Source: Trypanosoma brucei (lineage: Eukaryota). Taken from it: a DNA stretch of 64,000 bases. A program made the position numbers and the translations under genes. Within the stretch, counting starts at the first letter, position 1. The number at the start of each line of letters is the position of its first letter. The notes under the pieces are model-generated. The model was not told where the DNA came from. It saw nothing but the letters and a program-made list of their open reading frames with translations, and made no database searches. This document shows positions 1 through 64,000 of the stretch, piece after piece. Location of the stretch: contig CH464491.1 of the NCBI GenBank assembly GCA_000002445.1, positions 1,312,001 to 1,376,000 on the forward strand. Reading direction: 5' to 3'.

Positions 1-2820
1 GGTACTTCCGATATTGTTCTCAAAGCCATCGATGTTGCAACAGCGTTGCTGCAAAGGAGAGAGTTAAAACGAGCAGTAGACGTGTTGCAGCACGCCTACG
101 ACGTGGGTGTTCGGACCCGTATCAGACCTGGAAACTTTGAACGCGTGGAGGAACATCTGGTTCTCTTGAGGAGAGAATACTACAAGCACTTCAAACCCCG
201 CTTTCTTCAGGACAATCCCGTACTGCCGGAAGAGATGGATGTTTTGCGAAAGTCCGGAATCACCACGACAATTGCACTCCCGATTTGGGATGACTTGAAA
301 GAAGGATATGGGAGAGAGAACGTATTTATGCCGTGTGAGGGTCACTGGAATGACACCTTCACACCAGAACTTTCCTCTGTGCAGAAGTCCGCTGGTGCCA
401 GGTATGTGTGTATCGGTGAAGCAAGGCGAGGTGTGGAGTTCTGCATCATACGCGCGGCGGATCCGTTGAACATCAAGCAGACAGTGGTGGGGGATTGCTC
501 CATGGTCTGCAGTCTTATCATATGCGCCCTATATCAGCAGCGGTTCCCCAAGGCGAAGATAATTAGCAACGTCATCTTCCCACAGGATTCGGATGGTGTT
601 CCGGTAGTGAACCCGAAGGGGAAGTATTGCGTCAAGATGCTTGTGAATGGTATCACTCGACTCATTACTGTGGACGACCGGTTCCCAGCAAACCCGCAAA
701 CGGGAGAAATGCTTTGCACGTATAGTCGCGACAAATCAGAGCTGTGGGTGTCAATTATGGAGAAAGCGTTCGTAAAAGTTTGCGGCGGAAGTTATGATTT
801 TCCTGGCAGTAGCAGCAGTAGCGACCTCTACAAGCTCTCTGGTTGGCTTCCAGATAGTGTTGACTTCACTGTAAAGGACTTTGATAGGAATTTGCAGTGG
901 TCAAGATTCTTCAACCGGTATGCAGATGGTTCTCTTCTCATTACGGTGAGTACACCCCCACTCTCCGAAGCTGAGGAAAGGAGACTTTTGCTCGCATCAG
1001 AACATGCGTACGCCGTTTTGGATATGAGAGAGATGTCAGGCGTGCGACTCGTACAATTAATGAACCCATGGAGCCGCCGTGCGTGGAGTGGTAAATTTTC
1101 CCTCAACGACAAGAGACCGGAAGTTGTCAAGGTTCTCACGCAGCTACAGTACGGCTCACCACAGGCTGATCAAGGCATTTTCTGGATTACGTGGGATGAT
1201 CTTTGCACAAACTTTTCCCGGTGCTCGTTGAGCTGGAACCCGTATATGTTGTTCAAAACGCCGGATGGTATGTCGCAGCGGCCCACGCGACTTTCCTGTC
1301 ACAGTCGTTTTCCCTACACAACAAGCATGGGTCAGTCCCCACAGTTCCATATTGGCGTAATCGACGCACCGAAGCCTTCCCGCATGCATCTTGTGTTTTC
1401 ACGTCACATGACGGATCCGACGGCGTTTGGTCAACAGTTTGATAGGGACCACCCGAATGTACCGTACGTTTCTCTCAAGGTATATGATGTCACTCGGTTC
1501 CCTTCCATCGCACAGCATCTGGGAGCTCGTTGTAGTTTTGGCATGTGTTACTGTCGCCGGCTCGCCCACGGAACAGAGTTGGGCGTAAAAATAGCCCCCT
1601 TGAGCAATCCCACATACCGAAACATGGCTGCGTATACACTGAGCTTCAACTGCCCAGCTGGTACAAGTGATCTTCTAGTTGTTGTTAGTCGGTTGGAATC
1701 TGCTATCAAGTCAGAGTTCAGCTTTTCCCTCACACTTCACACAGAATGGCCTCAAGTACTGCTGCAGGAGTCGGCTCAGCGCTGCTGGGGTGTGTATATA
1801 CATGCCATTCCCCGCAGTAGTCTCAGGCATTGCACTGTGACGCACGGCAAATGGGTAAAAGGCGTGAGTTGCGGGGGTAGGAGCTTTCTGCAAACCTTTG
1901 TGTACAATCCCCAGTACCTACTAACACTTGCACGTGCATCGATGGTATCCGTACGTTTATGTGTATCAGATCAAAATAATGACGATAGTGACAAAAGTGT
2001 TCAGGTGCACCTCCTGCAAAAAAGGCAGGACCCAGGAGTGGGGCAGGTCAAGTGGGCTGCACGGGTGGGTTCTACCAATGAATGTAGCTTGCACCTGTGT
2101 GCACCGTTGTTTGCTCATGGTGGTGTTGTCGTAGATACAAGCCTTCGAAGCTGTTTTGCGCCAGAGTCCGTGCACTACCCTGTTCCACAATCGCATCAAC
2201 TACAATCTGAACAACAGCTACAGCAAAGCCAATGGACGAAGAAGGCCCTATCAACGTCGGATGGACCACTACCTCCCCTTCCTGCCGGTGACTATACAAT
2301 TGTAGTTGCACAGTGGGAGAAGGGTATACCCGCAGCGTTTGAACTTACCGTTGAAACGACGGAGCCACATCAACTACGGGAAATTGTGCCAGAGGGTGTT
2401 GGTTGGGTGGAGACAGCTGTTCGGGGAAAGCTTCAGGGCGGAATCACTGGTGTAACAAGGTCTATCATGCTCAGAACAGATTCATATATTACAAGCAACA
2501 GTAAAGTTTCCATTGTTACAACCTCGGCAGGGGTTTTGACCGCCCGCTTGCTCTTGCTGATGGCACCAGCCGAGGAAAAGGAGGAAAATGAAGCGAGTTG
2601 CATTTCAACCAACTTGACGGTGTTCCGCTCGGTGGACGCCACATCTCTGCAGCGTGTTGCTACTTCCGGTCCGTATAGGCGATGTGGCGTCTCATTGGAA
2701 CCTCTCAAGGTGGACATGAATGCTACATACATCATTGTTGTTTCGTCATACACTCCCTCTCGCGAGGAGTACGTCTTGCGAATCTACTCCAACACTCCAC
2801 TGAAGGCGGAGGTGTTGTAA
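1..2820 (+). CDS. Calpain-like cysteine peptidase (5' end truncated by window edge; reading frame is open from base 1)
   Basis: Calpain catalytic-domain motifs present in order: Cys box VVGDCSMVCSLI (cf. GDCWLL), His box EHAYAVL (cf. GHAYS), Asn box MNPWSRRAWSG (cf. NPWG). No stop between base 1 and the annotated TTG at 46, so the gene continues upstream of the window. Confidence 0.8.
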   Translation, partial: GTSDIVLKAIDVATALLQRRELKRAVDVLQHAYDVGVRTRIRPGNFERVEEHLVLLRREYYKHFKPRFLQDNPVLPEEMDVLRKSGITTTIALPIWDDLKEGYGRENVFMPCEGHWNDTFTPELSSVQKSAGARYVCIGEARRGVEFCIIRAADPLNIKQTVVGDCSMVCSLIICALYQQRFPKAKIISNVIFPQDSDGVPVVNPKGKYCVKMLVNGITRLITVDDRFPANPQTGEMLCTYSRDKSELWVSIMEKAFVKVCGGSYDFPGSSSSSDLYKLSGWLPDSVDFTVKDFDRNLQWSRFFNRYADGSLLITVSTPPLSEAEERRLLLASEHAYAVLDMREMSGVRLVQLMNPWSRRAWSGKFSLNDKRPEVVKVLTQLQYGSPQADQGIFWITWDDLCTNFSRCSLSWNPYMLFKTPDGMSQRPTRLSCHSRFPYTTSMGQSPQFHIGVIDAPKPSRMHLVFSRHMTDPTAFGQQFDRDHPNVPYVSLKVYDVTRFPSIAQHLGARCSFGMCYCRRLAHGTELGVKIAPLSNPTYRNMAAYTLSFNCPAGTSDLLVVVSRLESAIKSEFSFSLTLHTEWPQVLLQESAQRCWGVYIHAIPRSSLRHCTVTHGKWVKGVSCGGRSFLQTFVYNPQYLLTLARASMVSVRLCVSDQNNDDSDKSVQVHLLQKRQDPGVGQVKWAARVGSTNECSLHLCAPLFAHGGVVVDTSLRSCFAPESVHYPVPQSHQLQSEQQLQQSQWTKKALSTSDGPLPPLPAGDYTIVVAQWEKGIPAAFELTVETTEPHQLREIVPEGVGWVETAVRGKLQGGITGVTRSIMLRTDSYITSNSKVSIVTTSAGVLTARLLLLMAPAEEKEENEASCISTNLTVFRSVDATSLQRVATSGPYRRCGVSLEPLKVDMNATYIIVVSSYTPSREEYVLRIYSNTPLKAEVL

Positions 2821-3283
2821 GTTAAGACATTGGGGGGGGAATTGTGTTTTTTCGTATTTGTCGGTACGTAACGCGAATGTGTCTGAAGTCAAGCTTCCCG
2901 CACTATGGTGGCCGCACCGTTGTGCCGTGGGTTGTTCTCACTTTTCCTGCGTTTTATTTTATTTCTTTAATAACGGCGCCAGTACGCTACGAATGCTGCG
3001 CGCGTGTGTGTCTGTATCTGTGAAGGGTCGGAGGTTGCAACGTGTTACTTCAGAAGTGTGCGCTGCCAATTTGTACAGTAAAAGTGATGGTGTTGAAGAG
3101 GTGTAGCGGTGCGCTAAAAGGTGGTTGAAGAAAATTGGCTGAGTAGCAGTGCGCACACGTTTTTGAATATGATCTGCCCACATGTTAACGACTCGCTGAC
3201 CTCACTTACTGTTTTCGCTCCTCCCTTATTTCTTCAACTATTTTAAACTTCATGAAGCCACTTGGGCCCACCCGTCTGAGTGC

Positions 3284-6200
3284 TTGCCGCTGTGCATGCA
3301 CATCTGGCGGACCGCTGCAAGCAACTGGGTAAAGAGACACGCCCGTTCTAATGCGGCACGGTGGAGGCGCCCAGAACCCGCTTCATCAAGTGCGGCAGCC
3401 AAAACAATAGCAAGATTGCTCGCAGTTGGTGGCCACGGCTGCTGGTCAGAAGCAACCGCGCTTTATGCAGAAGCACTCGCAACAAAGTCTGTGCAGAGGT
3501 ACGGTGTTGTGACACCCGCGCACCGCCATGATTGTATTGCACTAATTCTCGGAGCTATGTCATCTTCTGTCGACGCCAGCGGCTCTGATATTAACAGGGG
3601 CGAGGAGTCACTCACACCCCATTATGGGATGTTGGCAGAACGCTTGTCGTTAGACATAATTGTGCCGCATAGTGATGTAGGACAGGAAGAGAAGGAGGCC
3701 GCCTCTGTCGCATGCATAGCGGTTTTCAGGGCGCTGTTAACCTCCGGTCGCACGCATGCTGTCCAGCGTTTTGCTCAGCAGTTGCTGCGAAGCAGAAACT
3801 CACGTGAACATGGATTGTGGGCGCTTCGCACAATTATGTTGGCAGTAACGGCAAGGGAAGAGGGAATGTACCGTCAGCTTTTTCTGCATAGTGGGCTGCT
3901 AAAAGATCTTGAACATCTCACGGGCCTTGACGCGTTCACGGTCGTGATGTCGTCGTGCGATGGCCACGAGAAAAATATTGGACCGTGTGGAGGGAGGACG
4001 GAAGGGAACCTTGGAAGAGATGAGGTACACCGTGTTGCGGCAAGGTGGTGCGTGGACGTGGCCCTGCACATGCACACGTGTCCTTGGAGATTCTGCTTGA
4101 CAAACGAGAAGGAGCCACGACGAGAAACGGCGTTTAACAGTGAAGTCACAAGCTATTGCTGTGCCAAAGAGCTTCCAATGCCGGCATTTGCGGTGACGAT
4201 GCTGCCATTTGAGGTGCTACGCAGCAACGCGGTCGGTGTGTTGCGCTGTTGTACTGCTGCTGGGAACGGCTCACATGGCAACGAGGTTGTTACCTTTGAT
4301 GGTACTGCAAGTAATGTTAGTGGCGGTCGTTCTGGTGATTCTACCAGTTGTAGCACAACCGCTCCATCGCTGGGACTTCCTGCACTTAAGCGTTTACAAG
4401 ATGTTGTTTCTGCTGCTATTGAGGTTCCTCTCTCCACATATGAGCCTGTTGAGTGCTTATACTTGCTACTTCAAATATCTCGTGACAGCACCGCCCCTGA
4501 CCCCAGGCGTGTGATGCCATCCACGATGAATATTTTGTGGTGGCGACGGCATCTGCAGAGTTGCGTCCTTGAATCTGTTAAATCGGCTGTTAGGTGGAAG
4601 TCGGTGTGCGACTTTGTTGGTTTGAGCCGCTTAGTCACAGAACGTGTGCCGCATTGTTTTCCCCTTCTGGTCGCTCACGCGGCCGAGTCCCCGGATGCCT
4701 TGAGGACACTGTTCAACGAGGTGTCGCGGCAGGAAGGCGCTGCAGCACATCCTGTGGACGACATCCCACGCTCGTGTGTGATGGGGCTCCTGCAGATGTG
4801 TGGAGATGAAAGATCCGCTGCCGTTATTGATTGGGTGGTAGAGCATTGTAAGGATCATGAGAGTATCGCACAATTCGTTTTGGACAGCCTTGGGCAGCAC
4901 CAGAAGCTTGCGTCGGTCGTCGTGCGGCGGCTCTTTCAGCGAAGTGAGCAAAGCTCGGACGTTATTAATGCGCTTTCGAGACTGCTTGAAAAGGGCACTT
5001 GCAGGACGCTATTGGCTGATGTTTGCTCACTTGTTCCCCAAGCCCAGCAGTGGACGGTAGCGCTGCGGTTTGTAAGCGGCATGTCGGCCCCAGAAGTTGG
5101 GCACGTCCACACCGCCTTCATGGCGTTTGTAGGGAATTGTGATGAGCAGTTTGCTATTAACATGGCACTCCTTTGGTCCGATGAGACCTTCACGTGGTTG
5201 AAGGCTGATGTGAACCCACCGCCCCGGCGGGTGTACATGGACGACAGATGGAGCGATGCGCTTCGTCTTGTAGCGCTGGGTGCGGAGCGGTTAACGCAGC
5301 GGCCGGAGTTGTTGGGAAAGTACATCCGTTATTTTTCTAAAAGGGTTGCGGTAAATTCTCGCCTGTACATGGAGTTGGAGGCGCTCTTAGCGTGCTCGAA
5401 GGTGGGCGGTGGTAGCGCACGTAACTGCGGCCGTTCTTCTAACTGGAATCCCATTGCCAGTACAGTCACTGGCGGTCCTCCCTTAGAAACTTCATTGGTA
5501 GGAGTACGAACCGGGGTGCTTCCGAAGGGTCAGCAGTGGATGGAGGCATGCGCACATGCATCTGAGGTGGGTGTCACGCGTGGAGTACTCGAGATCCTCG
5601 CGAAGCGTGGGAGATGGGAAGAGGCTACCATAGTGCTGGCGAGAGCGGAGGCGAAACGAAGAGTGGAGTGGGCCCCGCTAGTAATACGTGCCGCACGTCT
5701 TTCCAGTCAGTGGCGGGCTGCACTTTCCGTGGCAGAGAAAATTGCAGCCAACGGAATGAAACTGCATTACAGTGTAGTAGCGGAGTTACTTGCGTGCTGC
5801 TTTTCTGCCGATGTACCCCTTGAGGTGGTTCAATTGTGGCTGCACAGGCGTTCAGTTGGGGAAAGTACGTCCTCGCATGTACTTTTCGGTCTGGGCCCTG
5901 GTTCGAGCTTGAGGACCGAGCAGCGTGACGCCAACGACAAACACAACGTTTTCGGTGATGCATCGAGATGGCTGGGCTCGGCGCAGGCGGAGCTCTTTTT
6001 TGTCCTCCTTGAATCGTCTTCCAGTCGATCGTCGGATCATCAGTGGCGTTACGCCCTGCAATTGCTGAAAGAGCATGTGCTATTAAGTGGTGGTGTTCCG
6101 TCTGCACGGGTGTTCCGTTCTACATATTCCATATTACACCGGGCAGAGCGGTGGCGGGAGTCGCTGCAACTTTTGGGTCTGCAGCGATCTGTTTGCGGTT

Positions 6201-7864
6201 CCCCCACGGTTAAATGTGTGCACCTTGTACTGAGCACCTTGCCGAGCACAGCTTGGCAGTATGCTCTAGGAGCTCTCCAATGTATTCCGCCTGGAGATTC
6301 GGGTTCCATTCATCGTGTATTGCCCTTATTGTTACCGGTGTCGTGGGAGTCTGCATTAGGTTTAATGATTGATCATCGTGTCATGACAAATACAGCGATG
6401 GAGTGTGTTGTTGGTTGCGAGGACGTGCCCTTGGTCCTACGTCTGCAGGCATGGAGGCGTTTGTTGCCGTCGCTGCCCGTGTCCATGAAGCACCGTGCGG
6501 CACCGATTTATTTACGGCTGGCAGCTGGTGTTGCTGATGGTGATGTTGGTGTTGAAGGGACGAATGGTCTGGACGCGATGTGCGTCATTGAACGCTCGAT
6601 CCGGGGCCTACGGGGTGATTATATTAATTACGCATCGTTTGTATACCATCGTGCTTTGCTGCATCGCCACTGGTGTAATGACAGCCTTCACCCGAGTGGC
6701 GGTGTGGCGGCCTTCCGGGCACTTAGCGGCATTGCTGAGGTAGACCAACAGTGTGAAGTTAGTGCCGCTGCGTTGGAGCAGTTAAGCAACATTGTTGAAA
6801 GGTTGGAACAGGTGTGTGGAACGGTTAGTGCATCGACAGCAACACATGGTTCCCAACACCTGGAGCGCACGGTGCCGGTTGTAAACTCCGGTGAGATACT
6901 TCAGGGCTCAGCTCCCACGAATGCTAGGCGTGACCCTGAAACCCACTGTTTTTCCTTTGTTTCATCCTACTGGTTGTCCTTGTTTTATTTGTTTCGTTAC
7001 TGCCGTTGTGTAATCTCCAGTTCTTTATTCCCTTTTTTTTTAAAAAAAAAAGATCAGGGCAGTGGACTACCGATATTTGACGTCATGCGCCTACATACGG
7101 TCCGCGCGCCAATCATCACGCGAGCCGCTATGCGTGGCTACTCGGAGGCACGGAGCAACTATGACGGCACCTCTCTCCCTGCGTGGCCGGCACCAGGGAA
7201 GAAACCAACTTATCCCGCAGCACTGTCGGAGTTGAGACTGCCGCAGCCGCGCATGCGCAAGACTCGTACCGAATGGATGTATTACCACGGCCACGGCGGT
7301 TGCCCTGGAAAGTATGGGCCGTCACGAGAAATAGCTGACTTCGAATATGCGGATGGGACTCCGGCGAGCATTAGTGGACGCCGGTTCGCGTTTAAGCACC
7401 ACCAAGACCACTTGCTCGTACAGCTAATACGCGCTGCAGCCACTGTGGAGCGCTACGACGCGAGTGGGTTACTACCACGTATCCCTGGTACGGCTGAGCA
7501 ACGCAACTGGGACCCGGCCATTCCGCTTTTTCTTGATGATGTGGATGAGCAAGGCAGACCTGCACCGTTGCGCACTGCGGGCGACGCCCCGGGGACGATG
7601 GTTAGTCATGTGTGTTCCCGTGTTGTGGATGAACGGATGGGAACTCCCACGCATACGCCAAATGAACTCGCCAACCGTCACGAGGGAGAAACACTCGAGG
7701 CAAATACAATGTTTGCAACCAATGATCCGAGTGCCTTTGTGTCTGATACGGTGAAGTTGCGTGACGACAAGCGGCCTTACTGGTCGCGGCGCCGCTGGGC
7801 CCTAACAGATAAATTTTTGGTGCCTAAGAGCCCCAAACCAAAGAACACCATCAAGGACGAGTAG
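3284..7864 (+). CDS. Large hypothetical protein (1526-aa open frame; first ATG at 3296). Possibly two genes, see finding on internal polypyrimidine tract at ~6930-7085
   Basis: Long uninterrupted + strand ORF with coding-like composition. No recognisable catalytic motifs. The track start is TTG. Confidence 0.55.
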   Translation: MPLCMHIWRTAASNWVKRHARSNAARWRRPEPASSSAAAKTIARLLAVGGHGCWSEATALYAEALATKSVQRYGVVTPAHRHDCIALILGAMSSSVDASGSDINRGEESLTPHYGMLAERLSLDIIVPHSDVGQEEKEAASVACIAVFRALLTSGRTHAVQRFAQQLLRSRNSREHGLWALRTIMLAVTAREEGMYRQLFLHSGLLKDLEHLTGLDAFTVVMSSCDGHEKNIGPCGGRTEGNLGRDEVHRVAARWCVDVALHMHTCPWRFCLTNEKEPRRETAFNSEVTSYCCAKELPMPAFAVTMLPFEVLRSNAVGVLRCCTAAGNGSHGNEVVTFDGTASNVSGGRSGDSTSCSTTAPSLGLPALKRLQDVVSAAIEVPLSTYEPVECLYLLLQISRDSTAPDPRRVMPSTMNILWWRRHLQSCVLESVKSAVRWKSVCDFVGLSRLVTERVPHCFPLLVAHAAESPDALRTLFNEVSRQEGAAAHPVDDIPRSCVMGLLQMCGDERSAAVIDWVVEHCKDHESIAQFVLDSLGQHQKLASVVVRRLFQRSEQSSDVINALSRLLEKGTCRTLLADVCSLVPQAQQWTVALRFVSGMSAPEVGHVHTAFMAFVGNCDEQFAINMALLWSDETFTWLKADVNPPPRRVYMDDRWSDALRLVALGAERLTQRPELLGKYIRYFSKRVAVNSRLYMELEALLACSKVGGGSARNCGRSSNWNPIASTVTGGPPLETSLVGVRTGVLPKGQQWMEACAHASEVGVTRGVLEILAKRGRWEEATIVLARAEAKRRVEWAPLVIRAARLSSQWRAALSVAEKIAANGMKLHYSVVAELLACCFSADVPLEVVQLWLHRRSVGESTSSHVLFGLGPGSSLRTEQRDANDKHNVFGDASRWLGSAQAELFFVLLESSSSRSSDHQWRYALQLLKEHVLLSGGVPSARVFRSTYSILHRAERWRESLQLLGLQRSVCGSPTVKCVHLVLSTLPSTAWQYALGALQCIPPGDSGSIHRVLPLLLPVSWESALGLMIDHRVMTNTAMECVVGCEDVPLVLRLQAWRRLLPSLPVSMKHRAAPIYLRLAAGVADGDVGVEGTNGLDAMCVIERSIRGLRGDYINYASFVYHRALLHRHWCNDSLHPSGGVAAFRALSGIAEVDQQCEVSAAALEQLSNIVERLEQVCGTVSASTATHGSQHLERTVPVVNSGEILQGSAPTNARRDPETHCFSFVSSYWLSLFYLFRYCRCVISSSLFPFFLKKKDQGSGLPIFDVMRLHTVRAPIITRAAMRGYSEARSNYDGTSLPAWPAPGKKPTYPAALSELRLPQPRMRKTRTEWMYYHGHGGCPGKYGPSREIADFEYADGTPASISGRRFAFKHHQDHLLVQLIRAAATVERYDASGLLPRIPGTAEQRNWDPAIPLFLDDVDEQGRPAPLRTAGDAPGTMVSHVCSRVVDERMGTPTHTPNELANRHEGETLEANTMFATNDPSAFVSDTVKLRDDKRPYWSRRRWALTDKFLVPKSPKPKNTIKDE
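6938..7056 (+). promoter_or_regulatory. Polypyrimidine tract followed by T10/A10, embedded inside the 3284..7864 ORF; candidate trans-splice/polyadenylation signal region for a downstream gene starting at ATG ~7085
   Basis: Sequence ccactgtttttcctttgtttcatcctactggttgtccttgttttatttgtttcgttactgccgttgtgtaatctccagttctttattcccttttttttttaaaaaaaaaag is >85% pyrimidine and resembles intergenic spacers elsewhere in the window. Its translation is low-complexity (FPFFLKKKDQGSG). Confidence 0.4.
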
Positions 7865-8139
7865 GGGTGTAAAAGTTGTTGACGCACAAACGAACATCTC
7901 AGTACAAACGTGATGTTTGTTTGCTCGTTTGTGCCCAGTGGTTTTGTACACACCATTTCTTAGATTCGTTGTCTTACGTCGAGGTGTAGTGTTGCGAGGC
8001 GCTTCAATCGCAGTCAGGGATGGAATGAGTTGCGTAACGCCTTGACAATGTGATGAGGAATACCGGTGCTACCGCATGGGGAGGGCAGTTGTGTGCCGGT
8101 GGTTGAGGCTTCGTTATTACCGTCGTGACTCTCTTTACG

Positions 8140-8300
8140 GGCAAGCTGTGTTTTTTTCCTCTCTTTCTCTCGTAGTGGTAGTGGTGGTTTATGTCAATAC
8201 AACTATAGTTTCTGATATGTTTCTCACTTTATCGTGTTTATTGCGTGTCCTTGTTGTTGGTCTCAATATTGTTGCTCCCACTGCATTGTCCTTCATAACC
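8140..8300 (+). promoter_or_regulatory. Polypyrimidine-rich spacer upstream of the kinesin gene (candidate SL trans-splice acceptor region)
   Basis: Runs such as ttttttcctctctttctctcgtag and ...ctcactttatcgtgtttattgcgtgtccttgttgttggtctc precede the ATG at 8399. Inference from kinetoplastid mRNA processing rules. Confidence 0.4.
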
Positions 8301-8398
8301 ACTTGTCAGTAATAAATAGATTACACATAAATTGGTACGACAGCTGGTGGCTGTGGCGCTAGGGGGAAACTTTACCCATATCAATTAGAGACCAGGGC

Positions 8399-10471
8399 AT
8401 GACCTCACTCTGTCCAATTACGAGTTCAATCACCGTAGCTATACGCAAGAGGCCAATCGCAAATAATGGAAACTCGGGAGACAAGGACATTGTTACATGT
8501 GAGGACTGTCGCACCATATCAGTGCACGAACCGAAGACACGCGTTGACCTTAAGGCAGTGGTGGAGACCTCAGCTTTTGCATTTGATTATGTATTTGATG
8601 AGTCTGTGGCAAACGATGTGGTATACAAGGTGTGCTGTCAACCGTTGCTGTCGGATGTACAGAACGGGGGAAGCGTTGTGGTTATTGCCTTTGGCCAGAC
8701 GGGCAGTGGGAAAACACACACCATGTTGGGTCACGGCAGCAAGACCATAGGGTTGTATGGATACGCCATTAGGGAGCTGATTGGCGAAGAAACCACTCGC
8801 AAGCTTGCGGTTAGCTTCTATGAGGTTTACGGTTCTAAGCTCTTTGACTTGTTGAATGGACGGACACAGTTGAAAATGATGCAGGATGAGGCTGACAATC
8901 TTCGGATTGTCGGGTTGTCGGAGAAAGTTGTCACATGTGACAAGGAGGTATATAAACTCATTTCAAAAGGAGAGTCGCTGCGTTCATCTGGGTCAACGCT
9001 CGCAAACGACACGAGCTCCCGATCGCACGCAGTGCTGGAAATCAAGGTTCTCAATTATCAGGGTGAGCCGCATGGTGGCCGAGTCACTCTTATAGATTTA
9101 GCCGGTAGTGAGCGGGCTGCGGATACGACAAGTAGTGATACAAGGGGACGACATGAAGGAGCTGAGATAAACAAGTCTCTGTTGGCCCTCAAGGAATGTA
9201 TTCGGGCCATGTCAAGGAACAGACGGCATATTCCTTTTCGTGCCTCCAAGTTGACGCAGGTGCTGCGTGAAAGTTTTATTGGTAATTGTAAGACATGTTT
9301 CATAGCGACAGTTTCACCCTTGCAGCGGCACTGTGAGGATACGCTGAACACGTTGCGGTATGCTAACCGCATAAGGGACCTTAAAGCCCCCTCCGATGAC
9401 GGCTTCAGCCGTAAGATATCGATGACATGCCCCAACTGCAATGGCCCCGTACGCCCTGATGCATCCCACACATGCGTGCGTTTGTCCACACGATGTCCGC
9501 ACTGTAGACAAGTGGTAGAAAAACATAACCTCGAAGGGCACATCGAGGAGTGTAGCGAGTTTCCCGTACGATGTCCTCGCTGTAATGAACTGTTAGTGCG
9601 CGGTGATATTCCACGGCACAATCGTCGTTGTTCCCGATCTCTAGTGCGCTGTCCGTTGTGCACATGCCACGTGATGCGCTGTGGTTTGGAGAAACACACT
9701 CTGATGGATTGCGGGGCCAAACTAGAGAAGTGTCGTTATTGTGGACAGGGGTTTCCACGTCACTCATTGAAGAGGCACGAAGACGTGTGCACGATGATGA
9801 AGATCGCCTGTCCTTATTGTCTGCAATATTTTAGAAAAGTTTGCGTAGATGCTCATGCCTCGGTGTGTGTAAGGAACCCAAACTGCAGGCGAGTGTCACC
9901 GTCAAGGATTAGGGATTCGGGTGAAGAGGTGTGGAAGATAACAAACGGAAAGGAATGGCGGCAACGGCCTCGGATGTTAAGGAACCAGTCGTTGAAGCAG
10001 CTTGAGGCAATCTCTCGAACAAAATCAAGTGTGCAGCTTCGGGAAGGGCGAAAACCCTTAGGGCCACTTGAAGACAATTTTTCACTTCCCGCTTTGCACG
10101 CACCCTCCTCAGCCCCCGACAGGAAACACCCACCGGTTACCAGCGCTTTCACCGAAAGCCTACAAAGTCACCCCAACAGCGAGGACGATGATGCCGACAA
10201 GGAAGTTTGCAGAACCGCCCCAACTATCAGTGGAGAAAATAGCAGCCGAGTTGGAGGTGAAGGTTGTGTTTGCCCTTACGCTGCCTATGGTTGCTTGCAC
10301 ACTGTGTGTGACTCTTCTCTAGAGAAGCATATGAAAGACTCGGTAGAAATGCATCTGCAATTGGTTCGTGACTACGCAGAGCGGGTTTCAGAAGAAAATA
10401 ACATTCTTCGGGAGCGTGTGAATGAGGGCACCACTAAGGCTTCAAAGCTTCATGAACTTGAAAGCGTGTGA
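8399..10471 (+). CDS. Kinesin-13 family motor protein with C-terminal TRAF-type zinc-finger repeats
   Basis: ATG start. Motor motifs GQTGSGKTHTM (P-loop), SSRSH (switch I), DLAGSE (switch II). Kinesin-13-type neck and loop (KTRVDLKAVVETSAFAFDYVFDE), as in MCAK. The C-terminal half has repeated C-x2-C...H-x3-C units (CPNCNG..., CPHCRQ..., CPRCNE..., CPLCTCH..., CRYCGQ..., CPYCLQ...) typical of TRAF-type zinc fingers. Confidence 0.85.
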   Translation: MTSLCPITSSITVAIRKRPIANNGNSGDKDIVTCEDCRTISVHEPKTRVDLKAVVETSAFAFDYVFDESVANDVVYKVCCQPLLSDVQNGGSVVVIAFGQTGSGKTHTMLGHGSKTIGLYGYAIRELIGEETTRKLAVSFYEVYGSKLFDLLNGRTQLKMMQDEADNLRIVGLSEKVVTCDKEVYKLISKGESLRSSGSTLANDTSSRSHAVLEIKVLNYQGEPHGGRVTLIDLAGSERAADTTSSDTRGRHEGAEINKSLLALKECIRAMSRNRRHIPFRASKLTQVLRESFIGNCKTCFIATVSPLQRHCEDTLNTLRYANRIRDLKAPSDDGFSRKISMTCPNCNGPVRPDASHTCVRLSTRCPHCRQVVEKHNLEGHIEECSEFPVRCPRCNELLVRGDIPRHNRRCSRSLVRCPLCTCHVMRCGLEKHTLMDCGAKLEKCRYCGQGFPRHSLKRHEDVCTMMKIACPYCLQYFRKVCVDAHASVCVRNPNCRRVSPSRIRDSGEEVWKITNGKEWRQRPRMLRNQSLKQLEAISRTKSSVQLREGRKPLGPLEDNFSLPALHAPSSAPDRKHPPVTSAFTESLQSHPNSEDDDADKEVCRTAPTISGENSSRVGGEGCVCPYAAYGCLHTVCDSSLEKHMKDSVEMHLQLVRDYAERVSEENNILRERVNEGTTKASKLHELESV

Positions 10472-11627
10472 ACCTGCAAATTAAATCACATGCCTCAGTG
10501 CGCACAAGCATATATCCACATATATTTGTTTATTTCTTTATATATCCGGCACGTATTTAGTTAATTGACAGAGCGGATTGCAGTTAATAGAGGACTTTTT
10601 TTTCCTGCAATCGAGTATATATATATTTTTTCGCTTTCTTTTTTCTTCGTTCCACTATGCCCGTGCTGCAGAGCCCCTGTTTTTAGTTTTTTTTACTATC
10701 CACTAGCGTAGGGTAACGCTTATGCTTACTAACTACCAGTTGCCTTTCCGGTATCGGCGAGGAAGGGAACGGAAGAGGTTTTTTTTAAAAAAAGATTAAA
10801 GGAAGAAGCGGTGACAGGTGTTGACGTACCGCAGTATTCTCATTCGGTTCAGTTCACGTTTCCTTCAATTGGTTTCTACTTTTTTTTTTGTTTAATCTTT
10901 CACTTTCTGCTTTCTCCCTTTTCCCTTTTCCCCTCCCCGCTTCCGTACCCCTATTTTCCTCTGGCCTCCGCCCTGTGGGCGAAAAAGGTGAGTAAATGTG
11001 TTACGAGTATGCAACTGTGCATAAATATATGAATAAATATATATATATATAACTAGAACAGTAAATAAGAGCATTGAATTGCGGTAACCCGTGGTGGTGA
11101 AAGGAGCTGCAACAAACTTGGAGGAAAGAAAAAAAAAGGAAATGAAAATGTGATTTCGCTCCCCTCCTTCCTTTCTTCCTTACACACATACTCGCTTCCC
11201 CTCCCCCCTCCCCACAATTTCTCTCTCATTTTCTCATTGGGAATTATGCTCCCGGCGACCGATGCATGTGAAGACGTGCCGTGTTGTTGTCGTCCCCCCC
11301 CGTGTGGTGTTATTACCATTGTGCTTTTGCATTATTGTTCTTTTTTGTTTGTTTGTTTGTTTTCATTTCAACAAATTGTTGGGTCCCCCTCCCTCCGCAC
11401 ACCCCTGATTGGGTATTCTGTTTTGCTTTGACGCGCACCCGTATTTTCTACCGTCGTTATTGTTGATTCCTGCTTACATCTCTGCTGTCGTTATCAGTAC
11501 ACTTATATTATGGTCAAGATGTTCGTCACTTAACTGACTAAATTAACCCAACATTGTTATTATTGTGAATATTAATGCTTTTATTTGTTGCTGGCGCTTT
11601 TTTTTTTCGAATTTATGCTTTTTCCTC

Positions 11628-11670
11628 CTATATATATATATATATATATATTTATTTATTTATTTATATA
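11628..11670. repeat. (TA)n / (TTTA)n microsatellite
   Basis: tatatatatatatatatatatatttatttatttatttatatata. Confidence 0.9.
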
Positions 11671-12279
11671 TAGTTTCATCGGTATAGGGCAGTGTGTATA
11701 TGTGTGAAGGAATGAGAGAAAAAGGAATTAGGGGGAGAGAGTAGAAGGAACCGAAGAAATGGAAAAGAAAGCGAGGGAAATGTGCCATCGGGTTGTGGTA
11801 TTTTTGGCCGCTAAATCAAGTATGTATGAAGAAATGCATTTAACAAATGAGCAAGTCATCAAGTGGGGTTGCAACTGCGGCCTCATTGGGTAACTACTTG
11901 CCGCATATGTGCGATGAATGGCATTCGTGTATATATATATATACGCATTTTATATTTCACCTTCATATATATTTGTGGTTCCATTTCATCAACTCATGTC
12001 TCAGTTGTATTACGTCTGACGTTATTCCCGCACGCTTGTTTTATTATTATTTTTTTCCTCCCCCTTTTCGTTTTTCCTCATTCCAATCCTTTTTAATAGG
12101 TAACAAGGTGTAGCTCCTCTCCTGTCCCTTTAGGTAATAGGGAGGGATTTTCCACCCGCGAAAGTGCGGTGTGTGTGCGTGTGGAAAAAACAAACCAAAT
12201 AATTAGTTCTTTAAAAAAAAAACAAAAAGAAGGAAGGGGGTAAGACGAGTTATTTTTGACTCGTGTCTTGGAGGGAAAT

Positions 12280-12609
12280 ATGCCGGGCATTGAGCGTCTT
12301 CGAGAAGAGGTGGAGCAACTGAGAAGTGAAACCAATAGACTAAAGGAAAATTTGAAATTGCAGAATCCACAAAGTGTCAGGGAGAGGAGCGGCTCGGACC
12401 GTCAGCATATGGAAGTGGAGTCATTTAGAGCTCAAATACGAAAGCATCACGCGGATGCCCCGATTTTGAAACTCCATGACGAATTATTAAGAGCGGAGCA
12501 GCGATGTACCCAATACGCCGATGCCTTGGCAGAAAGCAAAGGAAACTTCGTAAACATGAAGAGGCTCTACCAGGAACTCAGCGATATTCTTGACGGATGT
12601 TCAGCGTAA
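12280..12609 (+). CDS. Small coiled-coil hypothetical protein (109 aa from first ATG)
   Basis: ORF 12256..12609 has a TTG track start; first ATG is at 12280. Heptad-like charged sequence (IERLREEVEQLRSETNRLKENLKL). Sits in an otherwise long non-coding spacer. Could be spurious. Confidence 0.35.
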   Translation: MPGIERLREEVEQLRSETNRLKENLKLQNPQSVRERSGSDRQHMEVESFRAQIRKHHADAPILKLHDELLRAEQRCTQYADALAESKGNFVNMKRLYQELSDILDGCSA

Positions 12610-13454
12610 TGAAATGTTGTGTTTTTTTTTATATATTGTGGGGAAGTTTGGCTCCGCCCTTATTTGTGTCTTTTCCTCCCGTTTCCTACGGGGGAGGAGG
12701 GGGGAAAAAAACATCTAGTGGGGGGATTTCTTTTTTACCGCCCTTCAGTGCCGCCTCCTCGAGTTTCTGCGGCTTCGCTCGCTTAATTATTTGCTGTTTC
12801 GACTACTGTGAGGATGAGGGATCCATGAGATGTATTAGCTGTGGTGTTTCAATACAGCGATGAGTGAGGTGTTGTGTTCTCTTTTGTCTCATATTTTTCT
12901 GCTCCCCCTCTTTTTTTACATCTCCCTTTTCGCTTCACCGTGTGAGGCATACGAATTATCTGGCGGTTGTATTGTACATATTTGTATCTAAAGAGGAAAC
13001 GGCTGAAGTGCGAAGGGAAACATACAAATTGTGAGTTGCTGTCGTGTCTCATTTGCTTCAGTACAGGTGTAGTGCAGTGAAGTGTGACCATAATTTACTT
13101 CACAACTTCCCTTTTCGCTTCTTTTTACCACGGCTTGGTGAGTTTTTTTTCCTTTCTTTTTTTCCCCCTTAAATCTCGGATTCCCCGTAAGCGTCTGCTT
13201 TCAACATTGTGTTGGCGTCTGCTCACATAGCATCCACGTTTTTTTTTTTAAGGGGCAGTTACAAGGGCTTCTCACATCACGTGAAACTACAGGGGGGGGG
13301 GAAGTGCGGAAAGGGCTCTTCCGCAACACCGACTTCGTACGGTTTGTGTGTGGTAACGAAAGAAAAAAGTGGAAGTGAAGGCAGGGAAAGAACACCTTCC
13401 ACCTTCGGGTTAGGTAAATAAGTATAAGCATTACGTAAATAAAAGGCAGACAAC

Positions 13455-14495
13455 ATGAGGCCAGATTACATGGGTTTCATGTTCCTTACGAGCGGTGTAA
13501 TGTCGTTCAACGCGGGAATCTGGCAACTGCATCGCCGGCGGCAGAAGCGCCGTTTGATGGAAAACCACAAGAATATCCGCAAACCTCCAGTATATGAACT
13601 TCCACCAGGAGATGCCACCATCGACGAGTTTGAATTCCTCCCAGCCGCCTTCGAGGGCACATTTGATAACGAAGGCTCCATGCTTGTGGGCCCGCGTGCT
13701 CTTCCGACTTATAAGGGAGCCTCTTCAAACGAAGAGAGTAACGGGGGATTTCTGGTGGTGACGCCTTTTGAGATTGCCCACACCGGTCAGTTCATAATGG
13801 TGAACCGTGGCTGGGTTCCCATAGACGCCGGAAAGCACAGGACTCTCCTCATGCAGTACGTTGGCGAGGGTTTCACACCGGGTTCAGTGCGTGGCATATT
13901 CCGGCGTGAGGAATACATGTCTGCTTCACTAATTTGGGGACCGAATAAAGACAATGAGGGCCCCGTTGCCGCGGATTTATCGTGGCTGGTCATGCGCCCA
14001 TGGAACATGGCGGTCCACTACTACAAGCGCAGGTGGGGACCTGATCGTGCAGAGGAGTCGGTAGAAAAGCACGGTGCGCGGCATTACTACTTGGAAATGA
14101 TTGAGGACTATTCGGGAGATGACCAGCGAATGGTGCGCGGCCACCCGTGGCCATGGCGACGCAGCGTAGATGAAATAACTTACGTCCACTTACCCCCTTC
14201 TGTGCATACCATGTACATTTTCTTCTGGTTCTCTGTTACTCTGGGGTCTCTCTACGGTATGGGTAAATGCTACAAACGACAGAAGGAACTCTTTGCGCTG
14301 CGCAGGCAAATGACTGCACAGACAACACTGCTGGAACGGAAACGACAAGAGGAAGCGAAAATGTACATGGAGGCAATGAAGGAGGTGGAGCGGTTGAAGA
14401 AGTTGGGAACTGTCGCGGCACCGCGAATTGGGTCACAACCAACTGAACAACAGAAGTCAGATGAAAAGTCTCCCGCCTCAGGGGAGAAGTCGTAA
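13455..14495 (+). CDS. SURF1: SURF1/Shy1 family cytochrome c oxidase assembly protein
   Basis: ATG start. N-terminal TM helix followed by the conserved GIWQLHRRRQK motif (cf. GTWQVQRRKWK in human SURF1). Later VVTPFE...IMVNRGWVP matches the SURF1 VVTPF...ILVNRGFVP block. A second TM helix lies near the C-terminus (MYIFFWFSVTLGSLYG). Confidence 0.88.
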   Translation: MRPDYMGFMFLTSGVMSFNAGIWQLHRRRQKRRLMENHKNIRKPPVYELPPGDATIDEFEFLPAAFEGTFDNEGSMLVGPRALPTYKGASSNEESNGGFLVVTPFEIAHTGQFIMVNRGWVPIDAGKHRTLLMQYVGEGFTPGSVRGIFRREEYMSASLIWGPNKDNEGPVAADLSWLVMRPWNMAVHYYKRRWGPDRAEESVEKHGARHYYLEMIEDYSGDDQRMVRGHPWPWRRSVDEITYVHLPPSVHTMYIFFWFSVTLGSLYGMGKCYKRQKELFALRRQMTAQTTLLERKRQEEAKMYMEAMKEVERLKKLGTVAAPRIGSQPTEQQKSDEKSPASGEKS

Positions 14496-15994
14496 TGGCG
14501 AGATGTGAAGGTCATTCCGGGACGGATTGGACACCCCACGTTGTCATGATGTATGGGTGTTTCAAAAAAAAAAAAAAAGTTGCACCGTGTAACCGCCCAC
14601 TATTGGGAAGTTTGCGTTGGGAACCTTTCTCGTTAATTTATCGTTGTTACTTCACATACATGTATAAGTTGTTTTTTTTAAATTTTCCCCTATCATTTTT
14701 GTTTTTTTTTCTTTGGTCGTTTCGAAGTGAGCACAGATGGTAACTATATAACTCTTAAGATACTGTTTGATGCTCCCTTATTTTGTTGGTATATATATTT
14801 TTTTATTTTTTTTTGCGTGTGTGTGTAATGACATTATTCGCCTGCTAAACTGTGCAGTATTTGCGCCGCGGCACACTGTTCCTCACGTCTCGTGTATCAC
14901 ATGTATCCTCCTTTTTCGTTTTATTGTTGCAGTTCCTTCATGCTCTTTGGTCGCTAAGCGTTTGATAATTAAAAAGTTTCTGGTGTTAGTGCCGTTCTGC
15001 GTACGTGTTGAAAGCCAGAAAATGGCTCCAGCTTCTATCTTTCAGCGCGGTGTGGAGGAGGGGAAAGGAGGAAAGGGGTTGAGTGCTTTTTTTTATTTTT
15101 ATTTTTGCCATATATACCGCACAAGAATAAATGAAACTGTTCCTGGATTCCGTTCCGATGTGCGTTTACTTAAAGTTTACTGTGGAGATTAAAGAGATGA
15201 AAATGTAGTATCTTCCGTTGACTCCGGTGTGAAGCCACAAATACCATAGCGTGGGGCGTGGAAGAATTATGTTGTGGTCAATTAATGTAATTACCCATGT
15301 CGTGGCATGTTTTGGGGATGGACCATTTCACTTTGATTTATATGTAGTCACTTAGTACGTGGAATGTGTGCAATTTTTTGTTGTTGTTTGCCCACCGTTC
15401 GTGTGTCCGCACGACTGAGTTTACAACAAATCCGGGTATCGGGAGAAAACGGAACGGGTGGGTCGCCACCAAAAAGATGGATTTTTTTAAAACAGCTTTT
15501 TCCCCCCCCCCTCGCATATTAAGTGGCAGGAAGTCCGTAATTCAGCTGACATGGTGCAGAGTAGAGATTGTTCCCACTTGTGCCATTTTTCTGTCTTTTT
15601 TTTCCTCGCGTCGGATGAGCGGTGCTCGCCGGTGTCCCAGCGGGTGCTAACCGAGGCATGACCGGAATTAAGTTTTGGCAGTGCTCTTCCGTCTACTCAC
15701 GTAGTGGTCTTTAATCGATGGTGGCGTTGAAGGCGTAACCTCCTCAGGGAAACTCAGCGCCGATGGAAAATTGAAATGTGGCGGCATTCTTCTCATTTTA
15801 CTTGTTAAGGTGGCACGCAAGACAATATGGAATTATATCCATGAGGCAAAGGTTACCGCTGGTGTCGAGTGTATATTCTGGTGGTCCGCATAGTGATAAA
15901 AGTGTGCATATTGGCGTGCATGTACGATATCGTGCACGCGTACGAGACAGGGGGGGGGGGAGAACCGTTATTCACAGCTGTGGACTGTACATTT

Positions 15995-16050
15995 CTTGTA
16001 TTTCCTCTCCGCCTTCCTCCGCCCCCTCCCCTACATTGGTTTTATATTTT
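15995..16050 (+). promoter_or_regulatory. Polypyrimidine tract upstream of the DNA polymerase gene
   Basis: tttcctctccgccttcctccgccccctcccctacattggtttt lies ~100 nt upstream of the ORF. Confidence 0.4.
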
Positions 16051-16146
16051 AAAAAAGGGCTATCACGTGTAGCACAAGGGCATATAGAAAGAGAGGTATA
16101 CGTGCCTATTTGTATAGATATAGACTTTCATATAGAGTGAGTGTGC

Positions 16147-19100
16147 ATGCGGCTAAATAGCTGCTGGATACGGAGGGTACACAGGGGAATTGCACAGTCG
16201 AACTTAAGATGTGTCTCTACCTTCGCCGCTCTTGTAAAGGTGCAAGAAGCCCTGAAAAGTTCGAAACCATTTGCTGATGATGCCAAGGGTTTTGCAGAGT
16301 TCTTTCGAGTTCCATGTCTTCCCGGCGTTGGGGCGCAGGAGAGCGTTCGCCGCCACTACGACCGAGTGCTCCGAGACCTCAAGCAACAAAAAGATAGCTA
16401 CGTCATGCGACAACAAGGACAAGATGAGCGTGTCAACGAGGAACTTCCAATCTTTTTGGTCTCATATGATACTGGATCGAAAAACTTTTACCTCTTTTCG
16501 GTCGAGAAAGATTGCAATGCAGTCCGCTCTCCAGCTGATGGTGAGTCAGACGTATCAGGTTTGGCGGACGAACTAATGCAATACACACGCGGCATGACAC
16601 AAGCGATTATGATTCCCATTGTGGCCGACGAAGAGGAGCGGGGAGCTCTGGCCCCTCACCTGACGCGACTCAGCGGTGAACTGAAACGGTGTGGCATCAT
16701 TCCTGTTCTCAGTGTTGATAGCTTAGAAATCATAAAGACACTAGATCCCCAGCAGTCGCCTGTTCGTATCGTGACAAAAGGTCGCGGCAAGCATGCGTCG
16801 GAGCCACTCACCGAAGAGTGGTTTCGCGCCCATTGGGTACACCTGCGCACGCTCGTCTTCAAATCCAGCGAGGAGGACCCCATTATTACTTTGAACCGCC
16901 TCGTCGCGCCACGGTTTACCATATATGTTATTCACCTGGTGCGCGCAGGTTCCCGCGGACTTAACGTGGCCCTTTATGAGCCGCTTCAGAAAAAACGATA
17001 TGGAGCAAAGGGGATGCTTTCCGACGTTTTGGGCTGCCTCTTAGAGAGGCAAGCAAAGCAGGTGATATTTCTCCCAACGAACCGTACAGATCGTCCCACA
17101 TTACTGCGATGTCGTACCGCGCTCACAAAAATGGGACGCACTTGTTACCTTGTCTTCCCATCAGAGATTGGGGAAAAGTATCGTGGGGTATATCAGTCGG
17201 ATCCGGCCCGGTACTGGTCATCGCTATGTGAGGTAAAAGGTTCTCTCGACGCAGATTTCAGCTTTGAAGTGTACGCAACTGTAGGAAATAATATTCGCAC
17301 CCAGCAGTACAAGCGAACGAGAGAAAATTTACTAGAGAAGCAGGCTTCCTTAAGCAGCGAAAATAACATGCCGGCAGTAACAAACTCTGAGGTGGAGAAG
17401 TGGCTTCGTGTTCTTTCACTCGATAAGCGTGTGTCATGTGAAAAGGCACAAATGCGCAAGTACAAAAAGTACCTTGTGATTGCATTCATGGCGACGGAAT
17501 TTGCTGCATACACTCGACCGGCAAACCCCCACGCACCTGCGAATTATGTGGTAGCTACTAGCATTATGGACTATCAGCAACAGGTTGTGGAGCCATGGAC
17601 CAAGTACTCTTCCCGCGGGGAGTTCAAGCTACCCTCATTGGAAGGGTTCGATGTTATTGTGTGTCACGATGTTAAACACTTCGTGTTATTGATATGGGAC
17701 GATCCCGAACTCCGACGTTTCTTAAAGCGTGGGGGAAGGGTGTGGTGCACGATGTTCGCAGAATACCTCCTCGACGCCCAGAGGTGTCAGTCTGGCAGCA
17801 ATAGCCTTCACGACGTGGCAATGAAATACGGCATCCTCACACCACAGTCGTCGGTTTTGGGGCTCAGTACGCCAGACCTCCCCATTGCATTTATTCAACA
17901 CTACCTGGTAGCCGCAGTGGATGCTATATCCCGTGTTTTTCAAGAACAACTCAAAAAGGCCTGTGGGAATAGCCAATTGATTTGTGTCGCCCATCGGATG
18001 GATTCGTTGCTAGCGATGGCTTCCATAGAGAAGGCTGGAATTCACATCGATTCCAAGGAGGCAACTCTGCAGGCACAGGCGATCCGTAATCGGTTATTGG
18101 CTATCGACAAGTCTCTCTCTCTTTATGCACCCGATGAAATACCACTTGACATGCAACGGTTCTTCGACTGGACTTCCTTACAACACCTTCAGGCCTACTT
18201 CTTCGGTGGAAGCATTACGTTGGGCTACACAGACATTTCGCGTGATTCCTCCACATGGACCGCCCATCTCATTCATCTCTGCCATAAATACGGCAACCTC
18301 GGGCTCATGTCGGCAGATGTGCACCTACAGCGGTTCGCTTCTGAAAGAGGGTTGCGGGGAGCTGGGCGTTTACCACAGCGTGTGGCACGATTCTTTGATG
18401 CGGACGGAAGCTCCCGGAGGCGCAAGTACAGACTAGTTGTATTTGATATTGAATCCACGGGATTGAATACAGCGACTGACGCCATAATTGAGGTTGCTGC
18501 ATTTGATCCCGTGGAGGGGACGTCTTTTAGCTCATTGGTAAATCCGCAACGCCCCATCCCGCCACAGTCTACCGCTATCCATCACATAACCGACAGTATG
18601 GTGCAGGGAGCTCCGCGTTTGTCAGAGGTTACACAAGCCTTTGCACGGTACTTGCGGCTGAGTGAAGGGCAGCGCGATGAGGATGAAGTTACAATCCTCA
18701 TAGGTCACAATGTTTTCGCCCTTGATGAACCGCTCCTTCGCCGCGCTTTTCGGTCTGAAAGTGTGGATACAGAGAACCTTCTCTTTTGTGATTCGCTCAC
18801 TATACTTAAGGGTCTCAAGCAGGAACTGCAGGGGTCAAAGAAAGATTCGAAGTTTGACAGAGGGGTGCTGGATATATTGACCAACTCACTTCGTCTCTCT
18901 TCCCTCGTAGAAGGCTTGCGTGTAGAGGCCGACGGAGAACTTCACCGTGCCGACACGGATGCGAAAATGCTGTGGTTTGTTCTCGTTAACGCTTTCGGTA
19001 TCGGGGGAAAGGATGCCGTCAAGCAGCGCGATGAGGTGCTTAGCCATGCTGTACGCACGCTGGTATTGTACCCAGGTGTTGGGTGTTTTCTTCCGCAGGA

Positions 19101-20361
19101 GCGACGAAAGGATTGCGTCACAGTTCAGTTACCTGGCGTATGCTTCAAGGCGATAAAAGAAAAACGAACCATTGAACAGCTTCGCAAGCGCCACCTCGAT
19201 GAGGCAACATTTGTCGTGTTACAGCGGCACAAGCTGGAGGTAGCGGGGCTTCTACTACAAAAGTTGCAATTAGAGCGTGGCTCCGCAAATTTTCTCCACT
19301 CGGGAACTGATGGCCGGCTGTCCATCCTTCATAGTGACAATAAGGTAAGACAGTATATTGATCTTACCGCTACCACAACTTCACGCACAACGAGCTCCTA
19401 CCCAAGCTGCCAAAATATCCCGAAGGACGACAAATCTTCGCTACGCCACCTTTTTGTATCAAGGTTTGGTGAGAAGGGCCGTTGCGTGGAAATTGACTAC
19501 TCGCAGCTGGAGATTGTTGTTATGGCTGTTCTCTGTGAGGACGAAAGGCTCGTTTCAGACCTAAACCAGGGGGTCGACTTCCACGTGAAACGCGCTTCGT
19601 TTTTCAGTGGAATATCCTATGATGAAATCTATAACGGATACAAGCGTGGAGAGGCCAAATTTCTCAAGCTACGTAAAGTGGCCAAGACTTTCTCGTTTCA
19701 GCGTTTGTATGGTGCAGGCGTGCCGCTGCTTCACAAAACGACTGGTATCCCCGTTCAGGATCTTCAGGAATGTATACGCAGGGAAGAGGAAGAATATCCA
19801 GGTATATCGCGCTTCCACCGTCTCGCTCGGACGGTTGCTCTGCGGGCAAATAATCCCGGTCTGCCAACACACTTCATTGTTGAGCTCCCTACAGGCCTAC
19901 GCGTATGTTACAAAACCCGAGATGTAGTGCTCAACCTTCCTCCAGTGAAAAATTACCCCATTCAAAGCTTTGGTGCGGAACTTGCCCAAATGATGATTGG
20001 GCGCGTATTTCGTCAATTCGTGCGCAAAAGTTTTTACGGCCAAAAAGCCTTTATGATAAACTTCGTACACGATTCGCTTTGGCTCGACTGCCACATGAGT
20101 GTCCTTGAGGAATGTGTACACGAGACGCGCACCATCATGGAAGAAGTAGACACGTACGTGGCAAAGACATTCCCAGGTGTTAAGTTGAAAGTTCCGCTGA
20201 AGGTTTCAGTGGACTGTGGCGTGGATATGTGTGCCATGGAATCCGTCAAGGATGATTTCAGCGCGCTCGCGTCACAGCAGCGAAGCAAATCGTCAGAGTT
20301 AGATGCACTTATACCCGAACTTAGTAAGGAAGTTACTGACAGTGTAGAAATTACGGTGTAA
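16147..20361 (+). CDS. POLIB: Family-A (Pol I-like) DNA polymerase with inserted DEDD 3'-5' exonuclease domain; mitochondrial POLIB-type architecture
   Basis: Exonuclease motifs: Exo I VVFDIESTGL, Exo II IGHNVFALDEP, Exo III HRADTDAKM. These lie ~250-350 aa upstream of polymerase motif A (EIDYSQLEIVVMA), consistent with insertion in the thumb. Motif B is KVAKTFSFQRLYGAG and motif C is VHDSLWLD. The ~1400-aa size matches kinetoplastid POLIB. The symbol rests on architecture and on recalled neighbourhood with PGFS. Confidence 0.8.
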   Translation: MRLNSCWIRRVHRGIAQSNLRCVSTFAALVKVQEALKSSKPFADDAKGFAEFFRVPCLPGVGAQESVRRHYDRVLRDLKQQKDSYVMRQQGQDERVNEELPIFLVSYDTGSKNFYLFSVEKDCNAVRSPADGESDVSGLADELMQYTRGMTQAIMIPIVADEEERGALAPHLTRLSGELKRCGIIPVLSVDSLEIIKTLDPQQSPVRIVTKGRGKHASEPLTEEWFRAHWVHLRTLVFKSSEEDPIITLNRLVAPRFTIYVIHLVRAGSRGLNVALYEPLQKKRYGAKGMLSDVLGCLLERQAKQVIFLPTNRTDRPTLLRCRTALTKMGRTCYLVFPSEIGEKYRGVYQSDPARYWSSLCEVKGSLDADFSFEVYATVGNNIRTQQYKRTRENLLEKQASLSSENNMPAVTNSEVEKWLRVLSLDKRVSCEKAQMRKYKKYLVIAFMATEFAAYTRPANPHAPANYVVATSIMDYQQQVVEPWTKYSSRGEFKLPSLEGFDVIVCHDVKHFVLLIWDDPELRRFLKRGGRVWCTMFAEYLLDAQRCQSGSNSLHDVAMKYGILTPQSSVLGLSTPDLPIAFIQHYLVAAVDAISRVFQEQLKKACGNSQLICVAHRMDSLLAMASIEKAGIHIDSKEATLQAQAIRNRLLAIDKSLSLYAPDEIPLDMQRFFDWTSLQHLQAYFFGGSITLGYTDISRDSSTWTAHLIHLCHKYGNLGLMSADVHLQRFASERGLRGAGRLPQRVARFFDADGSSRRRKYRLVVFDIESTGLNTATDAIIEVAAFDPVEGTSFSSLVNPQRPIPPQSTAIHHITDSMVQGAPRLSEVTQAFARYLRLSEGQRDEDEVTILIGHNVFALDEPLLRRAFRSESVDTENLLFCDSLTILKGLKQELQGSKKDSKFDRGVLDILTNSLRLSSLVEGLRVEADGELHRADTDAKMLWFVLVNAFGIGGKDAVKQRDEVLSHAVRTLVLYPGVGCFLPQERRKDCVTVQLPGVCFKAIKEKRTIEQLRKRHLDEATFVVLQRHKLEVAGLLLQKLQLERGSANFLHSGTDGRLSILHSDNKVRQYIDLTATTTSRTTSSYPSCQNIPKDDKSSLRHLFVSRFGEKGRCVEIDYSQLEIVVMAVLCEDERLVSDLNQGVDFHVKRASFFSGISYDEIYNGYKRGEAKFLKLRKVAKTFSFQRLYGAGVPLLHKTTGIPVQDLQECIRREEEEYPGISRFHRLARTVALRANNPGLPTHFIVELPTGLRVCYKTRDVVLNLPPVKNYPIQSFGAELAQMMIGRVFRQFVRKSFYGQKAFMINFVHDSLWLDCHMSVLEECVHETRTIMEEVDTYVAKTFPGVKLKVPLKVSVDCGVDMCAMESVKDDFSALASQQRSKSSELDALIPELSKEVTDSVEITV

Positions 20362-20469
20362 AAGGTGGACCGCACCTGTTTCTTTGCATTACGCGAACAT
20401 TGCACAGTTTCAATACCCTCTGTTAAAAGAAGAAAGGACCACATTCTGCCGAAATAACTTTAGGGCGAG

Positions 20470-20560
20470 GGCAGAAGTGCCTTAAGCCCTTTTTTCTTTT
20501 CTATACAGAATGTTTCACCGTACTTTTCTTCCCCAAAACAAGAAATTTTATCCTCTAACA
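20470..20560 (+). promoter_or_regulatory. Polypyrimidine tract upstream of PGFS
   Basis: cccttttttcttttctatacag...ccgtacttttcttcccc lies ~100 nt before the ATG at 20644. Confidence 0.4.
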
Positions 20561-20643
20561 AACTTACAAAGTAAAAAATTCAAAAGAAATAAAGGAAAAA
20601 CATCACAGTTAACGGTATATAAGTACACCCCCATTTCTTCAAC

Positions 20644-21474
20644 ATGGCTCTCACTCAATCCCTAAAACTCTCGAATGGAGTGATGATGCCAGTTCTTGGT
20701 TTCGGTATGTGGAAGTTACAGGATGGCAATGAAGCCGAGACGGCGACGATGTGGGCCATAAAAAGCGGCTATCGTCACATCGATACTGCAGCCATCTATA
20801 AAAATGAAGAAAGCGCTGGCAGGGCCATTGCCTCATGTGGTGTACCGCGGGAAGAGCTATTCGTCACGACGAAGCTTTGGAACTCCGACCAGGGATATGA
20901 GAGCACGCTGAGCGCATTTGAGAAGAGCATTAAGAAGCTCGGCCTGGAATATGTTGACCTATACCTCATCCACTGGCCGGGGAAGGACAAGTTTATCGAC
21001 ACATGGAAGGCGTTTGAGAAACTGTACGCCGATAAGAAGGTGCGCGCCATTGGCGTTTCCAACTTTCACGAGCACCACATCGAGGAACTGCTAAAGCACT
21101 GTAAGGTTGCACCGATGGTTAACCAGATCGAGCTCCATCCGCTGCTCAATCAGAAGGCACTCTGCGAGTACTGCAAGTCGAAGAACATCGCCGTCACTGC
21201 CTGGTCGCCGCTTGGTCAAGGACATCTCGTCGAAGACGCCCGTCTGAAAGCTATCGGAGGAAAGTATGGTAAGACAGCTGCGCAGGTGATGCTCCGCTGG
21301 GAAATACAAGCAGGGGTCATCACGATTCCCAAATCGGGCAACGAGGCCCGCATCAAGGAAAATGGCAATATATTTGACTTCGAACTAACTGCGGAGGACA
21401 TTCAAGTCATCGATGGTATGAATGCCGGCCACCGCTACGGCCCCGATCCGGAGGTCTTCATGAACGACTTTTGA
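20644..21474 (+). CDS. PGFS: Aldo-keto reductase, prostaglandin F2-alpha synthase
   Basis: ATG start, 276 aa. AKR catalytic tetrad context is present (D...Y in [11 protein letters not shown] in TTKLWNSD, H in LIHWP). The N-terminus [25 protein letters not shown] matches my recollection of T. brucei PGFS. Confidence 0.9.
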
Positions 21475-21886
21475 TGCCCAAGGGTGCGGTGTTCGAGTAG
21501 TAACACTGGACGGATTGCCATCTCACCTTTGAGTGGGCTTTCAACCTATACTTTGATCTCTCATTTAACTATTTTTTTTTCCTAGCATCGCGGCTACTAT
21601 TCATCTCACTGCTCTTTTGTCCTGCGAACGAGGACGGTATTTATGTTTTCCGTAGTGAATAAATGTGTGACACTGCGTAGGACGGGGGAGTGGGCGGCAA
21701 GGATATGGACCTTGCGCCTGGGCGTGCCATGTTAGTGCCTTTTCTTTGCTTGCTCAACCGGTTGCTTGTTCTTCTTCAATCTCACTGCCGCATGCAAACG
21801 CACGTGCGTGAATACAACTGAAGCGTAGGAACGAACGTTACGGTAACACTATTGCTGCGGCGTGCGCTCCCGAATCTTTGGGGGCC

Positions 21887-23215
21887 ATGCCACGTCAGAC
21901 TACTTTGTCCGTCGTCTGCCTGAGCACCGGCAGAGGGGCTTCGATGGTGTATGAGGGGAACTGTAGCACAGCCTATGTGCTCTGCGTGGGTGACGCCCCG
22001 GTTGTTCTCTTTGGTATTGGATACGGAGTGACTCGCCAGTGTCTCCGCTACTTCGGTACCATCCCCACTAATATTGCAGTGTTTTCTAACCGTTCCCATA
22101 TGTCAGCAGAACTCCCCGTGGTGATTGCTGTTGAAGGTCGCAAGGGGAGGCACCCCCGGATCGTCGCTAGCGAAACGGTGATGATGCGCCTCATGCAGCA
22201 CAGGTTGGCGGAAATGCACTCCCGAGCAGCGTTTGGTGTACCCGGGGAGGGCGGTGTTTGCGACTTTGTCAATCTCCAAACCGATGAATCATCTCCAACA
22301 GTACCGTACCGTCTGCCCGACTTTCCATCTGTCTCCCTTGTGGCGTTCGACGCGGTTTCTTCACTGGAGAGTTCCTGTGGATTCGTTGTGCTGCATCATG
22401 GCAGTCCTGTACTTGCGCTGACAGGAGACTGTGCGTACGACGCGCAACGATACCAAGAGGTGCTCCGTATGGCACCCGTGGTCATTGTCGACGGACGGAA
22501 GAAAGGTTCGCCGGACCATGCGTCGTTTGCTGATATTACCCGCGCGGTGGATGACTGCAGGAGCAATGGCGGAGGACCACGTAGAGTATTCATTGGGCAG
22601 TATGGGGCCCCGGCTGATGCACCACCAGTTGTTTCTGGTGCAACAGTGCTTCCGATCGTGGAGGGTGCTGTGGTGGAACTAAGCGAGGGAGTATGCATTG
22701 GGGATGCAGAGGAGCTGCTTGTTCCACCAGCACCATCGGCGATAGACATGTGCGAAAGCACCAAAACCGTATGTTGTGATAGATCCGAGGGAGAGGAAGC
22801 ACCGAGCTCTTTTGTCATGCGCATGGCCCACACTGGAGGTGGCGGAGGACAAGATGCACTGCATGAAGGGAGCTCATGCAGGAGGGGACGGGGTGCCGGC
22901 ATTGGGGACTGGCAGTGTGGAGGAAAGGAAGCTGTGATTGTACCCGAAGCGAATTTGGGGAGCATAGGTGTATCTGCAGCGTTCGAGGAGTACATGCAAC
23001 GGGCTTATTGCGCCCTCCAGAGGTATCCCACGCAGGAGGGGGGTGTGAGTGGGGTTGTCCAGATGCGCAGCAACAACACAAACGCCCCGCGAGGCCCCAA
23101 CGAAGCGCCACCCAGTAGGGCACAGTCTGCAGAGGTTCCTAATAGGCCTCGTGGTGAGGAGTCGACGAAGCACACCACAGGGTACACATGCAGATTCACG
23201 GCTCTGAAGACATGA
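21887..23215 (+). CDS. Hypothetical protein (443 aa from first ATG)
   Basis: Long + strand ORF in coding-like GC-rich sequence. Track start is TTG at 21878; first ATG is at 21887. No confident domain. Confidence 0.5.
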   Translation: MPRQTTLSVVCLSTGRGASMVYEGNCSTAYVLCVGDAPVVLFGIGYGVTRQCLRYFGTIPTNIAVFSNRSHMSAELPVVIAVEGRKGRHPRIVASETVMMRLMQHRLAEMHSRAAFGVPGEGGVCDFVNLQTDESSPTVPYRLPDFPSVSLVAFDAVSSLESSCGFVVLHHGSPVLALTGDCAYDAQRYQEVLRMAPVVIVDGRKKGSPDHASFADITRAVDDCRSNGGGPRRVFIGQYGAPADAPPVVSGATVLPIVEGAVVELSEGVCIGDAEELLVPPAPSAIDMCESTKTVCCDRSEGEEAPSSFVMRMAHTGGGGGQDALHEGSSCRRGRGAGIGDWQCGGKEAVIVPEANLGSIGVSAAFEEYMQRAYCALQRYPTQEGGVSGVVQMRSNNTNAPRGPNEAPPSRAQSAEVPNRPRGEESTKHTTGYTCRFTALKT

Positions 23216-23504
23216 CGAGGAACGGTAGTGACACCGTTCTGCCCGTTCATTTCTTCTTTTGCGTCTACATCCACATTTGTGCTGCAGCCCTACGCCTCCC
23301 CTTGGCATGCGCGTTCAGAGGATGTGGCGAAAGGTGGTACGGTAGGCGTCGGGAAGTTGCTTGCTGCTACCACATGGGTAATTTACTGTATTCTGTCATA
23401 TCCCTTTGTTTGTGTAGTTTCTTCTCTGCTCAGTGGATTTCAACTTCTCTTTCCGTCACTTCACAATACCACCCAACTAGGTACACTACATCCTGACTAA
23501 CCGG

Positions 23505-24053
23505 ATGCCCGACTCGCCGACATCCCAGCGTTGCGCAGGCTCTAACAATCGGAAACCCAAGCGTGTTGCAACGAGGAAAGCGGATGGCGGAGATCAGCCT
23601 CTCGCTGTGAACGGCCCATCATCGCCGGAGTGTATCCGTACGAGGACACAAAAGTTAGAAAAGGAACTGCGTGAGCTTGTTCTCCGCAACAGGTCCAGGC
23701 ACGAGCGGCTGCAGAACATGAGGAATCGTGCCACATTGTCAAGCCCTCCACCGTCAGGCCCTCAGTCGTTCGAGCGTGCAGCAAGGCCGTCAGATGAATC
23801 AAAGCCGAGGAGCGAAACGGAGGGGAGGAATAAGCTTCCTAATCTGTACAAGTGTTTTGACGAGGCGCGAACGAAGTCGCTCTTGGAGTACGAAAAAAAT
23901 AAAGGGAGCAAAGAGTCTTGTATGTACTCTTCGTACATACCGCGCGACGCAGACCTCACGCCGAGGGGGAAACAGCGAGACGCGATGAAAGATCCCGACT
24001 CTTTCAGCCTTCGATTCTGTAGCAAGTTGCACCCAAGAGACGACTCTAGATAA
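23505..24053 (+). CDS. Hypothetical basic protein (182 aa)
   Basis: ATG start. Arg/Lys/Ser-rich. Lies between flanking + strand genes with a polypyrimidine run upstream. Confidence 0.45.
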   Translation: MPDSPTSQRCAGSNNRKPKRVATRKADGGDQPLAVNGPSSPECIRTRTQKLEKELRELVLRNRSRHERLQNMRNRATLSSPPPSGPQSFERAARPSDESKPRSETEGRNKLPNLYKCFDEARTKSLLEYEKNKGSKESCMYSSYIPRDADLTPRGKQRDAMKDPDSFSLRFCSKLHPRDDSR

Positions 24054-24355
24054 GATTTTTGGAATCGTTAGGAGAGAGAGGTGCGTGTGGGTGGGGGGAA
24101 GGGGGCGGTGAATAGCTATGGGGGACCACCGTGTTCTCTTTCCTCACTTTGTGTGTGCTCTCTGGTTGAACTCCTACACCACGAGATGTCCGTTTGCGAA
24201 AATGTGTATGTATTGCAGTAACCTGACTACGCTGGAACTGTTATTTGTGCTCTCCTTTCAATGTATCATGCATCGTGCTTGTTTTCCTTTGGGCCGACGT
24301 GCGCGCTGTTGTGTCACTTGTCACACTGTGTTTGATTTTTTTGCATAATCTTAGG

Positions 24356-25354
24356 ATGGCAGGATTGCAGAGTGCTTTAGCGTATCGACTTGCTTTAGTT
24401 GACCAAGAAAGGCAACAGCAACAACGAGGGTATGATTTCCTGCGGCGGTCCCTGCTCCATAAGGTTGTTGCTGCATGTGCTCAGGGAGGCTCAGCAGCCA
24501 AACTCGATCGCCACGGAGGTCGGGTCTCGTCGAGTGACGAACTGGTTATTAGGGATGAACGTGGGATTGCCAGTATTGGTGATAGCGATGTAGTGTCTAA
24601 TGCGGGGGATGACATGACGGGTGTCAGTGTTTCGTCACAATGGCCCAGTCCAGATGAGGAAACGGAGGAGCCTCCTTCACGGAAGTTGTTGGGCTTCCAA
24701 AGTACCCCTATGGAGTCCGTCGGTGCGAAAGGCAAGAAGCGCGAGGAGGGAACTTTTGGTGCAGGGGTGTTGGAGACCACCGGAGGGCGCTTGCAGGGCT
24801 TGGACGATTCCGATGTAGTTCCGAGTTTCCGTCCCACTATTTCGCTAGTCTCAGCCAGACTGGCGCGACAACGGCGGTTGAAAGATCGTGCGGAGGGTTT
24901 ACCCATTTCAGAGTACCTTTTTCAGCGAGGTAAGGCCACTAACAGGGTCGGCAAGCAAGAGCAAGGTGAGACTGTCCGTGCACATGCGGATCCCACAGTA
25001 GCAACGAGGGTGAGAAAGGTGACCTTCACAGCTTCTACCGTGGAAAGACTGTACTCAAACCCAAAGGGGAAGCAAGGGAACGACACTCAACATAGAAAGC
25101 AGCAGTTACAGGATATCTCCCCGACCGATATAGATCTTCGCTTTCATCCGTTGATATCGGAGAGGGCAGCGAAGCTACAGAGGGGAACGAGCAGAAAGGT
25201 GCATGATGACCTATACGAACATGGAGTCCGAAGGCAACTACAGAAGAATTGCGCTCAGCCGCGGAACGAACCCTCGTTTCACCCTACCATTAACCAGGTG
25301 AGCGAGATGATTGTTAGGGGGTTGTCCAACCCTGCCGTAGCGGGGCTGACGTAA
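24356..25354 (+). CDS. Hypothetical protein (332 aa from first ATG)
   Basis: Track ORF 24245..25354 starts at TTG; first ATG is at 24356 (MAGLQSALAYRL...). Coding-like composition. Confidence 0.5.
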   Translation: MAGLQSALAYRLALVDQERQQQQRGYDFLRRSLLHKVVAACAQGGSAAKLDRHGGRVSSSDELVIRDERGIASIGDSDVVSNAGDDMTGVSVSSQWPSPDEETEEPPSRKLLGFQSTPMESVGAKGKKREEGTFGAGVLETTGGRLQGLDDSDVVPSFRPTISLVSARLARQRRLKDRAEGLPISEYLFQRGKATNRVGKQEQGETVRAHADPTVATRVRKVTFTASTVERLYSNPKGKQGNDTQHRKQQLQDISPTDIDLRFHPLISERAAKLQRGTSRKVHDDLYEHGVRRQLQKNCAQPRNEPSFHPTINQVSEMIVRGLSNPAVAGLT

Positions 25355-25908
25355 CCTGGGAAATGTTCTCTTCGGATAGCATGCACACAAGTATAGATAT
25401 AGCGGTGAATGGACCCATCACAGGGCACTCGGTTCGCCCCGGTCGGCGTACATGAGTTGGTGGGAAATGCCGCGAGTGTATCACGTTTTATGAAAGCCTT
25501 TTACATATATATATATGTACAGTGCTTACTGACTGCACCGGGCGATTGCTTGCCTCTGTTTGTGCCCCTTGTGTGGATGTGAATTGTTAGGACCGAATCA
25601 CGCCACAGCAGCTATCAGGCTGCACCATCGGAAGCCACTGGTTGCATCCCGGGGCGCACCACAATACACATCGTTTGCAGGTGTGGTATCCACCATGGGC
25701 AAAGGGGTTCGTTGGTCTGCCGGTTCGCTGCACGAAGCGTGTAGCTAACATCGTATTTCATACTTTATCTGTGGTTTTGCGCACAAACTTCCTGACCGTC
25801 GTACCTTCCTTCTATTTGTCAATTGCTGATACCCAAATCTATTTGGCGTGTGTTACGCACCTTTTTTTTTCACCTTCATTTGTTGCTAACCCTTCAAAGA
25901 GCAGTTGG

Positions 25909-27453
25909 ATGGCGAAAAAGGGTAAAAAGAATTCGGCGCCGCAGTTGGTGGCACCGGAGCCGGTGGCAGACGAGCTCGAGGTGGATATCCTGTGGGACGC
26001 CGTCAAAGAAGTAGATGATAAACCTCCTTTCATGGATGGGACACACCTGGACGCCACACGTGCGTTGTTCAAACTGGAGAAAACAGGACGCGGCGCACCG
26101 GATGTTCCGCACAATTTTTTCCAACTTCGGGAAAGAAACCTCAGCGTCGTGCGTGCCCGGGACCGTTTTGTGTTGGCTGAGCAGCGGCTGAAAGAGAGAA
26201 TGGAGGTGGACGAAGGCCTGCAGGACGATGATCAGTGTTTTCTATCACTGAAGCAAAGTGAGGGCGAAGAGTACCTGCGGGAGAGGAGAGCTGCCATGGA
26301 AAACATTGCTGGTGTTAAGTCAGCACTGGTGGAGGACCAACTCGGCTTGATTACACGTATGGAGGAGGCGGCCGAAGACTTCTTCCGAGGCTGGAATGAC
26401 TTATTAGAGGAGGTAACCGCACTCGCCACTGGGGACAGCAAAGTGAGCGCCGCGTTCGAAGAGAAACGAACTCTCACCAAAACGTTTAGGGAAGCGGAGG
26501 AACAGTATTTTCACGACCACGGGGAGCACGTTGTGGGCATCCGAGAAATGCGAAGGGAGACCAAGCGGCAGCAGGATGAAATGCTTCAGTCGATGGTAAC
26601 GCGTCTCGGGGCAGGTGTAGTGGAAATGGCAAGGTTGTCTGTGGAAGAACTAGAGGACAAGGCAGCCCAGCAAGAAGAAACAACGCGGCTTATTTCAGAA
26701 CTCATGAAGGTTCAAGGGAAGTCTACCGTGTTGGAAAAGCAGACAATTGCCATTAATGAGCACCGTGCCACGCTACAACGGTTGATAGATCTGGAGGTGC
26801 AAAAGCAGGAGTTCTGTATCCTGCGTCAGAAACAGATCGAGTCCGATTTGAAAACTCTTTCTGAAACTGTAAAGCACAACAACGAGCAGTTACTTCTCTT
26901 GTCAAGTAACGCCACTCCTTGCCAGGAATACAAAAAGCTGCTGCCGATGATCCCCACTTCTCCCAACACCATTTCCAACCTAACGAATGTGCAGGACAAG
27001 AGCCTGCTGTTGCTGACGGTGGAGGCTAAGCGGCAGCTTGAAGGGCTAGACGCTGAGCTGAAAACTCTGAAAGATGAGCTCGCTACACTTAGGAGGCGCC
27101 ACATTGTGCATCTAAGCGGCAAGTATAAACCAACAGCTACGGATGGGCCCCTAAGTGCCATGAAGAAAACTGCGGAGTTAGGTATCGAGACAACGAGCGC
27201 TATTCGGTCCGCAGTTCTAAACTCTTTGGAGCAGGTGTGCCGTTGCCTTGGATGTACGGAAGATGCAGAAGCACCTGGAGATTCTCTGGAGCGTCTTTTT
27301 TCCATAACAGATGTGGAAGAACGGAAAGCTGTACAATTGTACGTGTCGAGATGTATCAGTAAACTGTTTAGTTCGGAATGCCCTACGGCTTTGCCAGTTC
27401 CATTCCCCAGGAGTTCGAAGGGTATACAATGGGATATGTTGCCTTCACACTGA
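25909..27453 (+). CDS. Hypothetical coiled-coil protein (514 aa from first ATG, MAKKGKKNSAPQL...)
   Basis: Track ORF 25642..27453 begins at TTG; the first ATG at 25909 is preceded by a pyrimidine tract. Long heptad-rich charged sequence with many E/K/L/Q residues. Confidence 0.55.
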   Translation: MAKKGKKNSAPQLVAPEPVADELEVDILWDAVKEVDDKPPFMDGTHLDATRALFKLEKTGRGAPDVPHNFFQLRERNLSVVRARDRFVLAEQRLKERMEVDEGLQDDDQCFLSLKQSEGEEYLRERRAAMENIAGVKSALVEDQLGLITRMEEAAEDFFRGWNDLLEEVTALATGDSKVSAAFEEKRTLTKTFREAEEQYFHDHGEHVVGIREMRRETKRQQDEMLQSMVTRLGAGVVEMARLSVEELEDKAAQQEETTRLISELMKVQGKSTVLEKQTIAINEHRATLQRLIDLEVQKQEFCILRQKQIESDLKTLSETVKHNNEQLLLLSSNATPCQEYKKLLPMIPTSPNTISNLTNVQDKSLLLLTVEAKRQLEGLDAELKTLKDELATLRRRHIVHLSGKYKPTATDGPLSAMKKTAELGIETTSAIRSAVLNSLEQVCRCLGCTEDAEAPGDSLERLFSITDVEERKAVQLYVSRCISKLFSSECPTALPVPFPRSSKGIQWDMLPSH

Positions 27454-28277
27454 TACTTTGGTTGATGATACAAAAGCAAGAGTTAGCCCCGGAGTTTCCG
27501 CTATGGTGTTGTCTTTACCTTCCCATCTCCCTAGGGGGGGGGAATTTATGCTCCTTGTACACCTTCTCCTACCCCCAGTTTAGTAGAGTTCGATGGCATC
27601 AATATGACATATTAAACCGTGGGTGTAGTTAAGTGAATACCATCATTAATTGTACTATCAGATGTTAGTGTAGTGTCGGGTGTCAGTGGCAAGTGCAAGA
27701 GGAGAAGAAGGTAAATTTCTCCCGATTCGTCAAAGTCACGTTACGGCCTGTTACCGATTGGCAGAACCCTTTCGTGTTGGAAACCACACTCAACCGCTCC
27801 ATTTTAGGTGTGCTTATGTGTTTTGTCTCTTCTCTCTTTCCCATCCACACACACACGAACACAAAGGCCTAAAATAAAATCCCACTAAAAACGTTACTGC
27901 GACACTATCACTCACAAAATTCACTACTTTTAACCTTGTTTATTATTGTAATAATAATAATAAATGAATGGATTAACCCTCTACTTAGACACAAGGAGAA
28001 GTTACACATTAAAGCACAGTTAAGTTGAGGGGAAAGCGCAAGCAAAGGGATTGAAGGCGAAAGTGACTTTCCACTACGTTTTTTCAGCAGTTCATCGAAA
28101 ATCGGCAAAAAAAAGTGGGTGTATTTAAAAAAGGAAATATATACGGACGTGAATATAAGAAACATCGAAGAAATAGGAAAACAACATATTGAAAAATAAC
28201 ACAAACACATTTTGTAAAAAAAAAAAAAAGACAAACAGTAGTAGTATAGATTTACAGGGGTCTACAACGGTACTGAA

Positions 28278-29591
28278 ATGAATCGCATACTGTTTGCACT
28301 TGCCATCATCTTTTATTTACCGATTCCCCTCAGCGTCATCAAGGGGAGCTGTAAAGAAATTCCGACCCACCAGCAGCCACAGGCCCCTTACATACCAAAT
28401 ATTCAAAAGCAAACAAAAGAGGTATTGACACCATCGCAACAAGAAGATAAACAGAATTTTTCTCCAACGCTCCACAAAATAGAAAGTGCGCGGCAGTTCC
28501 ACTACGACGACTCAACAAATATCGACGGAAACAAAAGCATTCAGCATCAAACCGCAGTAACAGACGTCAATGACAATAACAGTGCCAACACTTCCAATGA
28601 GGATGAAGAGGAAGATGAAGATGAAGATGATACCGCAGTAACAGACGTCAATGACAATAACAGTGCCAACACTTCCAATGAGGATGAAGAGGAAGATGAA
28701 GATGAAGATGATACCGCAGTAACAGACGTCAATGACAATAACAGTGCCAACACTTCCAATGAGGATGAAGGGGAAGATGAAGATGAAGATGATACCGCAG
28801 TAACAGACGTCAATGACAATAACAGTGCCAACACTTCCAATGAGGATGAAGAGGAAGATGAAGATGAAGATGATACCGCAGTAACAGACGTCAATGACAA
28901 TAACAGTGCCAACACTTCCAATGAGGATGAAGAGGAAGATGAAGATGAAGATGATACCGCAGTAACAGACGTCAATGACAATAACAGTGCCAACACTTCC
29001 AATGAGGATGAAGAGGAAGATGAAGATGAAGATGATACCGCAGTAACAGACGTCAATGACAATAACAGTGCCAACACTTCCAATGAGGATGAAGGGGAAG
29101 ATGAAGATGAAGATGATACCGCAGTAACAGACGTCAATGACAATAACAGTGCCAACACTTCCAATGAGGATGAAGAGGAAGATGAGGATGAAGATGATAC
29201 CGCAGTAACAGACGTCAATGACAATAACAGTGCCAACACTTCCAATGAGGATGAAGAGGAAGATGAGGATGAAGATGATACCGCAGTAACAGACGTCAAT
29301 GACAATAACAGTGCCAACACTTCCAATGAGGATGAAGAGGAAGATGAGGATGAAGATGATACCGCAGTAACAGACGTCAATGACAATAACAGTGCCAACA
29401 CTTCCAATGAGGATGAAGGGAAAGAGGAACTGGAGTTTACCATTGCTCCTTCTCCTGTTTTTTTACCTCCTCCACCGGTAAGTGATGAAAATTCCACTCT
29501 TCTGGATGGGAATGATCTCTCCGTTGACAGGGGTAATTATTGTTCATTGCTATTTTCCTTCGTGTTTGTGTTTCTTACCTTTGTCGTCTAA
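28278..29591 (+). CDS. Secreted/GPI-type acidic tandem-repeat protein: 10.5 copies of the 27-aa unit TAVTDVNDNNSANTSNEDEEEDEDEDD
   Basis: ATG start. The N-terminal hydrophobic signal peptide is MNRILFALAIIFYLPIPLSVIKGSC. The central part is a perfect-to-near-perfect 81-bp tandem array. The C-terminal hydrophobic tail LLFSFVFVFLTFVV is typical of a GPI-anchor signal. Confidence 0.7.
   Translation: MNRILFALAIIFYLPIPLSVIKGSCKEIPTHQQPQAPYIPNIQKQTKEVLTPSQQEDKQNFSPTLHKIESARQFHYDDSTNIDGNKSIQHQTAVTDVNDNNSANTSNEDEEEDEDEDDTAVTDVNDNNSANTSNEDEEEDEDEDDTAVTDVNDNNSANTSNEDEGEDEDEDDTAVTDVNDNNSANTSNEDEEEDEDEDDTAVTDVNDNNSANTSNEDEEEDEDEDDTAVTDVNDNNSANTSNEDEEEDEDEDDTAVTDVNDNNSANTSNEDEGEDEDEDDTAVTDVNDNNSANTSNEDEEEDEDEDDTAVTDVNDNNSANTSNEDEEEDEDEDDTAVTDVNDNNSANTSNEDEEEDEDEDDTAVTDVNDNNSANTSNEDEGKEELEFTIAPSPVFLPPPPVSDENSTLLDGNDLSVDRGNYCSLLFSFVFVFLTFVV
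28551..29419 (+). repeat. 81-bp tandem repeat, 10 full copies plus one partial copy (coding repeats of the acidic protein)
   Basis: The unit accgcagtaacagacgtcaatgacaataacagtgccaacacttccaatgaggatgaagaggaagatgaagatgaagatgat recurs head-to-tail. Only a->g (E/G) and gaagat/gaggat variants distinguish copies. Confidence 0.95.
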
Positions 29592-29697
29592 CGTTTTATT
29601 TTGCTTTCTTAAACCTTAAATATACTTTTCGATTGTAGTTTTAGTGTTGTTTGGTTATATTCTTTTACATAAAAGATTTTGTTCATTTTATTTTTCA

Positions 29698-30023
29698 CCT
29701 TAGCAGTGAATCTACGAAGTCCTCTTTCGCACATTCCACTGATGTGAACCACACCCTCTCGCACATAATTAGTTATTGATTTAATACTGCATATAAATCT
29801 ATTTTATATTTTTTAAATATTTACTGATGCTTTCTACCAGCCTTGAGGCGCATGCAGTCGCCCAAAAATAAGTGGACATCGCAGTAGATTTATTGTGGAG
29901 TGATATCAATAAGCTTGCGCGTGTGTATATGAGACCCGTTTCCTCTCTTCTTTTTAGTGGTGCTCCTATTTTCCTTGTTTTGGTGTTTGTTTTTTCGTGT
30001 GTGTGTGTGTGATGCTGTTGCAT
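29698..30023 (+). repeat. Copy 1 of a ~330-bp low-copy direct repeat (contains a (GT)n microsatellite)
   Basis: Near-identical to 31445..31784. It begins ccttagcagtgaatctacgaagtcctctttcgcacattccactgatgtgaaccacaccctctcgcacataattagttattg and ends ...gtgtgtgtgatgctgttgcat. Confidence 0.9.
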
Positions 30024-30240
30024 GTACGACGCCGCATATTATCCGTATTTTTTAGTTCGGTTTTTGCTCCTGTAGTTTTAATGGTATCGTAACGCTCTGT
30101 ATACATATTCCAAGTTATTCATGCTTATTAATTAAATTGTGTATCGTTTCTTTTTTTTAAAAAAAACCCTTTGTTCTTCTTGACGTTAGGCATATTATTG
30201 TTATAGTAGGGTATAGCCTTTACATTTTCGTCGTGTTAAA

Positions 30241-31059
30241 ATGTTTATCAGTGGGCTGTTCGTGTTGGCCGTGGCTCTGTGCTGCACGAACCCCACAGAT
30301 GGTTGCGACAGCAACTTCACATTGGCTCAAGTGCTGACGCTGTGTCAAATAACAGAACAGCTGAGGGGACTGAAGGAAGTTGTTATGAAAATTGGACCGC
30401 GAGCTGTTGAGGAAGCATTGTTTACTTTGAAGGCGAAGAAACGTAGTGAAGTATCTTTGAGGCGGGCAGAGGAGGCGGCGGAACGGGACCGCAACGCAGG
30501 TTTTGCGGCGGAACGGGCAAGGCTGGCGTATGATAGCGTTTGTGAGGCCGTTGAGTTTGCTGAGTATGCGGCGACAAGCATCGAGGGACGAGCGAGTTCC
30601 CTCCTAGTTATTCAGGAATATTATGTGCCATTCCTGGAAGATGTGATGCTCAGGGTTGGGACGGATGCGGAAGCTGCGGAAGCCCAAGAAGCCGCCATGT
30701 CATGTCTACAAACAAAAAGAAGTGTTTCACCAACGTCACTAAGTGAAGCGGCCTTGGAACTCCGGGTGAGATTAGGGGTCAGAAACTTTAGAGCGTTGAG
30801 GCGCGATCTCCACCGAGCGGCGTTTTGTCTCTATTCGTTGAAAAAGACGGCCGCGAAGATTGCGCTGGCCAGAAGTTCAGTAGAGGAAATAGAGTACCTC
30901 ATAAACGAAGCAGCAAATGAAGCAGAGTGCGTGTCTCCCCCCAAGGGAGGCATACAGGGACAGTTGCCATCGGATGAAAGTGATTCTTCAAATTTGGTCA
31001 CTGTGATTTCGGCCGTCCCGATATGTTGGTTATTGGCCACCATTACGCGTGTTTTGTAA
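30241..31059 (+). CDS. Ala/Glu-rich putative GPI-anchored surface protein (272 aa); GARP/BARP-like composition
   Basis: ATG start. Cleavable signal peptide MFISGLFVLAVALCCTNPTDGCDS. The mature region is Ala/Glu/Arg-rich and helical (RRAEEAAERDRNAGFAAERARLAYDSVCEAVEFAEYAATSIEG). The C-terminal hydrophobic tail AVPICWLLATITRVL is GPI-signal-like. Confidence 0.6.
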   Translation: MFISGLFVLAVALCCTNPTDGCDSNFTLAQVLTLCQITEQLRGLKEVVMKIGPRAVEEALFTLKAKKRSEVSLRRAEEAAERDRNAGFAAERARLAYDSVCEAVEFAEYAATSIEGRASSLLVIQEYYVPFLEDVMLRVGTDAEAAEAQEAAMSCLQTKRSVSPTSLSEAALELRVRLGVRNFRALRRDLHRAAFCLYSLKKTAAKIALARSSVEEIEYLINEAANEAECVSPPKGGIQGQLPSDESDSSNLVTVISAVPICWLLATITRVL

Positions 31060-31444
31060 CGATATGCCCTCACACGCATGCAGAGGGAATAAATCTGCAG
31101 GCGTAGCACCGTCCATGGTGCAGCGACTTGAGTATAAATGAAGTATGAGCGTGTTGTTTTACGTGCGTAACTTTATGTGAAAAATGTGCACGTGGGGCTG
31201 AGGCATGAATGCACGCATGTTTGCCTCGCGTTCACGCAGTAATGATAGTTTTCGACGTGTGTTGACGACACATTGCCCCTTACCTCCTTTTTTATTTTTT
31301 ATTTCACTTGTTAGCGTCATTACATTCGCAAAAACAGATGTGCAAAGTGTTTTTCATGTAAAATCTGTCTGCCTCCCCTTTACTGCCGTAGATACTGCAC
31401 GCTGTGCAATCGTGTTAACACGTGTATGTTCATTTAATTGCTCC

Positions 31445-31784
31445 CCTTAGCAGTGAATCTACGAAGTCCTCTTTCGCACATTCCACTGATGTGAACCACA
31501 CCCTCTCGCACATAATTAGTTATTGATTTAATACTGCATATAAATCTATTTTATATATATTTTAAATATTTACTGATGCTTTCTACCAGCCTTGAGGCGC
31601 ATGCAGTCGCCCAAAAATAAGTGGACATCGCAGTAGATTTATTGTGGAGTGATATCAATAAGCTTGCGCGTGTGTATATGAGACCCGTTTCCTCTCTTCT
31701 TTTTAGTGGTGCTCCTATTTTCCTTGTTTTGGTGTTTGTTTCTTCGTGTGTGTGTGTGTGTGTGTGTGTGTGATGCTGTTGCAT
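31445..31784 (+). repeat. Copy 2 of the ~330-bp direct repeat (longer (GT)n)
   Basis: Aligns base-for-base with 29698..30023 apart from tatattttt/tatatatattt, ttttt/tttct and the (GT) tract length. Sequences diverge immediately after gatgctgttgcat. Confidence 0.9.
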
Positions 31785-33036
31785 TTACTTGTGCCACCAC
31801 AAACTCCCCAGGCTTTTTTAACACTTATTTATTATAACTGTACCGTAAGGAAGGGGATATGGGCCCGCTGTGAAGCTGGTGCAAATGAGTTGGTTGGAAT
31901 GTAACAACGGATGGTCGGGGGAGGGGGCATATTGGATCCCTTCCTGGTCATCGCCAGCACAAACATCCGCCGAAACACCGCGGAAGAGCCATTGCTGAGG
32001 TAAATTAATCGGCGTGAGAAATGTCGTGGCTGCCAATGGGGCTCCATTGGTTTAAGAAGAAAAAAGAAAACACGGAGCGTCAGCTTCACAGAGCACTGTA
32101 AACAAACGCCTTAACCACCACCGGATCCCATGTTACGCTGCATCCATGCATTCTCAAGTGCTGGATGCGTTTGCGTTTGTATTTGTATGTGTGCGCTTCT
32201 CCTTGAAACAGTAAATATTTTACGCATTACATTTGACATTACGCATATTCCCTTTTCATATTCATTGAAAAAAGTGATGACAATATCTTTTATGCAAATA
32301 ATAATGAAATTCCACAACTATCGCTACCGCTTCAGTATTTTTCTTTCTCGTAACTGTTTCAACCTATTTTGTCATTGTATCCAAAAATATACATCACACG
32401 ATTCAGTACCACATCTTACAACATTTAATAGCATCTTCCTGCTTCCGGTTGCCGTTGTTCCCATTCACATTAATTTTATTCACAAACACTTACAAGCACC
32501 TTAACTTCTCTGTTGAAACATTCCCAATACAAAATGTTGTTTCCTTTTCATAAAAATAAAAATTATCAAGGGAAAACATAATAAGGGGTTAAAGTTATGA
32601 AATCAACTATTAATATATGATATAAACGATGGCTCAGTGTTTCCATCAACACGCGTATTCCTGCGACAAATGCTTTCCATATGTAATGTTAATCATCCTG
32701 AGCTTAATAATGGCAAAAAAAATAAATAAAATTAATCAATTCTGGCACAATGGTACGCACTCATTAGTTGTTTATGCTGATTGCACCTCAACTTTGATTC
32801 GGAGTGCACAACTCCATTGGCGTCAGGTTGGGCTGAAAGGACATTTACGACAACTTTTCCTTTCCGTATATTCCGTAACCTCTGTTTTATCATTATTATT
32901 CGTTATTCGTCACTTCTCTTGCCTCGTGCGCAGCTGGTGGAGGTGTGGCACCATTCAGCTCCGCAAAACGTGCAACAGTTAATGCCTTAACAATATTAAC
33001 GTCAAATTTGACGAGGTATTGTTTGACATCATTTTT

Positions 33037-35340
33037 CTAAAACACTTCAACATGCCTGTGGTTTTCATCATCTGCTTTACCATCTGTGAGATCACATCGC
33101 TGCTTGACTCTCATTGGAGTGGCGTCAGGGTGCTGAACATAAATCATTTCCCATCGATACTTCCCCATAACTGCTTTCCAATATTCATCACTTGGATTAG
33201 TGGTTGGATTTAAAAGTTTCTTCAGCATGCCAAGGAATGTTCCTGTCTTCGTATCATGCGATTCAGCAGTTGTGTACTGCAACATCACTATTGTCTTTTG
33301 TTTTCTCTGTTGTTTTTTATCCTCAGCAATTGCATCAGGGTCAACAACAAAGAAGGCATCCAAAACAGGGAAGTTAGGAAGCGCCTAGTATGCCTGAAAG
33401 AGACTTGGGGAACGTGTTATCATGCCACAACCGTCTGTAAAATCGGCAGCGTTGCCAAAGTTCAGGTATCTCTTCTGTACATGCCTCAAGACAGTGATAT
33501 TCTGCGCAACTTCCTGTTCCTCTACTCCCCTTTCGGGAAGTGGCTTGGTCATTTCGGTGATCGTACTCAACACTTTGGGAAATCCAAGTGCTTTTATAGC
33601 ATTGTACTCAAATAAAGCTGGAATTATCTCACGGGTAGGAATAAGCCCCGCCAACTGAGCTAAATTTTGAGCGGTTATTTCAGTTTCTCAATTATTCTCT
33701 TCTTTATGGATTCAGAGTGAGGTACGCATATGTATATCTCACCATTGTTTCTCCCACAGGCACGAACAATCTTCACGAGTTTGTGAGACGCGTCACTTTC
33801 CTTCCATTCGCCTTTGTTACCCACCACGCCAATATAGAGTTCACGTCGCTCATGGGATTTGATGGAATTTATTTCTTTGTCTATGTCGACCTCACGCGTG
33901 ACATACTTTGCTTCATCAAACACATAACGAAGTGAAGGTCCGACAAACTCCACACGGCTCTCATGCATCTCCCACTTTTCCCTCAACCCGACAGGTGTGG
34001 CTCCAGGATACAGCATGGGTCCAATACGTGAGAAGAAAGCCCGCATTTCAGTCATTTCCCAGCAGTTAACAAAGATACGTGTACATCTTTCCCTTTGCTG
34101 GAACCAGCTGTCAAAATTTCTCAAATTGGGTGAACTGATCAAAATGCTTCCCCATTTTGGAGCCACATCTGCCGGTGGCTGCTCGCCTTTGTTGACGAAG
34201 TCATAAATAACATAACCACGTGTATTAGATGATATAACCTTCATAAACGTTATAGCCGCTTCTTTACTGTACTCCCTAACTCTGCCAACGCCACCACCAC
34301 CAGATTTCTCAAATATATATGCGGCTACACCACGGAAGTACGCAACAACAGGCAACTCTTCCGCATCATAATGCAGTAAGTTGTAGAGTATGAAAGAACC
34401 CAAATTCTGAGATTTACCAATCCCAGGATTACCAATGGCAACGTATGATCGTGGAAAATAAAGACATCCCGGTAAAGCACGCTGTGTACGCCATAATTCA
34501 ACTCCACTCCTTACAACTTTCCATACGCGGAGCTCTTCTCTACGGGTGAATATTCTTTTGTTACTTCCGTCGGTAAACTTGGCTTATTATCACCCCATTT
34601 GAGATGTTAGAACCATTGCTTCAACTTCTTCCCTGCGTTCTGGTTTCTTCTCAACAGCTTCCTCAATTTCAGGGACAACATTAAGTTCTTCATCCTTCCA
34701 CATTACATTGCCACCACGCGTTCCATCAACAAACTCCATCCCGAGCAGTTGAGTTCCATTGTCAATTTCAATATGACTCCATTTCGCATTATAAACAGAG
34801 TCGTAAACTCCTGGAAGGTCAGCACCGTCAGCTAGTTAAATATATCGTTCCCCCGCCTTCCTGGCAATGCACCGTACCGTGTCCAACCTTGATGTCGCTG
34901 CGGAGCCAACTTGTTTCCTCATTTGGGCAGTTGCCTTCTCGCCCCACTGCCGCAGGGAGTAAATTCCATTACCGTTTAGATAGTTTATCCAACCTTGTAT
35001 TTCAGGCAACTGCTCACATATCCTTTATCGCTTAAACTGGAGGAGATTCTCTATGTCTTCAAGTAACTCGGCATCCCTAGTGTACCTTCCTGGGTTGGTA
35101 ACACACAAACTCATTGCTACATTCTTCATGTTGTTCGTGTTCAGAAAGAATTGCATCAGAAATTCGTGCAGGCTCATTTTAGCCAACGCCGCATAGTCTT
35201 CCAGAAGCACATCCTCAACCCTACTTTCCATCGTCCAGTTGGTGTCCCCTTCATTTCTCCACCACTTCTTTCTTTTTTTTCCTTGTACGGTCCCTTGGTC
35301 GTCCTTCCGAATTCACCCCACTTACGTTTCGTTCATACAT
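33037..35340 (-). pseudogene. RHS: Retrotransposon hot spot (RHS)-like pseudogene, fragmented by frameshifts/stops
   Basis: A series of minus-strand ORF fragments with coding character sits in different frames (35025..35231, 33675..34403, 33385..33654, 33037..33363). Walker-A P-loop reads AIGNPGIGKSQNLGSFIL across 34390-34450. The N-terminal basic stretch followed by NWTMESRVEDVLLEDYAALA resembles the RHS N-terminus as I recall it. It sits next to an ingi/L1Tc element. Confidence 0.55.
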
Positions 35341-36148
35341 GAAAAAGAGGTATCCGACACTGGCGGTTCAGGTTATCCATTGTGCTTTTCCACTAAATTA
35401 CACAGGATAAGATAGGGTGATGGTACATATTTGCTGAAGTGTAGTGATATCCATGCGCACACCCCGCGCTATCTTTGCAGGGGGTGCATCATATTCGGGC
35501 TTCGCCGCTCAGTGCAGGCACTTGGTGCCGTGGCCAGTTTTTGGTTGACCCGAAAATGGTTGTTGATGCAGCGCCGCATTAAAGTTTCTCCTTTGCTATG
35601 TGGCTGGATGGTGCGGCATCAGGAAAGCGTGCGGGCACGAGCGCCAGCACCAATGAGTTACGCAAGTCAGGTTACGCGCACTGGCTTATTTACCCCTAGC
35701 ATAAAAGTGTGGCGTGACAGAGTTACTAGTGAAAGCGACGATTTGCACCATATCTTGTAAATAGGCGATGGCCTGCGTATCTCAGAGGTGTGAAATGACT
35801 TCTATTCATGGATGTGCTGGTGGCCGCAAGCGTTGAAGCAACCTACTTCTACAGCTCTCATTCTTGTCCTACTCAAAAGACAGGACACCATCCGCTCATC
35901 GTCGAAGGCGTGGTGGAGTACGTCGCTTCCCTCGATCGTTTGTTCTTCGGTGGTGCCAGGGTCCAGTACCCCGTATCATCGGGGGAAGCCAAGAGCTACC
36001 AGTGTTACTCTCTTTTGGAACACTGCTTTGCTTAGACTACGGCATCGTACAGCACAGGGATCAGCAGCGTCTTGCTGGGACACCGTTTTTCGTTTGTCGG
36101 TCCCTGGGCACGTGCCAGCGTGCCATCAGCAGTATCATCCGCACTAAG

Positions 36149-39100
36149 ATGCTGCTGTCCGGTGATGTGGAAGAGAATCCCGGCCCATCATTGCGCGGGG
36201 TGCAGTGGAACTCCGCCGGGCTATCTCAAGGAAAGAGATTAGCACTCCACAAAACCCTTGTTGATGAGCGGATCGCCTTTTGTCTGTTGAGCGAGACAAG
36301 GATGAAACCTGGAGAGGCGGCTTGCTTTAGCGTTGCTGGCTACCAACATTACGGAATAGCTCGTAACTGCAAAGGAGGTCGTGTATCAATACTAGTGAGG
36401 GCGGACCTGCCAGTCGAGACCGGTATGGCCGTTGTTGGTCGCATTGAACAAGTGCATGCAACAATTCACCTTGCACGTGGAGCAGCGCTGACTGTCACGT
36501 CGGCATACATCCCACCAAAACACACCTTCACGGCAACTGACCTAGATACGCTTCTGACGACTGACGGTGCCCAGATCATCGGTGCAGACGCTAACGCACA
36601 CGCGTTGGCATGGGATCGCGCGAGCCCACCAAATACCAAGGGTGAAACCCTCACACAGTGGTGCATTGACAACCAGTTTCTGGTCTGCAACACTGGTGAG
36701 TGCACCAGGTACGCGCGCCACCAAGGGAAGTCCACCCCTGATGTGACACTGTCAAGGAATTGCACAGTGTACACGTGGACATCGCTGTATTCTCCCGATA
36801 GCGATCACCATCACATATTTTTCGACGTTATGGTTGGAGACGACACAGATGCACTGAGTTGCCCGCGGCTTCGAAAGCCCATGTGCGCATGGCTAAAAGC
36901 TGACTGGAGGAATTTCCGTCTCAAGGTTGACGAGTTCTGCAGGAAAATTGGTAGAGAGAAGAACGTCAACACCCTGGAACAGAAATTGAGCTCCGCCATC
37001 CGCATTGCGATGAAGGTCTCCGTCCCCCGTGGCTGCAGAGCAACGCCACCACATTGGACACCTGAGCTCGCGAAACTCGATGAAGAGATCACTGGATGCG
37101 GACCCTCCCACCGAAGGGAAAAGTTGGTAGCCACGCGTAAGCAGATCCTGGACCGTACCACAAAGAAGAGATGGAGCACACTATGCTCCAGACTTGCGGT
37201 GTCAGACCGCTGCAGTTGGCACATTGTCAAGAAGGTATATGCGCCACGACCACTAACCACACAGGCTGTACTTGTAGATAACGCGGCCATCACGGACTAC
37301 CGTCGAGCTGAGAGGTTCAATAAACTGTACTCGTCCCGCGCAAGAAGGCACCCCGACTCACACCCACCGGCACCAATAAAGACGATAGCGAGTGAGTTCA
37401 GTCCAATCACGATGGCTGAACTACGGAGATCGATCAAACTGCTACCGTGTGGATCCGCAGCCGGACCTGATTGCTTATACAACGAGGCGCTACAACATCT
37501 CGGTATAACAGCGCTGAATGTTGTTCTGAGGCTATTCAATGAGAGCCTACGAACGGGAGTCGTGCCACCTGCATGGAAGACTGGTGTTATCATCCCCATC
37601 CTGAAGGCCGGAAAAAAGGAGGAGGACCTCGATTCTTACAGGCCTGTGACGCCCACGAGCTGTCTCTGCAAAGTCATGGAACGCATAATTGCCGCAAGGT
37701 TTAGAGACACTGTTGAGTCCCAGCTGACGCCGCAGAAATCAGGCTTTCGCCCCGGATGCTCAACGCTCGAACAGCTGCTGCACGTCCGCGCTGCCCTCTG
37801 CCGTCCCACGCACCAATCACGTACGGGTGTTGTATTCGTCGACTACGAGAAGGCATTCGTTACTGTAGACCACGACAAAATTGCGAGGGAAATGCACAGA
37901 ATGAAGGTATCACCCCACATTGTGAAGTGGTGCGTATCATTTCTGAGTAACCGAACTGGCAGAGTGAGATTCAAGGAGAAGCTTTCCAGAAGCAGAACAT
38001 TTGAGCGAAGAGTGCCACAGGGAACTGCCCTTGGCCCAATCATGTTCATTATTGTCATGAACTCGTTGAGCCAGCGCCTTGCAGAAGTGCCGTTACTGCA
38101 GCACGGATTCTTTGCAGACGACCTAACGCTACTTGCGAGCCACACAGAGAGGGATGTCATCAACCACACACTACAATGCGGCCTAAACGTGGTGTTACAG
38201 TTGTCAAAAGACTACTTCATGTCTGTCAACGTAGCGAAAACAAAGTGCACACTCTTCGGGTGTATAGAGCGCCACCCCCTTACATTACAACTGGACGGCG
38301 AAAGAATAGGAGCTGACAGAACACCGAAGCTTTTAGGAGTAACATTCCAGTGTCTGCAAGGGATGGCAACACATGCGGCCGAAACGAGACGCAAGATGGA
38401 CTTCAGACTACTGCAGATAGCAGCCATCTCAGCTTCTACATGGGTACCAAGACGACAAGTGCTGAGAACTTTTTATCTAGCGCTCGTACAGGCACACACC
38501 ATGTATGGCATTGAGGTATGGTACTGGGACGCTTCGGAACGAAGTCGCGACCTCCTTGCATCAGCACAACACAAAGCCAGTCGCATCATAGCCGGCATAC
38601 CGCATGGGACGCGCAAAGAGGACTCTCTGCTGGAAGCAAACCTCCTGCCACTCAAGACGACCACTCTTGTGCGCAGCATGAAATTCATGCTGATGTGTGA
38701 GTCACGAGGCGGATGTTTGCGGCGCAGTGCTGAGGAAGTATACCACAGCAAACACCCAGTCAGAGTCTTACATTCCCGCATCATGCGGTCTTATCCCCAC
38801 CTCCGCATTGAGCCACGCGAGCACCCACTAGAGACATCGACGCTCCGCCACAGCTGCCGACCGCTATTTCACACGCAGATAAAGCCTGTGTGCGCTGATG
38901 ACCCTGACGATGTCAAAAGGGAGGCTTCCGAAAAGTGGATTGAACGGCATTTTGTACGGAGGGGGAAGGAGCTACCGCGGCGAGAGCACTACGAATTGTG
39001 GACTGATGGATCCGTGTCCCTCGGTGAGAAGTCCGGAGCAGCTGCCCTGCTCTATAGAAACAACACGCTGATTTGCGCACCCAAAACTGGAGCAGGGGAA

Positions 39101-39223
39101 CTCTCATGCAGTTACAGAGCGGAATGCGTAGCATTAGAGATAGGACTGCAACGGCTGCTGAAATGGCTTCCGGCATACAGAAGCACACCGAGCAGGTTGT
39201 CCATCTTCTCTGACTCGCTGTAA
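36149..39223 (+). CDS. Retroelement ORF segment: 2A peptide + AP endonuclease + reverse transcriptase + N-terminal half of RNase H (ends at in-frame TAA)
   Basis: The ATG at 36149 encodes MLLSGDVEENPGP. The track ORF 35864..39223 is the same frame read through flanking DNA. The stop TAA at 39221-39223 is in frame with the next segment. Confidence 0.85.
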   Translation: MLLSGDVEENPGPSLRGVQWNSAGLSQGKRLALHKTLVDERIAFCLLSETRMKPGEAACFSVAGYQHYGIARNCKGGRVSILVRADLPVETGMAVVGRIEQVHATIHLARGAALTVTSAYIPPKHTFTATDLDTLLTTDGAQIIGADANAHALAWDRASPPNTKGETLTQWCIDNQFLVCNTGECTRYARHQGKSTPDVTLSRNCTVYTWTSLYSPDSDHHHIFFDVMVGDDTDALSCPRLRKPMCAWLKADWRNFRLKVDEFCRKIGREKNVNTLEQKLSSAIRIAMKVSVPRGCRATPPHWTPELAKLDEEITGCGPSHRREKLVATRKQILDRTTKKRWSTLCSRLAVSDRCSWHIVKKVYAPRPLTTQAVLVDNAAITDYRRAERFNKLYSSRARRHPDSHPPAPIKTIASEFSPITMAELRRSIKLLPCGSAAGPDCLYNEALQHLGITALNVVLRLFNESLRTGVVPPAWKTGVIIPILKAGKKEEDLDSYRPVTPTSCLCKVMERIIAARFRDTVESQLTPQKSGFRPGCSTLEQLLHVRAALCRPTHQSRTGVVFVDYEKAFVTVDHDKIAREMHRMKVSPHIVKWCVSFLSNRTGRVRFKEKLSRSRTFERRVPQGTALGPIMFIIVMNSLSQRLAEVPLLQHGFFADDLTLLASHTERDVINHTLQCGLNVVLQLSKDYFMSVNVAKTKCTLFGCIERHPLTLQLDGERIGADRTPKLLGVTFQCLQGMATHAAETRRKMDFRLLQIAAISASTWVPRRQVLRTFYLALVQAHTMYGIEVWYWDASERSRDLLASAQHKASRIIAGIPHGTRKEDSLLEANLLPLKTTTLVRSMKFMLMCESRGGCLRRSAEEVYHSKHPVRVLHSRIMRSYPHLRIEPREHPLETSTLRHSCRPLFHTQIKPVCADDPDDVKREASEKWIERHFVRRGKELPRREHYELWTDGSVSLGEKSGAAALLYRNNTLICAPKTGAGELSCSYRAECVALEIGLQRLLKWLPAYRSTPSRLSIFSDSL

Positions 39224-39679
39224 ATGTTAACAGCACTGCAGACAGGCCCCCTAGCCGTAACGGACCCAATTCTGAGACGACTATGGAGGCTTCTGCTTCA
39301 AGTTCAGAGAAGGAAGGTGCGTATCCGACTGCAATTTGTGTTTGGCCATTGTGGCGTGAAACCGAATGAGGTTTGTGACGAAATGGCCAAAAAGGCCGCA
39401 GATTTACCACAGTTGCGAGACACATGGATCCCCGACATCATTGCTTATGCGAAGCGAGTGCTTAGGTCGGAAGAAGTCCATGAGAACACTCATAGGTTTG
39501 GTATCACGGGCAACCACTTTCCAACAAAACATAGGGAAGAACTGACGAGGGAAGAAGAAACGGCACTGGCACGCTTTCGGGTTGGGTCTTCAAGACACTA
39601 TGGATGGATGTTGCGAAAGATCAACCCGAGTGTAGTGTACCCTCACAGTGCCGATGGTGTAACCCGCAACATGCAGTGA
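39224..39679 (+). CDS. Retroelement ORF segment: C-terminal half of RNase H (same frame as upstream segment, separated only by a TAA nonsense codon)
   Basis: 39224 and 35864 are in the same reading frame. Contains the RNase H C-terminal motif HCGVKPNEVCDEMAKKAADL. Confidence 0.8.
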   Translation: MLTALQTGPLAVTDPILRRLWRLLLQVQRRKVRIRLQFVFGHCGVKPNEVCDEMAKKAADLPQLRDTWIPDIIAYAKRVLRSEEVHENTHRFGITGNHFPTKHREELTREEETALARFRVGSSRHYGWMLRKINPSVVYPHSADGVTRNMQ

Positions 39680-39806
39680 TAGGACCAACAATACAAACAC
39701 AAACAGCCTACCTGTTGCGACACGCACTCTTCAGAGAACCTCCGAACCGACCAAATGTACGGAGTGTGATGCCACATACCAATGCCGCTCGAGTGCTGTA
39801 ACGCAC

Positions 39807-40916
39807 ATGGTAAACAAACATGGCTTTGTGCGAGCTGATGCCCTCCGGAGGATCAAATACGGCGATGCAACACCCGCAGTGGATATCCCCCCGGAGCCCC
39901 CTCCAGTGGTGGCGATCGTTCCTCTACCATCGAGCACACGAGTCCCGATGAGACCGCAGGTGTTTCATTGTACCCTCTGTGCCTCCAAATTCGCAGTGCA
40001 AGGCCGACTATTACACCACCTTAGAACAATACATGGCATAGGCAGCGGTAGTTACCGCGTGAAAAGGGAGCGAGAGAACGAGGACTCAGTGCAAGGAGAT
40101 GGTAGAGCCCCAGCAGCGCCAGCCTCTCAGGATACACGGAAGCTGCCGTTTCAATGTGACCTGTGCGAGGCGAGCTTCGGTACACGCTCTTCCCTGTCAC
40201 TACACAAGAAATTCAAACATAAGAGCATAGTGACGGAGGACGGTACCGTGGTGGTGGTGCAATTCCCTCGTAAGCGTGCCCGTGAGGGAAACGTTGACGT
40301 CCCGGGGAAGGGCGAGGTGCAGTGCGGTGTGTGCCAAAAAGTGCTCAGTTGCAGGGACTCCCTCATCCGACACTGTAAGGCTTTCCACAAAGGTGAGGGA
40401 GTCGAGCTTAAATGCAGCAAAAGCACAAAATTGTGTTCCACGGATTCCCCGCATACAAATGCATCCATGTTGGTGTGCCCGACATGCGGAAGGCAGTGTG
40501 CTAGCAAAACTGGCCTCACCCTACATCAAAAGAAGATGTACGGTATGAAGGTAGAGCGCGCTGTTACCAGCCAACGCGGCGACTGCGAAGAAACGTCGCT
40601 GTACCTGATGAGCTGGCCCGGTTTGAAGGAGTTACGTGTCAGGTTTGCGGTAGAAGGTGTATGTGTGCAGGATGTATGCTTCTCCAAAAGGCTGGCGCAG
40701 TTTCTCATTGCGGTTGAACGGAGCCGGCCGCAGGTGAAGTCCTCACCTAAGGTAACAGTCATACAACCCACTCTCCCTTCTGCAACTTTCCCCCTTATTG
40801 CCGAGTGTGGAGCTTGCAGGAAAGGCACTGGACGCAGGAATAGTCCAGAAACCCTCAGAGACAGAGGGGGTATGCAGTCAACAAGCAACAGAAACAGAAA
40901 GAGGGGGAGAGAATAA
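39807..40916 (+). CDS. Retroelement ORF segment: C2H2 zinc-finger nucleic-acid-binding domain (frameshifted relative to RT/RNase H)
   Basis: Several C2H2 units: CTLCASKFAVQGRLLHHLRTIHG, CDLCEASFGTRSSLSLHKKFKH, CGVCQKVLSCRDSLIRHCKAFH, CPTCGRQCASKTGLTLHQKKMYG. The frame differs from 39224..39679. Confidence 0.8.
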   Translation: MVNKHGFVRADALRRIKYGDATPAVDIPPEPPPVVAIVPLPSSTRVPMRPQVFHCTLCASKFAVQGRLLHHLRTIHGIGSGSYRVKRERENEDSVQGDGRAPAAPASQDTRKLPFQCDLCEASFGTRSSLSLHKKFKHKSIVTEDGTVVVVQFPRKRAREGNVDVPGKGEVQCGVCQKVLSCRDSLIRHCKAFHKGEGVELKCSKSTKLCSTDSPHTNASMLVCPTCGRQCASKTGLTLHQKKMYGMKVERAVTSQRGDCEETSLYLMSWPGLKELRVRFAVEGVCVQDVCFSKRLAQFLIAVERSRPQVKSSPKVTVIQPTLPSATFPLIAECGACRKGTGRRNSPETLRDRGGMQSTSNRNRKRGRE

Positions 40917-41985
40917 TAAACGAATAACAAAAATCAAAACAAAAGGATTGCTAATTGACATCTTTTGGAGAGTCTGGGGTGGGGGGCTTCTCGCCCCATC
41001 TGCTGTATTCCGTTCAAATGCGGAGCTACAAAAAAAAATTATAGAGGGTGTGTTAGGATGAATAAAAAAGGGAGACTCTGCCACAGTCGCCAGACCGATA
41101 GCATCTCAGGGCTCTACGGTGATGGCTGACGGCCGTGCCAGTGGGGGGAAACTCTCCCGAAGGCACGAAGAAAATTTCAAAAAAAAAACTTGCTGTTTCG
41201 ACCAAATGAACTTTGCAGCGACATCCAGAGTGGTGACCGTTGATGCAATCACTGCCCGGAGCTGACATTGCCGGCTACCCATCTCGTGGCCTCCGGGTGC
41301 GGTGCATATGGTGATAGGACTCGGTCGATCGCTTGATTTTTAGTTGGTACGGGGTCGGCTCCGCTGCATGGTGCTGCGCGTATAGAGTTGCTCACGGTGG
41401 AGCCGTTGTTCCTCTTGCGTTGCTGATGGTGACATTTTTCGACCTTTATATTGATGGGTGAAACGATAAGACGAAAAAAAGGTGTTTGTAGCGATTGTAG
41501 TGGTGGCGCTTCTTTTTCCCCCCTATTTTTAACGGGTGTCTAATACATAGTCACTGTTTATGCTACGCTGCACTACTCTCTTCGTGCGGGCGTGAGGCAA
41601 CGTTAAGTTTCTGCTACATATGTATCGCATAGACTGATTAACAAGCTTATCATAACCTATTTATCCCTCCGTTAGAGACTTTCCTATAACGAGGCGTGAT
41701 GTTTCTATATTCTTCATGGCTCTGCAATCACCCTGTGCTATTTTTGCCCCAGATTTGCTAATGCTCACTTCTGGGAAGTATATTCCCCTCGTGGACGACT
41801 CAAATATTTCAAGAGCTGAGGGACACGGTGCTTCAACCCCTGTAACCCTCTTTACCGCTGCGCATATTTATTAATTTAGGATTTCGAGGAGCCCTTGATG
41901 TGGTATGGTATGTGTCCTTGATGTGACTGTTATTCTCATTACATCTTTATTTTCCATGTGTGTCGCAAGAATATAGGTAAAGAAA

Positions 41986-43323
41986 ATGTTTCGGTGTTAT
42001 GGACGAAAACTGAGTCCCCAACTACGTGACATTATACACCGACTGGACTTTATTGAAAAACAGATTATTGATCTCAAGGCTTTTCGAGATGCGGTTCAGG
42101 CGACGTTGCCAAGCGTTGCGACCGCTGCTGATGCTCTAGCTAGGAAGCGCCAAGAAACAGCAAACCAAATCAATGTAGTGGCGAAGGATCCTTTGACGTC
42201 CGAGGAGTTCGTAGAACTGAATCAATATTATGCCGTTCAAATGGTTCAAACGTTAGCACTTCGTAATATGGTGCACATAAGGACGCATGAGGATCTATAT
42301 TCACACGCCCGATTAATTCACAGAGAGTATCTTGTACGTGTTGCACAGCGGGCCCGCGCACTTAGTCATGCATGTGTGGGGTTGTCTCAGATGCCTTCTA
42401 TTCAGGAACTACGCAGGTGGTATGAGTGGAGTTTCCATGATGTGAGGAGTACGAAAGCTCCAGTCGATGCTGAGGGCGCTCTGAAATTTGATACACTAGT
42501 TAGACGTCTTTTTTTGAGGCACTACAACGTGAGCGCACTTCTTAGCGAGGGCATGCACGAACTTGGGGAGCGCCAAAGGTGGGATGAACACTCTCACTCC
42601 GATGACCTCCTTACCGAAACATTTGACGAGCTTCAACGGTTCTTCGATGAATTTTGTATGGGTCGTGTGAGGTTGCGTTTTCTCGTGGGAAATTATGTTC
42701 AGTTGTCGACGCAAATTTTGCGGGTGGAACCACGGTACTCTGAGAAGCTTACAGCTCCCATGTATTTTGACCACGACCCCGAGAGCTTTGTTGGACAAAT
42801 ATGCCAACGATGCTCATTAATAAAACTAGTAGAGTGCGCGATACGTTCTGCAAGGGCGTCTTACAGTGAGTTGGGTATTGAGCTCCGTGTAGCTGTAGAT
42901 CCTGATGCAACGCTATCTGGGATTCCATACATTACGTATGATATTTTATCTGCGTTAATTGACGATGCCATTCAGGCTAATGTTCTACGGCAGGAAAAGT
43001 ATGGAATACCATTCACGCCAGTTGTGATCACTATTGCTCAACGCAATGCCAATGAGCAGTTTAGTGTCCGTGTTTCCGATACTGCCGGCGGGATGCCCCT
43101 TCATCTTGCCCGACACGTGTTGAAATATTGGTTTGCGTACAAGTGCACGGATGACATGTTGAAACTCGCTAAAACATGGACACATAGTCCCATACGTCTA
43201 CCATATGCTTACTGTGCAGCCAAGGTTTTAGGGGGGGATATATCAGTGGTTTCCATTGATGGTTATGGCACCGACCGTTTTCTTCATCTTCCGTCCGACG
43301 GGATAGAGAGGGTTCGTTTTTAG
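41986..43323 (+). CDS. Mitochondrial PDK/BCKDK-family protein kinase-like protein (GHKL ATPase fold), with degenerate G2 box
   Basis: ATG start. G1 box VRVSDTAGGMP (cf. SDRGGGV). The C-terminal block SVVSIDGYGTDRFLHLP closely matches PDK LKLYSLEGYGTDAVIYI. The N-box-like helix is ILSALIDDAIQANV. The glycine-rich G2 loop is replaced by HSPIRLPYAY. Confidence 0.7.
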   Translation: MFRCYGRKLSPQLRDIIHRLDFIEKQIIDLKAFRDAVQATLPSVATAADALARKRQETANQINVVAKDPLTSEEFVELNQYYAVQMVQTLALRNMVHIRTHEDLYSHARLIHREYLVRVAQRARALSHACVGLSQMPSIQELRRWYEWSFHDVRSTKAPVDAEGALKFDTLVRRLFLRHYNVSALLSEGMHELGERQRWDEHSHSDDLLTETFDELQRFFDEFCMGRVRLRFLVGNYVQLSTQILRVEPRYSEKLTAPMYFDHDPESFVGQICQRCSLIKLVECAIRSARASYSELGIELRVAVDPDATLSGIPYITYDILSALIDDAIQANVLRQEKYGIPFTPVVITIAQRNANEQFSVRVSDTAGGMPLHLARHVLKYWFAYKCTDDMLKLAKTWTHSPIRLPYAYCAAKVLGGDISVVSIDGYGTDRFLHLPSDGIERVRF

Positions 43324-43878
43324 CAGTCAGCTTTTGCTAATCTTAATTTGTTTAACTGAGATACTTACGTTTACACCTAAGCGGGAGAGCGAACTGACAC
43401 ACAGTTTACTACTTTTTTCTGAACTTGTTAACTATCGCTCGATTTTCGTTAGCATTCACCATTTGTTTTACTCGTATTTTAACGTGGAATCCTCTAATGA
43501 AATTACGGAAACGAACGACTTTATCTTTTCCTGCTTATGGACATTTACCACCTTACTCTTCCTCTCTATTTTTTGCTTTGCGTTCCTCTGTTCGTGGAAG
43601 GTGGTTACTTGATGCTTTACCCTCATAATTATATCTGTACGACTACAAAATTTTTGTTCACCATTAGCAAGCATAGCCGTTGCCTGTTTCTACAAAAAAA
43701 AAACAACAAGCGACAGGGTAAGTGAATGTATAGATTAAGCGGGATATTTATGTGAAAGTCTACTAGAGGAAAGCCGTTCAAAAGTCCAACTTCCCCCCAC
43801 ATAGGACATTTTAGTTGTGCTGAGAGGTGTACCTGCTAACTCGTGCGCTCGTGCGGGACTACAACGTGATCAAGGCAG

Positions 43879-44481
43879 TTGTTGAGAAGTATAAGTAAGT
43901 TCTTACTGTTTTCTTTCCCTGAGATTAATAAAGACAAGGGTTCTCGGCGGAGGGGTATCGAAAAAAGTGATCATGTAGAGGGATATATGCGCTTGAAAAC
44001 TGCCGTTAGCGTTTCTTCTGGAGCGAAGATCATGTTTGTGGAAGTCACTGGTGATGCCGTGCTGTACCCACGACGGGCTGTATTATCTTACATTGCTTCT
44101 TGCGAGCCCCACGGTATGCAGTTTGATATTTGCCCGCCCTTACTCTCCGAGAAACACACATGTGCCCTGGATGTTGTTGGGTTGCTCCGGGGCGTAATAT
44201 GCATATCGTCTTTAACCCTGGGAATGCGCAGTGTGGCGGGCTGCATGAGAGTTAGCAAACCACACCTTACTCGCCAGCAAAGCTATGTTTTCTTTCCTTT
44301 TTGTTTTATTCCCACTTCTTCAGTGCCGTTTGTTGCTGGTCGATATTCCGCCGTAATTAAAGAGAAAATGATTCGTATGCACGGTAAACACTACTTTTGT
44401 ATAAAAGTGCCAGTGTTGCGCCTTACAGCTTTCCAAGGCGTGCAGGGCGGGGGGGGCAGGGTGTTATTCGAGGTCACTTGA
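43879..44481 (+). CDS. Hypothetical ORF (200 aa; non-ATG track start), weak
   Basis: Only the open frame supports it. No motifs. Composition is intermediate. Listed for completeness. Confidence 0.25.
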   Translation: MLRSISKFLLFSFPEINKDKGSRRRGIEKSDHVEGYMRLKTAVSVSSGAKIMFVEVTGDAVLYPRRAVLSYIASCEPHGMQFDICPPLLSEKHTCALDVVGLLRGVICISSLTLGMRSVAGCMRVSKPHLTRQQSYVFFPFCFIPTSSVPFVAGRYSAVIKEKMIRMHGKHYFCIKVPVLRLTAFQGVQGGGGRVLFEVT

Positions 44482-46986
44482 GTGGCTGCGGCGCGGTGAG
44501 TTGTGTTCTTTTCAGATCTAAAAAGGCCGCGGTAATGATGTGTACGATGGATTCGTTTTTTAAGGCGATGACGAGCTGGTAAAGTGAGAAAAAGTTGTGC
44601 GGTGCCGACGTTGGTGCATTCATCCCAATTATAGGAAGAGCCTTCTATCTCTCCATCACATATTTTGGTTGTAGCAACGATTTTTGTTGGATGTATTTGG
44701 TGACTTTAGGCATATTCTTCTTTGCGGATATGGATATTGAATGAGGGCATATAGTTGTATTCCATCACGGTGATCTGCGACAGGTTTTAAATAAATTAGC
44801 TTTAGCCCCGTTGTTAACATCCGTTTTGAGACCCGTGTACGACATTTGGGTGACACCTTCATGATTCTATGCTCGAATAACTGCCTTTTCATTGCTAGAG
44901 ACTTGATTACTGGATAATTATACAAACATTTGAAGGGAAGGGCGCGTTACAGAGGTAAACAAACACACAACGCAAATTTTCGATTGCTGACCTTTTTTGC
45001 TCTCAGAGACGCCGAGGGAAAGGAAGCGAAAAGCCTTCTTCTGTGAAGACGTGAGCGCAAGGCTCACAGCAAAGAGGGAGGTTGCAGTGATACGAATCGA
45101 CGGTAAACGTGCTTGTGTGTTTTTCTGTGGCGATGTTTTTAAATATTACTGTTTATGAACCACTGACGTCAGTAACACAGATTTCACTACTTATATGGTC
45201 TCCTCTTTTTATTTCTTTAAGTTTGTTGTAGAGAATGTGAAACATATGAAGGTAATACAACTGTTCTAACTTCCCCCCTGGGTGACAGTATAGTTCAACG
45301 AAGAAGACGGAAGGCCATGACCTGTGGTGCTGTACAGGTGGGATACTTCGCACAAAGGGCGCATAACGGAAAATATTGCGTATGTTAAACGCGATTTTAT
45401 TTTGTTTCTTTTGAGTTCTTCAGACGTTTGTCTGTACAGGTGGAAAGGGGGAAAAGACTCGTATTTTAATTTTACCGCAAAAAAAAAAAAGAAATTAAGT
45501 TTTTGTTAACTAGTGTGTGACTCACATAAGGGAGCACACTTAGATGAGCGGATCACATGAGGTGGGATAAAGGTGCAGGCGTGTGTCCATGATGCTCCTT
45601 TCTTCTTCTTTTTTTTTTTTTGAGAGAGTTTTGTGGTTGTCATCTGTCTTTTATTCTGTTGGCCTTATGCTCTTTCTTGGTTGAGTGAGGTAGTAAAGGG
45701 TATGGTGGGGTATTGTCGTGAAGAGGAGCTACGGTTGCGTTTTGTGCATGATGGATTGCAATGGAAACCGTAATGTTACCTGTGTTTAGTGTGTGTGTGT
45801 GTGTATGTGTGGTTGTGTGCCGTCATTGACAGGAGATCGCGTCTCTTGTGAGAGTCTATATTACAGTTCGGCGCAACGGTTTTGCCGCGTTAACGCTGCT
45901 GGAATCTAATCAGAGATGTTGGGATGCCTTGAAGTGTATGTTTGCTGCTAAGGTTGTTCGCAGTGTTGTGCCTCTATTGTGTTGCGTAAGTAAAGGGTCG
46001 ACTGCCCTTGTTGCCGGTGTGGGAAGTAATGAGTCCGTGCATGCTTTCCCTTGTTCGCGTTTGTGGCGTATGGGTTGTGTGTAAATCGTTATTCTTTTCT
46101 GTTAATCATCGTGAGGAGCATGTTGATATAATTTTTGGTCTTTTTCGTTCATTTGTGACAGGGGGTCAGCTCCAGGTGGTGCAAAAGTACCAGAATGAGT
46201 GGTGTAATGCCGAGGCGGATGATTCCACTGCGGCACCATACGATGCTGTCTCAAAAGGTTGAAGCGTCCTTTCACAGTGTGTTTGGGGGGGGGGTTCTGC
46301 TTTGTTGAAGTGAGCGCTGGTGGTGTTTTGATTGCAAGTGCTGAACAAATGGCAACATTACATGATTGCCCTTGAAGTGTCTGTATACACCCTGATGGGT
46401 GAGCGGAGCACATTTCTTTATGTTAGACGGCGGTTGTGGTGCTGAAATTTATCATAGCTGCCTGTGAGTGCCCATCTCGACCATCCAAGGATACTTAGAT
46501 ATTGTTCACTGTTTCCATATTCTTTGTTATTTTTTAAAGGCGAGGTTAAGTAAAAGTAGATTGCTGCATATTGCATTTGTGCGTAGGCCAGTACCGGCGG
46601 TTGATCTCACGAAAATTACTTTTATTTATTTTTGTGGTTAACAATAACCCCTCTCCTGCCTGGTTATTCCCAACGAGTGTGTATGGATCTGATGTTCTCT
46701 TCCAACCACAGTGATTGGACCCACTGCTGTATTGGTCGGCGCAGAATTTGCCGAAGCTTTTGTTTTAATATCTACCTTGCGGTAAGAGGAATCTTGCGAA
46801 TAACGTGTAAGCAAAAGTGTCAAAAACCGAACGCTTCGATGTCCCCCTCCAAATTCGAAGTTTGAGAATTTACCTGGATGCTGGTGCCTAACCTACCCTA
46901 TTTCCCCCTTTTTTCCCCTGCGATTGTGTCTCGTGTAGTCAGGTTGCCGAAAGGCTCAAAGTTAATTACATCGCAACATCGGTTCG

Positions 46987-48465
46987 ATGAACTCTAAAGA
47001 CACGAATGAGTTGAAAAGGGGTGCTGGGTACCTAAAAGAAAAAGCAATAATTGGGCTTACGCGTGTGACGGGAAATGAACTGGATCGTGCCATATACAAA
47101 GTTACAAGTCACAAGCTTAAGGCCCCTAAGGAGAAGCACATGCAGCGGGTTTTGGCCGCGACACGCGGATATAGTAGCCAGAAAACTCACAAAGGTCGCA
47201 ACACATGCGAGTACATTGTTTCTGAGTTTGAGAAGCGTCTTCATACACACAACTGGATCGTTGTATTGAAAACGTTGGTGACGTTTCATCGCTTAATGAA
47301 GGATGGTTCGGACGAGGTGAATAATTGTATACAGCAGAACCGTAATATTTTTTGCTTTCGCAACATAAAGGACCTTTCAGAGAGTTCCGAAGGGGCCGTA
47401 CAAAGTGTGTTTATCCGCCAGTATATGTATTACCTCGAGGAGCGTTCCTCTTCTCAACGGAAGCTAGGTGCTTCTAAACGTATGGAAAACAGTGAATTTG
47501 GCGTTTTTCTTCGGTCCCTCGATGTTGACACTCTTGGCCCCGTCTTTGAGTCGCTGTTGGTGCAACTTTCTGCACTTGTCGAGGTACAGTACAAGGAGGC
47601 TATAGTTGACAACTTTTGCACGATGGAGGCTTTTCAAAGGCTGGTGAACGATGGGAAGCTACTCTATCAGATACTTTCAGACCGGGCAATCTTTATACTT
47701 GACGGCTTTAGTGGGTTTACTCTTCAGCAGAAAAAGGATTGGGTAAGGCGGTATCGGGAATACACTGTAGTGGGAGAGAGACTGCGCTTACTTTTCGAAT
47801 CAATCGCAAACTCAAAAAGGATGTTTGACGAACCTCCTCCACCCCTAAAGGCGCTTCCCGGGTCTTTATTAGAGAGCCTGGAGAGAGAAGTCCGTTTGAG
47901 TAGCATAGCTCACGAGGACATAACCGAGACGCTCGAGAGTCTGGGTATAACTGCCGATGAAAAGACCCCACTGAAGGCGACAACTTCAGATGGCACAATG
48001 GCAATATACTCACCAGTGGCGACTGAGAAGGCGCTTGACACCACAGAGACAGGAGCACCTCCGGTCACTGAGCCCAAAAAAGAGTCTGGTTTCTCAATTG
48101 ATGATCTGTTTGTACCTCCTCCTGTCACCGACTCTCATCAACAAACATCTTATAACCCGTCCACAATACCTCAAGGTACCCAGATGGAGGGGCCCCTTAT
48201 TCAAACTGAGGCGAACCCAAACATGACCTACACTTTCCCAACCGGGGTTCCTGTTGGTCAAAACTTCTTCGGCCAACAACCGACAGGGAATTCATTGACG
48301 TGGGAGGCCCCCAGCCCTGCACCGGGTTCGATGCAACCGCAGTCTGCGGCGGGCATCGTTCCCTCGTGGAGTGATTCGTCAGCATCATGGGGTCGAGGTA
48401 ATTGCGGTAGCAATACTGTGGATCCGTTTAAGGATCTTTACGCGAGCCAGAAGGGAGGCCAGTAG
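46987..48465 (+). CDS. CALM: ANTH-domain clathrin assembly protein (AP180/CALM homologue)
   Basis: ATG start. The N-terminus LTRVTGNELDRAIYKVTSHKLKAPKEKHMQRVL matches the ANTH signature (KAT.H....PK.KH, the PIP2-binding site). The C-terminal half is a low-complexity Pro/Ser/Thr/Gln-rich linker, as in AP180/CALM. Confidence 0.8.
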   Translation: MNSKDTNELKRGAGYLKEKAIIGLTRVTGNELDRAIYKVTSHKLKAPKEKHMQRVLAATRGYSSQKTHKGRNTCEYIVSEFEKRLHTHNWIVVLKTLVTFHRLMKDGSDEVNNCIQQNRNIFCFRNIKDLSESSEGAVQSVFIRQYMYYLEERSSSQRKLGASKRMENSEFGVFLRSLDVDTLGPVFESLLVQLSALVEVQYKEAIVDNFCTMEAFQRLVNDGKLLYQILSDRAIFILDGFSGFTLQQKKDWVRRYREYTVVGERLRLLFESIANSKRMFDEPPPPLKALPGSLLESLEREVRLSSIAHEDITETLESLGITADEKTPLKATTSDGTMAIYSPVATEKALDTTETGAPPVTEPKKESGFSIDDLFVPPPVTDSHQQTSYNPSTIPQGTQMEGPLIQTEANPNMTYTFPTGVPVGQNFFGQQPTGNSLTWEAPSPAPGSMQPQSAAGIVPSWSDSSASWGRGNCGSNTVDPFKDLYASQKGGQ

Positions 48466-48565
48466 TCGAGTGGCAGGATGAAAACGTTTTCCAATTATTC
48501 AGGTCGTGTGTTGGTGCAGTGGTTGGGTCTGGGTAAAATACTGTGTCCTTATCACTGAGGTAGTG

Positions 48566-48590
48566 AATATATATATATATATATATATAT
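48566..48590. repeat. (AT)n microsatellite
   Basis: atatatatatatatatatatatat immediately after the CALM gene. Confidence 0.9.
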
Positions 48591-50006
48591 GTTGATGTGT
48601 GCCTGATAGGCGAGATCACCACCTATTGGCCCGTGCGGCGACTGCTTTCCTTCTTTTGTGCGGTACTAGGAGACTGAGGGTTGTAAGGGACTTCCCCTAT
48701 TCCTATGTTGCCCTTTTGGGACGGCCTAGCGAGGGCGTGACAGTAGTGGTGCTACTTGAGGTGGGAAAGATTTTGGAACCTCTGTATTTGCGTTTGGTAG
48801 AGGTGGGTTGGCCGCACATCGGGGGTGGACGAAGAAAAATCAGTTGTGTTTTTTTGATTACTGTTTTTGTTCTCGGGGATGCTTATAGCGGTGCACGGTT
48901 TTCGAATCTGGTGCCCGGGCTACGAAAGGGTGTTTTGAGGAGGGGGAGGATCAAAAGTAACGCCCTTTTCGTAATTCTGATGCTTATTACCCTCCATTTT
49001 ATTGATGCTCGTGTTTCGAGGTTGTTTAATGGTGGCATTTCCCTTGTAGGGAAGCTTCTCTTTGTTGTTTGTGGCCCTTTTTTGTTCCTTAAGGAAAACC
49101 CGGACCGCACCCGTACTTGCATGAATCAGGTTTTTACGCAATAGGTCGGCGGTATTTGGGGTCCTCTACCGCGACCCGAAACCGACACCCAAACAAGTTA
49201 TCATTTCTCTTTTTTTTTTTTTTGCGGGACTTTATTCTTGTGGTATAGAATGGCTTGGATTCCCCCCTTACTGACTGTACTCCCAACACGCTCGGCCCTT
49301 CCGTACGGCCGCATTTTCGTGTAGGCGACGCAACCGGCGGGTGGTGGTTGTTTTTATGCTTTGCGTGGGGCTTGGTGACCTGTGGCACATGTTCGGTGAC
49401 TTCAGGTCAAGAATTATTTTTTATGTGCCCGCTTTCAGTTGATTCTATTCGTACCACCACTTTCCCCCTTCTATTCATAACTTAGTAGACGGTATTTGTG
49501 AAAATGTGCTAGGGAATTGTCGCACTTCAGTGCGTTGTGGGCGTTTTTGAAGATACGGAGTTCTTGTTAATTCCCACGTTGACATACTTTATTTGCTTTC
49601 TTACTTGTGCTTCAGATTCCTAAGCTCCTCAATATTTTTGAGTGTTACATTTTTTTAATGATGTTGTTGTACTACGTAGGGCATCCATGGAAGAGCAAAG
49701 TAAAGCATATATCATTTGTGATGGGTGAAGGAAGGGCGTTTTGACAAGTGCAATGCATGCCCGTGGTCGCTGCAGTTTTTTGCCGTTGTATGACCGCTCA
49801 CAAAACTCCCATCCCTCGAGTGAGTATGCACGTTGCTCAATCGTAGTGTGGTGCGTGTGGTGCCCGTTATTTTCGTACTTTTCAAACATTTTCATGCACC
49901 GAGTATATGCTGCAGTTTCCGCTCATATTTCATTTTACCCCCGATTTTTTATTCTTTGACTTCCTCCCTCCAGTTGTTCAACGATTAGAAGCGTTCCGAC
50001 AAGGTT

Positions 50007-50531
50007 ATGAGGGCTCTCCGCCTAACTACATTTATCACTGCCACTAGTGCCGTTCGCTTACAATCAGGAGGAAATTATGGTCGGCAACCTCCACGCGAAT
50101 ATCGCCAACGACCCCACCAACCTCAGCATCGTTTTGGTGGCCCCCGTGACGGACGGCCGCAGAGGGGTTCCCCGCCTCCTCAGGGGTCTTCCTATGGCGG
50201 GTCTTGCAATAGGTTGAGCGAACCGCAGTTGGTGGCCAAACTGTTAGAGCACTTTCCTGTGGGTAAGACATCTATCCCAGTAAACAAGTGGGCGCCTTTT
50301 GTGCCCGAGGACATTCAAGAAGCGTTGGTACCCTTTGGGGGGTTGGCTCATTTTGCAGCGTCACAGACTAATTTCTTCATTGTTCGCAAGGAAAACGGGT
50401 TGACAGTTGTAACGCTTTCTACGATGGCCTCCACGTTGTGTGTAGAAAGGGAGAAAAGTATCAAAAAACGTGAAGAGAAGGCAGCAGCTTACGCTGCTCG
50501 CCGCCGCGACCAACCGCGGCGTTCACACTAG
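50007..50531 (+). CDS. Hypothetical protein with N-terminal mitochondrial-presequence-like region (174 aa)
   Basis: ATG start. N-terminus MRALRLTTFITATSAVRL is amphipathic and basic. Followed by a Gly/Pro/Arg/Gln-rich segment and then a globular part. No confident domain. Confidence 0.45.
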   Translation: MRALRLTTFITATSAVRLQSGGNYGRQPPREYRQRPHQPQHRFGGPRDGRPQRGSPPPQGSSYGGSCNRLSEPQLVAKLLEHFPVGKTSIPVNKWAPFVPEDIQEALVPFGGLAHFAASQTNFFIVRKENGLTVVTLSTMASTLCVEREKSIKKREEKAAAYAARRRDQPRRSH

Positions 50532-50749
50532 AGCAACCAAACTGTTGACGGTATGACTCAGCGTAGTTTCTAGCGAGGTTTTCCCCCTCTTAATGTTAAG
50601 TAGGTATGCGTACGGAGCGAGCCTGTCATTCCACCCGTATGCTGTCTTCTCATTTCTTGGCCATCCTTTCCTTTGTTCTCACTTTTCTATATTATTATGA
50701 TTGTCATTCGGTATGTTTGATTTCTGTTGCAAGGGGTAGGGATTAGGCC

Positions 50750-51250
50750 ATGGTGCATTACTCCCGCAAGCCACAGGTTTCCTCGAAGACAGCCAAGGCG
50801 AAGATCGCCGACCTCCGCTGCCACTACAAGAACACCTTCGAGACGGCTAATGTGATCAACGGCATGAAGCTGCGTAAGGCCCAGCAGTTGTATCGGCAGG
50901 TCCTCGCCAAAACCCGCTGCATTCCCTTCAAGCGTTACAATGGAAAGATTGGCAATACGGCACAAGCCAAGGAGTGGGGACAGACGAAGGGACGCTGGCC
51001 ACGCAAGTCCGTTGTAGCGATGCTCTCATTGTTGAAGAATGCTGAGGCAAATGCCATCGAGAAGGGACTCGACCCCGGAAAGATGGTCATTAAACACGTT
51101 CAGGTGGATCAGGCCCCTCGCGTGCGTCGCCGTACGTTCCGTGCCCATGGCCGCATAACGCCGTACATGCGCAGCCCGTGCCACGTACAGCTCTTCATGA
51201 CCCAGCCCCAGGAGCGCGTCCCTGTTCCCAAAAGCAAACCCAAGAAGTAG
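50750..51250 (+). CDS. RPL17: 60S ribosomal protein L17 (uL22)
   Basis: ATG start, 166 aa. MVHYSRKPQVSSKTAKAKIADLRCHYKNTFETANVINGMKLRKAQQLYRQVL...HVQVDQAPRVRRRTFRAHGRITPYMRSPCHVQLFMTQ is the eukaryotic L17/L22p signature. Confidence 0.92.
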   Translation: MVHYSRKPQVSSKTAKAKIADLRCHYKNTFETANVINGMKLRKAQQLYRQVLAKTRCIPFKRYNGKIGNTAQAKEWGQTKGRWPRKSVVAMLSLLKNAEANAIEKGLDPGKMVIKHVQVDQAPRVRRRTFRAHGRITPYMRSPCHVQLFMTQPQERVPVPKSKPKK

Positions 51251-51506
51251 GCCGCTGATGGGCTTGTCCTTAACACTCATTTATTGGTACAAGTATTTAC
51301 TTTATTTTTTCTGAACATCATGAGCGCATCATCATGCTGCTGGTGCTGAAGTAGAGTTCCATGTGACCAGATATTTTCCGTTATCTTGGTTGTGGTTCTC
51401 GGCAGCTTGATAACGACTCAGCTCGCAGTGTTTTCACTCTCTCCTGTCTTTCTTTCCTTTATGCTTTTTTTTTCCTGCGCTCCTTCTGGGTTAGTCGGCT
51501 ACGGGA

Positions 51507-52922
51507 ATGTTCACTGTATCTTCATCGATGCGCTGCGGAACTGCATATCGGACGGCCGCCGATCGATGTCAGGTGAGTCGTTATCATCAGCAACTCGTAG
51601 ATAGCAGATACTGGAACTGTTCAACCCCTTCACAAGCGTTGTCCACTTTGAGCGTACTGGTTCGATCACGCACGGTCGTTGATGCACTTGACGTGGCCGC
51701 GTTAGGAGCGCTGGAAGCCATGGCTCCCAGCATGACGCAGGGTGAACGTACATTGCTTCAGAAGTTTTCAACATTTTTGAAATTCAAAAATACCACTTGT
51801 CTACCGCCCGCTTCACCTCATGAGTCGAATGCGTCCCCCCTCACGGGGGACCCTAACGTCAATGTAGTCGCCTTGTACACTAAGCTTATGGGGGAGAAGC
51901 CTTCGGTAGCTGTGGAGGAGATCGGGTCCATTTCGTTTTCATCCGATTCGATCCTTCAACTCAGCACGGTGGGTGCTCTGATGTTATTTGAGATGATGGT
52001 TTCTACGACATTTCAACCTTGTGCCAGTTGGCGGATTGAGGATAACATCGTCGCTCTTCTTAACCACCTAAGGAATACTGTGATCCGCGGTGATACTGTC
52101 GATTCCAGAACTCTAGGGTGGATCATGTCGAAGCTTAACAGCGCAGGCTCGCCTATTGCTTGTCGTCCCTCAGAGTGTGGCCGCCTTTTCAAGGCTTGTG
52201 TGAAGCGTCTCAATGATATCCTACCGCAGATGTCGGTGAATGAATGTCTTCAGATACTACCCCTAATCGACACTACAGCTTACGAGAGGCCGTTTATAGT
52301 TTGTGTGGAGATTGTTAAACGTCTCGATGCTTGCTCTGAGATAGAACTCAGTGACGTGCGGACATCGACGCTGCTTTCCGCATTGAGGTGTGAAGATGTG
52401 ACGTTAAAGACTTTCATGAAAATCTGCCGTGTTATTTCGAAGGAATTCCGTATAGTGGAGCTCAGTAAGGGTGAAAGTTTGCTTTTTCTTACAATTTTAG
52501 TGGCACGCCTCAACTCCAGTGCTTCGGCCGAAGATGTTGGAATCATTGGGAACAATGGGAAGGTGTGGGAGGCCCTTTTTGCGCAACTTTACGTGGATAC
52601 CGGTGACATGAGCGTCGTCGAGTGCATTGAAGCGCTTATGTGTTTGGAGGTTTTATATTTTTCTCCCCTCATAACTGCGGTCCCAGGTGGCTTGGTTGAG
52701 AAATTGAAGAAGAGAGTGTTTTTTGTTATTCGGAAGGCCATGAAACAAAGACATGTAACCGCTCAGGAGGTTGAGCTCTTTCTCAAATCCCTACAGCGCC
52801 TAGGGGAATTGCTCAAGAGGTGTCTTCTTTTCCCTTTGCTTGAGAAAGACACGGCAATAATCACGGAGCTTCAGGCAGAACTGGCACTTCGTTTAGTACA
52901 GCAAAGTGTAAATACAGCTTGA
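51507..52922 (+). CDS. Hypothetical leucine-rich protein (471 aa)
   Basis: ATG start. Long ORF with coding composition. No recognisable motif. Confidence 0.5.
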   Translation: MFTVSSSMRCGTAYRTAADRCQVSRYHQQLVDSRYWNCSTPSQALSTLSVLVRSRTVVDALDVAALGALEAMAPSMTQGERTLLQKFSTFLKFKNTTCLPPASPHESNASPLTGDPNVNVVALYTKLMGEKPSVAVEEIGSISFSSDSILQLSTVGALMLFEMMVSTTFQPCASWRIEDNIVALLNHLRNTVIRGDTVDSRTLGWIMSKLNSAGSPIACRPSECGRLFKACVKRLNDILPQMSVNECLQILPLIDTTAYERPFIVCVEIVKRLDACSEIELSDVRTSTLLSALRCEDVTLKTFMKICRVISKEFRIVELSKGESLLFLTILVARLNSSASAEDVGIIGNNGKVWEALFAQLYVDTGDMSVVECIEALMCLEVLYFSPLITAVPGGLVEKLKKRVFFVIRKAMKQRHVTAQEVELFLKSLQRLGELLKRCLLFPLLEKDTAIITELQAELALRLVQQSVNTA

Positions 52923-53319
52923 CAGGTAAGTGTTTCACTGTCCGTGGCTGCGGGTCGTTCTTTTTTGTTTGCCACGTTTTCCCTCTCTAATGTCGGAGTA
53001 TCGAGGTTCTGAGTGTGTATTATGTTGTTGTGGACCGTTTTTCTCCTTTGTCGTATTTGGGGTTCACTTGCGATTGGCGGCCAGGGCTTCAGACACGTCA
53101 TTAAGAAAAAATTTAAGGGCGTGATGGGAAAGGGATTTTCTTCGCTTTTATGGTATCTTCACGAAGTTATACCTTACGCTGTGAGAATGAAAAGTGTTTC
53201 TATTTTCCTTCTTTAAAGGTTAGCCAATTCATATATATTGAGAAAGAAAAGAGGAACACAAGTTATCGACCACGTAAGTCGGCGACTGGAAGAACAAGCG
53301 AAAAGAGGGGCAGTAGCAG

Positions 53320-54480
53320 ATGATTGTTAGGGCGAAGTCCCTTTGGCTTCTGGCCTTCTTTGCACTCAACACCGCGCTTTTAGCGGATGCTGAGAATGTC
53401 ACGTTAAAGATTGTCCGAGAGTTAGTTCTACGTGATGTTGGAGATGTGGTATTAACTCCCCGTTTTCGGGAGAATGTTGACAAGTACCTCCGCCGTCATA
53501 CGGATCGAAATGTGAAGGCAAACGCTTACAAGTCGCAACCCGATGTCATTGTTGTGGCGCGTGCGTGGTTCACGGGAGACTCCAAAGAGGCCACTGCCTC
53601 ATACAACAGGGTGAAGGACATTTTCGACAGCTGGGAGGCGCAACCAAATGACACGCTTATTAGTGACTTGAACAACGTCTCTCTCAGGGAGCTTGGAGTA
53701 CAACCGCGCTTGATTGAGCTGTCAGATCAATGTAAATACGGGGAAAGTTACATAGATCAATCTGCCGAAAATTTTGGGTTCAACAATCTCACACTTGAGA
53801 TACGCATGTCTACAAACCCTCAAAGCGATTTGCGCTCTCGGCTCTGCCGTATGCTTCCATTTGTTGACTGCTCCCTCATCGTGCTTGATGTAGTCAAACG
53901 GGTTAATAATCTGTACACCACGAAGGTGACGATCACTTCTCCTAATAGGAACTACTGCCTTGTGGTGCTGATGAACAATTTCCACTATGCCGCGGCTCTC
54001 TTACCCGATATAATAGAGAGTGTTGTGATTGCAGACAAGGAGGTATTTAGACGTCCCTCCGTCAACATGGTTGAAGATGGAAGACTTCAGTCCCCATGCG
54101 CTCGCCGTTTTTGGTACCTTATCTTTCTCCTCCTGCTGATTCCCTTGAGTTTATTTGTGGGACACAAGATGTATTACAGTGGGCTTGAGTCCGGGAGAAA
54201 GGCAGCGCGTGCGTTGGAGCGGGACATCCGTGGTGGTGTCCGTTATCAAGGACAAGCCTCTTCACAACCACTTGAAGGATGGCAGTATATGGAGTCCAAT
54301 TACGCTGGATCCTCGTCGAATGGCAGTCCACGCATCGGTAGTAGCAGCCGGCAAACCAATCAGTCACAACGAAAAGTACATCACATGTACTACGACCCGA
54401 ATGAAAACTGGCAGAACAACGAGGTCCAGATGATGCGATCTTCTTCTACAATACCCTCTGCTTCCAGCCGCCAGCAGTAG
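53320..54480 (+). CDS. Hypothetical type-I membrane protein (386 aa)
   Basis: ATG start. N-terminal signal peptide MIVRAKSLWLLAFFALNTALLADA. Several N-x-S/T sites. Single TM helix FWYLIFLLLLIPLSLFVGH. Ser/Gln-rich cytoplasmic tail. Confidence 0.5.
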   Translation: MIVRAKSLWLLAFFALNTALLADAENVTLKIVRELVLRDVGDVVLTPRFRENVDKYLRRHTDRNVKANAYKSQPDVIVVARAWFTGDSKEATASYNRVKDIFDSWEAQPNDTLISDLNNVSLRELGVQPRLIELSDQCKYGESYIDQSAENFGFNNLTLEIRMSTNPQSDLRSRLCRMLPFVDCSLIVLDVVKRVNNLYTTKVTITSPNRNYCLVVLMNNFHYAAALLPDIIESVVIADKEVFRRPSVNMVEDGRLQSPCARRFWYLIFLLLLIPLSLFVGHKMYYSGLESGRKAARALERDIRGGVRYQGQASSQPLEGWQYMESNYAGSSSNGSPRIGSSSRQTNQSQRKVHHMYYDPNENWQNNEVQMMRSSSTIPSASSRQQ

Positions 54481-55373
54481 ATCTAACGCGCATATTCGCA
54501 CTTTAGTAGACTAAATCCCATAGAAACAAGTGATTTTCCTACATAACGTTTTCTTCCTTAAAGATTCTATTTCTTATCGTCTTAGTTTGTGCTGTGTGTC
54601 CACACATCTTTTTGCTCCTTAGCGGAAGATGCAGGTGGCGTATTCCCATTAAATTTGCTGCGATTCGATATCGTTTGGGCAACACTTGCCCTATCAACCG
54701 CTGCGTGTCTCTTCATTTCCATCTTGCTACGGGTTGTGATAATCACGTGCTTTCTAAATTTCAAGTTAGGGCTGGTGCCAGTGGGTTATGGTATGGTTAT
54801 GGTGAAAACGGGTTACGGAGAGGCCGAACGACAGCGTAGCAACTCTTACTTCATTTGATCTTTCATGTTCAGAAGGGCTGACATAAATCCGTGACTAACC
54901 TCGGTGCAGAGTTCCCATGTGGCGTTTTACGGGGAGCCAACATGCCAAGCTGTCGCTTGCGTGAAGTTCCCCCCCTCCCCGAAACTGAGAGCAAATACGT
55001 GGGTGATACGCTGATCGAGATCCACTACTTCATTTTTTGTGGGGTCGACTCAGGTTGAAAGTCGTGTACAGAGTGCTTCTATGCGGGAGGGTTTTATTAA
55101 GTGCATCGGTTGCTGCTGCACTACCTACTTCTGGCTCAGTTGCCTGCTGGGGTTGGAGGGTACCAGGCAATGCTTCATTGAACGACTGCATCCACCCTCT
55201 ATCGGAAGGCGGTCGAAGATATCACAGGACTTGTGGCGATCTTCGCACACCGCGTATGCGTTTCTTAAACCGTGTGGGGTCGCCGTACGCTTGCGCTGTG
55301 CTTCAGATGCCAGCAGAGCCATCAACGCAGAATGAAGAGGAAATGAAGGAGCTCAGATGGCGGTCTCCGTGAT

Positions 55374-55394
55374 GGTGTGTGTGTGTGTGTGTGT
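55374..55394. repeat. (GT)n microsatellite
   Basis: gtgtgtgtgtgtgtgtgtgtt. Confidence 0.9.
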
Positions 55395-56270
55395 TGAGCG
55401 TAGTCCCGCGACGTGTGTTACTGCGGCAGCACGTCACGTGTGTTTGGGCCCGTCCGGCTCTTCCACTGGTATCATTCAGTGAAGGTAATGAGGTGCTATT
55501 CCCCCTACCGTTTCCTTTTCTGTTGGATAACGGTCCTGCGTGGACTAACCCACCTTTCCAAACCCTTCCGCAACAGAGCTTTACCCATAAAAAAAAAGGA
55601 GAGGGACAGGGAAACAGTTATCTATACGGTTAAGCAAATCGGCGTATGAAAGGGGACAGCTGTTTGCGAAGCAGACTTACTGCCATCAACCAACCGAACG
55701 AGTAGACCCCCGCATCTGGACTCTGTAGCAGTCGGTTCTTTGCAAGTGCAGGAAGCGGGGGTCATTTAGCTTGGGTGTGCTCTACCAGATGTTGGCCTTC
55801 AAAAGGCCGAAGATTCAAAAGCTGGCTTTATCAAATCGATTTTCAAGGTTAGGTAGGGTGTGTGGATGTGCGGTAGAGTGAAGTGTTTTCGCTGCCAATG
55901 TCATGTAGTTAGGTGCCAAATGGGTTGACAGCCGCTGCTTCATTTTACTATTAACTGAAGGTGAATGCTGTGGTTCTGTATTCTAACACACACCATGCCG
56001 TTCACACCGCGGAGGTGCTTCACGACGGTATGTATGACACGAAAAGCCTCGGGGCTTTGCCTCTTGCCGCTTTAGAATAATTTTTGAAACCCAAAGCGTT
56101 TCTCGTTTGTGTTTTCTTTAGCGGCGTAGTGTACGTCACTGCCCTACCTTGCGTTTCGGAGTGTGTGTCTTTCTTCTAGAAGCCGGTGGTTGTAAAAATG
56201 TTACGTGTATTCTTGAATTTTATTTGCTTGTTTGTCTAGTATTTGGAGCAGTTACCTTCGGCTGTCATTG

Positions 56271-57603
56271 CATGCTTCGGCCGAGATCGGTACTTTTATG
56301 CTCCTCGCTGCAACGTGTGGCGGGTGCTATCGAACTTTCAAAGGATTATCAGAGCATTGAGGCCAGGTCTTGTGAATCAGCAGAGGCAGAAGAAAAGAGG
56401 AAGGAATATGAAAGATTTCCCCTGCGCTATCAACTATTAGAGTGCAAACCAGGTGTTCCATTGGCGCTCATGAAACTGAAATATCTCCTAGCCTGTCGAA
56501 GGACCCACCCTGATGCAGGTGGTGATGCGGAGGACTTTTTAAGAGTTTGCCTCGCATATCAGGATGTCATGAAGGATTACGGGGTGGAGACTATTGAGAA
56601 CAAGATTGTGAACCTGGGCAACTTTCAGGTGGATCGACACGAGGCGCGTAATTATCTGGAGGGCCGAGCCCAGATAAAGGGTTTCATACCCGTATCTACT
56701 TTGGAGGATTACATCAGTAAGTTGGAGGAGGTTAAGGCACGCATTGGCGATGATTTGGCTGAACGCCTTGCCACCAATGATGACGAAGCTCTCCTGCTAC
56801 TAGAGGATATCGAAGAGATTATGGAAGCGAACGGCCTGCGAACTGTCCGGCTGGAAGTGTTGGAGAGTGGTGATGTAAGGGTGTTAGAGAAACCAACACT
56901 TACAGACGGCACAGAGCGGCCTTTGCTCATTGGGGATCTTGACAACCTTAACAGAGGGACACTTGAAGTGGATCGACCCTTCGGCCCCCCCTCTGGTGTT
57001 AGTGAGGATGGGGGTGTGCATTTCGTTAGGGAGAATGAAAGTCACGATGAGCAAGGACTTGATGCAGCTGAGGGCCAACGGGCACTCAGGACAGCGGAGA
57101 TCACTGCTGAAGACATTGAAGTGCTGACGGCGAAGCATACGGTTCAAGACCGAACTGATGTGGCCGGACTTGCGTCCCGCACGGCTACAGAGGTGATGAA
57201 CAACACGGAAGAAGTGTATAAAATACGGCTTGAGTCGAGCGTCCTCTACGTTTTTGTAATCTCTGTTTTTGTTCTTCTATACGTCTATGTCGAGGGACTC
57301 ATGCGGGCGAAGGTTCAGGAGAAAAAGCGTCCGCAAGTAATGAGTCATGTGACAACGGACACGATGCTCCCGTGGTGGGGAAACGATGCAGAGTACGAGA
57401 GTCAAGTGAAGCGCATTTTTGTGGAGGAATGGCGTCGCGCCCGTGCGAGTTCGCGTCGTGTGCAGACCTTCCAGGACGGTGTGAGCCGCGAGTCATTGGA
57501 TGAGAACACCAAGAAAGAGCTGGATCTTGGCATATTTACTGTGACGGCTGAGCGGCTGCGTGAGATGAGAGAGCGTGCGGAAAAACACACTGGGCTTCGG
57601 TAG
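56271..57603 (+). CDS. J-domain (DnaJ-like) protein with acidic coiled region and C-terminal TM helix
   Basis: Track ORF 56149..57603 starts at TTG; the first in-frame ATG is ~56271. J-domain core is LKLKYLLACRRTHPDAGGDAEDFLRVCLAYQDVM with the HPD tripeptide. A hydrophobic segment VLYVFVISVFVLLYVYV lies near the C-terminus. Confidence 0.6.
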
Positions 57604-58059
57604 TGACCGCAGCTGAATATTATGTCTTTATCTTGTCATATTTACCCCGTTTTCTTTTCCTTAATCTTGGATGTTTGCACAGATACATTACTATCGTTCG
57701 AAGCTATGTCCCTCCCGGAAGGGGAGGCTTGAAGAAAATCAAGAAGCAAAAATGCTGTGCAAACCACGTGATCAATGGTGTAGGAGTGTGGGGAGAGGCG
57801 AAGAAACAAGACCGTCGACCACTCGGTGGAAATCTTAGTTGATGTGTGTACGCGTGCGCTTGTATTTTATCCTTTACTTTCTCTTTTCCTTACTTTCCTC
57901 TTTCGCTCTGATCCATCGCGCCACCGAATCTTTGCGCGAAGAAATCAGTATCAAACGGGGACACGCAAGGGGTAGGAACATTACGTAGTAACGGTTTCGC
58001 GAGTAAAGCAGGAGGGGGAAAAGGCGAAACACGTCGAAAAGGAGTGAGTACATAACAAA

Positions 58060-59460
58060 ATGGCCGTGGCCTACGTTTTCGATGGAGCCGTACTGAAGCA
58101 AATGAGTTTGGAGGCAGGGCACCCCAAATTTACTGTGCTTGATACCCCATTGTGTTCAGATTCTGCAGTTACATGCTTCGGCAAGGACGAGTTTTACTTC
58201 ATTAACGGGAGCGTTCCCAATGTATTGCGGCATTTTGGCGGAAGAAGCGGCTGCACTGAGCACTTTCTCCCAGGCCCAGCTCATTGCTTGCTGGTGCACC
58301 GTCAGAAGGTGTACTGTTGCGGTGTGGATTGCTTGTATGTATTTGATCCTCTTGGTGAGGAGGTGGAAACCATAGAGCTTGGGCAGCAAATCAAAGAGCT
58401 TACTGCAGCAGATCATGGATTTGTATTTGTCAACGACCGACACGAGCTTTACGCTTTCCACTTCACTCGCGGGGTCAAGATTGTGGGAACCAAAGGACCT
58501 GTGTCCAAACTGTTGGGGCACCATAATCGCTATGCTGTCGTTCTTCTCGACAACGGCGACGTGATTTCCGTTAATGAGGAAGCGGAAGTGCGGGAGAATC
58601 TTTTTCCACTAAAAATTAAGGAACGCTTTGTTGCACTCGACACTGGCATGACCCTTGCGCTGCGAGAAGACGAATTGGCTCTTCATATGAATGGCACCTG
58701 GTTGTGCCTGGATGGTTTTAAGGGTCGCGAGCTCCAGTTCCTTGGCGTGCCGCTAACCCCCGCGGAGGATGCGTGCACCATTTGCTTTTGTGATTTTGAG
58801 GATGGCGACGGTGTTCGACTTGACTGCGGCCATCCGTTTCATCGTGATTGCCTTGCTGAGTTCTCGACACACGCAAAAAGTTTTGTTGAGAAGGGTGAAC
58901 ATATTGTTTTTACGTACGCCGTTTGCCCATCGGGCTGCGGAACCCACATCCGTCATGCCGCTGCACCGCTCTCTGCGTACATGAACGACTTGTACCGGGC
59001 TGTTACCAAGGATGCTGAAGGGAGGCTTCGCGAGATGGAAAACAAAACCCTTGAAGATTTGTATTACTATGTCTGTTGTCGATGCGAGAAGCCTTACTAC
59101 GGCGGCAACCGTTGGTGCTCCCGGACAATCTCCGGGGAACCTTGCAAAAAACCAAGCGAGCTTATCTGCTCGGACTGCAACGACGACTTTCTTTGCCCTT
59201 CGCACAATCATGATTTCGTGCTTTACAAGTGCCGGTACTGTTGTAACCCTGCCACGCACCTGTCTTTCGGTAACCGTTATATGTGCGATGCTTGCAACAA
59301 GAAGTGGGAAGGCACGGAACCGGAACCAATGGAATGTCCAGGGGCTGAAAAGTGTCCTCTTGGTGGTGCCCATCCTACCGGTGGTTCACAACCGCTTGGG
59401 TGCATGCTCTGCACCCTCTTTGATAAATGTGATGCTAAACACTTCTTCCCACCGCAGTAA
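58060..59460 (+). CDS. RING-H2 finger E3 ubiquitin ligase-like protein with additional Cys/His-rich C-terminal domains (possible RBR-type)
   Basis: ATG start. RING motif CTICFCDFEDGDGVRLDCGHPFHRDC. Downstream Cys clusters CPSGCGTH (IBR-like) and CCRCEKPYYGG...CSDCNDDFLCPSHNHDFVLYKCRYCCNPATH...CDACNKKW. Confidence 0.65.
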   Translation: MAVAYVFDGAVLKQMSLEAGHPKFTVLDTPLCSDSAVTCFGKDEFYFINGSVPNVLRHFGGRSGCTEHFLPGPAHCLLVHRQKVYCCGVDCLYVFDPLGEEVETIELGQQIKELTAADHGFVFVNDRHELYAFHFTRGVKIVGTKGPVSKLLGHHNRYAVVLLDNGDVISVNEEAEVRENLFPLKIKERFVALDTGMTLALREDELALHMNGTWLCLDGFKGRELQFLGVPLTPAEDACTICFCDFEDGDGVRLDCGHPFHRDCLAEFSTHAKSFVEKGEHIVFTYAVCPSGCGTHIRHAAAPLSAYMNDLYRAVTKDAEGRLREMENKTLEDLYYYVCCRCEKPYYGGNRWCSRTISGEPCKKPSELICSDCNDDFLCPSHNHDFVLYKCRYCCNPATHLSFGNRYMCDACNKKWEGTEPEPMECPGAEKCPLGGAHPTGGSQPLGCMLCTLFDKCDAKHFFPPQ

Positions 59461-59741
59461 ACAGGGTTCTTCCCATGTTACTTTTGATCTATTTATCATT
59501 TGCTTGTGTTTAAGGTTGGTTATGAATTGCACGAGGAGTGAACCGAGTGTTTAAATATTTGTGTTGCAGTTTTGTACGCACCTTCCTTTGTAGTTTGTTA
59601 TAGTCCTTTCTCCCTTTACGCCGTTTTCTCCCCCTTCTTGCTGGCACCTATCCAAAACCAGAGGACTTGCTTCTTGTACAGTATTTGGGCGGGAATAAAA
59701 CTCTTGTATCAGAATTAGGTAACGTGAGCTGTAGTGCACTA

Positions 59742-60404
59742 ATGTCCGGTAGAATTTACAAGCTTTTCACAGGGAGGGAGCAACCGCAATGGATGTGGGA
59801 CCTGGCCTTAGAAACGCGCATTCCGGCTCTCTTTATGGCCTACGCTGTATATGTCAATACACGCTGTTACTACGATGCTCTGAGTTCCTATAAAGCGAAC
59901 TCGAAATGGGGCATAACTCGTGGGAAATTGTTGGAGCTTAGAAGGCTTGACTACCGTTACATTAGTGTCCCTCGCTACGCATTGCGCTACGAGTACGAAG
60001 TGGATGGCAAGAAGTACGTGTCAACGAGGGCGACAACCGGTTCGCCCTACAGGAATTGGATGGAGCGCTTTTACAATGATACCATTACTGAGTCTGAGTA
60101 CCTTCAAGCCATTCCAGTGCTGCGCGTGGGGGAAAACTGTACCGTCTTTTATAGTAAGAAACATCCGGGAGTTCATTCGGCGCTTGCACACGATGCAAAC
60201 TCATTTGAAATATCAATACTGTGCTTTTTGGCCGTTTTCCCGCTTCTCATGGGATACAATATGAAAGCGCAGTGGTGGATGATAAAGCGGGCTTACAGGC
60301 CAAACAAAATGTTACGCATTCGGTTCCCCCCGAACTGTCGCACCCCACCGCCTCCTGAGGCACCATCGAGTCCATGTCACATCTCAGCTATCCCTAAATC
60401 GTAG
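59742..60404 (+). CDS. Hypothetical membrane protein (220 aa from first ATG)
   Basis: Track ORF 59667..60404 starts at TTG; first ATG is at 59742. One predicted TM helix (ISILCFLAVFPLLMGY). Confidence 0.4.
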   Translation: MSGRIYKLFTGREQPQWMWDLALETRIPALFMAYAVYVNTRCYYDALSSYKANSKWGITRGKLLELRRLDYRYISVPRYALRYEYEVDGKKYVSTRATTGSPYRNWMERFYNDTITESEYLQAIPVLRVGENCTVFYSKKHPGVHSALAHDANSFEISILCFLAVFPLLMGYNMKAQWWMIKRAYRPNKMLRIRFPPNCRTPPPPEAPSSPCHISAIPKS

Positions 60405-60877
60405 GGTTGACTCCTTTCTTGTTTCCATTAGTCTCCAGGGAGAAGGTATGGCTGATGATGATGGAACGGCCGCAGGAGAGGGGTGTGCGGAGTAGATGTG
60501 GAATAACGGTCTCTCTTTATATAATATTTTTTTTTCGTAGCTGTGACACTTTTACCTGTTTGTTATTCTAGCAGAGGGTGCCAAGTTAGCGCTACACATC
60601 TTATCGTTACTTTAGGAGTTGTTGTGGCGTTCGCATTTTTTCTGACTCCATTTCTTGTAAAAAAAAAACAAAAAGTGTTGACACATAATTGAACATCTGT
60701 GTGTTTGAGTTTGTCTACCTGAGTGCACCTACACTGACGATGTTTTCGCCGCTTTTGGTTTTGCAGCTTTCCCATTTTCTTTGAGTAAAAAGTTTGCTTC
60801 CTTTCTTCCTTTGAAAGTGGGGACGAGGAAGGAGAGACAACATCAAGAAAGAATAAAGGAGCATACTGGAAAGTGTG

Positions 60878-61702
60878 ATGTCGGGTGAGAGTGTCTTCAA
60901 CCTGATCGAGCCAGATGTGGAGTCGGTGCAACCGCAACCGCTGCGGAAAGTAAAACTCGGAAAGGGAACTGCTGCCCCTCCGACGGCATCCACATTCGGT
61001 TTCCATGGGACAAGCGCAGTGGTGGCAAACGTAGGCGGCGAGAATACGGAGCCGTCTGTGCACCCAGCAAAGAAACCAACGGGTACATTCGGTCGCGAGG
61101 CCTCCAGCAGCGTCAACCCTAGTAAATTTCTCAAGAAAAACGAAGGTGTCGGTACTGCCAGCCGCGGAGTACCAATCGTGGACGCTACCAAGTTTGTCAA
61201 AGCCGAAAAAGATGCCTCGAAACGGAAAGATGACGTTCCCAATAGGTATGATAAGCCGGTTATGGGTGTAAAGACTGAAAAAAACTACGTTGTGGCGAAT
61301 GCCGTAGAGAACGTTCTTGCCCTTCCTACAAAGTGTATTCCAACTCCAATGAATCGTGCGGTTGATCGAGCTGACTTCGGTAAGGTGCCCAAGTACCTGA
61401 AGGAAGTGAAGGCCGACATCGAGGAACGACACGCTTTAGTAGAGAGGCTGAAGGCTGCCAAACGTGAGGCCGAGGAGAGGTGGTCGGAGTTGTCTGGGGA
61501 GGAACTCGAGCAACTAAAACAGGGATTACAGCGGCGCTGGGATTCTCTCAACAAAGATTATCAGTCCCGTGGTTTCAGTAAGCTGCAAACTCCCTCTCAG
61601 AAGGCCCAGCACGAGGCTGTGGGGAAGGAGCTGAATGCGGTAGAGTTTGCCATGCAGAAATTGAGTCGTGCACATGTATTTGTTTACGATGATCGAAATT
61701 AG
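60878..61702 (+). CDS. Hypothetical basic/coiled-coil protein (274 aa)
   Basis: Track start is GTG at 60875; ATG at 60878. Lys-rich N-terminal region. The C-terminal part is coiled-coil-like (ERHALVERLKAAKREAEERWSELSGEELEQLKQG). Confidence 0.45.
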   Translation: MSGESVFNLIEPDVESVQPQPLRKVKLGKGTAAPPTASTFGFHGTSAVVANVGGENTEPSVHPAKKPTGTFGREASSSVNPSKFLKKNEGVGTASRGVPIVDATKFVKAEKDASKRKDDVPNRYDKPVMGVKTEKNYVVANAVENVLALPTKCIPTPMNRAVDRADFGKVPKYLKEVKADIEERHALVERLKAAKREAEERWSELSGEELEQLKQGLQRRWDSLNKDYQSRGFSKLQTPSQKAQHEAVGKELNAVEFAMQKLSRAHVFVYDDRN

Positions 61703-62247
61703 AGATTAATTTTTTTTCTTTGACTACTCTCCTTTTCTCACCACAACTTACCGCATGTTTGTTTGTTTTGCACTTTTTGCATGTGTGGAGGTGCTGAGGG
61801 AGAAGAGGGCGCACGGCCGTCGGAGATAGAGGGCGAATAATTATGCGAAAGTGGAGGGTTGGTTGGCTTCTCATGTGCTCGTGGCTAAGAACCGGTTTGC
61901 AGGAGCAGTTTAGTTTCGTGCTAGCGAGTCTACATACCCCCAGTCTATTCCAGATTCCTCTTTCTTTTTCTTTTAGCGCCATCTCCGTCATCCGGCTACG
62001 TAGATGTGTCAAGCAGTTTATGATATGTATAATTGTGTGCACCTCATCATTCTTGAAAGCAATTAAACGATGCATATGCGTATGCCCGCTGGCACCTGTG
62101 TTGACTCACTAATGATTGATCACGCCATAAGCTCAGTGTACTATTCTTCTTTATTTCTCTTATTATTTCCTTGTGTTTTGGTTTAAATCGATCTGGATGA
62201 TTATGAAGGAAATTTGACGGCTTCCCCCCCAACCCGACAGACCATCA

Positions 62248-63501
62248 ATGAACTTTCCGGATAGTAGGGTACTTAGTGATGAGTTCCCCCGCCGGAAATA
62301 CAAACCATCATCTGCGACCCGGTTGGAAGATATAGTTCTGAAGGGGCTTCACTATGGGCAACGTAAGTTGCTCTTGTCTGAGATTGAATTTCTTTCGGCA
62401 TATTTGGAAGGCAGGCAGGCTGGGGCGAAGCCCACGCTAGTGGTTTATGCGGGTGCGGCGAACGGCTCACATCTTCCCTTCCTCTTTCAGCTTTTTGAAG
62501 CGGTAAAGTTTGTTCTTATCGATCCTGCCCCATTCTGTGATGCTGTGCGGGAAATTTCACTGAATAAGCAAGGACCCATTTTGGATCTAGTGCAAGGATT
62601 CTGCACCGATGAGTTGTGCAAGCAGCTCTCTAGCTCCTACGGTTCAACCTATGATATTCTTCTTGTTAGCGATATTCGTTCGGGGGTACCAGAGAAGCAG
62701 TCGAATCGGGAGAATACGCTGATGATCATGCGTGATAACGATATGCAGCGAAGTTGGTGCTGGACGCTAAAGGCAGAGGCGGCTCTGCTGAAGTTTCACC
62801 CACCTTATCCACCTTGCCGTGATAGAAACTCACGGCACTACGATGAGGCGGATGACACGCCTGAAAGCATAGAGTATTTGGATGGAGTTCGCCTGTTTGG
62901 AGTGTGGGCACCCAAATCGTCTTCCGAGTTGCGGTTGTGCGTGCAAGGGCCGTTCCTCCAGGGGACTAGTTTCCCGATGCGCCGATATGACTGCACTACG
63001 CATGAGGAACAGTGTTATTTTTATAATACAGACAACCGGTACACGCGTGACTGTGCTGCTGAGAGTGGGATATTGGAACGATACCTTCAATTGTTTCCCT
63101 CCGCGCCCTATAGCGACCCCACGGCCCTATCAATGACGATTAGTAATTTTCTCGGGTTTCCTCTTTTTCTCCCACTCGACTCGTCGTTTAGCGAGAGTGA
63201 CGCTCGCTGGGTAACTTTGTTATACTCCACGCGGATCCCTACCTGCTTGGAATTGTTCACCACCCTGCGCGGAAGGGTGACGCATACCGTCATGAAGCAA
63301 CTTGCTGAGGAATGGCAGAGCGCAACCACCGTTCCGAAGGGGGTCAGTATTGATTCCGTTGAGCTAACTTCTGAGTTCTGGAAGGCAGTTTGCGCTGGTG
63401 ACCTTACTGAGGCGTACAGCTTTCCTAACATTCGCTGGCGTTTCGCCAATCTACTTATCTCGAGAAGAAGGAAGAGGTCAGCCTCTGATCGTGCACCGTG
63501 A
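62248..63501 (+). CDS. MTR2: Vaccinia VP39-like mRNA cap 2'-O-ribose methyltransferase (kinetoplastid cap-4 MTr2/MTr3 family)
   Basis: ATG start, 417 aa. TLVVYAGAANGSHLPFLFQLF...FVLIDPAPF parallels VP39 VVYIGSAPGTHIRYLRDHF...WMLIDGR (SAM-binding). DILLVSDIRS parallels VP39 ILISDVRSK (part of the K-D-K-E set). Symbol from recollection that T. brucei MTr2 is encoded in the same chromosome-11 neighbourhood as PGFS. Confidence 0.75.
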   Translation: MNFPDSRVLSDEFPRRKYKPSSATRLEDIVLKGLHYGQRKLLLSEIEFLSAYLEGRQAGAKPTLVVYAGAANGSHLPFLFQLFEAVKFVLIDPAPFCDAVREISLNKQGPILDLVQGFCTDELCKQLSSSYGSTYDILLVSDIRSGVPEKQSNRENTLMIMRDNDMQRSWCWTLKAEAALLKFHPPYPPCRDRNSRHYDEADDTPESIEYLDGVRLFGVWAPKSSSELRLCVQGPFLQGTSFPMRRYDCTTHEEQCYFYNTDNRYTRDCAAESGILERYLQLFPSAPYSDPTALSMTISNFLGFPLFLPLDSSFSESDARWVTLLYSTRIPTCLELFTTLRGRVTHTVMKQLAEEWQSATTVPKGVSIDSVELTSEFWKAVCAGDLTEAYSFPNIRWRFANLLISRRRKRSASDRAP

Positions 63502-64000
63502 TTTGATGGAGGAGGTAACGAATAAGTGTGGGGTTTTTGCTTGGAGGAGGTCCTACCCCTCCGCACCACACCAGCTGGAAGTTGGCTTGTCTGTGGTATT
63601 TTTGTGAGGCGTTTTCCTTCTGCTCTCTTTCTGTGGGGTGTTTTTTCGTTGTGTGCTGCCCTACTTTTTCTCCCTTATTTTTGTTCTTTTCCATCATCAG
63701 GGTGCCCAGCTCAGCTCTGAGAGGCATGACATGTGGTGAAGAGAAGTAAAAAATGGCTCACAAATACCTGTGGAGGTTAGTATCGGCTGGAAAAGCCGAA
63801 GAGAATCTGCAACAACTACTATAGTGTGCACTCAGTAGGGGCATAATGGCGAAAAATCGTATCATGCGCCAAGCATGAGTAGTTCGAACGCTGCGCCATT
63901 GGTGACAGCTGCGGCGAAGGAAAGGAAAGTTGTAATTCCTGTTGCTGCGTGTGGTAGGGGCTAGTGAAACGGCTTAGGTTTCTGTTTACTTGTTTGTTTT

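What the first reader, a model, noticed from the sequence alone, without database searches (positions are those of the whole stretch)
6930..7090. Intergenic-style polypyrimidine tract plus T10A10 embedded in a 1526-aa ORF; likely two genes read through
Within the 3284..7864 ORF there is a ~110-nt run of >85% pyrimidines ending in tttttttttaaaaaaaaaag. Its translation is low-complexity (SLFPFFLKKKDQGSG), and an ATG follows at ~7085 (MRLHTVRAPIITRAAMRGY...). Sequence of this kind is what drives SL trans-splicing and polyadenylation between kinetoplastid genes and is rarely tolerated in coding sequence. The simplest reading is an upstream gene (~3296..~6930) and a downstream ~260-aa gene (7085..7864) joined by a frame that is open by chance, or by an indel that removed the upstream stop codon.
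Basis: seen in the sequence. Interest (0 to 1): 0.55.

Follow-up and report, generated by a model that had tools for sequence, protein, structure and literature searches.

The report
Two trypanosome genes annotated as one
The odd T-rich stretch inside a 1,522-residue Trypanosoma brucei "gene" is the RNA-processing signal between two separate genes (a helical-repeat protein and the mitochondrial ribosomal protein mL52); this was already visible in published RNA-seq and cryo-EM data, although public gene models still fuse them.

Summary
The window is T. brucei TREU927 chromosome 11, and the ORF 3296..7864 is Tb927.11.4650 (XP_828541.1, 1,522 aa). The tract is real but overstated: it is 76% pyrimidine, not >85%, and T9A10, not T10A10. 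It is still the most pyrimidine-rich stretch in any long ORF of the window, and its codon usage is intergenic-like.

The two-gene reading is supported.
- The last 259 codons (ATG 7085) are mitoribosomal protein mL52, identical to PDB 6HIV chain Ao.
- mL52 stands alone, with the same start Met, in every other kinetoplastid examined.
- The upstream part has stand-alone orthologues of 1,084-1,200 aa with their own stop codons.
- Kolev et al. 2010 (Table S8) list a separate trans-spliced, polyadenylated transcript, Tb11.NT.57. Its 259-aa ORF begins at nt 65, which puts the 5' end at 7021, right after the first AG (7019-7020) following the tract. T9A10 therefore lies in the mL52 5'UTR.

So this is already known, although RefSeq, UniProt and PDB 6YXX keep the fused model.

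One point is unexplained. The upstream gene has no stop codon of its own in any T. brucei-group genome read here. All four T/A-run length alleles seen keep the frame open, whereas about 2 in 9 random length combinations would.

The parts
3296..6907 (+). Upstream gene: a Trypanosoma-specific, all-alpha, weakly PPR-like protein. The N-terminus is basic and has no acidic residue before E27, as in a mitochondrial presequence. The core conserved across Trypanosoma ends near 6820, the tail shared with T. congolense ends near 6877, and the T. congolense stop aligns near 6907-6930.
   Evidence: Orthologue alignments. pN/pS about 0.3 among T. brucei-group strains. Only Trypanosoma-type homologues plus two weak PPR hits among 1.84 billion representatives. 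hhalign to a PPR protein gives 87% probability, E 3.9e-6. No Pfam hit. AF2 model is all-helical but low confidence.
6908..7018 (+). Non-conserved stretch with no in-frame stop. It contains two polypyrimidine tracts (6942-6971 and 6974-7011), which are the trans-splicing signal for mL52 and presumably the zone where the upstream mRNA is polyadenylated.
   Evidence: Pyrimidine statistics. Intergenic-like codon score. Tract coordinates by the definition of Kolev et al., and no AG anywhere in 6940-7018. Stops are present in the other two frames.
7019..7020 (+). AG dinucleotide, the inferred spliced-leader acceptor of the mL52 mRNA.
   Evidence: In Tb11.NT.57 the ORF starts at transcript nt 65, so the transcript begins at 7021. 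This is the first AG after the tract, and position -3 is C. If the 39-nt SL were counted in the transcript, the site would follow GG instead, which is unlikely because 98% of major sites follow AG.
7021..7084 (+). 64-nt 5'UTR of the mL52 mRNA, with no upstream ATG.
7033..7051 (+). T9A10 homopolymer pair, which varies in length among T. brucei-group strains: T9A10 (TREU927, T. equiperdum OVI), T6A10 (DAL972), T7A9 (IVM-t1), and T7A6 as inferred from the 6YXX sequence. It is absent from the T. cruzi and T. vivax intergenic regions.
7085..7864 (+). mL52 coding sequence (259 aa plus stop), a protein of the mitochondrial large ribosomal subunit. Residues 1-18 (7085-7138) are a probable cleaved presequence (MRLHTVRAPIITRAAMRG | YSEA).
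   Evidence: Identical to PDB 6HIV/6HIX chain Ao. The 7AOI chain covers residues 19-151. Weak match to mammalian MRPL52. Ten-species alignment with a shared start Met and a conserved R-x-[FY]-S-E motif.

Best explanation
Window 3296..7864 holds two genes of one T. brucei polycistron that public annotation merges as Tb927.11.4650. The upstream gene encodes a Trypanosoma-specific helical-repeat protein of about 1,180-1,200 aa that is weakly PPR-like. The downstream gene (ATG 7085, 259 aa) encodes mitoribosomal protein mL52. The pyrimidine-rich stretch 6942-7011 is the polypyrimidine tract that directs spliced-leader trans-splicing at the first AG downstream (7019-7020). The mL52 mRNA therefore starts at 7021 and carries T9A10 in a 64-nt 5'UTR. 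mL52 is translated from its own AUG and imported through its own N-terminal presequence. In the T. brucei lineage the upstream gene lost its stop codon, and its frame happens to run through about 60 non-conserved codons in phase with mL52, which is why ORF finders and annotators fuse them. Shown here: the separate transcript, the separate orthologues, the identity of mL52, and the non-coding composition of the junction. Inferred: the exact acceptor position (from the ORF offset in the published transcript), coupled polyadenylation of the upstream mRNA just upstream, and how the upstream protein terminates.
For: The window ORF is identical to TREU927 XP_828541.1. The gene id follows from the neighbouring SURF1 and POLIB genes and from the T. 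evansi paper's tables. mL52 is identical to the 259-aa chain Ao of 6HIV/6HIX. Forty-eight kinetoplastid homologues are all 162-353 aa and none is fused; the ten aligned start at the same Met. In-frame stops lie 9 and 27 nt upstream of the mL52 ATG in T. cruzi and T. vivax. Upstream orthologues end with their own stops 239-253 nt before mL52. Leishmania and Bodo have unrelated genes upstream of mL52. Kolev et al. 2010 Table S8 lists Tb11.NT.57, orf_1_65_841, 259 aa, with a sequence identical to window 7085-7861 and the overlapping annotation Tb11.02.2250. That paper defines novel transcripts as trans-spliced and polyadenylated. AG 7019-7020 is the first AG after the tract, position -3 is C, and the UTR has no upstream ATG. 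Pyrimidine content and codon score are intergenic-like.
Against: The upstream ORF has no stop codon before 7862 in TREU927, DAL972, T. equiperdum OVI, IVM-t1 or the 6YXX sequence. A simple two-gene model therefore leaves the upstream mRNA without a stop. All four T/A-run alleles keep the frame open, although only 2/9 of length combinations would. This hints that translation across the junction may matter. The chance of an open frame here is only 3-7% by dinucleotide shuffling. I could not see SL or poly(A) read positions directly: Kolev Tables S4/S5 were not searchable for this gene and the Siegel supplement is not held.
Confidence: 0.88

Rival explanations
1. The fusion is genuine and T. brucei-specific. 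A long mRNA spanning both ORFs is translated into a 1,520-1,522-aa precursor that is imported through the upstream protein's N-terminal presequence. The mitochondrial processing peptidase then cuts it at the internal mL52 presequence (..AAMRG|YSEA..) and releases mL52. This could operate alongside the separate mL52 mRNA.
For: The upstream ORF has no stop of its own in any of the T. brucei-group sequences. The four T/A-run alleles (19, 16, 16 and 13 nt) all preserve the frame and avoid the TAA that a T-run of 8 or 11 would create. Both halves look mitochondrial: the upstream N-terminus is basic with no acidic residue, the upstream protein has weak PPR similarity, and the downstream half is mL52. 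The 7AOI chain begins at residue 19, right after R17-G18, which fits peptidase cleavage in either model.
Against: A separate trans-spliced mL52 transcript exists. Junction codon usage is intergenic-like. No other kinetoplastid fuses these genes, and the upstream neighbour is not even conserved outside Trypanosoma. The allele sample is small, with about 2-3 independent events, giving p roughly 0.01-0.05. T. evansi STIB805 is reported as frameshifted in this ORF. A frameshift would only restore a normal stop, so it is unclear what would be selected.
Confidence: 0.08
2. The genes are separate, but the upstream gene is terminated unconventionally. Either its mRNA is polyadenylated after an in-frame U or UA within 6908-7041, so that the poly(A) tail completes a UAA stop, or it is a true non-stop mRNA whose product is made at low level or degraded.
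For: There is no in-frame stop. The zone is full of in-frame codons beginning with T. The upstream gene is under purifying selection, pN/pS about 0.3, so it must be expressed somehow. Polyadenylation in T. brucei is coupled to downstream trans-splicing and uses several closely spaced sites per gene. The precedent of stop codons completed by polyadenylation in Blastocystis nuclear genes is from my own knowledge and was not checked here.
Against: No poly(A) site data for this gene could be retrieved. This model does not explain why frame-preserving alleles predominate.
Confidence: 0.3
3. The open frame is a sequencing or assembly error in the homopolymer run, and the true genome has a stop (for example T8, which gives TAA at the T/A boundary).
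For: Any +/-1 change in either run creates a stop before the mL52 ATG. The T. evansi STIB805 model is 2 nt shorter and flagged as frameshifted.
Against: Four independently produced assemblies (TREU927, DAL972, T. equiperdum OVI, IVM-t1) and the sequence deposited with 6YXX all have in-frame alleles, with four different run lengths.
Confidence: 0.02

Closest known systems
Kinetoplastid inter-ORF processing region (polypyrimidine tract plus AG spliced-leader acceptor, coupled to upstream polyadenylation)
   Same: It has two pyrimidine tracts of 30 and 38 nt, and the first downstream AG is used. Position -3 is not G. The 5'UTR is short with no upstream ATG. A mapped trans-spliced, polyadenylated transcript starts there. 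The T. cruzi orthologous gap also has a pyrimidine tract followed by AG just upstream of the ATG.
   Different: It is not flanked by an upstream stop codon, so the whole signal lies inside an uninterrupted reading frame that annotation treats as coding.
mL52 / MRPL52, mitochondrial large-subunit ribosomal protein
   Same: 100% identical to the T. brucei cryo-EM chain (6HIV). Homologous to the kinetoplastid chain in 7AIH/7AM2/7ANE (E 3.6e-97). Weak but specific match to mammalian MRPL52 (E 0.0016-0.0095).
   Different: About twice the length of the mammalian protein (259 vs 124-160 aa). In T. brucei databases it is hidden inside a 1,522-aa model.
Novel transcripts inside or beside annotated ORFs reported by T. 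brucei RNA-seq re-annotation (Kolev et al. 2010; Siegel et al. 2010)
   Same: This locus is one of the 27 entries in Kolev's Table S8. Siegel et al. likewise used visible polyY tracts inside predicted N-terminal extensions as evidence against coding.
   Different: Most such cases are over-long N-terminal extensions or unannotated small ORFs. Here two conserved full-length genes are joined because the upstream stop is truly missing.
PPR (pentatricopeptide repeat) proteins of trypanosome mitochondria
   Same: The upstream protein is predicted to be all-alpha with about 59 helices. It shows W-x-x-A-L repeat motifs and an hhalign match to a bona fide PPR protein over about 176 columns.
   Different: No Pfam PPR model matches, even at E<=1. 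Membership is unproven.

Membership tests
SL trans-splice acceptor region (kinetoplastid) | Polypyrimidine tract within about 200 nt upstream of the splice site | tested here: met
   Tracts at 6942-6971 (30 nt) and 6974-7011 (38 nt) by the definition of Kolev et al.. The region is the pyrimidine maximum among all long-ORF windows.
SL trans-splice acceptor region (kinetoplastid) | AG dinucleotide immediately upstream of the exon, no G at -3, first AG after the tract | tested here: met
   AG at 7019-7020, position -3 is C, and no other AG in 6940-7018. The rule is quoted from Kolev et al..
SL trans-splice acceptor region (kinetoplastid) | Experimentally mapped SL addition giving a separate capped, polyadenylated mRNA | tested here: met
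   Published transcript Tb11.NT.57 with the ORF at nt 65-841. Novel transcripts are defined as trans-spliced and polyadenylated. The exact nucleotide is inferred from the ORF offset; I did not see the reads.
SL trans-splice acceptor region (kinetoplastid) | Coupled polyadenylation of the upstream mRNA a short distance upstream | not testable with these tools
   No poly(A) site data for Tb11.02.2250 could be retrieved.
mL52 (mitoribosomal LSU protein) | Sequence identity or homology to a protein built into a mitoribosome structure | tested here: met
   259/259 identical to 6HIV chain Ao. E 3.6e-97 to the 7AIH chain. E about 1e-3 to mammalian MRPL52.
mL52 (mitoribosomal LSU protein) | Own start codon and N-terminal mitochondrial presequence | tested here: met
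   The start Met is invariant in 10 orthologues. The N-terminus is basic with no acidic residue before the conserved R-x-[FY]-S-E motif. The 7AOI chain starts at residue 19. Cleavage itself was not tested.
Single fused gene / polyprotein | The fusion is conserved in orthologues, or the junction shows coding-type constraint | tested here: not met
   No fused orthologue among 48 homologues. The genes are separate, with stops, in T. congolense, T. cruzi and T. vivax. The junction codon score is intergenic-like.
Single fused gene / polyprotein | Reading frame maintained under indel mutation | tested here: inconclusive
   4 of 4 alleles are in frame against a 2/9 expectation. However, there are only about 2-3 independent events, and T. 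evansi is reported as frameshifted.
PPR protein (upstream gene) | Tandem 35-residue helix-turn-helix repeats recognised by PPR profile models | tested here: inconclusive
   No Pfam PPR hit at E<=1. phmmer gives weak hits to two true PPR proteins, E 1.5e-5 and 1.9e-4. hhalign gives 87% probability. The AF2 model is all-helical but has pLDDT 46.

The most novel reading that the evidence does not exclude
In the T. brucei lineage the upstream PPR-like gene has lost its stop codon for good, and selection now keeps its frame open across the mL52 splice-acceptor region. Under this reading, part of the protein is made as a PPR-mL52 precursor, or else the stop codon is supplied only by polyadenylation. 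That would make this a nuclear gene pair caught in transition between separate cistrons and a mitochondrial polyprotein, with an SL acceptor and a length-variable T/A run embedded in translated sequence.
Probability: 0.12. Interest if true: 0.6.

Novelty: already known. Interest (0 to 1): 0.25.

Why it matters
The main value is to annotation. RefSeq (XP_828541.1), UniProt (Q385V2), the orthologous models in T. b. gambiense and T. equiperdum, and the PDB 6YXX/6YXY sequence all carry a 1,520-1,522-aa chimera. As a result, T. brucei has no separately listed mL52, and an uncharacterised Trypanosoma-specific helical-repeat protein is labelled as a ribosomal component. RNAi, tagging, proteomic and orthology results attached to Tb927.11.4650 mix two proteins. 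The T. evansi genome paper's remark that this is the most diverged mitoribosomal CDS is an example. The smaller biological point is that a conserved, selected gene appears to lack a stop codon, which makes a cheap test case for how trypanosomes handle non-stop or read-through mRNAs.

Tried and rejected

- Word-indexed homologue searches for the upstream protein returned only the T. brucei cluster and T. congolense, even with a four-species profile. The exhaustive search was needed.
- Pfam gave nothing for the upstream protein at E<=1.
- The AF2 model of the upstream protein had mean pLDDT 46, so I did not run a fold search on it.
- A PDB sequence search with the T. cruzi upstream orthologue hit only the fused 6YXX deposit. 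The upstream protein therefore has no separate chain entry in the PDB, and whether it is modelled in 6YXX could not be checked.
- T. congolense DNA was not obtainable, so I could not test whether an indel or a substitution removed the ancestral stop. I only note a cluster of three +2-frame stops (TAG gcg TGA ccc TGA, 6925-6939) where the T. congolense protein ends by alignment.
- No exact-product contig exists for the 259-aa protein.
- Literature look-ups for mL52 or the accession numbers found nothing relevant.
- The supplements of Vasquez 2014, Nilsson 2010, Siegel 2010, Tobiasson 2021 and the 2026 Kozak paper held nothing for this gene.
- Rfam found nothing in the window.

**Readings considered and rejected**
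- Homopolymer sequencing error, because of the multiple independent assemblies.
- The upstream ORF being spurious or a pseudogene, because it has orthologues and pN/pS is about 0.3.
- A conserved functional linkage between the two genes, because Leishmania and Bodo have unrelated upstream neighbours.
- Programmed -1 frameshifting at the U UUU UUA heptamer within T9A10. The -1 frame only yields an unconserved 1,312-aa product, and nothing supports it.
Full report
**What is in the sequence**

The ORF 3284..7864 exists, with 1,526 codons from TTG and 1,522 from the ATG at 3296. It has no in-frame stop through 6930-7090. The junction reads ...cccactgtttttcctttgtttcatcctactggttgtccttgttttatttgtttcgttactgccgttgtgtaatctccagttctttattccc T9 A10 gatcagggcagtggactaccgatatttgacgtc ATG.

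The run is T9A10 (7033-7051), not T10A10. The region 6940-7041 is 76% pyrimidine, with a best 100-nt window of 78%, not >85%.

The feature is still exceptional for coding sequence.
- Windows lying inside long ORFs average 47% pyrimidine (sd 6.5%), and none outside this spot exceeds 71%.
- The only other homopolymer of 9 or more inside a listed ORF lies upstream of that ORF's first ATG.
- A codon-usage log-odds score trained on the window's other ORFs drops in 6896-7075 to -0.16 to -0.34 per codon. That is the intergenic mean and lies below the minimum of all training coding windows. The score recovers at 7076.

**Where the window comes from**

The 1,522-aa product is identical to T. brucei brucei TREU927 XP_828541.1 / UniProt Q385V2. 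The neighbouring genes are a calpain-like protein, a kinesin with a zf-TRAF domain, SURF1 and the family-A polymerase POLIB.

POLIB is Tb927.11.4690. The T. evansi genome paper lists Tb927.11.4650 as a roughly 4.57-kb mitoribosomal LSU coding sequence at the matching distance upstream of Tb927.11.4680 and Tb927.11.4690. The fused ORF is therefore Tb927.11.4650, formerly Tb11.02.2250.

**The downstream part is mL52**

The 259 residues from ATG 7085 are identical to chain Ao ("mL52") of the T. brucei mitoribosome structures 6HIV/6HIX. They are homologous to the kinetoplastid mL52 chain of 7AIH/7AM2/7ANE and weakly similar to mammalian MRPL52. The 7AOI chain covers residues 19-151, so it starts just after ..AAMRG.

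Forty-eight homologues from across the Kinetoplastea were found, from T. congolense (81% identity) to Bodo saltans. They are 162-353 aa long and none is fused. In a ten-species alignment every one starts at the Met that aligns with 7085, followed by a basic presequence and a conserved R-x-[FY]-S-E motif. In T. cruzi and T. vivax, in-frame stops lie 9 and 27 nt upstream of that ATG.

**The upstream part is a separate, real gene**

T. congolense encodes a stand-alone 1,200-aa orthologue at 51% identity. In T. cruzi the order is calpain, then a 1,084-aa gene with its own stop, then a 253-nt gap, then mL52. In T. vivax it is a 1,152-aa gene followed by a 239-nt gap.

The core conserved across Trypanosoma ends at T. 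brucei ...LEQLSNIVERLEQVCG, about nt 6820. T. congolense shares roughly 20 more residues, to about 6877, and stops about 10 codons later. Among T. brucei-group strains the upstream ORF has pN/pS of about 0.3, so it is under purifying selection.

An exhaustive search of 1.84 billion representative proteins found only four clear homologues: the T. congolense, T. vivax and T. cruzi-type proteins and one unnamed 1,298-aa sequence at 29% identity. Two further weak hits are bona fide PPR proteins. A profile comparison with one of them gives 87% probability and E 3.9e-6 over 176 columns, aligning W-x-x-A-L repeat motifs. Pfam PPR models do not match. The AF2 model is all-helical but low confidence, so I did not run a fold search on it. 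"PPR-like helical-repeat protein, probably mitochondrial" is therefore an inference, not a result.

Leishmania and Bodo have unrelated genes upstream of mL52, while the zf-TRAF kinesin downstream is conserved. The two halves of the fused ORF thus have no conserved linkage outside Trypanosoma.

**Direct RNA evidence already exists**

Kolev et al. 2010 (PLoS Pathog 6:e1001090) list novel transcripts whose ORFs have annotated T. cruzi or L. major homologues in Table S8. One entry is Tb11.NT.57, orf_1_65_841, 259 aa, with hits to Tc00.1047053506227.110 and LmjF13.0140 and the overlapping annotation Tb11.02.2250. Its predicted sequence is identical to window 7085-7861. In that paper, novel transcripts are trans-spliced and polyadenylated.

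An ORF starting at transcript nt 65 puts the first transcript nucleotide at 7021, immediately after AG 7019-7020. That AG is the first one downstream of the pyrimidine tracts at 6942-6971 and 6974-7011. Position -3 is C, and the 64-nt leader has no ATG. This matches the acceptor rules stated in the same paper.

If the 39-nt SL had been counted within the transcript, the site would follow GG instead, which is unlikely. I did not see the reads themselves, so the acceptor coordinate is inferred from the published ORF offset.

**Verdict on the interpretation**

This is not new. The transcript was catalogued in 2010, and the 2018 cryo-EM deposit uses the 259-aa protein.

The fused model nevertheless persists in RefSeq and UniProt for TREU927, DAL972 and two T. 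equiperdum genomes, and in the 1,520-aa "mL52" sequence of 6YXX/6YXY. It also affected the T. evansi paper's comparison of mitoribosomal genes.

**What remains unexplained**

The upstream gene has no stop codon of its own. This is not an assembly error. Four independent assemblies and the 6YXX sequence all keep the frame open, with four different alleles: T9A10, T6A10, T7A9 and T7A6, the last inferred from the protein.

Simulation shows that the frame stays open only if the T-run length is not 2 mod 3 (otherwise a TAA forms at the T/A boundary) and the total length is 1 mod 3. That is 2/9 of length combinations. Any +/-1 change gives a stop before the mL52 ATG. All four alleles meet this condition. 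With perhaps two or three independent events, this amounts to p of roughly 0.01-0.05, which is suggestive but underpowered.

The T. evansi STIB805 model is 2 nt shorter and flagged as frameshifted. Where its frameshift lies is unknown, and that strain lacks kDNA.

Dinucleotide shuffles give a 3-7% chance that a stretch of this composition is open in the upstream frame.

The possible outcomes for the upstream message are:
- a non-stop mRNA;
- a UAA stop completed by polyadenylation;
- a long read-through mRNA encoding a fusion precursor that is cut at the internal mL52 presequence.

None of these could be tested here.

**Scores**

However, the explanation is ordinary kinetoplastid gene architecture plus an annotation error already exposed by published data. 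Interest is therefore low, with a modest residual for the missing stop codon and the frame-preserving alleles.

Noticed in passing
window 7033-7051; L002 and L003 equivalents: The T/A homopolymer pair differs in length among T. brucei-group genomes (T9A10, T6A10, T7A9, and T7A6 inferred from PDB 6YXX). Every allele preserves the fused reading frame, whereas only 2/9 of length combinations would. The rest of 6860-7100 is identical in all four assemblies.
   Followed up: partly
window 6925-6939: Three stop codons lie in the same (+2) frame within 15 nt (TAG gcg TGA ccc TGA), about where the T. congolense orthologue ends by alignment. A one-base frame change upstream of them could be how the ancestral stop was bypassed.
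   Followed up: no
window 30151-30166: A second TnAn pair (T8A8) sits about 75 nt upstream of the ATG of ORF 30241..31059, in an unambiguous intergenic region. It has the same relative position as T9A10 before mL52.
   Followed up: no
window 8399-10471; L008 9920-12091; L009 9158-11407: The gene after mL52, a kinesin with a zf-TRAF-type zinc-finger region, is its downstream neighbour in T. brucei, Leishmania enriettii and Bodo saltans. In T. cruzi and T. vivax the called genes after mL52 are a small hypothetical, SURF1 (T. cruzi only) and POLIB, and no kinesin was called there.
   Followed up: partly
window 25642-27453: This mechanically listed ORF starts at TTG. Its first ATG is at 25909, just downstream of a T9 run (25862-25870) and a pyrimidine-rich stretch. 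The real gene probably starts at 25909.
   Followed up: partly
Kolev et al. 2010 Table S8 (PMC2936537, supplementary file 24): The 'Query_seq' column of the held copy is out of register with the other columns. For example, the Tb11.NT.57 row carries the sequence that belongs to Tb3.NT.43. For Tb11.NT.57 the ORF length (259 aa) and the predicted-sequence column agree with each other.
   Followed up: partly
T. evansi STIB805 TevSTIB805.11_01.4800 (PMC4288722, supplementary tables): The T. evansi orthologue of the fused model spans 4,567 nt against 4,569 nt in TREU927. It is flagged 'ORF frameshifted: Yes' with 24 amino-acid mismatches. If the 2-nt difference lies in the T/A run, this akinetoplastic strain would have restored a stop between the two genes.
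   Followed up: no
window 10471-13455, 31059-35864, 43323-46987, 48465-51507: There are long stretches on the coding strand with no ORF of 250 aa or more. The first is markedly AT-rich and T-skewed (GC down to 0.25 near 11500-11700). They may hold long UTRs or small genes.
   Followed up: no

What the first reader, a model, noticed from the sequence alone, without database searches (positions are those of the whole stretch)
8399..10471. Unusual domain fusion: kinesin-13 depolymerase motor with a TRAF-type multi-zinc-finger tail
The motor has the kinesin-13 specific neck and loop-2 region (FAFDYVFDE right before the P-loop), implying microtubule-depolymerising activity. The tail carries at least six C-x2-C / H-x3-C TRAF-like zinc fingers, which are protein-interaction or ubiquitin-linked modules not found on metazoan kinesin-13s. 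This would be a lineage-specific way of targeting a depolymeriser, for example to the flagellum tip or the spindle.
Basis: partly seen in the sequence, partly recalled or inferred. Interest (0 to 1): 0.5.

Follow-up and report, generated by a model that had tools for sequence, protein, structure and literature searches.

The report
Known trypanosome flagellar-tip kinesin-13, TbKif13-2
This gene is TbKif13-2, the already published Trypanosoma brucei microtubule-depolymerising kinesin that sits at the flagellum tip; its tail of TRAF-type zinc fingers is real, conserved across Euglenozoa and already flagged in databases, but nobody has tested what the tail does.

Summary
The 690-aa ORF at 8399-10471 (+) is real. 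It is TbKif13-2/TbKIN13-2 (Tb11.02.2260): the published full-ORF cloning primers match its first and last codons exactly. The motor is a catalytically intact kinesin-13 with an R-V-D loop-2 finger and the KEC motif, and its best sequence and fold matches are KIF2A, KIF2C and KLP10A.

The tail has four parts: one short atypical finger; five C-x2-C-x11-H-x3/4-C fingers with fixed 6-residue linkers; a 120-aa disordered linker; and a C-x6-C-x11-H-x7-H finger joined to a 40-aa helix. The T. brucei copy alone misses Pfam's zf-TRAF cut-off (20.1 vs 27 bits). However, 47 of 48 orthologues match zf-TRAF, a family profile hits TRAF4, TRAFD1 and TRAF6 fingers first, and the predicted fold matches TRAF6 best.

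The same architecture occurs in kinetoplastids, diplonemids and euglenids. Tip localisation and weak length phenotypes are published, and orthologues are already named as TRAF-finger kinesins. I found no paper that discusses the tail. My inference is that it dimerises the motor and docks it at the tip. Verdict: already known, with low to moderate interest.

The parts
8399..10471 (+). Complete coding sequence of TbKif13-2 / TbKIN13-2 (Tb11.02.2260), 690 aa plus stop codon
   Evidence: ORF. A 100% identical protein is found in T. brucei gambiense DAL972 (P0001). The published full-ORF primers match 8399-8415 (+) and 10443-10468 (-) with 0 mismatches, and the antibody-fragment primer at 9488 corresponds to residue 364 as published.
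8360..8362 (+). In-frame TAG upstream of the start codon. It fixes the N-terminus and leaves no room for a neck or N-terminal domain.
   Evidence: Read directly from the sequence. Orthologues in Trypanosoma have only 10-14 residues before the first motor strand.
8151..8175 (+). Polypyrimidine tract ending in AG; candidate trans-splice acceptor for this mRNA (inferred, not tested)
   Evidence: Sequence tttttttcctctctttctctcgtag read. The role is inferred from general knowledge of trypanosome mRNA processing.
8420..9388 (+). Kinesin-13 motor domain (residues 8-330)
   Evidence: Pfam Kinesin E=8e-86. PDB phmmer gives KIF2A 315 bits, KIF2C 305, Klp10A 294 and PfKinI 241, against at most 193 bits for any other class. 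The top 18 Foldseek hits are all kinesin-13 structures. Model pLDDT is mostly above 85.
8534..8548 (+). Loop-2 finger K-T-R-V-D (residues 46-50), the kinesin-13 'KVD' element, here R-V-D
   Evidence: Across 48 orthologues position 48 is K in 22 and R in 19, position 49 is V, L or I in 47, and D50 is present in 47. It aligns with KVD of KIF2A and KIF2C.
8693..8716 (+). P-loop GQTGSGKT (residues 99-106)
   Evidence: G99, Q100, G102, S103, G104, K105 and T106 are invariant and T101 is at least 90% conserved in 48 orthologues.
9014..9112 (+). Switch I SSRSH (206-210) through switch II DLAGSE (233-238)
   Evidence: both motifs are conserved in the 48 orthologues, with S237 at 90% or more and the other residues invariant.
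9191..9199 (+). KEC motif (residues 265-267), a kinesin-13 class signature in the microtubule-binding face
   Evidence: present in 48 of 48 orthologues.
9428..9475 (+). Short atypical finger C344-x2-C347-x9-H357-x-C359. It is specific to kinetoplastids and absent from euglenid and diplonemid orthologues.
   Evidence: alignment A2. Model confidence is lower here, pLDDT about 75.
9494..9868 (+). Array of five TRAF-type C2HC fingers (residues 366-385, 392-411, 418-438, 445-464, 471-490) with fixed 6-residue linkers and net charge +11
   Evidence: Spacing. Ligands are invariant or at least 90% conserved. Each unit is predicted as beta-beta-alpha with pLDDT 93-97. The family profile hits TRAF4 (2.9e-10), TRAFD1 (2.1e-9) and TRAF6 (5e-8). 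Foldseek best hit is TRAF6 3hcs, E=1.4e-7. Charge.
9896..10255 (+). Disordered linker rich in Ser, Pro and Arg (residues 500-619)
   Evidence: pLDDT below 50. Its length varies from 51 to 283 aa and it has no conserved motif, including no conserved SxIP.
10271..10354 (+). C-terminal finger C625-x6-C632-x11-H644-x7-H652
   Evidence: C, G, C, H and H are invariant in 20 diverse orthologues. pLDDT 91-97. There is a weak profile match to the TRAF-type finger of FBXO30 (2yre, E=0.012).
10343..10465 (+). C-terminal helix (residues 649-689) with heptad core V649 L653 V656 A660 V663 N667 L670 V674; putative coiled coil
   Evidence: Helix H649-689 with pLDDT 84-97. Heptad register. L653 and N667 are conserved in at least 90% of sequences and L670 is invariant.

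Best explanation
The ORF encodes TbKif13-2 (TbKIN13-2, Tb11.02.2260). [quoted passage not shown]

Shown here:
- It has an N-terminal, catalytically intact kinesin-13 motor with the R-V-D loop-2 finger and the KEC motif, and it has no neck.
- About 15 residues after the motor comes one short finger and then five TRAF-type C2HC fingers. Their fixed 6-residue linkers match the spacing that gives TRAF6 a straight rod.
- The finger array carries a conserved positive charge.
- A variable disordered linker follows.
- The protein ends with a conserved CCHH finger fused to a roughly 40-residue amphipathic helix.

Shown by others: tip localisation in T. brucei and Leishmania; microtubule depolymerisation by the Leishmania orthologue; a weak or conditional effect on flagellum length; and activity that increases when tubulin is not detyrosinated.

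Inferred:
- The C-terminal finger and helix pair two chains. A conserved core Asn suggests a parallel dimer, as is usual for kinesin-13s.
- The finger rod is a protein-binding surface that holds the depolymerase on a partner at the axoneme tip. There the motor removes tubulin from the plus ends of axonemal microtubules.
For: Identity:
- The published full-ORF primers match 8399-8415 and 10443-10468 exactly, and the antibody-fragment primer gives residue 364 as stated in the paper.
- A 100% identical protein exists in T. b. gambiense.

Kinesin-13 class: plus the published phylogeny and motif analysis in PMC2990766.

Absence of a neck: and PMC2990766.

Tail anatomy.

TRAF-type assignment:
- 47 of 48 orthologues match zf-TRAF.
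- The family profile hits solved TRAF4, TRAFD1 and TRAF6 fingers first.
- The best fold match is TRAF6 RING-ZF1-3.
- 69 of 78 non-kinesin relatives of the array are zf-TRAF proteins, with RING, MATH, Sina or TRAFD1 domains as partners.

Protein-binding role by analogy: the related C2HC array of the ciliary-tip protein CEP104 binds Nek1 and CP110 (PMC5222566). That array is a Foldseek hit at probability 1.00 and 28% identity.

Localisation and activity: PMC2984613, PMC2924347, PMC2990766 and PMC11761321.

Dimer inference: heptad core with conserved N667 and L670.

Selection on the tail: ligands and architecture are kept from trypanosomes to euglenids.
Against: - No experiment on the tail was found. 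I could not read Blaineau et al. 2007, which may contain deletion constructs.
- The tip-docking partner is unknown.
- The T. brucei copy alone is below Pfam's zf-TRAF cut-off (20.1 against 27 bits).
- No oligomer prediction could be run, so dimer, trimer or monomer remains open. TRAF coiled coils are trimers.
- Knockout of the gene gives no length change in T. brucei or in wild-type Leishmania, so the physiological importance of the whole protein is modest or conditional.
Confidence: 0.7

Rival explanations
1. The basic finger rod is a microtubule or tubulin-tail tether rather than a partner-docking module. Placed directly after a neckless motor, its positive charge would bind the acidic C-terminal tails of tubulin. 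It would raise the on-rate as the charged neck does in MCAK, and it could contribute to the sensitivity to tubulin tyrosination. This could coexist with the main explanation.
For: Net charge of the 150-residue array is +5 to +16 (median +10) in all 48 orthologues, while the motor is near neutral with a median of 0. The neck is absent. Leishmania KIN13.2 activity depends on the tyrosination state of tubulin (PMC11761321). That the charged neck raises the microtubule on-rate of MCAK is from my own knowledge and was not checked here.
Against: Many zinc-finger arrays are basic for unrelated reasons. Sensitivity to tyrosination in animal kinesin-13s does not need such a tail. TRAF-type fingers are not known to bind tubulin. 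No test was done here.
Confidence: 0.15
2. The fingers are ubiquitin-linked. They would bind ubiquitin or ubiquitylated axonemal proteins, or work with an E2/E3 enzyme.
For: Finger 5 of the profile gives weak matches to the ubiquitin-binding CCHC fingers of RAD18 (E=0.018) and WRNIP1 (E=0.045). One orthologue matches Pfam zf_UBZ at 2e-4. Many non-kinesin relatives of the array carry RING domains.
Against: This protein has no RING, U-box or MATH domain. The UBZ matches are at chance level for a Cys/His-rich profile. In TRAF6 the fingers support the RING domain and are not known to bind ubiquitin on their own (my own knowledge).
Confidence: 0.08
3. The array is a classical C2H2-like nucleic-acid-binding finger array.
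For: The profile and the fold also hit C2H2 arrays at E of about 1e-6 to 1e-4: SNAI1, HIC2 and a consensus finger peptide in the profile search, CTCF in the fold search. The array is basic.
Against: TRAF-type fingers outrank all C2H2 hits in both searches. The last ligand is Cys, not His. There are no TGEKP-type linkers. The protein is at the flagellar tip and excluded from the nucleus.
Confidence: 0.03
4. The feature is not what it seems: either the motor belongs to another kinesin class or is dead, or the Cys/His pattern arose by chance.
For: None beyond the sub-threshold Pfam zf-TRAF score for this one protein.
Against: There is a gap of about 50-120 bits between kinesin-13 structures (241-315 bits) and every other class (at most 193 bits). 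All catalytic motifs are intact. KEC is present in 48 of 48 orthologues. The shuffle test gives 5 units observed against a maximum of 2 in 20,000 shuffles. Ligands are invariant across Euglenozoa.
Confidence: 0.01

Closest known systems
Leishmania KIN13-2 (LmjKIN13-2 / LmKIN13.2) and other trypanosomatid KIN13-2 orthologues
   Same: These are orthologues with about 43-45% identity over 96-99% of the length. They share the architecture: N-terminal motor, short finger, five fingers, disordered linker, then terminal finger and helix. They localise to the flagellar tip. Depolymerase activity and length effects are published for the Leishmania protein.
   Different: The T. brucei protein has the shortest N-terminus (10 residues against 31-42) and the most divergent fingers; it is the only one of 48 that misses zf-TRAF at E of 1e-3 or better. 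The length phenotypes are much weaker in T. brucei.
Animal kinesin-13B (MCAK/KIF2C, KIF2A, Klp10A)
   Same: The motor is 42-48% identical with the same fold, the same loop-2 K/R-V-D finger and the same KEC motif.
   Different: The animal proteins have an internal motor preceded by a charged neck and an N-terminal targeting domain (PF22923), and they have no zinc fingers. TbKif13-2 has an N-terminal motor, no neck and a zinc-finger tail.
TRAF6 / TRAF4 zinc-finger region
   Same: Same C2HC finger type, same C-x2-C-x11-H-x3/4-C spacing, same fixed 6-residue linkers, and a final C-x6-C-x11-H-x7-H finger followed by a coiled coil. These are the best profile and fold matches. The TRAF6 ZF4 spacing is from my memory of the sequence; the linker lengths are visible in the alignment.
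   Different: TbKif13-2 has no RING domain in front and no MATH/TRAF-C domain behind. A 120-aa disordered linker separates the array from the last finger. It is attached to a motor, not to a signalling adaptor.
CEP104 zinc-finger array (PDB 5lpi)
   Same: It is a C2HC array on a protein of the ciliary tip that binds other proteins (Nek1, CP110; PMC5222566). It has the highest sequence identity among structural hits, 28% at probability 1.00. The profile E-value is 1.8e-5. T. brucei has a CEP104 homologue, ACS3, listed as a flagellar-tip protein in T. brucei (PMC6281473).
   Different: CEP104 has four fingers with variable linkers packed into a globule. Here there are five fingers with fixed linkers as in TRAF6. 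The Pfam CEP104_ZnF score is sub-threshold, 18.0 against 27.4. A shared partner is only a lead and was not tested.
Human KIF24 and other kinesin-13A proteins (Chlamydomonas, Giardia)
   Same: Same subfamily according to the published phylogeny, no neck, and cilium-related roles.
   Different: Their tails differ. No TRAF-type array was seen on any non-euglenozoan kinesin among the listed hits.

Membership tests
Kinesin-13 | Kinesin motor with intact P-loop, switch I and switch II | tested here: met
   Pfam Kinesin E=8e-86. GQTGSGKT, SSRSH and DLAGSE are present and conserved in 48 orthologues, with T101 and S237 at 90% or more and the other residues invariant.
Kinesin-13 | Motor closer to kinesin-13 than to any other kinesin class | tested here: met
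   PDB phmmer gives 241-315 bits for kinesin-13 chains and at most 193 bits for all others. The top 18 Foldseek hits are all kinesin-13. The published Bayesian tree places the protein in 13A (PMC2990766). My own NJ tree has no outgroup.
Kinesin-13 | Loop-2 K/R-V-D finger | tested here: met
   R48-V49-D50. Across 48 orthologues: K in 22, R in 19, and D in 47.
Kinesin-13 | [quoted passage not shown] | tested here: met
   K265-E266-C267, present in 48 of 48.
Kinesin-13 | Positively charged neck N-terminal to an internal motor (a feature of subfamily 13B only) | tested here: not met
   An in-frame stop lies 13 codons upstream, and the motor starts at about residue 10. According to PMC2990766 no 13A or 13C protein has the neck, so this does not exclude family membership.
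Kinesin-13 | ATP-dependent microtubule depolymerisation | not testable with these tools
   Reported for the Leishmania orthologue (PMC11761321; Blaineau 2007 as cited). Not shown directly for the T. brucei protein in the papers read.
TRAF-type zinc finger (Pfam PF02176) | Score above Pfam's gathering cut-off | tested here: inconclusive
   This protein scores 20.1 bits against 27, E=0.0011. Of 48 orthologues, 47 match at E of 1e-3 or better, best 3e-18.
TRAF-type zinc finger (Pfam PF02176) | Tandem C2HC units with C-x2-6-C-x11-H-x3-7-C/H spacing and a period of about 27 residues | tested here: met
   Five units start at 366, 392, 418, 445 and 471 (periods 26, 26, 27, 26), and there is a terminal C-x6-C-x11-H-x7-H unit.
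TRAF-type zinc finger (Pfam PF02176) | Closest solved relatives are TRAF-type fingers, by both sequence profile and fold | tested here: met
   Profile: TRAF4 2.9e-10, TRAFD1 2.1e-9, TRAF6 5e-8. Foldseek: TRAF6 3hcs 1.4e-7.
TRAF-type zinc finger (Pfam PF02176) | Zinc actually bound, one ion per finger | not testable with these tools
   Requires metal analysis of purified protein. Seven sites are predicted.
TRAF proteins (RING - fingers - coiled coil - MATH) | N-terminal RING domain | tested here: not met
   No RING family appears in the Pfam scan at E up to 1.
TRAF proteins (RING - fingers - coiled coil - MATH) | C-terminal MATH/TRAF-C domain | tested here: not met
   No MATH hit. The protein ends with the helix at residue 689.
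TRAF proteins (RING - fingers - coiled coil - MATH) | Last finger followed directly by a coiled coil | tested here: met
   Finger at 625-652 runs into helix 649-689 with a heptad core. The oligomeric state is untested.
CEP104-type zinc-finger array | Pfam CEP104_ZnF above cut-off, and a globular packing of four fingers with variable linkers | tested here: not met
   Score is 18.0 bits against 27.4, and only 3 of 48 orthologues match. The linkers are fixed at 6 residues, which PMC5222566 associates with the linear TRAF6 arrangement.

The most novel reading that the evidence does not exclude
The conserved, basic, TRAF6-like finger rod may be the element that confines this depolymerase to the axoneme tip. 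It could do so by binding the same kind of tip-module partner as the CEP104 finger array (for example a NEK-kinase coiled coil or the CEP104/ACS complex), by reading tubulin C-terminal tails, or by both. It would thereby take over the job of the missing kinesin-13 neck. On this reading the euglenozoan ancestor already had such a finger-tailed kinesin-13A, and the other trypanosome paralogues lost the tail.
Probability: 0.2. Interest if true: 0.5.

Novelty: already known. Interest (0 to 1): 0.22.

Why it matters
The gene matters for flagellum length control in trypanosomatid parasites. Recent Leishmania work makes its orthologue a reader of tubulin tyrosination linked to virulence (PMC11761321). 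What remains unexplained is how a neckless kinesin-13 with no N-terminal targeting domain is held at the flagellar tip. The conserved finger rod and the terminal finger with its helix are the obvious candidates, and the constructs needed to test them are simple. This would be a useful but incremental addition to a known system, not a new kind of system.

Tried and rejected
1. A tail-only search in the word-indexed protein database returned a single hit and did not even find the query itself. It was uninformative. I replaced it with the exhaustive profile search.
2. Blaineau et al. 2007, the first description of LmjKIN13-2, is not held in the library. I could not check whether its authors noted or deleted the fingers.
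3. Searches for 'KIN13-2' with 'zinc finger' found no papers. 'kinesin-13' with TRAF, zinc finger and trypanosom found 3 papers; in the one I opened the zinc-finger passages concern CEP104, and I did not open the other two. 'zinc' is absent from the three main TbKif13-2 papers.
4. I looked for an EB1-binding SxIP motif in the linker. None is conserved.
5. A profile of the C-terminal module against solved structures gave only marginal hits: FBXO30 TRAF-type finger at E=0.012 and LNX2 at 0.14. Its TRAF-like nature therefore rests mainly on ligand spacing.
6. My NJ tree of motor domains has no outgroup and no support values. I do not use it for classification. It leaves open whether euglenid and diplonemid finger-kinesins are true orthologues of KIN13-2 or descend from an ancestral finger-bearing kinesin-13A.
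I could not measure zinc-site geometry or confirm the rod shape directly.
8. Rfam and tandem-repeat scans of the surroundings found nothing relevant.
9. The antisense ORFs at 9058-9720 and 9405-9767 lie inside the conserved coding sequence and were treated as chance ORFs.
Full report
**The observation**

The window holds an uninterrupted 690-codon ORF at exactly 8399-10471 on the + strand. Pfam finds a kinesin motor at residues 16-327 (E=8e-86). It also gives three sub-threshold zinc-finger matches in the tail: zf-TRAF at 20.1 bits against a cut-off of 27, zf-C2HC_2 at 17.7, and CEP104_ZnF at 18.0.

A regular-expression scan finds five C-x2-C-x11-H-x3/4-C units starting at residues 366, 392, 418, 445 and 471. 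It also finds a shorter C-x2-C-x9-H-x-C unit at 344-359 and a C-x6-C-x11-H-x7-H unit at 625-652. In 20,000 shuffles of the tail, 98.9% contained no such unit and none contained more than two. The pattern is therefore not a by-product of Cys/His richness.

**Identity**

The protein is 100% identical to a 'MCAK-like kinesin' of Trypanosoma brucei gambiense DAL972 on a 4.5-Mb contig, and one orthologue is named 'Kinesin-13 2'.

Chan et al. 2010 (PMC2924347) list the primers they used to clone the whole TbKif13-2 ORF (Tb11.02.2260). The forward primer matches window 8399-8415 and the reverse primer matches 10443-10468, directly before the stop codon, both without mismatch. Their antibody-fragment primer lies at 9488, which is residue 364, exactly as their methods state. 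The ORF is therefore TbKif13-2, also called TbKIN13-2.

**What is published about it**

- Myc-tagged protein is found only at the distal tip of old and new flagella. Deleting both alleles does not change flagellum length, and overexpression shortens it by about 5% (PMC2984613).
- GFP tagging at the endogenous locus also shows strong tip enrichment. The protein falls in subfamily kinesin-13A, has the KVD-type finger and the KEC motif, and, like all 13A proteins, lacks the charged neck (PMC2990766).
- The Leishmania orthologue depolymerises microtubules in RPE1 cells and sits at the tip. Its deletion restores flagellum length in cells that cannot detyrosinate tubulin (PMC11761321).
- None of the three TbKif13-2 papers contains the word 'zinc', and no paper in the library pairs KIN13-2 with 'zinc finger'.
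- Blaineau et al. 2007 could not be read.
- Database annotation already records the fusion. Nearly all orthologues carry a precomputed PF02176 hit, and one Leishmania entry is named 'Kinesin motor domain/Microtubule binding/TRAF-type zinc finger containing protein'.

**The motor**

Against solved structures, KIF2A, KIF2C and Klp10A score 281-315 bits and the Plasmodium kinesin-13 scores 241. The best non-kinesin-13 chain scores 193. The top 18 Foldseek matches of the full-length model are all kinesin-13 structures.

The P-loop, switch I and switch II are intact. The loop-2 finger reads K-T-R-V-D. Across 48 orthologues the basic position is K in 22 and R in 19, and the Asp is present in 47. KEC is invariant.

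FAFDYVFDE (residues 60-68) is the strand after loop 2 and lies 30 residues before the P-loop. There is also no neck: an in-frame TAG sits 13 codons upstream of the ATG, and the first motor strand starts at residue 10. Trypanosoma orthologues have 10-14 residues there and Leishmania relatives have 31-42.

**The tail**

In an alignment of 48 orthologues, 16 ligand positions in four fingers are invariant. The ligands of the fifth finger and three of the four ligands of the C-terminal finger (C625, C632, H644) are conserved in at least 90% of sequences. H652 was checked separately and is invariant in the 20-sequence alignment.

AlphaFold2 run with this alignment gives:
- pLDDT 93-97 for residues 360-499, with each finger as two short strands and a helix;
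- pLDDT below 50 for residues 500-619;
- pLDDT 91-97 for the last finger and most of the helix at 649-689, falling to 84 near its end.

A separate model of the array alone has mean pLDDT 92.8.

The linkers between fingers are always six residues. Al-Jassar et al. (PMC5222566) note that fixed spacing gives TRAF6 its linear finger rod, whereas CEP104's variable spacing gives a globule.

The array is basic in every orthologue, with net charge +5 to +16 and a median of +10. The motor is near neutral.

The linker varies from 51 to 283 residues and has no conserved motif.

The terminal module has invariant C, G, C, H and H, followed by a helix whose heptad core contains a conserved Asn and Leu.

**Is the tail TRAF-type?**

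The T. brucei protein alone narrowly fails Pfam's cut-off. The family-level evidence is consistent, however:
- 47 of 48 orthologues match zf-TRAF at E of 1e-3 or better, with a best value of 3e-18.
- A profile of the array hits TRAF4, TRAFD1/FLN29 and TRAF6 fingers ahead of every classical C2H2 protein. CEP104 follows at 1.8e-5.
- Foldseek ranks TRAF6 RING-ZF1-3 first at 1.4e-7. CEP104 scores probability 1.00 with 28% identity.
- An exhaustive profile search finds about 14,000 representative proteins. Many are giant multi-finger proteins.
- Of 78 smaller hits scanned with Pfam (77 without a kinesin motor), 69 are zf-TRAF proteins, with RING, MATH, Sina, TRAFD1/XAF1, CEP104_ZnF, filamin or TIR domains as partners.

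The array is thus a member of a widespread and promiscuous TRAF-type finger module. The protein itself is not a TRAF, because it has neither a RING nor a MATH domain.

**Distribution**

Among the 150 best representatives, about 15 are kinesin fusions. By their source names, the sequences I could identify come from three groups:
- trypanosomatids: Trypanosoma, Leishmania, Leptomonas, Angomonas, Strigomonas, Novymonas and Porcisia;
- euglenids: Euglena gracilis, and RCo, which I read as Rhabdomonas;
- a diplonemid: Hpha, which I read as Hemistasia.

The rest are unnamed environmental sequences. A euglenid fragment also has the terminal finger and helix, so the whole architecture is old within Euglenozoa. 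No animal kinesin-13 in the list has the fingers. I cannot exclude weaker fusions elsewhere, because only the top 150 hits are shown.

**Mechanism**

Shown here or by others: a tip-localised, catalytically intact kinesin-13A with a conserved finger rod and a terminal finger with a helix.

Inferred: the helix pairs two chains, and the rod binds a tip-resident partner and so concentrates the depolymerase at axonemal plus ends. The support for this inference is indirect:
- there is strong purifying selection on the finger ligands;
- related arrays in TRAF6 and CEP104 bind proteins;
- the protein has no other domain that could target it.

A rival that may coexist with this model is that the basic rod tethers the neckless motor to the acidic tubulin tails. 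The ubiquitin-linked and nucleic-acid-binding readings have little support.

**Verdict**

The gene, its class, its location and its phenotypes are published, and the finger annotation already exists in databases. The remaining open point is the function of the tail.

Noticed in passing
window 3284-7864 (+), especially 6956-7864: The 1526-aa ORF upstream is a read-through of two genes in one frame. It crosses a polypyrimidine/A-rich intergenic tract at about 6956-7060. A separate 259-aa gene starts at ATG 7085 and ends at 7864. That small protein is 51% identical to the N-terminal part of P0145, which is a fused gene model lying upstream of the KIN13-2 orthologue in another trypanosomatid. The neighbour is therefore syntenic. 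Pfam finds no domain in the ORF as a whole.
   Followed up: partly
window 1-64000: Apart from two ORFs that overlap + strand ORFs (28547-29497 and 60563-61432), all ORFs of 250 aa or more are on the + strand, as expected for one trypanosome polycistronic unit. The neighbours are functionally unrelated: a calpain-like protease (46-2820), SURF1 (13455-14495), a family-A DNA polymerase with an exonuclease domain (16141-20361) and an aldo-keto reductase (20644-21474). No Rfam family reaches its threshold anywhere in the window.
   Followed up: partly
window 10472-13454: A 3-kb stretch downstream of the kinesin has no ORF of 250 aa or more. GC is lower there (0.417 in 10001-12000) and there is a (TA)n run at 11629-11672. 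It is presumably a long 3' UTR plus intergenic region.
   Followed up: no
orthologues P0051, P0054, P0056 (euglenid and diplonemid): These finger-bearing kinesin-13s have 80-163 extra N-terminal residues. The extension begins with a small CxxC...CxxC zinc-ribbon (for example MAACPGCEGPLLANANFCGHCG) that is absent from trypanosomatids. They also lack the short kinetoplastid-specific finger 0.
   Followed up: no
orthologues P0024, P0028-P0033, P0036 (environmental, kinetoplastid-like): These carry one more complete C2HC finger directly before the terminal C-x6-C finger (for example CKYCARFV...H...DCMYIPVRCPYEPYGC). Trypanosoma and Leishmania have lost it.
   Followed up: no
motor-domain NJ tree: Kinetoplastid finger-kinesins form one clade. 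The euglenid and diplonemid finger-kinesins fall nearer the finger-less KIN13-1 group. If this is real, the finger tail would be ancestral to euglenozoan kinesin-13A and would have been lost in some paralogues. The tree has no outgroup and no support values.
   Followed up: partly
representative proteins P0121-P0124, P0237: There are giant proteins of 1,944-4,842 aa made largely of the same finger type. One has up to 38 C-x2-C-x11-H-x3-C units, and another has 29 matched stretches. Their source organisms are unknown.
   Followed up: no
window 9058-9720 and 9405-9767 (-): Two antisense ORFs of 220 and 120 aa lie inside the kinesin coding sequence. I treated them as chance ORFs in a conserved coding region.
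   Followed up: no

What the first reader, a model, noticed from the sequence alone, without database searches (positions are those of the whole stretch)
27500..41300. About 14 kb AT-rich accessory island interrupting a conserved housekeeping gene cluster
Flanking regions encode conserved core genes (RPL17, SURF1, POLIB-type polymerase, PGFS, CALM, cap methyltransferase). The interval instead contains only fast-evolving or mobile content: a repeat-containing secreted protein, an Ala/Glu-rich GPI-type surface protein bracketed by direct repeats, a ~1.2 kb AT-rich ORF-free stretch (31.8-33.0 kb), an RHS pseudogene and a LINE. Base composition drops visibly to long A/T runs and there are few long ORFs. 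This looks like a lineage-specific insertion or synteny break inside a polycistron.
Basis: inference. Interest (0 to 1): 0.55.

Follow-up and report, generated by a model that had tools for sequence, protein, structure and literature searches.

The report
Gene-poor seam between two synteny blocks
This 14.5-kb gene-poor stretch of Trypanosoma brucei chromosome 11 is the place where two anciently separate blocks of conserved genes were joined, and it is filled with two lineage-restricted surface-protein genes plus dead mobile-element debris, a pattern that is already annotated and well described for trypanosome genomes.

Summary
The listed elements are all present at about the stated coordinates. 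They are a GPI-type acidic-repeat protein (Tb11.02.2360), a Fam50/GARP surface-protein gene (Tb11.02.2370) bracketed by 350-nt direct repeats, a near full-length RHS pseudogene on the minus strand (Tb927.11.4770), and a 5.1-kb defective ingi LINE.

"AT-rich" holds only in part. The non-LINE part has GC 0.43, like ordinary intergenic DNA in the window (0.44). The ingi is GC-richer (0.53) than the flanks, and A/T runs are not enriched.

The flanks are not one cluster interrupted by an insertion. The left block (POLIB to PFC12) and the right block (PDK, CALM, RPL17) lie on different contigs or chromosomes in T. vivax, T. cruzi and T. theileri. In L. donovani, PDK is the first gene at the end of a chromosome-scale record.

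T. congolense already has Fam50-i, then 8 kb of LINE debris, then PDK on one contig. The join is therefore older than the brucei/congolense split. T. b. gambiense and T. b. equiperdum share the island's left 9-10 kb, up to their locus ends inside the ingi, and differ mainly in repeat number.

Verdict: a real, ordinary, already annotated synteny-break region. Low interest.

The parts
25909..27453 (+). Left boundary gene: paraflagellar rod component PFC12 (Tb11.02.2350 / Tb927.11.4740). It is the last gene of the conserved POLIB-to-PFC12 block.
   Evidence: It is 99% identical to P0037. The block POLIB, AKR, three further genes, PFC12 is conserved in T. vivax, T. cruzi and T. theileri.
28278..29591 (+). 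Intact gene for a 437-aa acidic-repeat protein with a signal peptide and a GPI-type tail (Tb11.02.2360). The 81-nt array of 10.9 copies lies at 28551-29429.
   Evidence: PMC2254594 lists Tb11.02.2360 as GPI-anchored with 11 x TAVTDVNDNNSANTSNEDE. There is no Pfam hit. Copy number is about 21 in gambiense, with a broken reading frame, and 3.8 in equiperdum.
29680..30027 (.). Upstream copy of the roughly 350-nt direct repeat that brackets the Fam50 gene. It ends in a (GT)n / T-rich tract.
   Evidence: 96-98% identity to 31427-31788. Both copies are also present in gambiense and equiperdum.
30241..31059 (+). Intact Fam50 subfamily 'i' (GARP/BARP-like) surface-protein gene, Tb11.02.2370 / Tb927.11.4760.
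   Evidence: Pfam PF16731 at E 1.6e-56. It clusters at 90% identity or more with EAN79440 / Tb11.02.2370. It is 99% identical in gambiense and equiperdum. The T. congolense orthologue P0048 is 42% identical. PMC3605285 describes the locus.
31427..31788 (.). Downstream copy of the direct repeat.
31789..33036 (.). Non-coding spacer (GC about 0.40) with no detectable homology to anything.
   Evidence: No protein or DNA similarity to the window, to the loci, or to Fam50. No tRNA or Rfam hit. Composition.
33037..35330 (-). Near full-length RHS (retrotransposon hot spot) pseudogene, Tb927.11.4770, antisense to the surrounding genes.
   Evidence: PF07999 at 3e-54, PF20445 at 8e-15 and PF24466 at 9e-10 on the conceptual translation. 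At least 5 in-frame stops plus a frameshift. GC skew turns negative here.
35439..35918 (-). Degenerate LINE (DIRE-like) endonuclease fragment, lying head-to-head against the ingi 5' end.
   Evidence: tblastn gives 30% identity to ingi ORF aa 128-309, E 5e-13, with several stops. The window lacks 73 bp at 35811 that gambiense and equiperdum have.
35929..41039 (+). ingi-type non-LTR retrotransposon of 5.1 kb. It is defective: one in-frame stop at 39221-39223 and a frameshift between 39679 and 39807. It has an A9 tail and no target-site duplication.
   Evidence: Domains are Exo_endo_phos_2, RVT_1, RNase_H and C2H2 zinc fingers. A DVEENPGP 2A-like motif and a Pr77-like 5' end are visible. No shared word of 9 nt or more flanks the element. 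The 5' junction is shared with gambiense and equiperdum.
41040..41985 (.). Spacer upstream of PDK with no homology found.
41986..43323 (+). Right boundary gene: pyruvate dehydrogenase (lipoamide) kinase-like protein. It is the first gene of the conserved PDK-CALM-RPL17 block.
   Evidence: PF10436 at 3e-30. 100% identical to P0001. The block is conserved in six other species.

Best explanation
The interval is the junction between two ancestral synteny blocks on T. brucei chromosome 11. The left block is POLIB, PGFS and onward to PFC12. The right block is PDK, CALM, RPL17 and onward.

In the outgroups examined, the PDK block starts at or near a chromosome end, or at a divergent strand switch beside species-specific surface-gene families. 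In the common ancestor of T. brucei and T. congolense it came to lie head-to-tail behind the PFC12 block.

The seam is not under the constraint that keeps core polycistrons compact, and it has accumulated two kinds of content:
- (a) African-trypanosome-restricted surface-protein genes. Fam50-i is retained as a single copy in T. congolense. A brucei-group GPI-type acidic-repeat gene has a copy number that varies between strains.
- (b) Decaying elements of the kind otherwise typical of T. brucei subtelomeres. These are an antisense RHS pseudogene, a DIRE fragment and a defective ingi with no target-site duplication.

SHOWN: the identity of the parts; separation of the blocks in four other species; the Fam50-i to PDK linkage in T. 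congolense; collinearity of the left 9-10 kb of the island in two other T. brucei-group genomes.

INFERRED: the direction of change (a join in the brucei/congolense lineage rather than repeated splits elsewhere), and the idea that the RHS and LINE debris is a relic of a former chromosome-end or strand-switch environment.
For: - Right block is conserved, and nothing from the left block lies within 8-10 kb upstream of PDK, in T. congolense, T. vivax, T. cruzi, T. theileri and L. donovani.
- Left block is conserved, and a different gene follows PFC12 in each species. T. vivax has a nucleoside transporter and then convergent genes. T. cruzi has amino-acid and nodulin-like transporters. T. theileri has hydrolases.
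- The two blocks lie on different records in T. vivax (SOPI01000403 and SOPI01000598), T. cruzi (CM026649 and CM026644) and T. theileri (NBCO01000030 and NBCO01000043).
- In L. donovani, PDK is 3.2 kb from the start of an 877-kb record.
- In T. cruzi, a DGF-1 gene on the opposite strand lies upstream of PDK, about 50 kb from the chromosome end.
- In T. theileri, GP63 genes and a LINE relic lie upstream of PDK.
- T. congolense contig L001 starts with the 3' end of the Fam50-i orthologue and carries PDK 8.1 kb downstream, with a minus-strand LINE relic between them. T. congolense PFC12 and Fam50-i have consecutive accessions, CCC95079 and CCC95080.
- T. b. gambiense and T. b. equiperdum are collinear with the window from 15.9 kb into the ingi.
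- Literature: larger T. brucei chromosomes are thought to have arisen by fusion of smaller ancestral ones (PMC4612428). RHS sequences interrupt synteny at interstitial sites (PMC7563717). From my own knowledge, El-Sayed et al. 2005 reported that retroelements and gene-family expansion accompany syntenic discontinuities.
Against: - Polarity rests on parsimony over a few species.
- Only 10 kb on each side of each gene could be fetched, so a more distant linkage of the two blocks within one chromosome cannot be excluded where records differ only by assembly.
- In the older T. vivax Y486 annotation, PFC12 (CCC52998) and PDK (CCC53002) are only four accessions apart. From my own knowledge that assembly was ordered against T. 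brucei, but this conflicts with the long-read assembly.
- PFC12 to Fam50-i adjacency in T. congolense rests on accession order, not on a contig I could read.
- The right junction (ingi 3' end to PDK) could not be checked in another T. brucei assembly.
- The L. donovani record shows no telomere repeats, so "chromosome end" means the assembled end.
Confidence: 0.8

Rival explanations
1. This is a recent, lineage-specific insertion of a mobile island into a gene cluster that is otherwise contiguous.
For: The ingi, the RHS pseudogene and the repeat-protein gene have no counterpart at the T. congolense locus. An ingi is a mobile element.
Against: The flanks are not contiguous in any outgroup. Fam50-i and a long LINE-bearing spacer already lie upstream of PDK in T. 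congolense. The left part of the island, including the ingi 5' junction, is shared by three T. brucei-group genomes at 96% identity. The ingi has no target-site duplication and is defective, so it is not a fresh insertion.
Confidence: 0.05
2. The seam still works as a boundary between transcription units. RNA polymerase II terminates after the surface-protein genes or at the antisense RHS pseudogene, and restarts upstream of PDK. The Fam50-i and repeat genes would then sit at the attenuated end of a polycistron. The boundary might also host a replication origin. This reading is compatible with the best explanation and adds function to it.
For: PDK is the first gene of its transcription unit in T. 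cruzi and T. theileri (opposite-strand genes upstream) and in L. donovani (record end). In T. vivax, PFC12 is followed by a transporter and then a convergent strand switch. GC skew reverses at 32-36 kb. Retroelements accumulate where polycistronic transcription starts (abstract of PMC4748587). A third of T. brucei origins lie at fusion or fission sites relative to L. major (PMC4612428).
Against: There is no direct evidence. The window has no tRNA or other RNA gene of the kind that often marks internal boundaries. The skew reversal is explained simply by the antisense pseudogene. Tb927.11.4760 and Tb927.11.4790 both have substantial read counts in procyclic RNA-seq tables, which does not suggest strong attenuation.
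Confidence: 0.25
3. This is foreign or horizontally acquired AT-rich DNA.
For: GC dips locally to 0.34-0.40 in parts of 27.5-33 kb.
Against: Every identifiable part belongs to a native trypanosome family: Fam50/GARP, RHS, ingi. The composition equals that of local intergenic DNA.
Confidence: 0.01
4. This is a centromeric or ex-centromeric domain. T. brucei centromeres lie between gene clusters, next to ingi or DIRE elements and AT-rich repeat arrays. A T. cruzi centromere is reported to correspond to a synteny break on T. brucei chromosome 11.
For: Obado et al. 2007 (PMC1868937) link the T. cruzi chromosome 1 centromere to a chromosome 11 synteny break. The chromosome 11 centromere was missing from the 927 v5 assembly (PMC3978658). 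An ingi and a DIRE fragment are present here.
Against: The window has no AT-rich tandem array. The only tandem repeat is the coding 81-mer. There are no Ns. The T. cruzi strand switch upstream of PDK is about 4 kb, not GC-rich, and borders DGF-1, unlike the described 11-kb GC-rich retroelement domain. Both flanks are on the same strand.
Confidence: 0.03
5. This is an assembly artefact: two unrelated regions were joined through a repeated ingi.
For: The ingi is a multicopy repeat without a target-site duplication. I could not retrieve the right junction from another T. brucei assembly.
Against: A single T. congolense contig independently links Fam50-i to PDK. Gene numbering in TREU927, DAL972 and T. 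equiperdum runs straight across the interval.
Confidence: 0.02

Closest known systems
Non-syntenic chromosome-internal regions at synteny-block junctions in trypanosomatid genomes (El-Sayed et al. 2005 and Ghedin et al. 2004, from my own knowledge; echoed in PMC7563717 and PMC4612428)
   Same: It is a break between conserved polycistronic blocks. It is occupied by species-restricted surface-protein genes, an RHS pseudogene and ingi/DIRE retroelements. One block edge corresponds to a Leishmania chromosome end.
   Different: Nothing essential differs. This seam is head-to-tail (both blocks on the same strand) rather than a strand switch. It is small (14.5 kb) and carries only single-copy surface genes, not an expanded array.
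Fam50 (BARP/GARP/CESP/MISP) surface glycoprotein family, subfamily 'i' (Jackson et al. 2013, PMC3605285)
   Same: The 272-aa gene is the published Tb11.02.2370 single-copy chromosome 11 locus, with T. congolense orthologue TcIL3000.11.4860. It has a strong GARP Pfam hit, a signal peptide and a GPI-type tail.
   Different: It is single-copy, not a tandem array like BARP or MISP. It is flanked by 350-nt direct repeats that look like the footprint of a collapsed duplication. Its expression stage and function have not been characterised.
RHS pseudogene and ingi/RIME associations in T. brucei (Bringaud et al. 2002, from my own knowledge; summarised in PMC7563717)
   Same: An RHS pseudogene lies next to ingi-type retroelements.
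   Different: In the classic case the retroelement sits inside the RHS coding sequence at the hot spot, in the same orientation, with RHS halves on both sides. Here the RHS reading frame is uninterrupted by any element. The ingi lies about 600 bp beyond its 5' end in the opposite orientation, and no RHS sequence was found beyond the ingi.
T. brucei centromeric domains (Obado et al. 2007, PMC1868937)
   Same: It is a region between gene blocks with ingi/DIRE elements at a synteny break.
   Different: There is no AT-rich tandem array, and the flanking blocks are co-directional.

Membership tests
Synteny-break / non-syntenic internal region | The flanking gene blocks are each conserved across species but are not adjacent to each other in other species. 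| tested here: met
   The blocks are conserved in T. vivax, T. cruzi and T. theileri but lie on different records. In L. donovani, PDK is at the record end.
Synteny-break / non-syntenic internal region | The content is species- or clade-restricted genes, retroelements, or both. | tested here: met
   Fam50-i has relatives only in African trypanosomes. The repeat gene was found only in T. brucei-group loci. RHS and ingi were identified.
Lineage-specific insertion into a contiguous cluster | An empty site, with the flanking genes adjacent, exists in relatives. | tested here: not met
   No species examined has PFC12 next to PDK. T. congolense has Fam50-i plus 8 kb of spacer before PDK.
ingi / L1Tc-clade non-LTR retrotransposon | APE endonuclease, then reverse transcriptase, then RNase H, then C2H2 zinc finger, in one element of about 5.2 kb. 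| tested here: met
   The order of domains along 35864-40916 is correct, and the element is about 5.1 kb.
ingi / L1Tc-clade non-LTR retrotransposon | Conserved 77-79-nt 5' hallmark (Pr77) and a 3' poly(A). | tested here: inconclusive
   The 5' end CCCTCGATCG...GGTGCCAGGGTCCAGTACCCCGTATCATCGGGGGAAGCCAAGAGC resembles L1Tc Pr77. The primer sequence CCCTGGCTGAG appears in PMC1874656; the rest is from memory. The A9 tail is at 41030-41038. No reference ingi was available to align against.
ingi / L1Tc-clade non-LTR retrotransposon | A target-site duplication of about 12 bp flanks the element. | tested here: not met
   No shared word of 9 nt or more lies in register at the two ends. This is consistent with an old copy or one that has recombined.
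RHS (retrotransposon hot spot) family | RHS_N plus the RHSP P-loop domain architecture. | tested here: met
   PF20445 at 8e-15 and PF07999 at 3e-54, plus DUF7578. It is annotated as an RHS pseudogene, Tb927.11.4770.
RHS (retrotransposon hot spot) family | A retroelement is inserted within the RHS coding sequence at the hot spot. | tested here: not met
   The conceptual ORF is continuous from 35330 to 33037. The LINE sequences lie outside it.
Fam50 / GARP surface glycoprotein family | GARP domain (a fold solved for family members, PDB entries 6xz6 and 5vtl), an N-terminal signal peptide and a C-terminal GPI-type hydrophobic tail. | tested here: met
   PF16731 at E 1.6e-56. There are weak direct hits to solved GARP-domain and MISP chains, 6xz6 at E 0.033 and 5vtl at 0.63. 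The signal peptide and tail were judged by eye. The fold itself was not predicted.
T. brucei centromere | A single AT-rich tandem array (units of about 147 bp or 30 bp) of several kb. | tested here: not met
   TRF over the whole window finds only the coding 81-mer.
Transcription-unit boundary (TSS/TTS) | H2A.Z/H4K10ac or H3.V/base J enrichment, and a discontinuity in nascent RNA. | not testable with these tools
   This needs the published ChIP-seq and run-on tracks. Only indirect comparative hints are available.

The most novel reading that the evidence does not exclude
The seam is a fossil chromosome end or strand-switch region that still acts as a head-to-tail transcription-unit boundary, and possibly as a replication origin. 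On this reading, Fam50-i and the hypervariable acidic-repeat surface gene sit at the attenuated tail of a polycistron, and that chromatin position, rather than only their UTRs, sets their stage-specific expression in the tsetse.
Probability: 0.15. Interest if true: 0.4.

Novelty: already known. Interest (0 to 1): 0.15.

Why it matters
It matters little beyond bookkeeping. The genes, the RHS pseudogene and the retroelement are already annotated in T. brucei TREU927. The Fam50-i locus and the repeat protein have appeared in published surveys. The link between retroelements, RHS, surface-gene families and synteny breaks has been textbook knowledge for trypanosomatids since 2004-2005.

The locus is a clean, compact example of such a seam. 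One block edge matches a Leishmania chromosome end and a T. cruzi core/DGF-1 boundary. The join predates the brucei/congolense split. It could serve as a small test case for whether ancestral transcription-unit boundaries survive chromosome fusion.

Tried and rejected
- Exact look-ups of the window's PDK and Fam50 proteins, and of the PDK cluster representative P0001, in the contig index found nothing. I therefore could not fetch the right junction from another T. brucei assembly.
- I looked for a second, decayed Fam50 copy after the downstream direct repeat (31.8-33.0 kb). There was no tblastn signal even at E<1.
- I looked for RHS 5' sequence or the missing 5' part of the DIRE beyond the ingi 3' end (41040-41990). 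Nothing credible turned up.
- I looked for a target-site duplication around the ingi. None of 9 nt or more was found.
- I looked for non-coding conservation between the T. brucei and T. congolense spacers. There was none.
- No tRNA, Rfam family or tandem array was found in the window, so there is no sign of an RNA-gene cluster or a centromere.
- I tried to learn from Obado 2007 which chromosome 11 synteny break matches the T. cruzi chromosome 1 centromere. The flanking genes are not named in the held text. The T. cruzi PDK-upstream region does not look like the described domain.
- I searched RNA-seq supplements for hints about boundary chromatin. They gave only gene names and read counts.
- One Pfam call failed because the translations contained stop codons.
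- The phage, plasmid, E. coli and prokaryote collections were not used, because they are irrelevant to a trypanosome locus.

Full report
WHAT THE WINDOW IS

The window is Trypanosoma brucei-group chromosome 11.
- The PDK-like protein at 41986-43323 is 100% identical to a cluster representative (P0001) whose listed accessions include T. b. brucei TREU927 EAN79441 and T. equiperdum.
- The coiled-coil protein at 25909-27453 is 99% identical to the paraflagellar rod component PFC12, Tb11.02.2350 / Tb927.11.4740.
- The 272-aa protein at 30241-31059 is 99% identical to its cluster representative, and that cluster includes TREU927 Tb11.02.2370.
- The 11-copy repeat count matches what was published for Tb11.02.2360.
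- Supplementary tables give the current names: Tb927.11.4700 PGFS.4740 PFC12.4760 hypothetical.4770 "RHS pseudogene" and .4790 hypothetical.
- Every part of the finding is therefore already annotated.

CHECK OF THE OBSERVATION: THE ELEMENTS

- 28278-29591 encodes a 437-aa protein with a signal-peptide-like start and a hydrophobic tail. It contains 10.9 copies of an 81-nt unit and has no Pfam hit. A 2007 survey listed it as a predicted GPI-anchored protein with 11 perfect repeats (PMC2254594).
- 30241-31059 encodes a GARP-domain protein (PF16731, E 1.6e-56).
- That gene is bracketed by direct repeats of about 350 nt, 29680-30027 and 31427-31788, which are 96-98% identical.
- The RHS pseudogene is larger than one ORF suggests. 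Its conceptual translation runs from 35330 down to 33037 on the minus strand. It is 740 aa with DUF7578, RHS_N and RHSP domains, at least five in-frame stops and a frameshift.
- The LINE is an ingi-type element at about 35929-41039. It carries endonuclease, reverse transcriptase, RNase H and C2H2 finger domains, a DVEENPGP motif, a Pr77-like 5' end and an A9 tail. It is broken by one in-frame stop and one frameshift.
- No target-site duplication was detectable.

CHECK OF THE OBSERVATION: COMPOSITION

The composition claim holds only in part.
- The interval 27500-41300 has GC 0.468, against 0.484 for the whole window.
- Its non-LINE part has GC 0.429. That is the same as flank non-coding DNA (0.444) and other long intergenic gaps in the window (0.415, 0.435).
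- The ingi has GC 0.529, above flank coding sequence (0.513).
- Long A/T runs are less frequent here than in the flanks.
- What really sets the interval apart is coding density: 15% intact coding, against 66% in the flanks.
- The dip in GC follows from that, and it says nothing about origin.

SYNTENY: THE DECISIVE TEST

I fetched the loci encoding PDK orthologues in T. congolense, T. vivax, T. cruzi (three assemblies), T. theileri and L. donovani. I also fetched the loci encoding PFC12 orthologues in T. b. gambiense, T. b. equiperdum, T. vivax, T. cruzi and T. theileri.

The right block (PDK, ANTH/CALM, a 174-aa protein, RPL17 and the next two genes) is conserved in most of these. The T. congolense contig ends within CALM, and T. 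vivax diverges after CALM. No left-block gene lies within the 8-10 kb upstream of PDK in any of them.

The left block (POLIB, aldo-keto reductase, three further genes, PFC12) is conserved in all, but what follows PFC12 differs every time.
- T. vivax: a nucleoside transporter, then a convergent strand switch.
- T. cruzi: amino-acid and nodulin-like transporters.
- T. theileri: hydrolases.

In T. vivax (long-read assembly), T. cruzi and T. theileri the two blocks are on different contigs or chromosomes.

What lies upstream of PDK also differs by species.
- L. donovani: the start of an 877-kb chromosome record, 3.2 kb away. No telomere repeats are assembled there.
- T. cruzi: a DGF-1 gene on the opposite strand, about 50 kb from the chromosome end.
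- T. theileri: two GP63 genes and LINE relics on the opposite strand.

The flanks are therefore two separate conserved blocks, and the interval is the seam between them. It is not an insertion into one block.

AGE OF THE SEAM

The T. congolense contig carrying PDK begins with the last 96 codons of the Fam50-i orthologue. These match P0048 / CCC95080 exactly. PDK lies 8.1 kb further on the same strand, and the spacer holds a minus-strand degenerate LINE with endonuclease, RNase H-like and zinc-finger remnants.

T. congolense PFC12 and Fam50-i have consecutive accessions (CCC95079 and CCC95080). Jackson et al. 2013 describe Tb11.02.2370 / TcIL3000.11.4860 as a conserved single-copy chromosome 11 locus, sister to BARP/GARP (PMC3605285).

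The join, the Fam50-i gene and a retroelement-bearing spacer therefore predate the brucei/congolense split. There is a caveat: the older T. congolense and T. vivax pseudochromosomes were ordered against T. brucei (my own knowledge). A 2026 de novo T. congolense assembly reports extensive rearrangement relative to T. brucei (PMC13547854). Only the Fam50-i to PDK link is physically shown here.

Within the T. brucei group, gambiense DAL972 and equiperdum are collinear with the window from 15.9 kb to their locus ends, which lie inside the ingi.
- Identity is 98.6-98.9% across the left flank and the start of the repeat-protein gene, and about 96% across the rest of the island.
- There is a 73-bp indel at 35811.
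- Repeat arrays are very different: about 21 mixed 81/63-nt units with a broken reading frame in gambiense, and 3.8 units in equiperdum.
- Fam50-i is intact and 99% identical in all three.

MECHANISM

The best-supported account is as follows. The PDK block was terminal, or bordered a subtelomere-like or strand-switch compartment, in the ancestor. It became internal behind the PFC12 block in the brucei/congolense lineage. This fits the general view that the large T. brucei chromosomes arose by fusion of smaller ones (PMC4612428).

The seam has since behaved like other non-syntenic internal regions. It houses clade-restricted surface genes and collects RHS and ingi/DIRE debris (PMC7563717; El-Sayed 2005 and Ghedin 2004 from my own knowledge).

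Three features point to turnover by recombination rather than a single insertion event:
- the head-to-head DIRE and ingi;
- the missing target-site duplication;
- the 350-nt direct repeats around Fam50-i.

These last points are inference.

RIVALS

- A recent insertion into a contiguous cluster is refuted by the synteny data.
- Foreign DNA is refuted by content and composition.
- A centromere is unlikely. The window has no AT-rich array, although Obado et al. 2007 link an unnamed chromosome 11 synteny break to a T. cruzi centromere.
- An assembly artefact is unlikely, given the T. congolense contig and the continuous gene numbering in three annotations.
- One reading is open and compatible with the best explanation: the seam may still be a head-to-tail transcription-unit boundary or a replication origin. 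PDK heads its unit in the outgroups and PFC12 is near a unit end in T. vivax. I could not test this, and the tRNA and Rfam searches were negative.

VERDICT

This is a real feature, correctly spotted. It is an ordinary and already annotated synteny-break region of a kind described two decades ago. Interest is low.

Noticed in passing
window 35439-35918 (minus strand): A degenerate LINE endonuclease fragment (30% identical to ingi ORF aa 128-309, with several stops) abuts the ingi 5' end head-to-head. The window lacks 73 bp at 35811 that T. b. gambiense and T. b. equiperdum have.
   Followed up: partly
window 28551-29429; L009 12692-14417; L010 12646-12953: The 81-nt coding repeat of Tb11.02.2360 is hypervariable. 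It has 10.9 copies here, about 21 mixed 81/63-nt units with a disrupted reading frame in the T. b. gambiense DAL972 assembly, and 3.8 copies (an intact 248-aa protein) in T. b. equiperdum.
   Followed up: yes
window 43324-46986 and 48466-50006: T. cruzi and T. theileri have a 588-aa gene between PDK and CALM, and a CutC gene after CALM. Neither has any tblastn match in the window, so both appear to be lost from this stretch of T. brucei. That leaves a 3.7-kb gene-poor gap holding only a 200-aa ORF, which is probably Tb927.11.4790.
   Followed up: partly
L002 19052-21337 (T. vivax): A large GARP-domain (Fam50) gene (PF16731, E 5e-7) lies 7.7 kb downstream of PDK, after CALM. RPL17 and its neighbours are missing from that stretch of the T. 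vivax locus. So T. vivax also has a Fam50 gene linked to the PDK block, but on the other side.
   Followed up: partly
L004 1-6015 (T. cruzi); L007 1-7927 (T. theileri): The DNA upstream of PDK carries a different species-specific surface family in each species, on the opposite strand. T. cruzi has DGF-1. T. theileri has two GP63 genes plus ingi-like LINE relics.
   Followed up: yes
window 10472-13454: This is a 3-kb gene-free, AT-rich gap (GC 0.415) inside the conserved left flank, between the kinesin and SURF1 genes. It is as AT-rich as the island's non-coding DNA. Its content was not examined.
   Followed up: no
T. vivax accessions CCC52998 (PFC12) and CCC53002 (PDK), against L011 and L002: The older T. 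vivax Y486 annotation numbers PFC12 and PDK only four genes apart. A long-read assembly places them on separate contigs of 2.9 Mb and 449 kb. This is probably an effect of reference-guided scaffolding, but it is unresolved.
   Followed up: no
window 60875-61702: An enkurin-domain (calmodulin-binding) ORF overlaps minus-strand ORFs of 289 and 175 aa.
   Followed up: partly

What the first reader, a model, noticed from the sequence alone, without database searches (positions are those of the whole stretch)
28278..29591. Secreted/GPI-type protein built from 10.5 near-identical 27-aa hyper-acidic repeats
The repeat TAVTDVNDNNSANTSNEDEEEDEDEDD is encoded by an 81-bp unit repeated with almost perfect nucleotide identity; only E/G and gaa/gag variants occur. 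This implies very recent expansion or ongoing concerted evolution. An N-terminal signal peptide and a C-terminal hydrophobic GPI-like tail flank the repeats. The (N/S/T)-rich half of each repeat could be glycosylated, and the (D/E)9 half is strongly anionic, reminiscent of the procyclin/mucin style of kinetoplastid coat proteins and of immunodominant repeat antigens. Copy number is likely polymorphic and may be collapsed in assemblies.
Basis: seen in the sequence. Interest (0 to 1): 0.6.

Follow-up and report, generated by a model that had tools for sequence, protein, structure and literature searches.

The report
Acidic-repeat surface protein gene, Trypanosoma brucei
This is the annotated but unstudied Trypanosoma brucei gene Tb927.11.4750, which encodes a very acidic, sugar-decorated repeat protein, probably lipid-anchored to the cell surface, that the parasite switches on in the tsetse fly's salivary glands; it is a candidate coat component, not a new kind of thing.

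Summary
ORF 28278..29591 (+) encodes 437 aa. It holds ten full 81-bp units plus an eleventh partial unit, and the full units differ at only two nucleotide positions. The window is T. brucei chromosome 11, and the gene is Tb927.11.4750 (old name Tb11.02.2360).

A 2007 repeat survey already listed it as "GPI, 11 x TAVTDVNDNNSANTSNEDE". No homologue was found outside the T. brucei group, and it has no Pfam domain. The model shows only two hydrophobic helices, one at each end, with a disordered middle. The mature protein has a net charge of about -141 and 25 N-glycosylation sequons.

Published supplementary data show an insect-stage transcript:
- Bulk RNA-seq gives 38, 126 and 617 RPKM in midgut, proventriculus and salivary gland.
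- Single-cell RNA-seq marks it in attached epimastigotes and gametes, and shows it depleted in metacyclics and midgut forms. This resembles BARP and MISP.

Assemblies disagree on the array: 10.5, 3.5 and 23 units (the last frameshifted), and one contig breaks inside it. Unit variants are allele-specific, which indicates concerted evolution.

GPI anchoring is plausible but unproven. GPI-SOM predicts it, whereas a Big-PI screen does not list the gene, and no protein-level evidence was found.

Verdict: an uncharacterised, procyclin-like (not procyclin-family) candidate coat protein of the epimastigote stage. Interest is modest.

The parts
27826..27866 (+). Candidate polypyrimidine tract (27826-27842) and first downstream AG (27865): a possible trans-splice acceptor for this gene's mRNA. 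It would give a 5'UTR of about 410 nt containing a tiny uORF at 27964.
   Evidence: Pattern scan of the PFC12-to-target intergenic region and the sequence. Inferred only; no spliced-leader mapping was available.
28278..29591 (+). Complete coding sequence of Tb927.11.4750 (old ID Tb11.02.2360): 437 aa, including the stop codon.
   Evidence: ORF list. It is the only open frame. Gene ID assigned from neighbouring IDs and from the peptide match in Fankhauser 2007, Table 4.
28278..28346 (+). N-terminal signal peptide, aa 1-23 (MNR + hydrophobic ILFALAIIFYLPIPL + SVIKG). Likely cleavage is G23|S24 by the -3/-1 rule.
   Evidence: Hydropathy peak at residues 6-16. AlphaFold helix 2-13. A Phobius/GPI-SOM pipeline classed the protein as GPI. 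The cleavage site was inferred by inspection.
28347..28550 (+). Unique N-terminal region, aa 24-91. It is Q/P-rich, roughly neutral (pI 6.4), has one Cys, two sequons (N60 NFS, N85 NKS), and contains most of the usable tryptic peptides.
   Evidence: Composition and in-silico digest. Predicted coil with pLDDT <50. Four nonsynonymous and no synonymous differences between haplotypes.
28551..29441 (+). Tandem array of eleven 81-bp / 27-aa units, TAVTDVNDNNSANTSNEDE(E/G)EDEDEDD. Ten are complete; the eleventh diverges after about 58 nt. Each unit carries two sequons (NNS, NTS) followed by a 12-residue D/E run.
   Evidence: TRF. In-register dissection and the variant table. Identity is highest at a lag of 4 units. 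22 sequons and a net charge of about -135 in the array.
29421..29528 (+). Unique C-terminal stalk, aa 382-417 (KEELEFTIAPSPVFLPPPPVSDENSTLLDGNDLSVD). It has a PPPP motif and one sequon (N405 NST), and it ends at the candidate omega sites S415 and D417; the third candidate, N420, lies in the next part.
   Evidence: Translation. Two nonsynonymous differences between haplotypes, K>E and P>H. Omega-site candidates were chosen by inspection only.
29529..29588 (+). C-terminal hydrophobic tail, aa 418-437 (RGNYCSLLFSFVFVFLTFVV). The protein ends inside the hydrophobic stretch with no charged cytoplasmic residues, which is the hallmark of a GPI-addition signal.
   Evidence: Hydropathy peak at 426-432. 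AlphaFold helix at the equivalent residues of the short allele. GPI-SOM call in the literature. Against: the gene is not listed in the Big-PI screen.
30241..31059 (+). Context, not part of the gene: the adjacent surface-protein gene Tb927.11.4760 (Tb11.02.2370), Fam50 subfamily 'i', GARP/BARP-like.
   Evidence: Pfam PF16731 GARP, E 1.6e-56. Jackson 2013. No similarity to the target.

Best explanation
This is Tb927.11.4750, a single-copy gene restricted to the Trypanosoma brucei group.

**Product.** It encodes a secretory-pathway protein consisting of a cleavable signal peptide, a short unique head, about 300 residues of intrinsically disordered 27-aa modules, a proline-containing stalk, and a C-terminal hydrophobic signal. 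Each module carries two N-glycosylation sequons followed by a 12-residue Asp/Glu run. The C-terminal signal is most likely exchanged for a GPI anchor.

**Expression and proposed role.** The mRNA is switched on post-transcriptionally in tsetse salivary-gland stages (attached epimastigotes and the gamete/meiotic population), together with BARP and MISP. It is low in midgut forms and metacyclics. I infer that the product forms a long, heavily N-glycosylated polyanionic brush with a net charge of about -140. This brush would project from the epimastigote surface as a minor coat or glycocalyx component. By charge and steric shielding it would do in the salivary gland what procyclins do in the midgut.

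**Array evolution.** The array is kept homogeneous, and its length changes, through unequal recombination or replication slippage (concerted evolution).

**Shown:** sequence anatomy, lack of homologues, stage-specific transcript, and differences between alleles and assemblies.

**Inferred:** translation, glycosylation, GPI anchoring, surface location and function.
For: **Anatomy**
- ORF, repeat structure and the two terminal hydrophobic segments.
- Only the two terminal helices are predicted; the rest is coil at pLDDT <55.

**Identity**
- The repeat peptide and ID Tb11.02.2360 appear in Fankhauser 2007, Table 4, as 'GPI, 11 x TAVTDVNDNNSANTSNEDE'.
- Neighbouring IDs are Tb927.11.4700 (prostaglandin F synthase, PGFS).4740 (paraflagellar rod component PFC12) and .4770 (RHS pseudogene).

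**Taxonomic restriction**
- Two word-indexed searches of 5.8 bn proteins and a full HMMER scan of 1.84 bn representatives found only the T. b. equiperdum allele.
- No Pfam domain was found.

**Expression**
- Savage 2016, S2 Table: 37.8 (midgut), 126.2 (proventriculus) and 616.8 (salivary gland) RPKM. The gene is in the top 200 salivary-gland transcripts.
- Hutchinson 2021, single-cell S1/S2 Tables (percentage of cells in the cluster vs other cells):
  - attached epimastigote +0.49 logFC, 62.8% vs 23.8%, adj p 1e-41
  - gametes +0.35, adj p 5e-17
  - BARP-S subcluster +0.83, adj p 1e-10
  - metacyclics -0.39, adj p 5e-60
  - midgut forms -0.27

**Glycosylation plausibility**
- 25 sequons.
- T. 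brucei oligosaccharyltransferase TbSTT3A, and TbSTT3C, prefer sequons flanked by acidic residues.

**Concerted evolution**
- G69 is fixed in every unit of haplotype B arrays but present in only 3 of 10 units of the window.
- The N>H variant spreads through B arrays and is absent here.
- DAL972 has a 225-bp higher-order repeat (81+81+63).

**Context**
- The gene sits next to another insect-stage surface gene (Fam50-i) and beside an RHS/ingi insertion site, typical of lineage-specific surface genes.
Against: - No protein-level evidence was found. The gene is absent from the text-held supplementary tables of the infected-saliva proteome and of the RBP6-overexpression (in vitro insect-stage differentiation) time-course proteome. 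The repeat region is a single 296-aa K/R-free, probably glycosylated tryptic peptide, so detectability is poor.
- GPI predictors disagree. The gene is not among the 106 unknown-function proteins of a Big-PI screen of the same genome. The candidate omega sites (S415-V-D, D417-R-G, N420-Y-C) are not ideal small-residue triplets and the spacer is short.
- The bulk RNA-seq fold changes did not reach p<0.05 (p = 0.08-0.12).
- The T. b. gambiense DAL972 copy is frameshifted three times in the assembly.
- The non-repeat parts show 6 nonsynonymous and 0 synonymous differences between haplotypes, against 6:10 in three flanking genes (Fisher p=0.015). Both observations are also compatible with weak constraint.
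- Procyclins themselves are dispensable for cyclical transmission (my own knowledge), so a shielding role may have no strong phenotype.
Confidence: 0.6

Rival explanations
1. A weakly constrained, possibly decaying orphan gene. It is transcribed as part of the polycistron and its mRNA is stage-regulated, but the product has little or no function. The array is simply an unstable minisatellite that happens to lie in an open frame.
For: - No homologue exists outside the T. brucei group.
- The non-repeat regions show 6 nonsynonymous and 0 synonymous differences between haplotypes.
- The DAL972 copy carries three frameshifts and its annotated gene model lacks the signal peptide.
- The gene is absent from two proteome supplements.
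Against: - The 1.3-kb frame is intact in the window and in IVM-t1, even though the array is highly mutable.
- All unit-length variants except the three DAL972 indels are multiples of 3 (81 or 63 nt).
- Signal peptide and C-terminal tail are fully conserved apart from two conservative changes.
- The transcript is among the 200 most abundant in salivary-gland parasites and tightly follows BARP and MISP.
- The DAL972 indels look like consensus errors. One sits exactly at the polymorphic CCC/CAA site, and another lies in a unit with many substitutions.
Confidence: 0.15
2. A soluble secreted or shed acidic glycoprotein released into the salivary-gland lumen. It might act as a cation or host-factor sink, or as a matrix component at the attachment zone, either never anchored or rapidly released from its anchor.
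For: - A signal peptide is present.
- The GPI signal is sub-optimal and was not listed by the Big-PI screen.
- Other GPI proteins of these stages (BARP, MISP) are found in infected saliva.
Against: - The protein ends in a 15-17-residue hydrophobic stretch that would have to be removed or would tether it.
- It was not listed in the infected-saliva proteome tables, although detectability is poor.
Confidence: 0.12
3. A membrane protein held by its C-terminal hydrophobic helix as a type I transmembrane anchor with no cytoplasmic tail, rather than by GPI.
For: - A C-terminal helix is predicted with the highest pLDDT in the model (71-74).
- The candidate omega sites are imperfect.
- The gene is absent from the Big-PI list.
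Against: - There are no residues, and in particular no basic stop-transfer residues, after the hydrophobic stretch.
- This architecture is what GPI-SOM recognised, and it is that of the known trypanosome GPI proteins (own knowledge).
Confidence: 0.08
4. An immunodominant repeat antigen of mammalian-stage parasites, acting as a B-cell decoy or usable for serodiagnosis.
For: - The perfect repeats are of the type that is often immunogenic.
- The gene is listed among candidate repetitive surface antigens.
Against: - The transcript is enriched in tsetse epimastigote and gamete stages and strongly depleted in metacyclics, the only salivary-gland form that meets the mammal.
- No evidence for bloodstream-form expression was found.
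Confidence: 0.03

Closest known systems
Procyclins (EP and GPEET; procyclic acidic repetitive proteins, PARP) of T. brucei
   Same: - Insect-stage protein with a signal peptide and a predicted GPI signal.
- An extended, highly acidic tandem-repeat domain makes up most of the mature protein.
- N-glycosylation sites are present.
- Repeat number varies between alleles.
   Different: - There is no sequence similarity. The unit is 27 aa with two sequons and a D/E run, not an EP dipeptide or GPEET pentapeptide.
- The gene sits in a chromosome-11 polycistron, not a Pol I procyclin expression site.
- Expression is lowest in midgut forms and highest in salivary-gland epimastigotes.
BARP (brucei alanine-rich protein) and the wider Fam50 family (GARP, CESP, MISP; Pfam PF16731)
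   Same: - Same stage profile: a marker of attached epimastigotes and of the BARP-S subcluster.
- Predicted GPI anchoring.
- The genomic neighbour, Tb927.11.4760, is a Fam50 member.
- MISP also carries C-terminal repeats of about 26 residues thought to raise the protein above the coat.
   Different: - There is no GARP triple-helical-bundle domain: no Pfam hit and no similarity to the Fam50 neighbour.
- No helices are predicted between the two termini.
- The protein is essentially all disordered repeat.
CRAM (cysteine-rich acidic repetitive transmembrane protein) of T. brucei
   Same: An acidic, highly repetitive secretory-pathway protein. It appears in the same 2007 table of repetitive membrane proteins.
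   Different: - CRAM has 12-aa Cys-rich repeats, a true transmembrane domain with a cytoplasmic tail, and flagellar-pocket localisation in procyclics (own knowledge).
- The target has no Cys in its repeats and no cytoplasmic tail.
Trypanosomatid mucins and proteophosphoglycans (T. cruzi TcMUC/TcSMUG, Leishmania PPG)
   Same: GPI-anchored or secreted, disordered, heavily glycosylated repeat proteins that form a protective anionic glycocalyx in the insect vector.
   Different: - Those carry Thr- or Ser-rich repeats modified by O-glycans or phosphoglycans.
- Here the predicted glycans are N-linked and the negative charge comes from the polypeptide itself.
- There is no homology.

Membership tests
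Procyclin (PARP: EP/GPEET) family | N-terminal signal peptide | tested here: met
   Hydrophobic h-region at residues 4-18 after a basic n-region. Helix 2-13 in the model. A pipeline that includes Phobius placed it in the GPI class.
Procyclin (PARP: EP/GPEET) family | EP dipeptide or GPEET pentapeptide repeats, or sequence homology to procyclins | tested here: not met
   The unit is the 27-aa TAVTDVNDNNSANTSNEDEEEDEDEDD. Database searches return only its own allele.
Procyclin (PARP: EP/GPEET) family | Located in the procyclin expression sites on chromosomes 6 and 10 | tested here: not met
   It lies between PFC12 (Tb927.11.4740) and Fam50-i (Tb927.11.4760) in a one-strand chromosome-11 gene cluster.
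Procyclin (PARP: EP/GPEET) family | Expression in procyclic (midgut) forms | tested here: not met
   From the literature: lowest in midgut (37.8 RPKM, against 616.8 in salivary gland) and a negative marker of the midgut-form cluster.
Fam50 (BARP/GARP/CESP/MISP), Pfam PF16731 | GARP-type triple-helical-bundle ectodomain | tested here: not met
   No Pfam family at E<=0.01, whereas the neighbouring gene scores 1.6e-56. BLASTP against the neighbour gives E 2.5. No internal helices are predicted.
Fam50 (BARP/GARP/CESP/MISP), Pfam PF16731 | Expression in tsetse salivary-gland or epimastigote stages | tested here: met
   Published tables show it is a marker of the attached-epimastigote, BARP-S and gamete clusters.
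GPI-anchored proteins (general) | Signal peptide plus a C-terminal hydrophobic stretch that ends the protein, with no cytoplasmic tail | tested here: met
   Only two hydrophobic segments are found, and the C-terminal one (~421-437) runs to the last residue.
GPI-anchored proteins (general) | Acceptable omega site (small residues at omega and omega+2) with a polar spacer, as scored by dedicated predictors | tested here: inconclusive
   Candidates by inspection are D417-R-G, N420-Y-C and S415-V-D, with a short spacer. GPI-SOM is positive in Fankhauser 2007. The gene is not in the Big-PI list of Savage 2012. No predictor could be run here.
GPI-anchored proteins (general) | Biochemical proof: phospholipase release, cross-reacting determinant (CRD) epitope, or ethanolamine/myristate labelling | not testable with these tools
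   No experimental report on this protein was found in the searched library.
Trypanosomatid mucins (TcMUC/TcSMUG type) | Thr/Ser-rich repeats serving as O-glycan acceptor runs, or mucin family domains | tested here: not met
   There are 3 Thr and 2 Ser per 27 residues, with no runs. No Pfam hit.

The most novel reading that the evidence does not exclude
Array length and integrity of this gene might be a functional polymorphism for tsetse transmission. A longer or shorter polyanionic brush would tune epimastigote attachment or survival in the salivary gland. The triple-frameshifted T. b. gambiense DAL972 copy would then be a genuine pseudogene that contributes to that subspecies' poor salivary-gland maturation. 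My evidence does not exclude this: DAL972 has 23 units with three frameshifts, and the non-repeat parts show a nonsynonymous excess. But the frameshifts look like assembly errors, and no phenotype is known.
Probability: 0.06. Interest if true: 0.6.

Novelty: new member of a known kind. Interest (0 to 1): 0.3.

Why it matters
Few surface molecules are known for the tsetse salivary-gland stages of T. brucei; BARP, MISP and metacyclic VSG are the main ones. These stages are the bottleneck for transmission. An abundant, stage-specific transcript for a T. brucei-specific, glycosylated polyanionic surface protein would add a component to the epimastigote coat. It would also be a candidate for studies of attachment or transmission blocking.

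The locus has practical uses too. It is a clear example of a coding minisatellite that short-read and Sanger assemblies resolve inconsistently, so it could serve as a strain-typing marker. It also warns against trusting the repeat number, or the frame, in reference annotations.

It does not change how trypanosome coats are understood.

Tried and rejected
**Homologue searches**
- I searched with the full protein, with a repeat-trimmed N+C-terminal construct, and with a full HMMER scan using the short allele. Only the T. b. equiperdum allele came back.
- I could not reach the T. congolense or T. vivax syntenic loci.

**Derivation from the neighbouring Fam50 gene**
- Rejected: BLASTP gives E 2.5.

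**Which salivary-gland stage expresses it**
- From bulk RNA-seq I first guessed metacyclic enrichment, because expression is highest in replicate SG3, which has low ribosomal-protein mRNA.
- Single-cell data show the opposite, so I rejected that idea.

**Protein-level evidence**
- The infected-saliva proteome and RBP6 proteome supplements have no entry.
- The metacyclic proteome paper (Christiano 2017) is not held.

**More alleles through exact-protein anchors**
- PGFS, PFC12 and a 332-aa neighbour gave only DAL972, IVM-t1 and OVI.
- The window's own target and Fam50-i proteins are not on record.

**The IVM-t1 3.5-unit array**
- I treated it with caution after finding that the assembly used 300-bp MiSeq reads plus about 2.4x PacBio coverage. 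It may be collapsed.

**Literature**
- Searches for a named characterisation of the gene found nothing beyond the 2007 table and supplementary tables.

**Fold search**
- Not attempted, because the model is disordered.
Full report
**1. The observation**

It is the only open forward frame; the other two carry 15 and 81 stops.

Tandem Repeats Finder reports an 81-bp period at 28551..29429, 10.9 copies, 98% matches, score 1702. Read in register, the array has ten complete units and an eleventh that follows the consensus for about 58 nt before running into unique sequence.

Among the ten full units only two positions vary:
- Position 59 is A>G (Glu>Gly) in units 3 and 7.
- Position 69 is A>G (GAA>GAG, synonymous) in units 8-10.

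Identity is marginally highest at a lag of four units (3 mismatches), which hints at a block duplication. No 20-mer of the unit occurs elsewhere in the window. The 316-aa Ser-rich antisense ORF is a by-product of the repeat.

**2. Where we are**

All long ORFs of the window lie on the + strand. They include:
- a mitochondrial PolI-like DNA polymerase;
- an aldo-keto reductase;
- a GARP-family gene;
- an RHS (retrotransposon hot spot) fragment on the minus strand;
- an ingi retroelement.

This is a Trypanosoma brucei polycistron. The only database relative of the protein is a T. brucei equiperdum hypothetical protein.

A full-text search for the repeat peptide hit Fankhauser et al. 2007 (PMC2254594). 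Its Table 4 lists 'Hypothetical protein, Tb11.02.2360, GPI, 11 x TAVTDVNDNNSANTSNEDE, pP 229' as the top GPI-class repetitive membrane protein of T. brucei. The window contains exactly 11 copies of that 19-mer.

The upstream gene, Tb11.02.2350, is the paraflagellar rod component PFC12. Current IDs in a supplementary table are Tb927.11.4700 (prostaglandin F synthase, PGFS).4740 (PFC12) and .4770 (RHS pseudogene). They fix the target as Tb927.11.4750 and the downstream GARP-like gene as Tb927.11.4760 (= Tb11.02.2370). That neighbour is the single-copy chromosome-11 Fam50 subfamily 'i' locus of Jackson et al. 2013.

**3. The protein**

- Hydropathy shows only two hydrophobic segments, residues ~1-21 and ~421-437.
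- The N-terminus has the n/h/c layout of a signal peptide, with a likely cleavage at G23|S24 (by inspection).
- The protein ends inside the C-terminal hydrophobic stretch with no charged tail. This is the usual look of a GPI-addition signal.
- Between the two ends there is no Pfam domain.
- A single-sequence AlphaFold2 model of the short allele predicts nothing but coil at pLDDT <55. The only helices are the two termini. This is weak but consistent evidence for intrinsic disorder.
- The provisional mature protein has 149 Asp+Glu against 8 Lys+Arg (net about -141, pI ~4) and 25 N-X-S/T sequons, 22 of them in the repeats.
- Each unit is thus a 'two sequons plus 12 acidic residues' module.
- T. 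brucei oligosaccharyltransferase TbSTT3A (and TbSTT3C) prefers sequons containing or flanked by acidic residues (PMC5724017, PMC2722254, PMC3311286). Dense N-glycosylation is therefore plausible but untested.

**4. GPI anchoring is likely but not settled**

The 2007 pipeline (Phobius + GPI-SOM) classed the protein as GPI. However, the Big-PI-based screen of the same genome by Savage et al. 2012 does not list Tb11.02.2360 in any of its text-held supplementary tables. Its neighbour Tb11.02.2370 is listed.

By inspection, the candidate omega sites are D417-R-G, N420-Y-C and S415-V-D. They are not ideal and the spacer is short, which may be why a conservative predictor skipped the gene. No predictor could be run here.

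**5. Homologues**

Two word-indexed searches (full protein, and a construct without the acidic repeats) and a full HMMER scan of 1.84 billion cluster representatives returned only the T. b. equiperdum allele.

The protein is unrelated to its Fam50 neighbour. The gene therefore appears restricted to the T. brucei group. Whether T. congolense or T. vivax carry a positional analogue could not be tested.

**6. Expression (from published supplementary tables)**

*Savage et al. 2016, bulk RNA-seq of fly-derived parasites, S2 Table:*

| Tissue | Mean RPKM | Replicates |
|---|---|---|
| Midgut | 37.8 | 38.7, 37.0 |
| Proventriculus | 126.2 | 49.6, 176.1, 147.9, 196.1 |
| Salivary gland | 616.8 | 324, 550, 1315 |

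The midgut-to-salivary-gland change is 16.3-fold (p=0.079). The gene is in the top-200 salivary-gland list.

*Hutchinson et al. 2021, single-cell RNA-seq, S1/S2 Tables:*

| Cluster | logFC | % cells in cluster vs others | adj p |
|---|---|---|---|
| Attached epimastigote | +0.49 | 62.8 vs 23.8 | 1.2e-41 |
| Gametes | +0.35 | 52.1 vs 25.6 | 4.7e-17 |
| BARP-S subcluster | +0.83 | 76 vs 29.6 | 1.1e-10 |
| Metacyclics | -0.39 | 15.9 vs 44.3 | 4.5e-60 |
| Midgut forms | -0.27 | 11.3 vs 30 | 1.5e-3 |

MISP genes (Tb927.7.380/.400) sit next to it in the same marker lists. The profile is that of an epimastigote-stage surface gene, not of a mammalian-stage antigen.

The adjacent Fam50-i gene has the opposite profile: midgut 153, proventriculus 99, salivary gland 35 RPKM, and proventriculus-preferential by RT-PCR. 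Regulation is therefore gene-specific.

No protein-level evidence was found. The whole repeat region is one 296-aa K/R-free tryptic peptide, which limits detection.

**7. Alleles and assemblies**

Using the identical PGFS protein as an anchor, I retrieved the syntenic locus from three other assemblies.

- *T. b. equiperdum IVM-t1.* The ORF is intact at 248 aa with 3 full units plus a partial one. That assembly rests on 300-bp MiSeq reads and about 2.4x PacBio coverage, so a 284-bp array may be collapsed.
- *T. equiperdum OVI.* The contig ends 62 nt into the first unit.
- *T. b. gambiense DAL972*.
  - It has 23 units.
  - Three are 63-bp units lacking EEEDED, a fourth short unit is 62 nt, and one unit is divergent.
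  - There is a 225-bp higher-order repeat (81+81+63).
  - Three frameshifting indels are present, in units of 62, 80 and 79 nt.
  - As a result the N-terminal ORF stops after 114 aa, and the annotated 354-aa model lacks the signal peptide.
  - One indel sits exactly at the polymorphic CCC/CAA site and another in a substitution-ridden unit. I suspect consensus errors but cannot exclude a pseudogene.

Unit variants are allele-specific and array-wide. G69 occurs in every unit of the IVM-t1 and DAL972 arrays but in only 3 of 10 units here. The N>H change, which destroys the NTS sequon, occurs in most of their units and in none here. This is the signature of concerted evolution by unequal exchange or slippage.

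Outside the repeats there are two haplotypes: window = OVI, and IVM-t1 = DAL972. They differ by 6 nonsynonymous and 0 synonymous substitutions, against 6:10 in three flanking genes (Fisher p=0.015). This points to relaxed constraint or diversifying selection, though the numbers are small.

**8. Interpretation**

The best-supported reading is a T. brucei-specific, secretory, disordered, polyanionic N-glycoprotein, most likely GPI-tethered. It would be made by salivary-gland epimastigotes and gametes alongside BARP and MISP, and would act as a charged, glycosylated brush in the coat (confidence about 0.6).

It works like a procyclin but is not a member of that family. It fails the family's tests for repeat type, homology, locus and stage. 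It is not Fam50 either, because it lacks the GARP domain.

Rivals are:
- a weakly constrained orphan with little function (0.15);
- a soluble or shed product (0.12);
- a non-GPI C-terminal anchor (0.08);
- a mammalian-stage immunodominant antigen (0.03, contradicted by the stage data).

**9. Novelty and score**

The repeat-plus-GPI observation was published in 2007, and the expression data sit in supplementary tables, but nobody appears to have studied the protein. It is a new, non-homologous member of a known kind: acidic repetitive insect-stage trypanosome coat proteins.

Interest is 0.3. It is useful to tsetse-stage trypanosome biologists and as a caution about repeat arrays in assemblies, but it would not surprise a specialist.

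Noticed in passing
window 30241..31059 (+): The adjacent gene is the single-copy Fam50 subfamily 'i' GARP/BARP-like surface protein (Tb927.11.4760 / Tb11.02.2370; Pfam GARP E 1.6e-56). Its published stage profile is opposite to the target's: highest in midgut and proventriculus, lowest in salivary gland. Two neighbouring surface genes in one polycistron are therefore regulated in opposite directions.
   Followed up: partly
L002 (T. b. gambiense DAL972 chr 11, FN554974.1) 17640..19849: The orthologous array has 23 units, four of them short (three of 63 bp and one of 62 bp), arranged in places as a 225-bp higher-order repeat. Three frameshifting indels separate the signal-peptide exon frame from the annotated 354-aa gene model. 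This is either a real pseudogene or a Sanger consensus error in the repeat.
   Followed up: partly
L004 (T. equiperdum OVI, CZPT02001346.1) 17635..17975: The contig ends 62 nt into the first repeat unit, so the short-read assembly breaks at this array. The N-terminal coding sequence there is identical to the window's haplotype.
   Followed up: yes
L001 (T. b. equiperdum IVM-t1) 10001..10747: This is an intact 248-aa allele with only 3.5 units. Three of its four units carry N>H, which removes the NTS sequon. The assembly is MiSeq (300 bp) plus very low PacBio coverage, so the 284-bp array may be collapsed.
   Followed up: partly
window 28278..28550 and 29421..29588 compared with L001 and L002: The non-repeat coding parts differ between the two haplotypes by 6 nonsynonymous and 0 synonymous changes. 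Three flanking genes give 6:10 (Fisher p=0.015). This suggests relaxed or diversifying selection on the unique head and stalk.
   Followed up: partly
window 33675..34403 (-) and 35864..~41000 (+): An RHS (retrotransposon hot spot) P-loop domain fragment lies on the opposite strand, followed by an ingi-type non-LTR retroelement (endonuclease/RT ORF, then a zinc-finger-containing ORF in another frame). They sit immediately downstream of the two surface-protein genes. GC skew turns negative here (32-36 kb).
   Followed up: no
window 27826..27866 and 27964..27976: A 17-nt polypyrimidine tract followed by an AG is a plausible trans-splice acceptor. A 4-codon uORF (ATGAATGGATTAA) lies in the putative 5'UTR of the target gene.
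   Followed up: no
window 31746..31772 and 11629..11672: Simple microsatellites, (GT)13.5 and (TATA)11, in intergenic regions.
   Followed up: no
window 46..2820, 8399..10471, 13455..14495, 41986..43323, 46987..48465, 58060..59460: Other genes of the cluster identified by Pfam: a calpain-like protease, a kinesin, SURF1, a mitochondrial ketoacid-dehydrogenase-kinase-like protein, an ANTH/ENTH protein and a RING-finger protein. They are ordinary housekeeping context.
   Followed up: no
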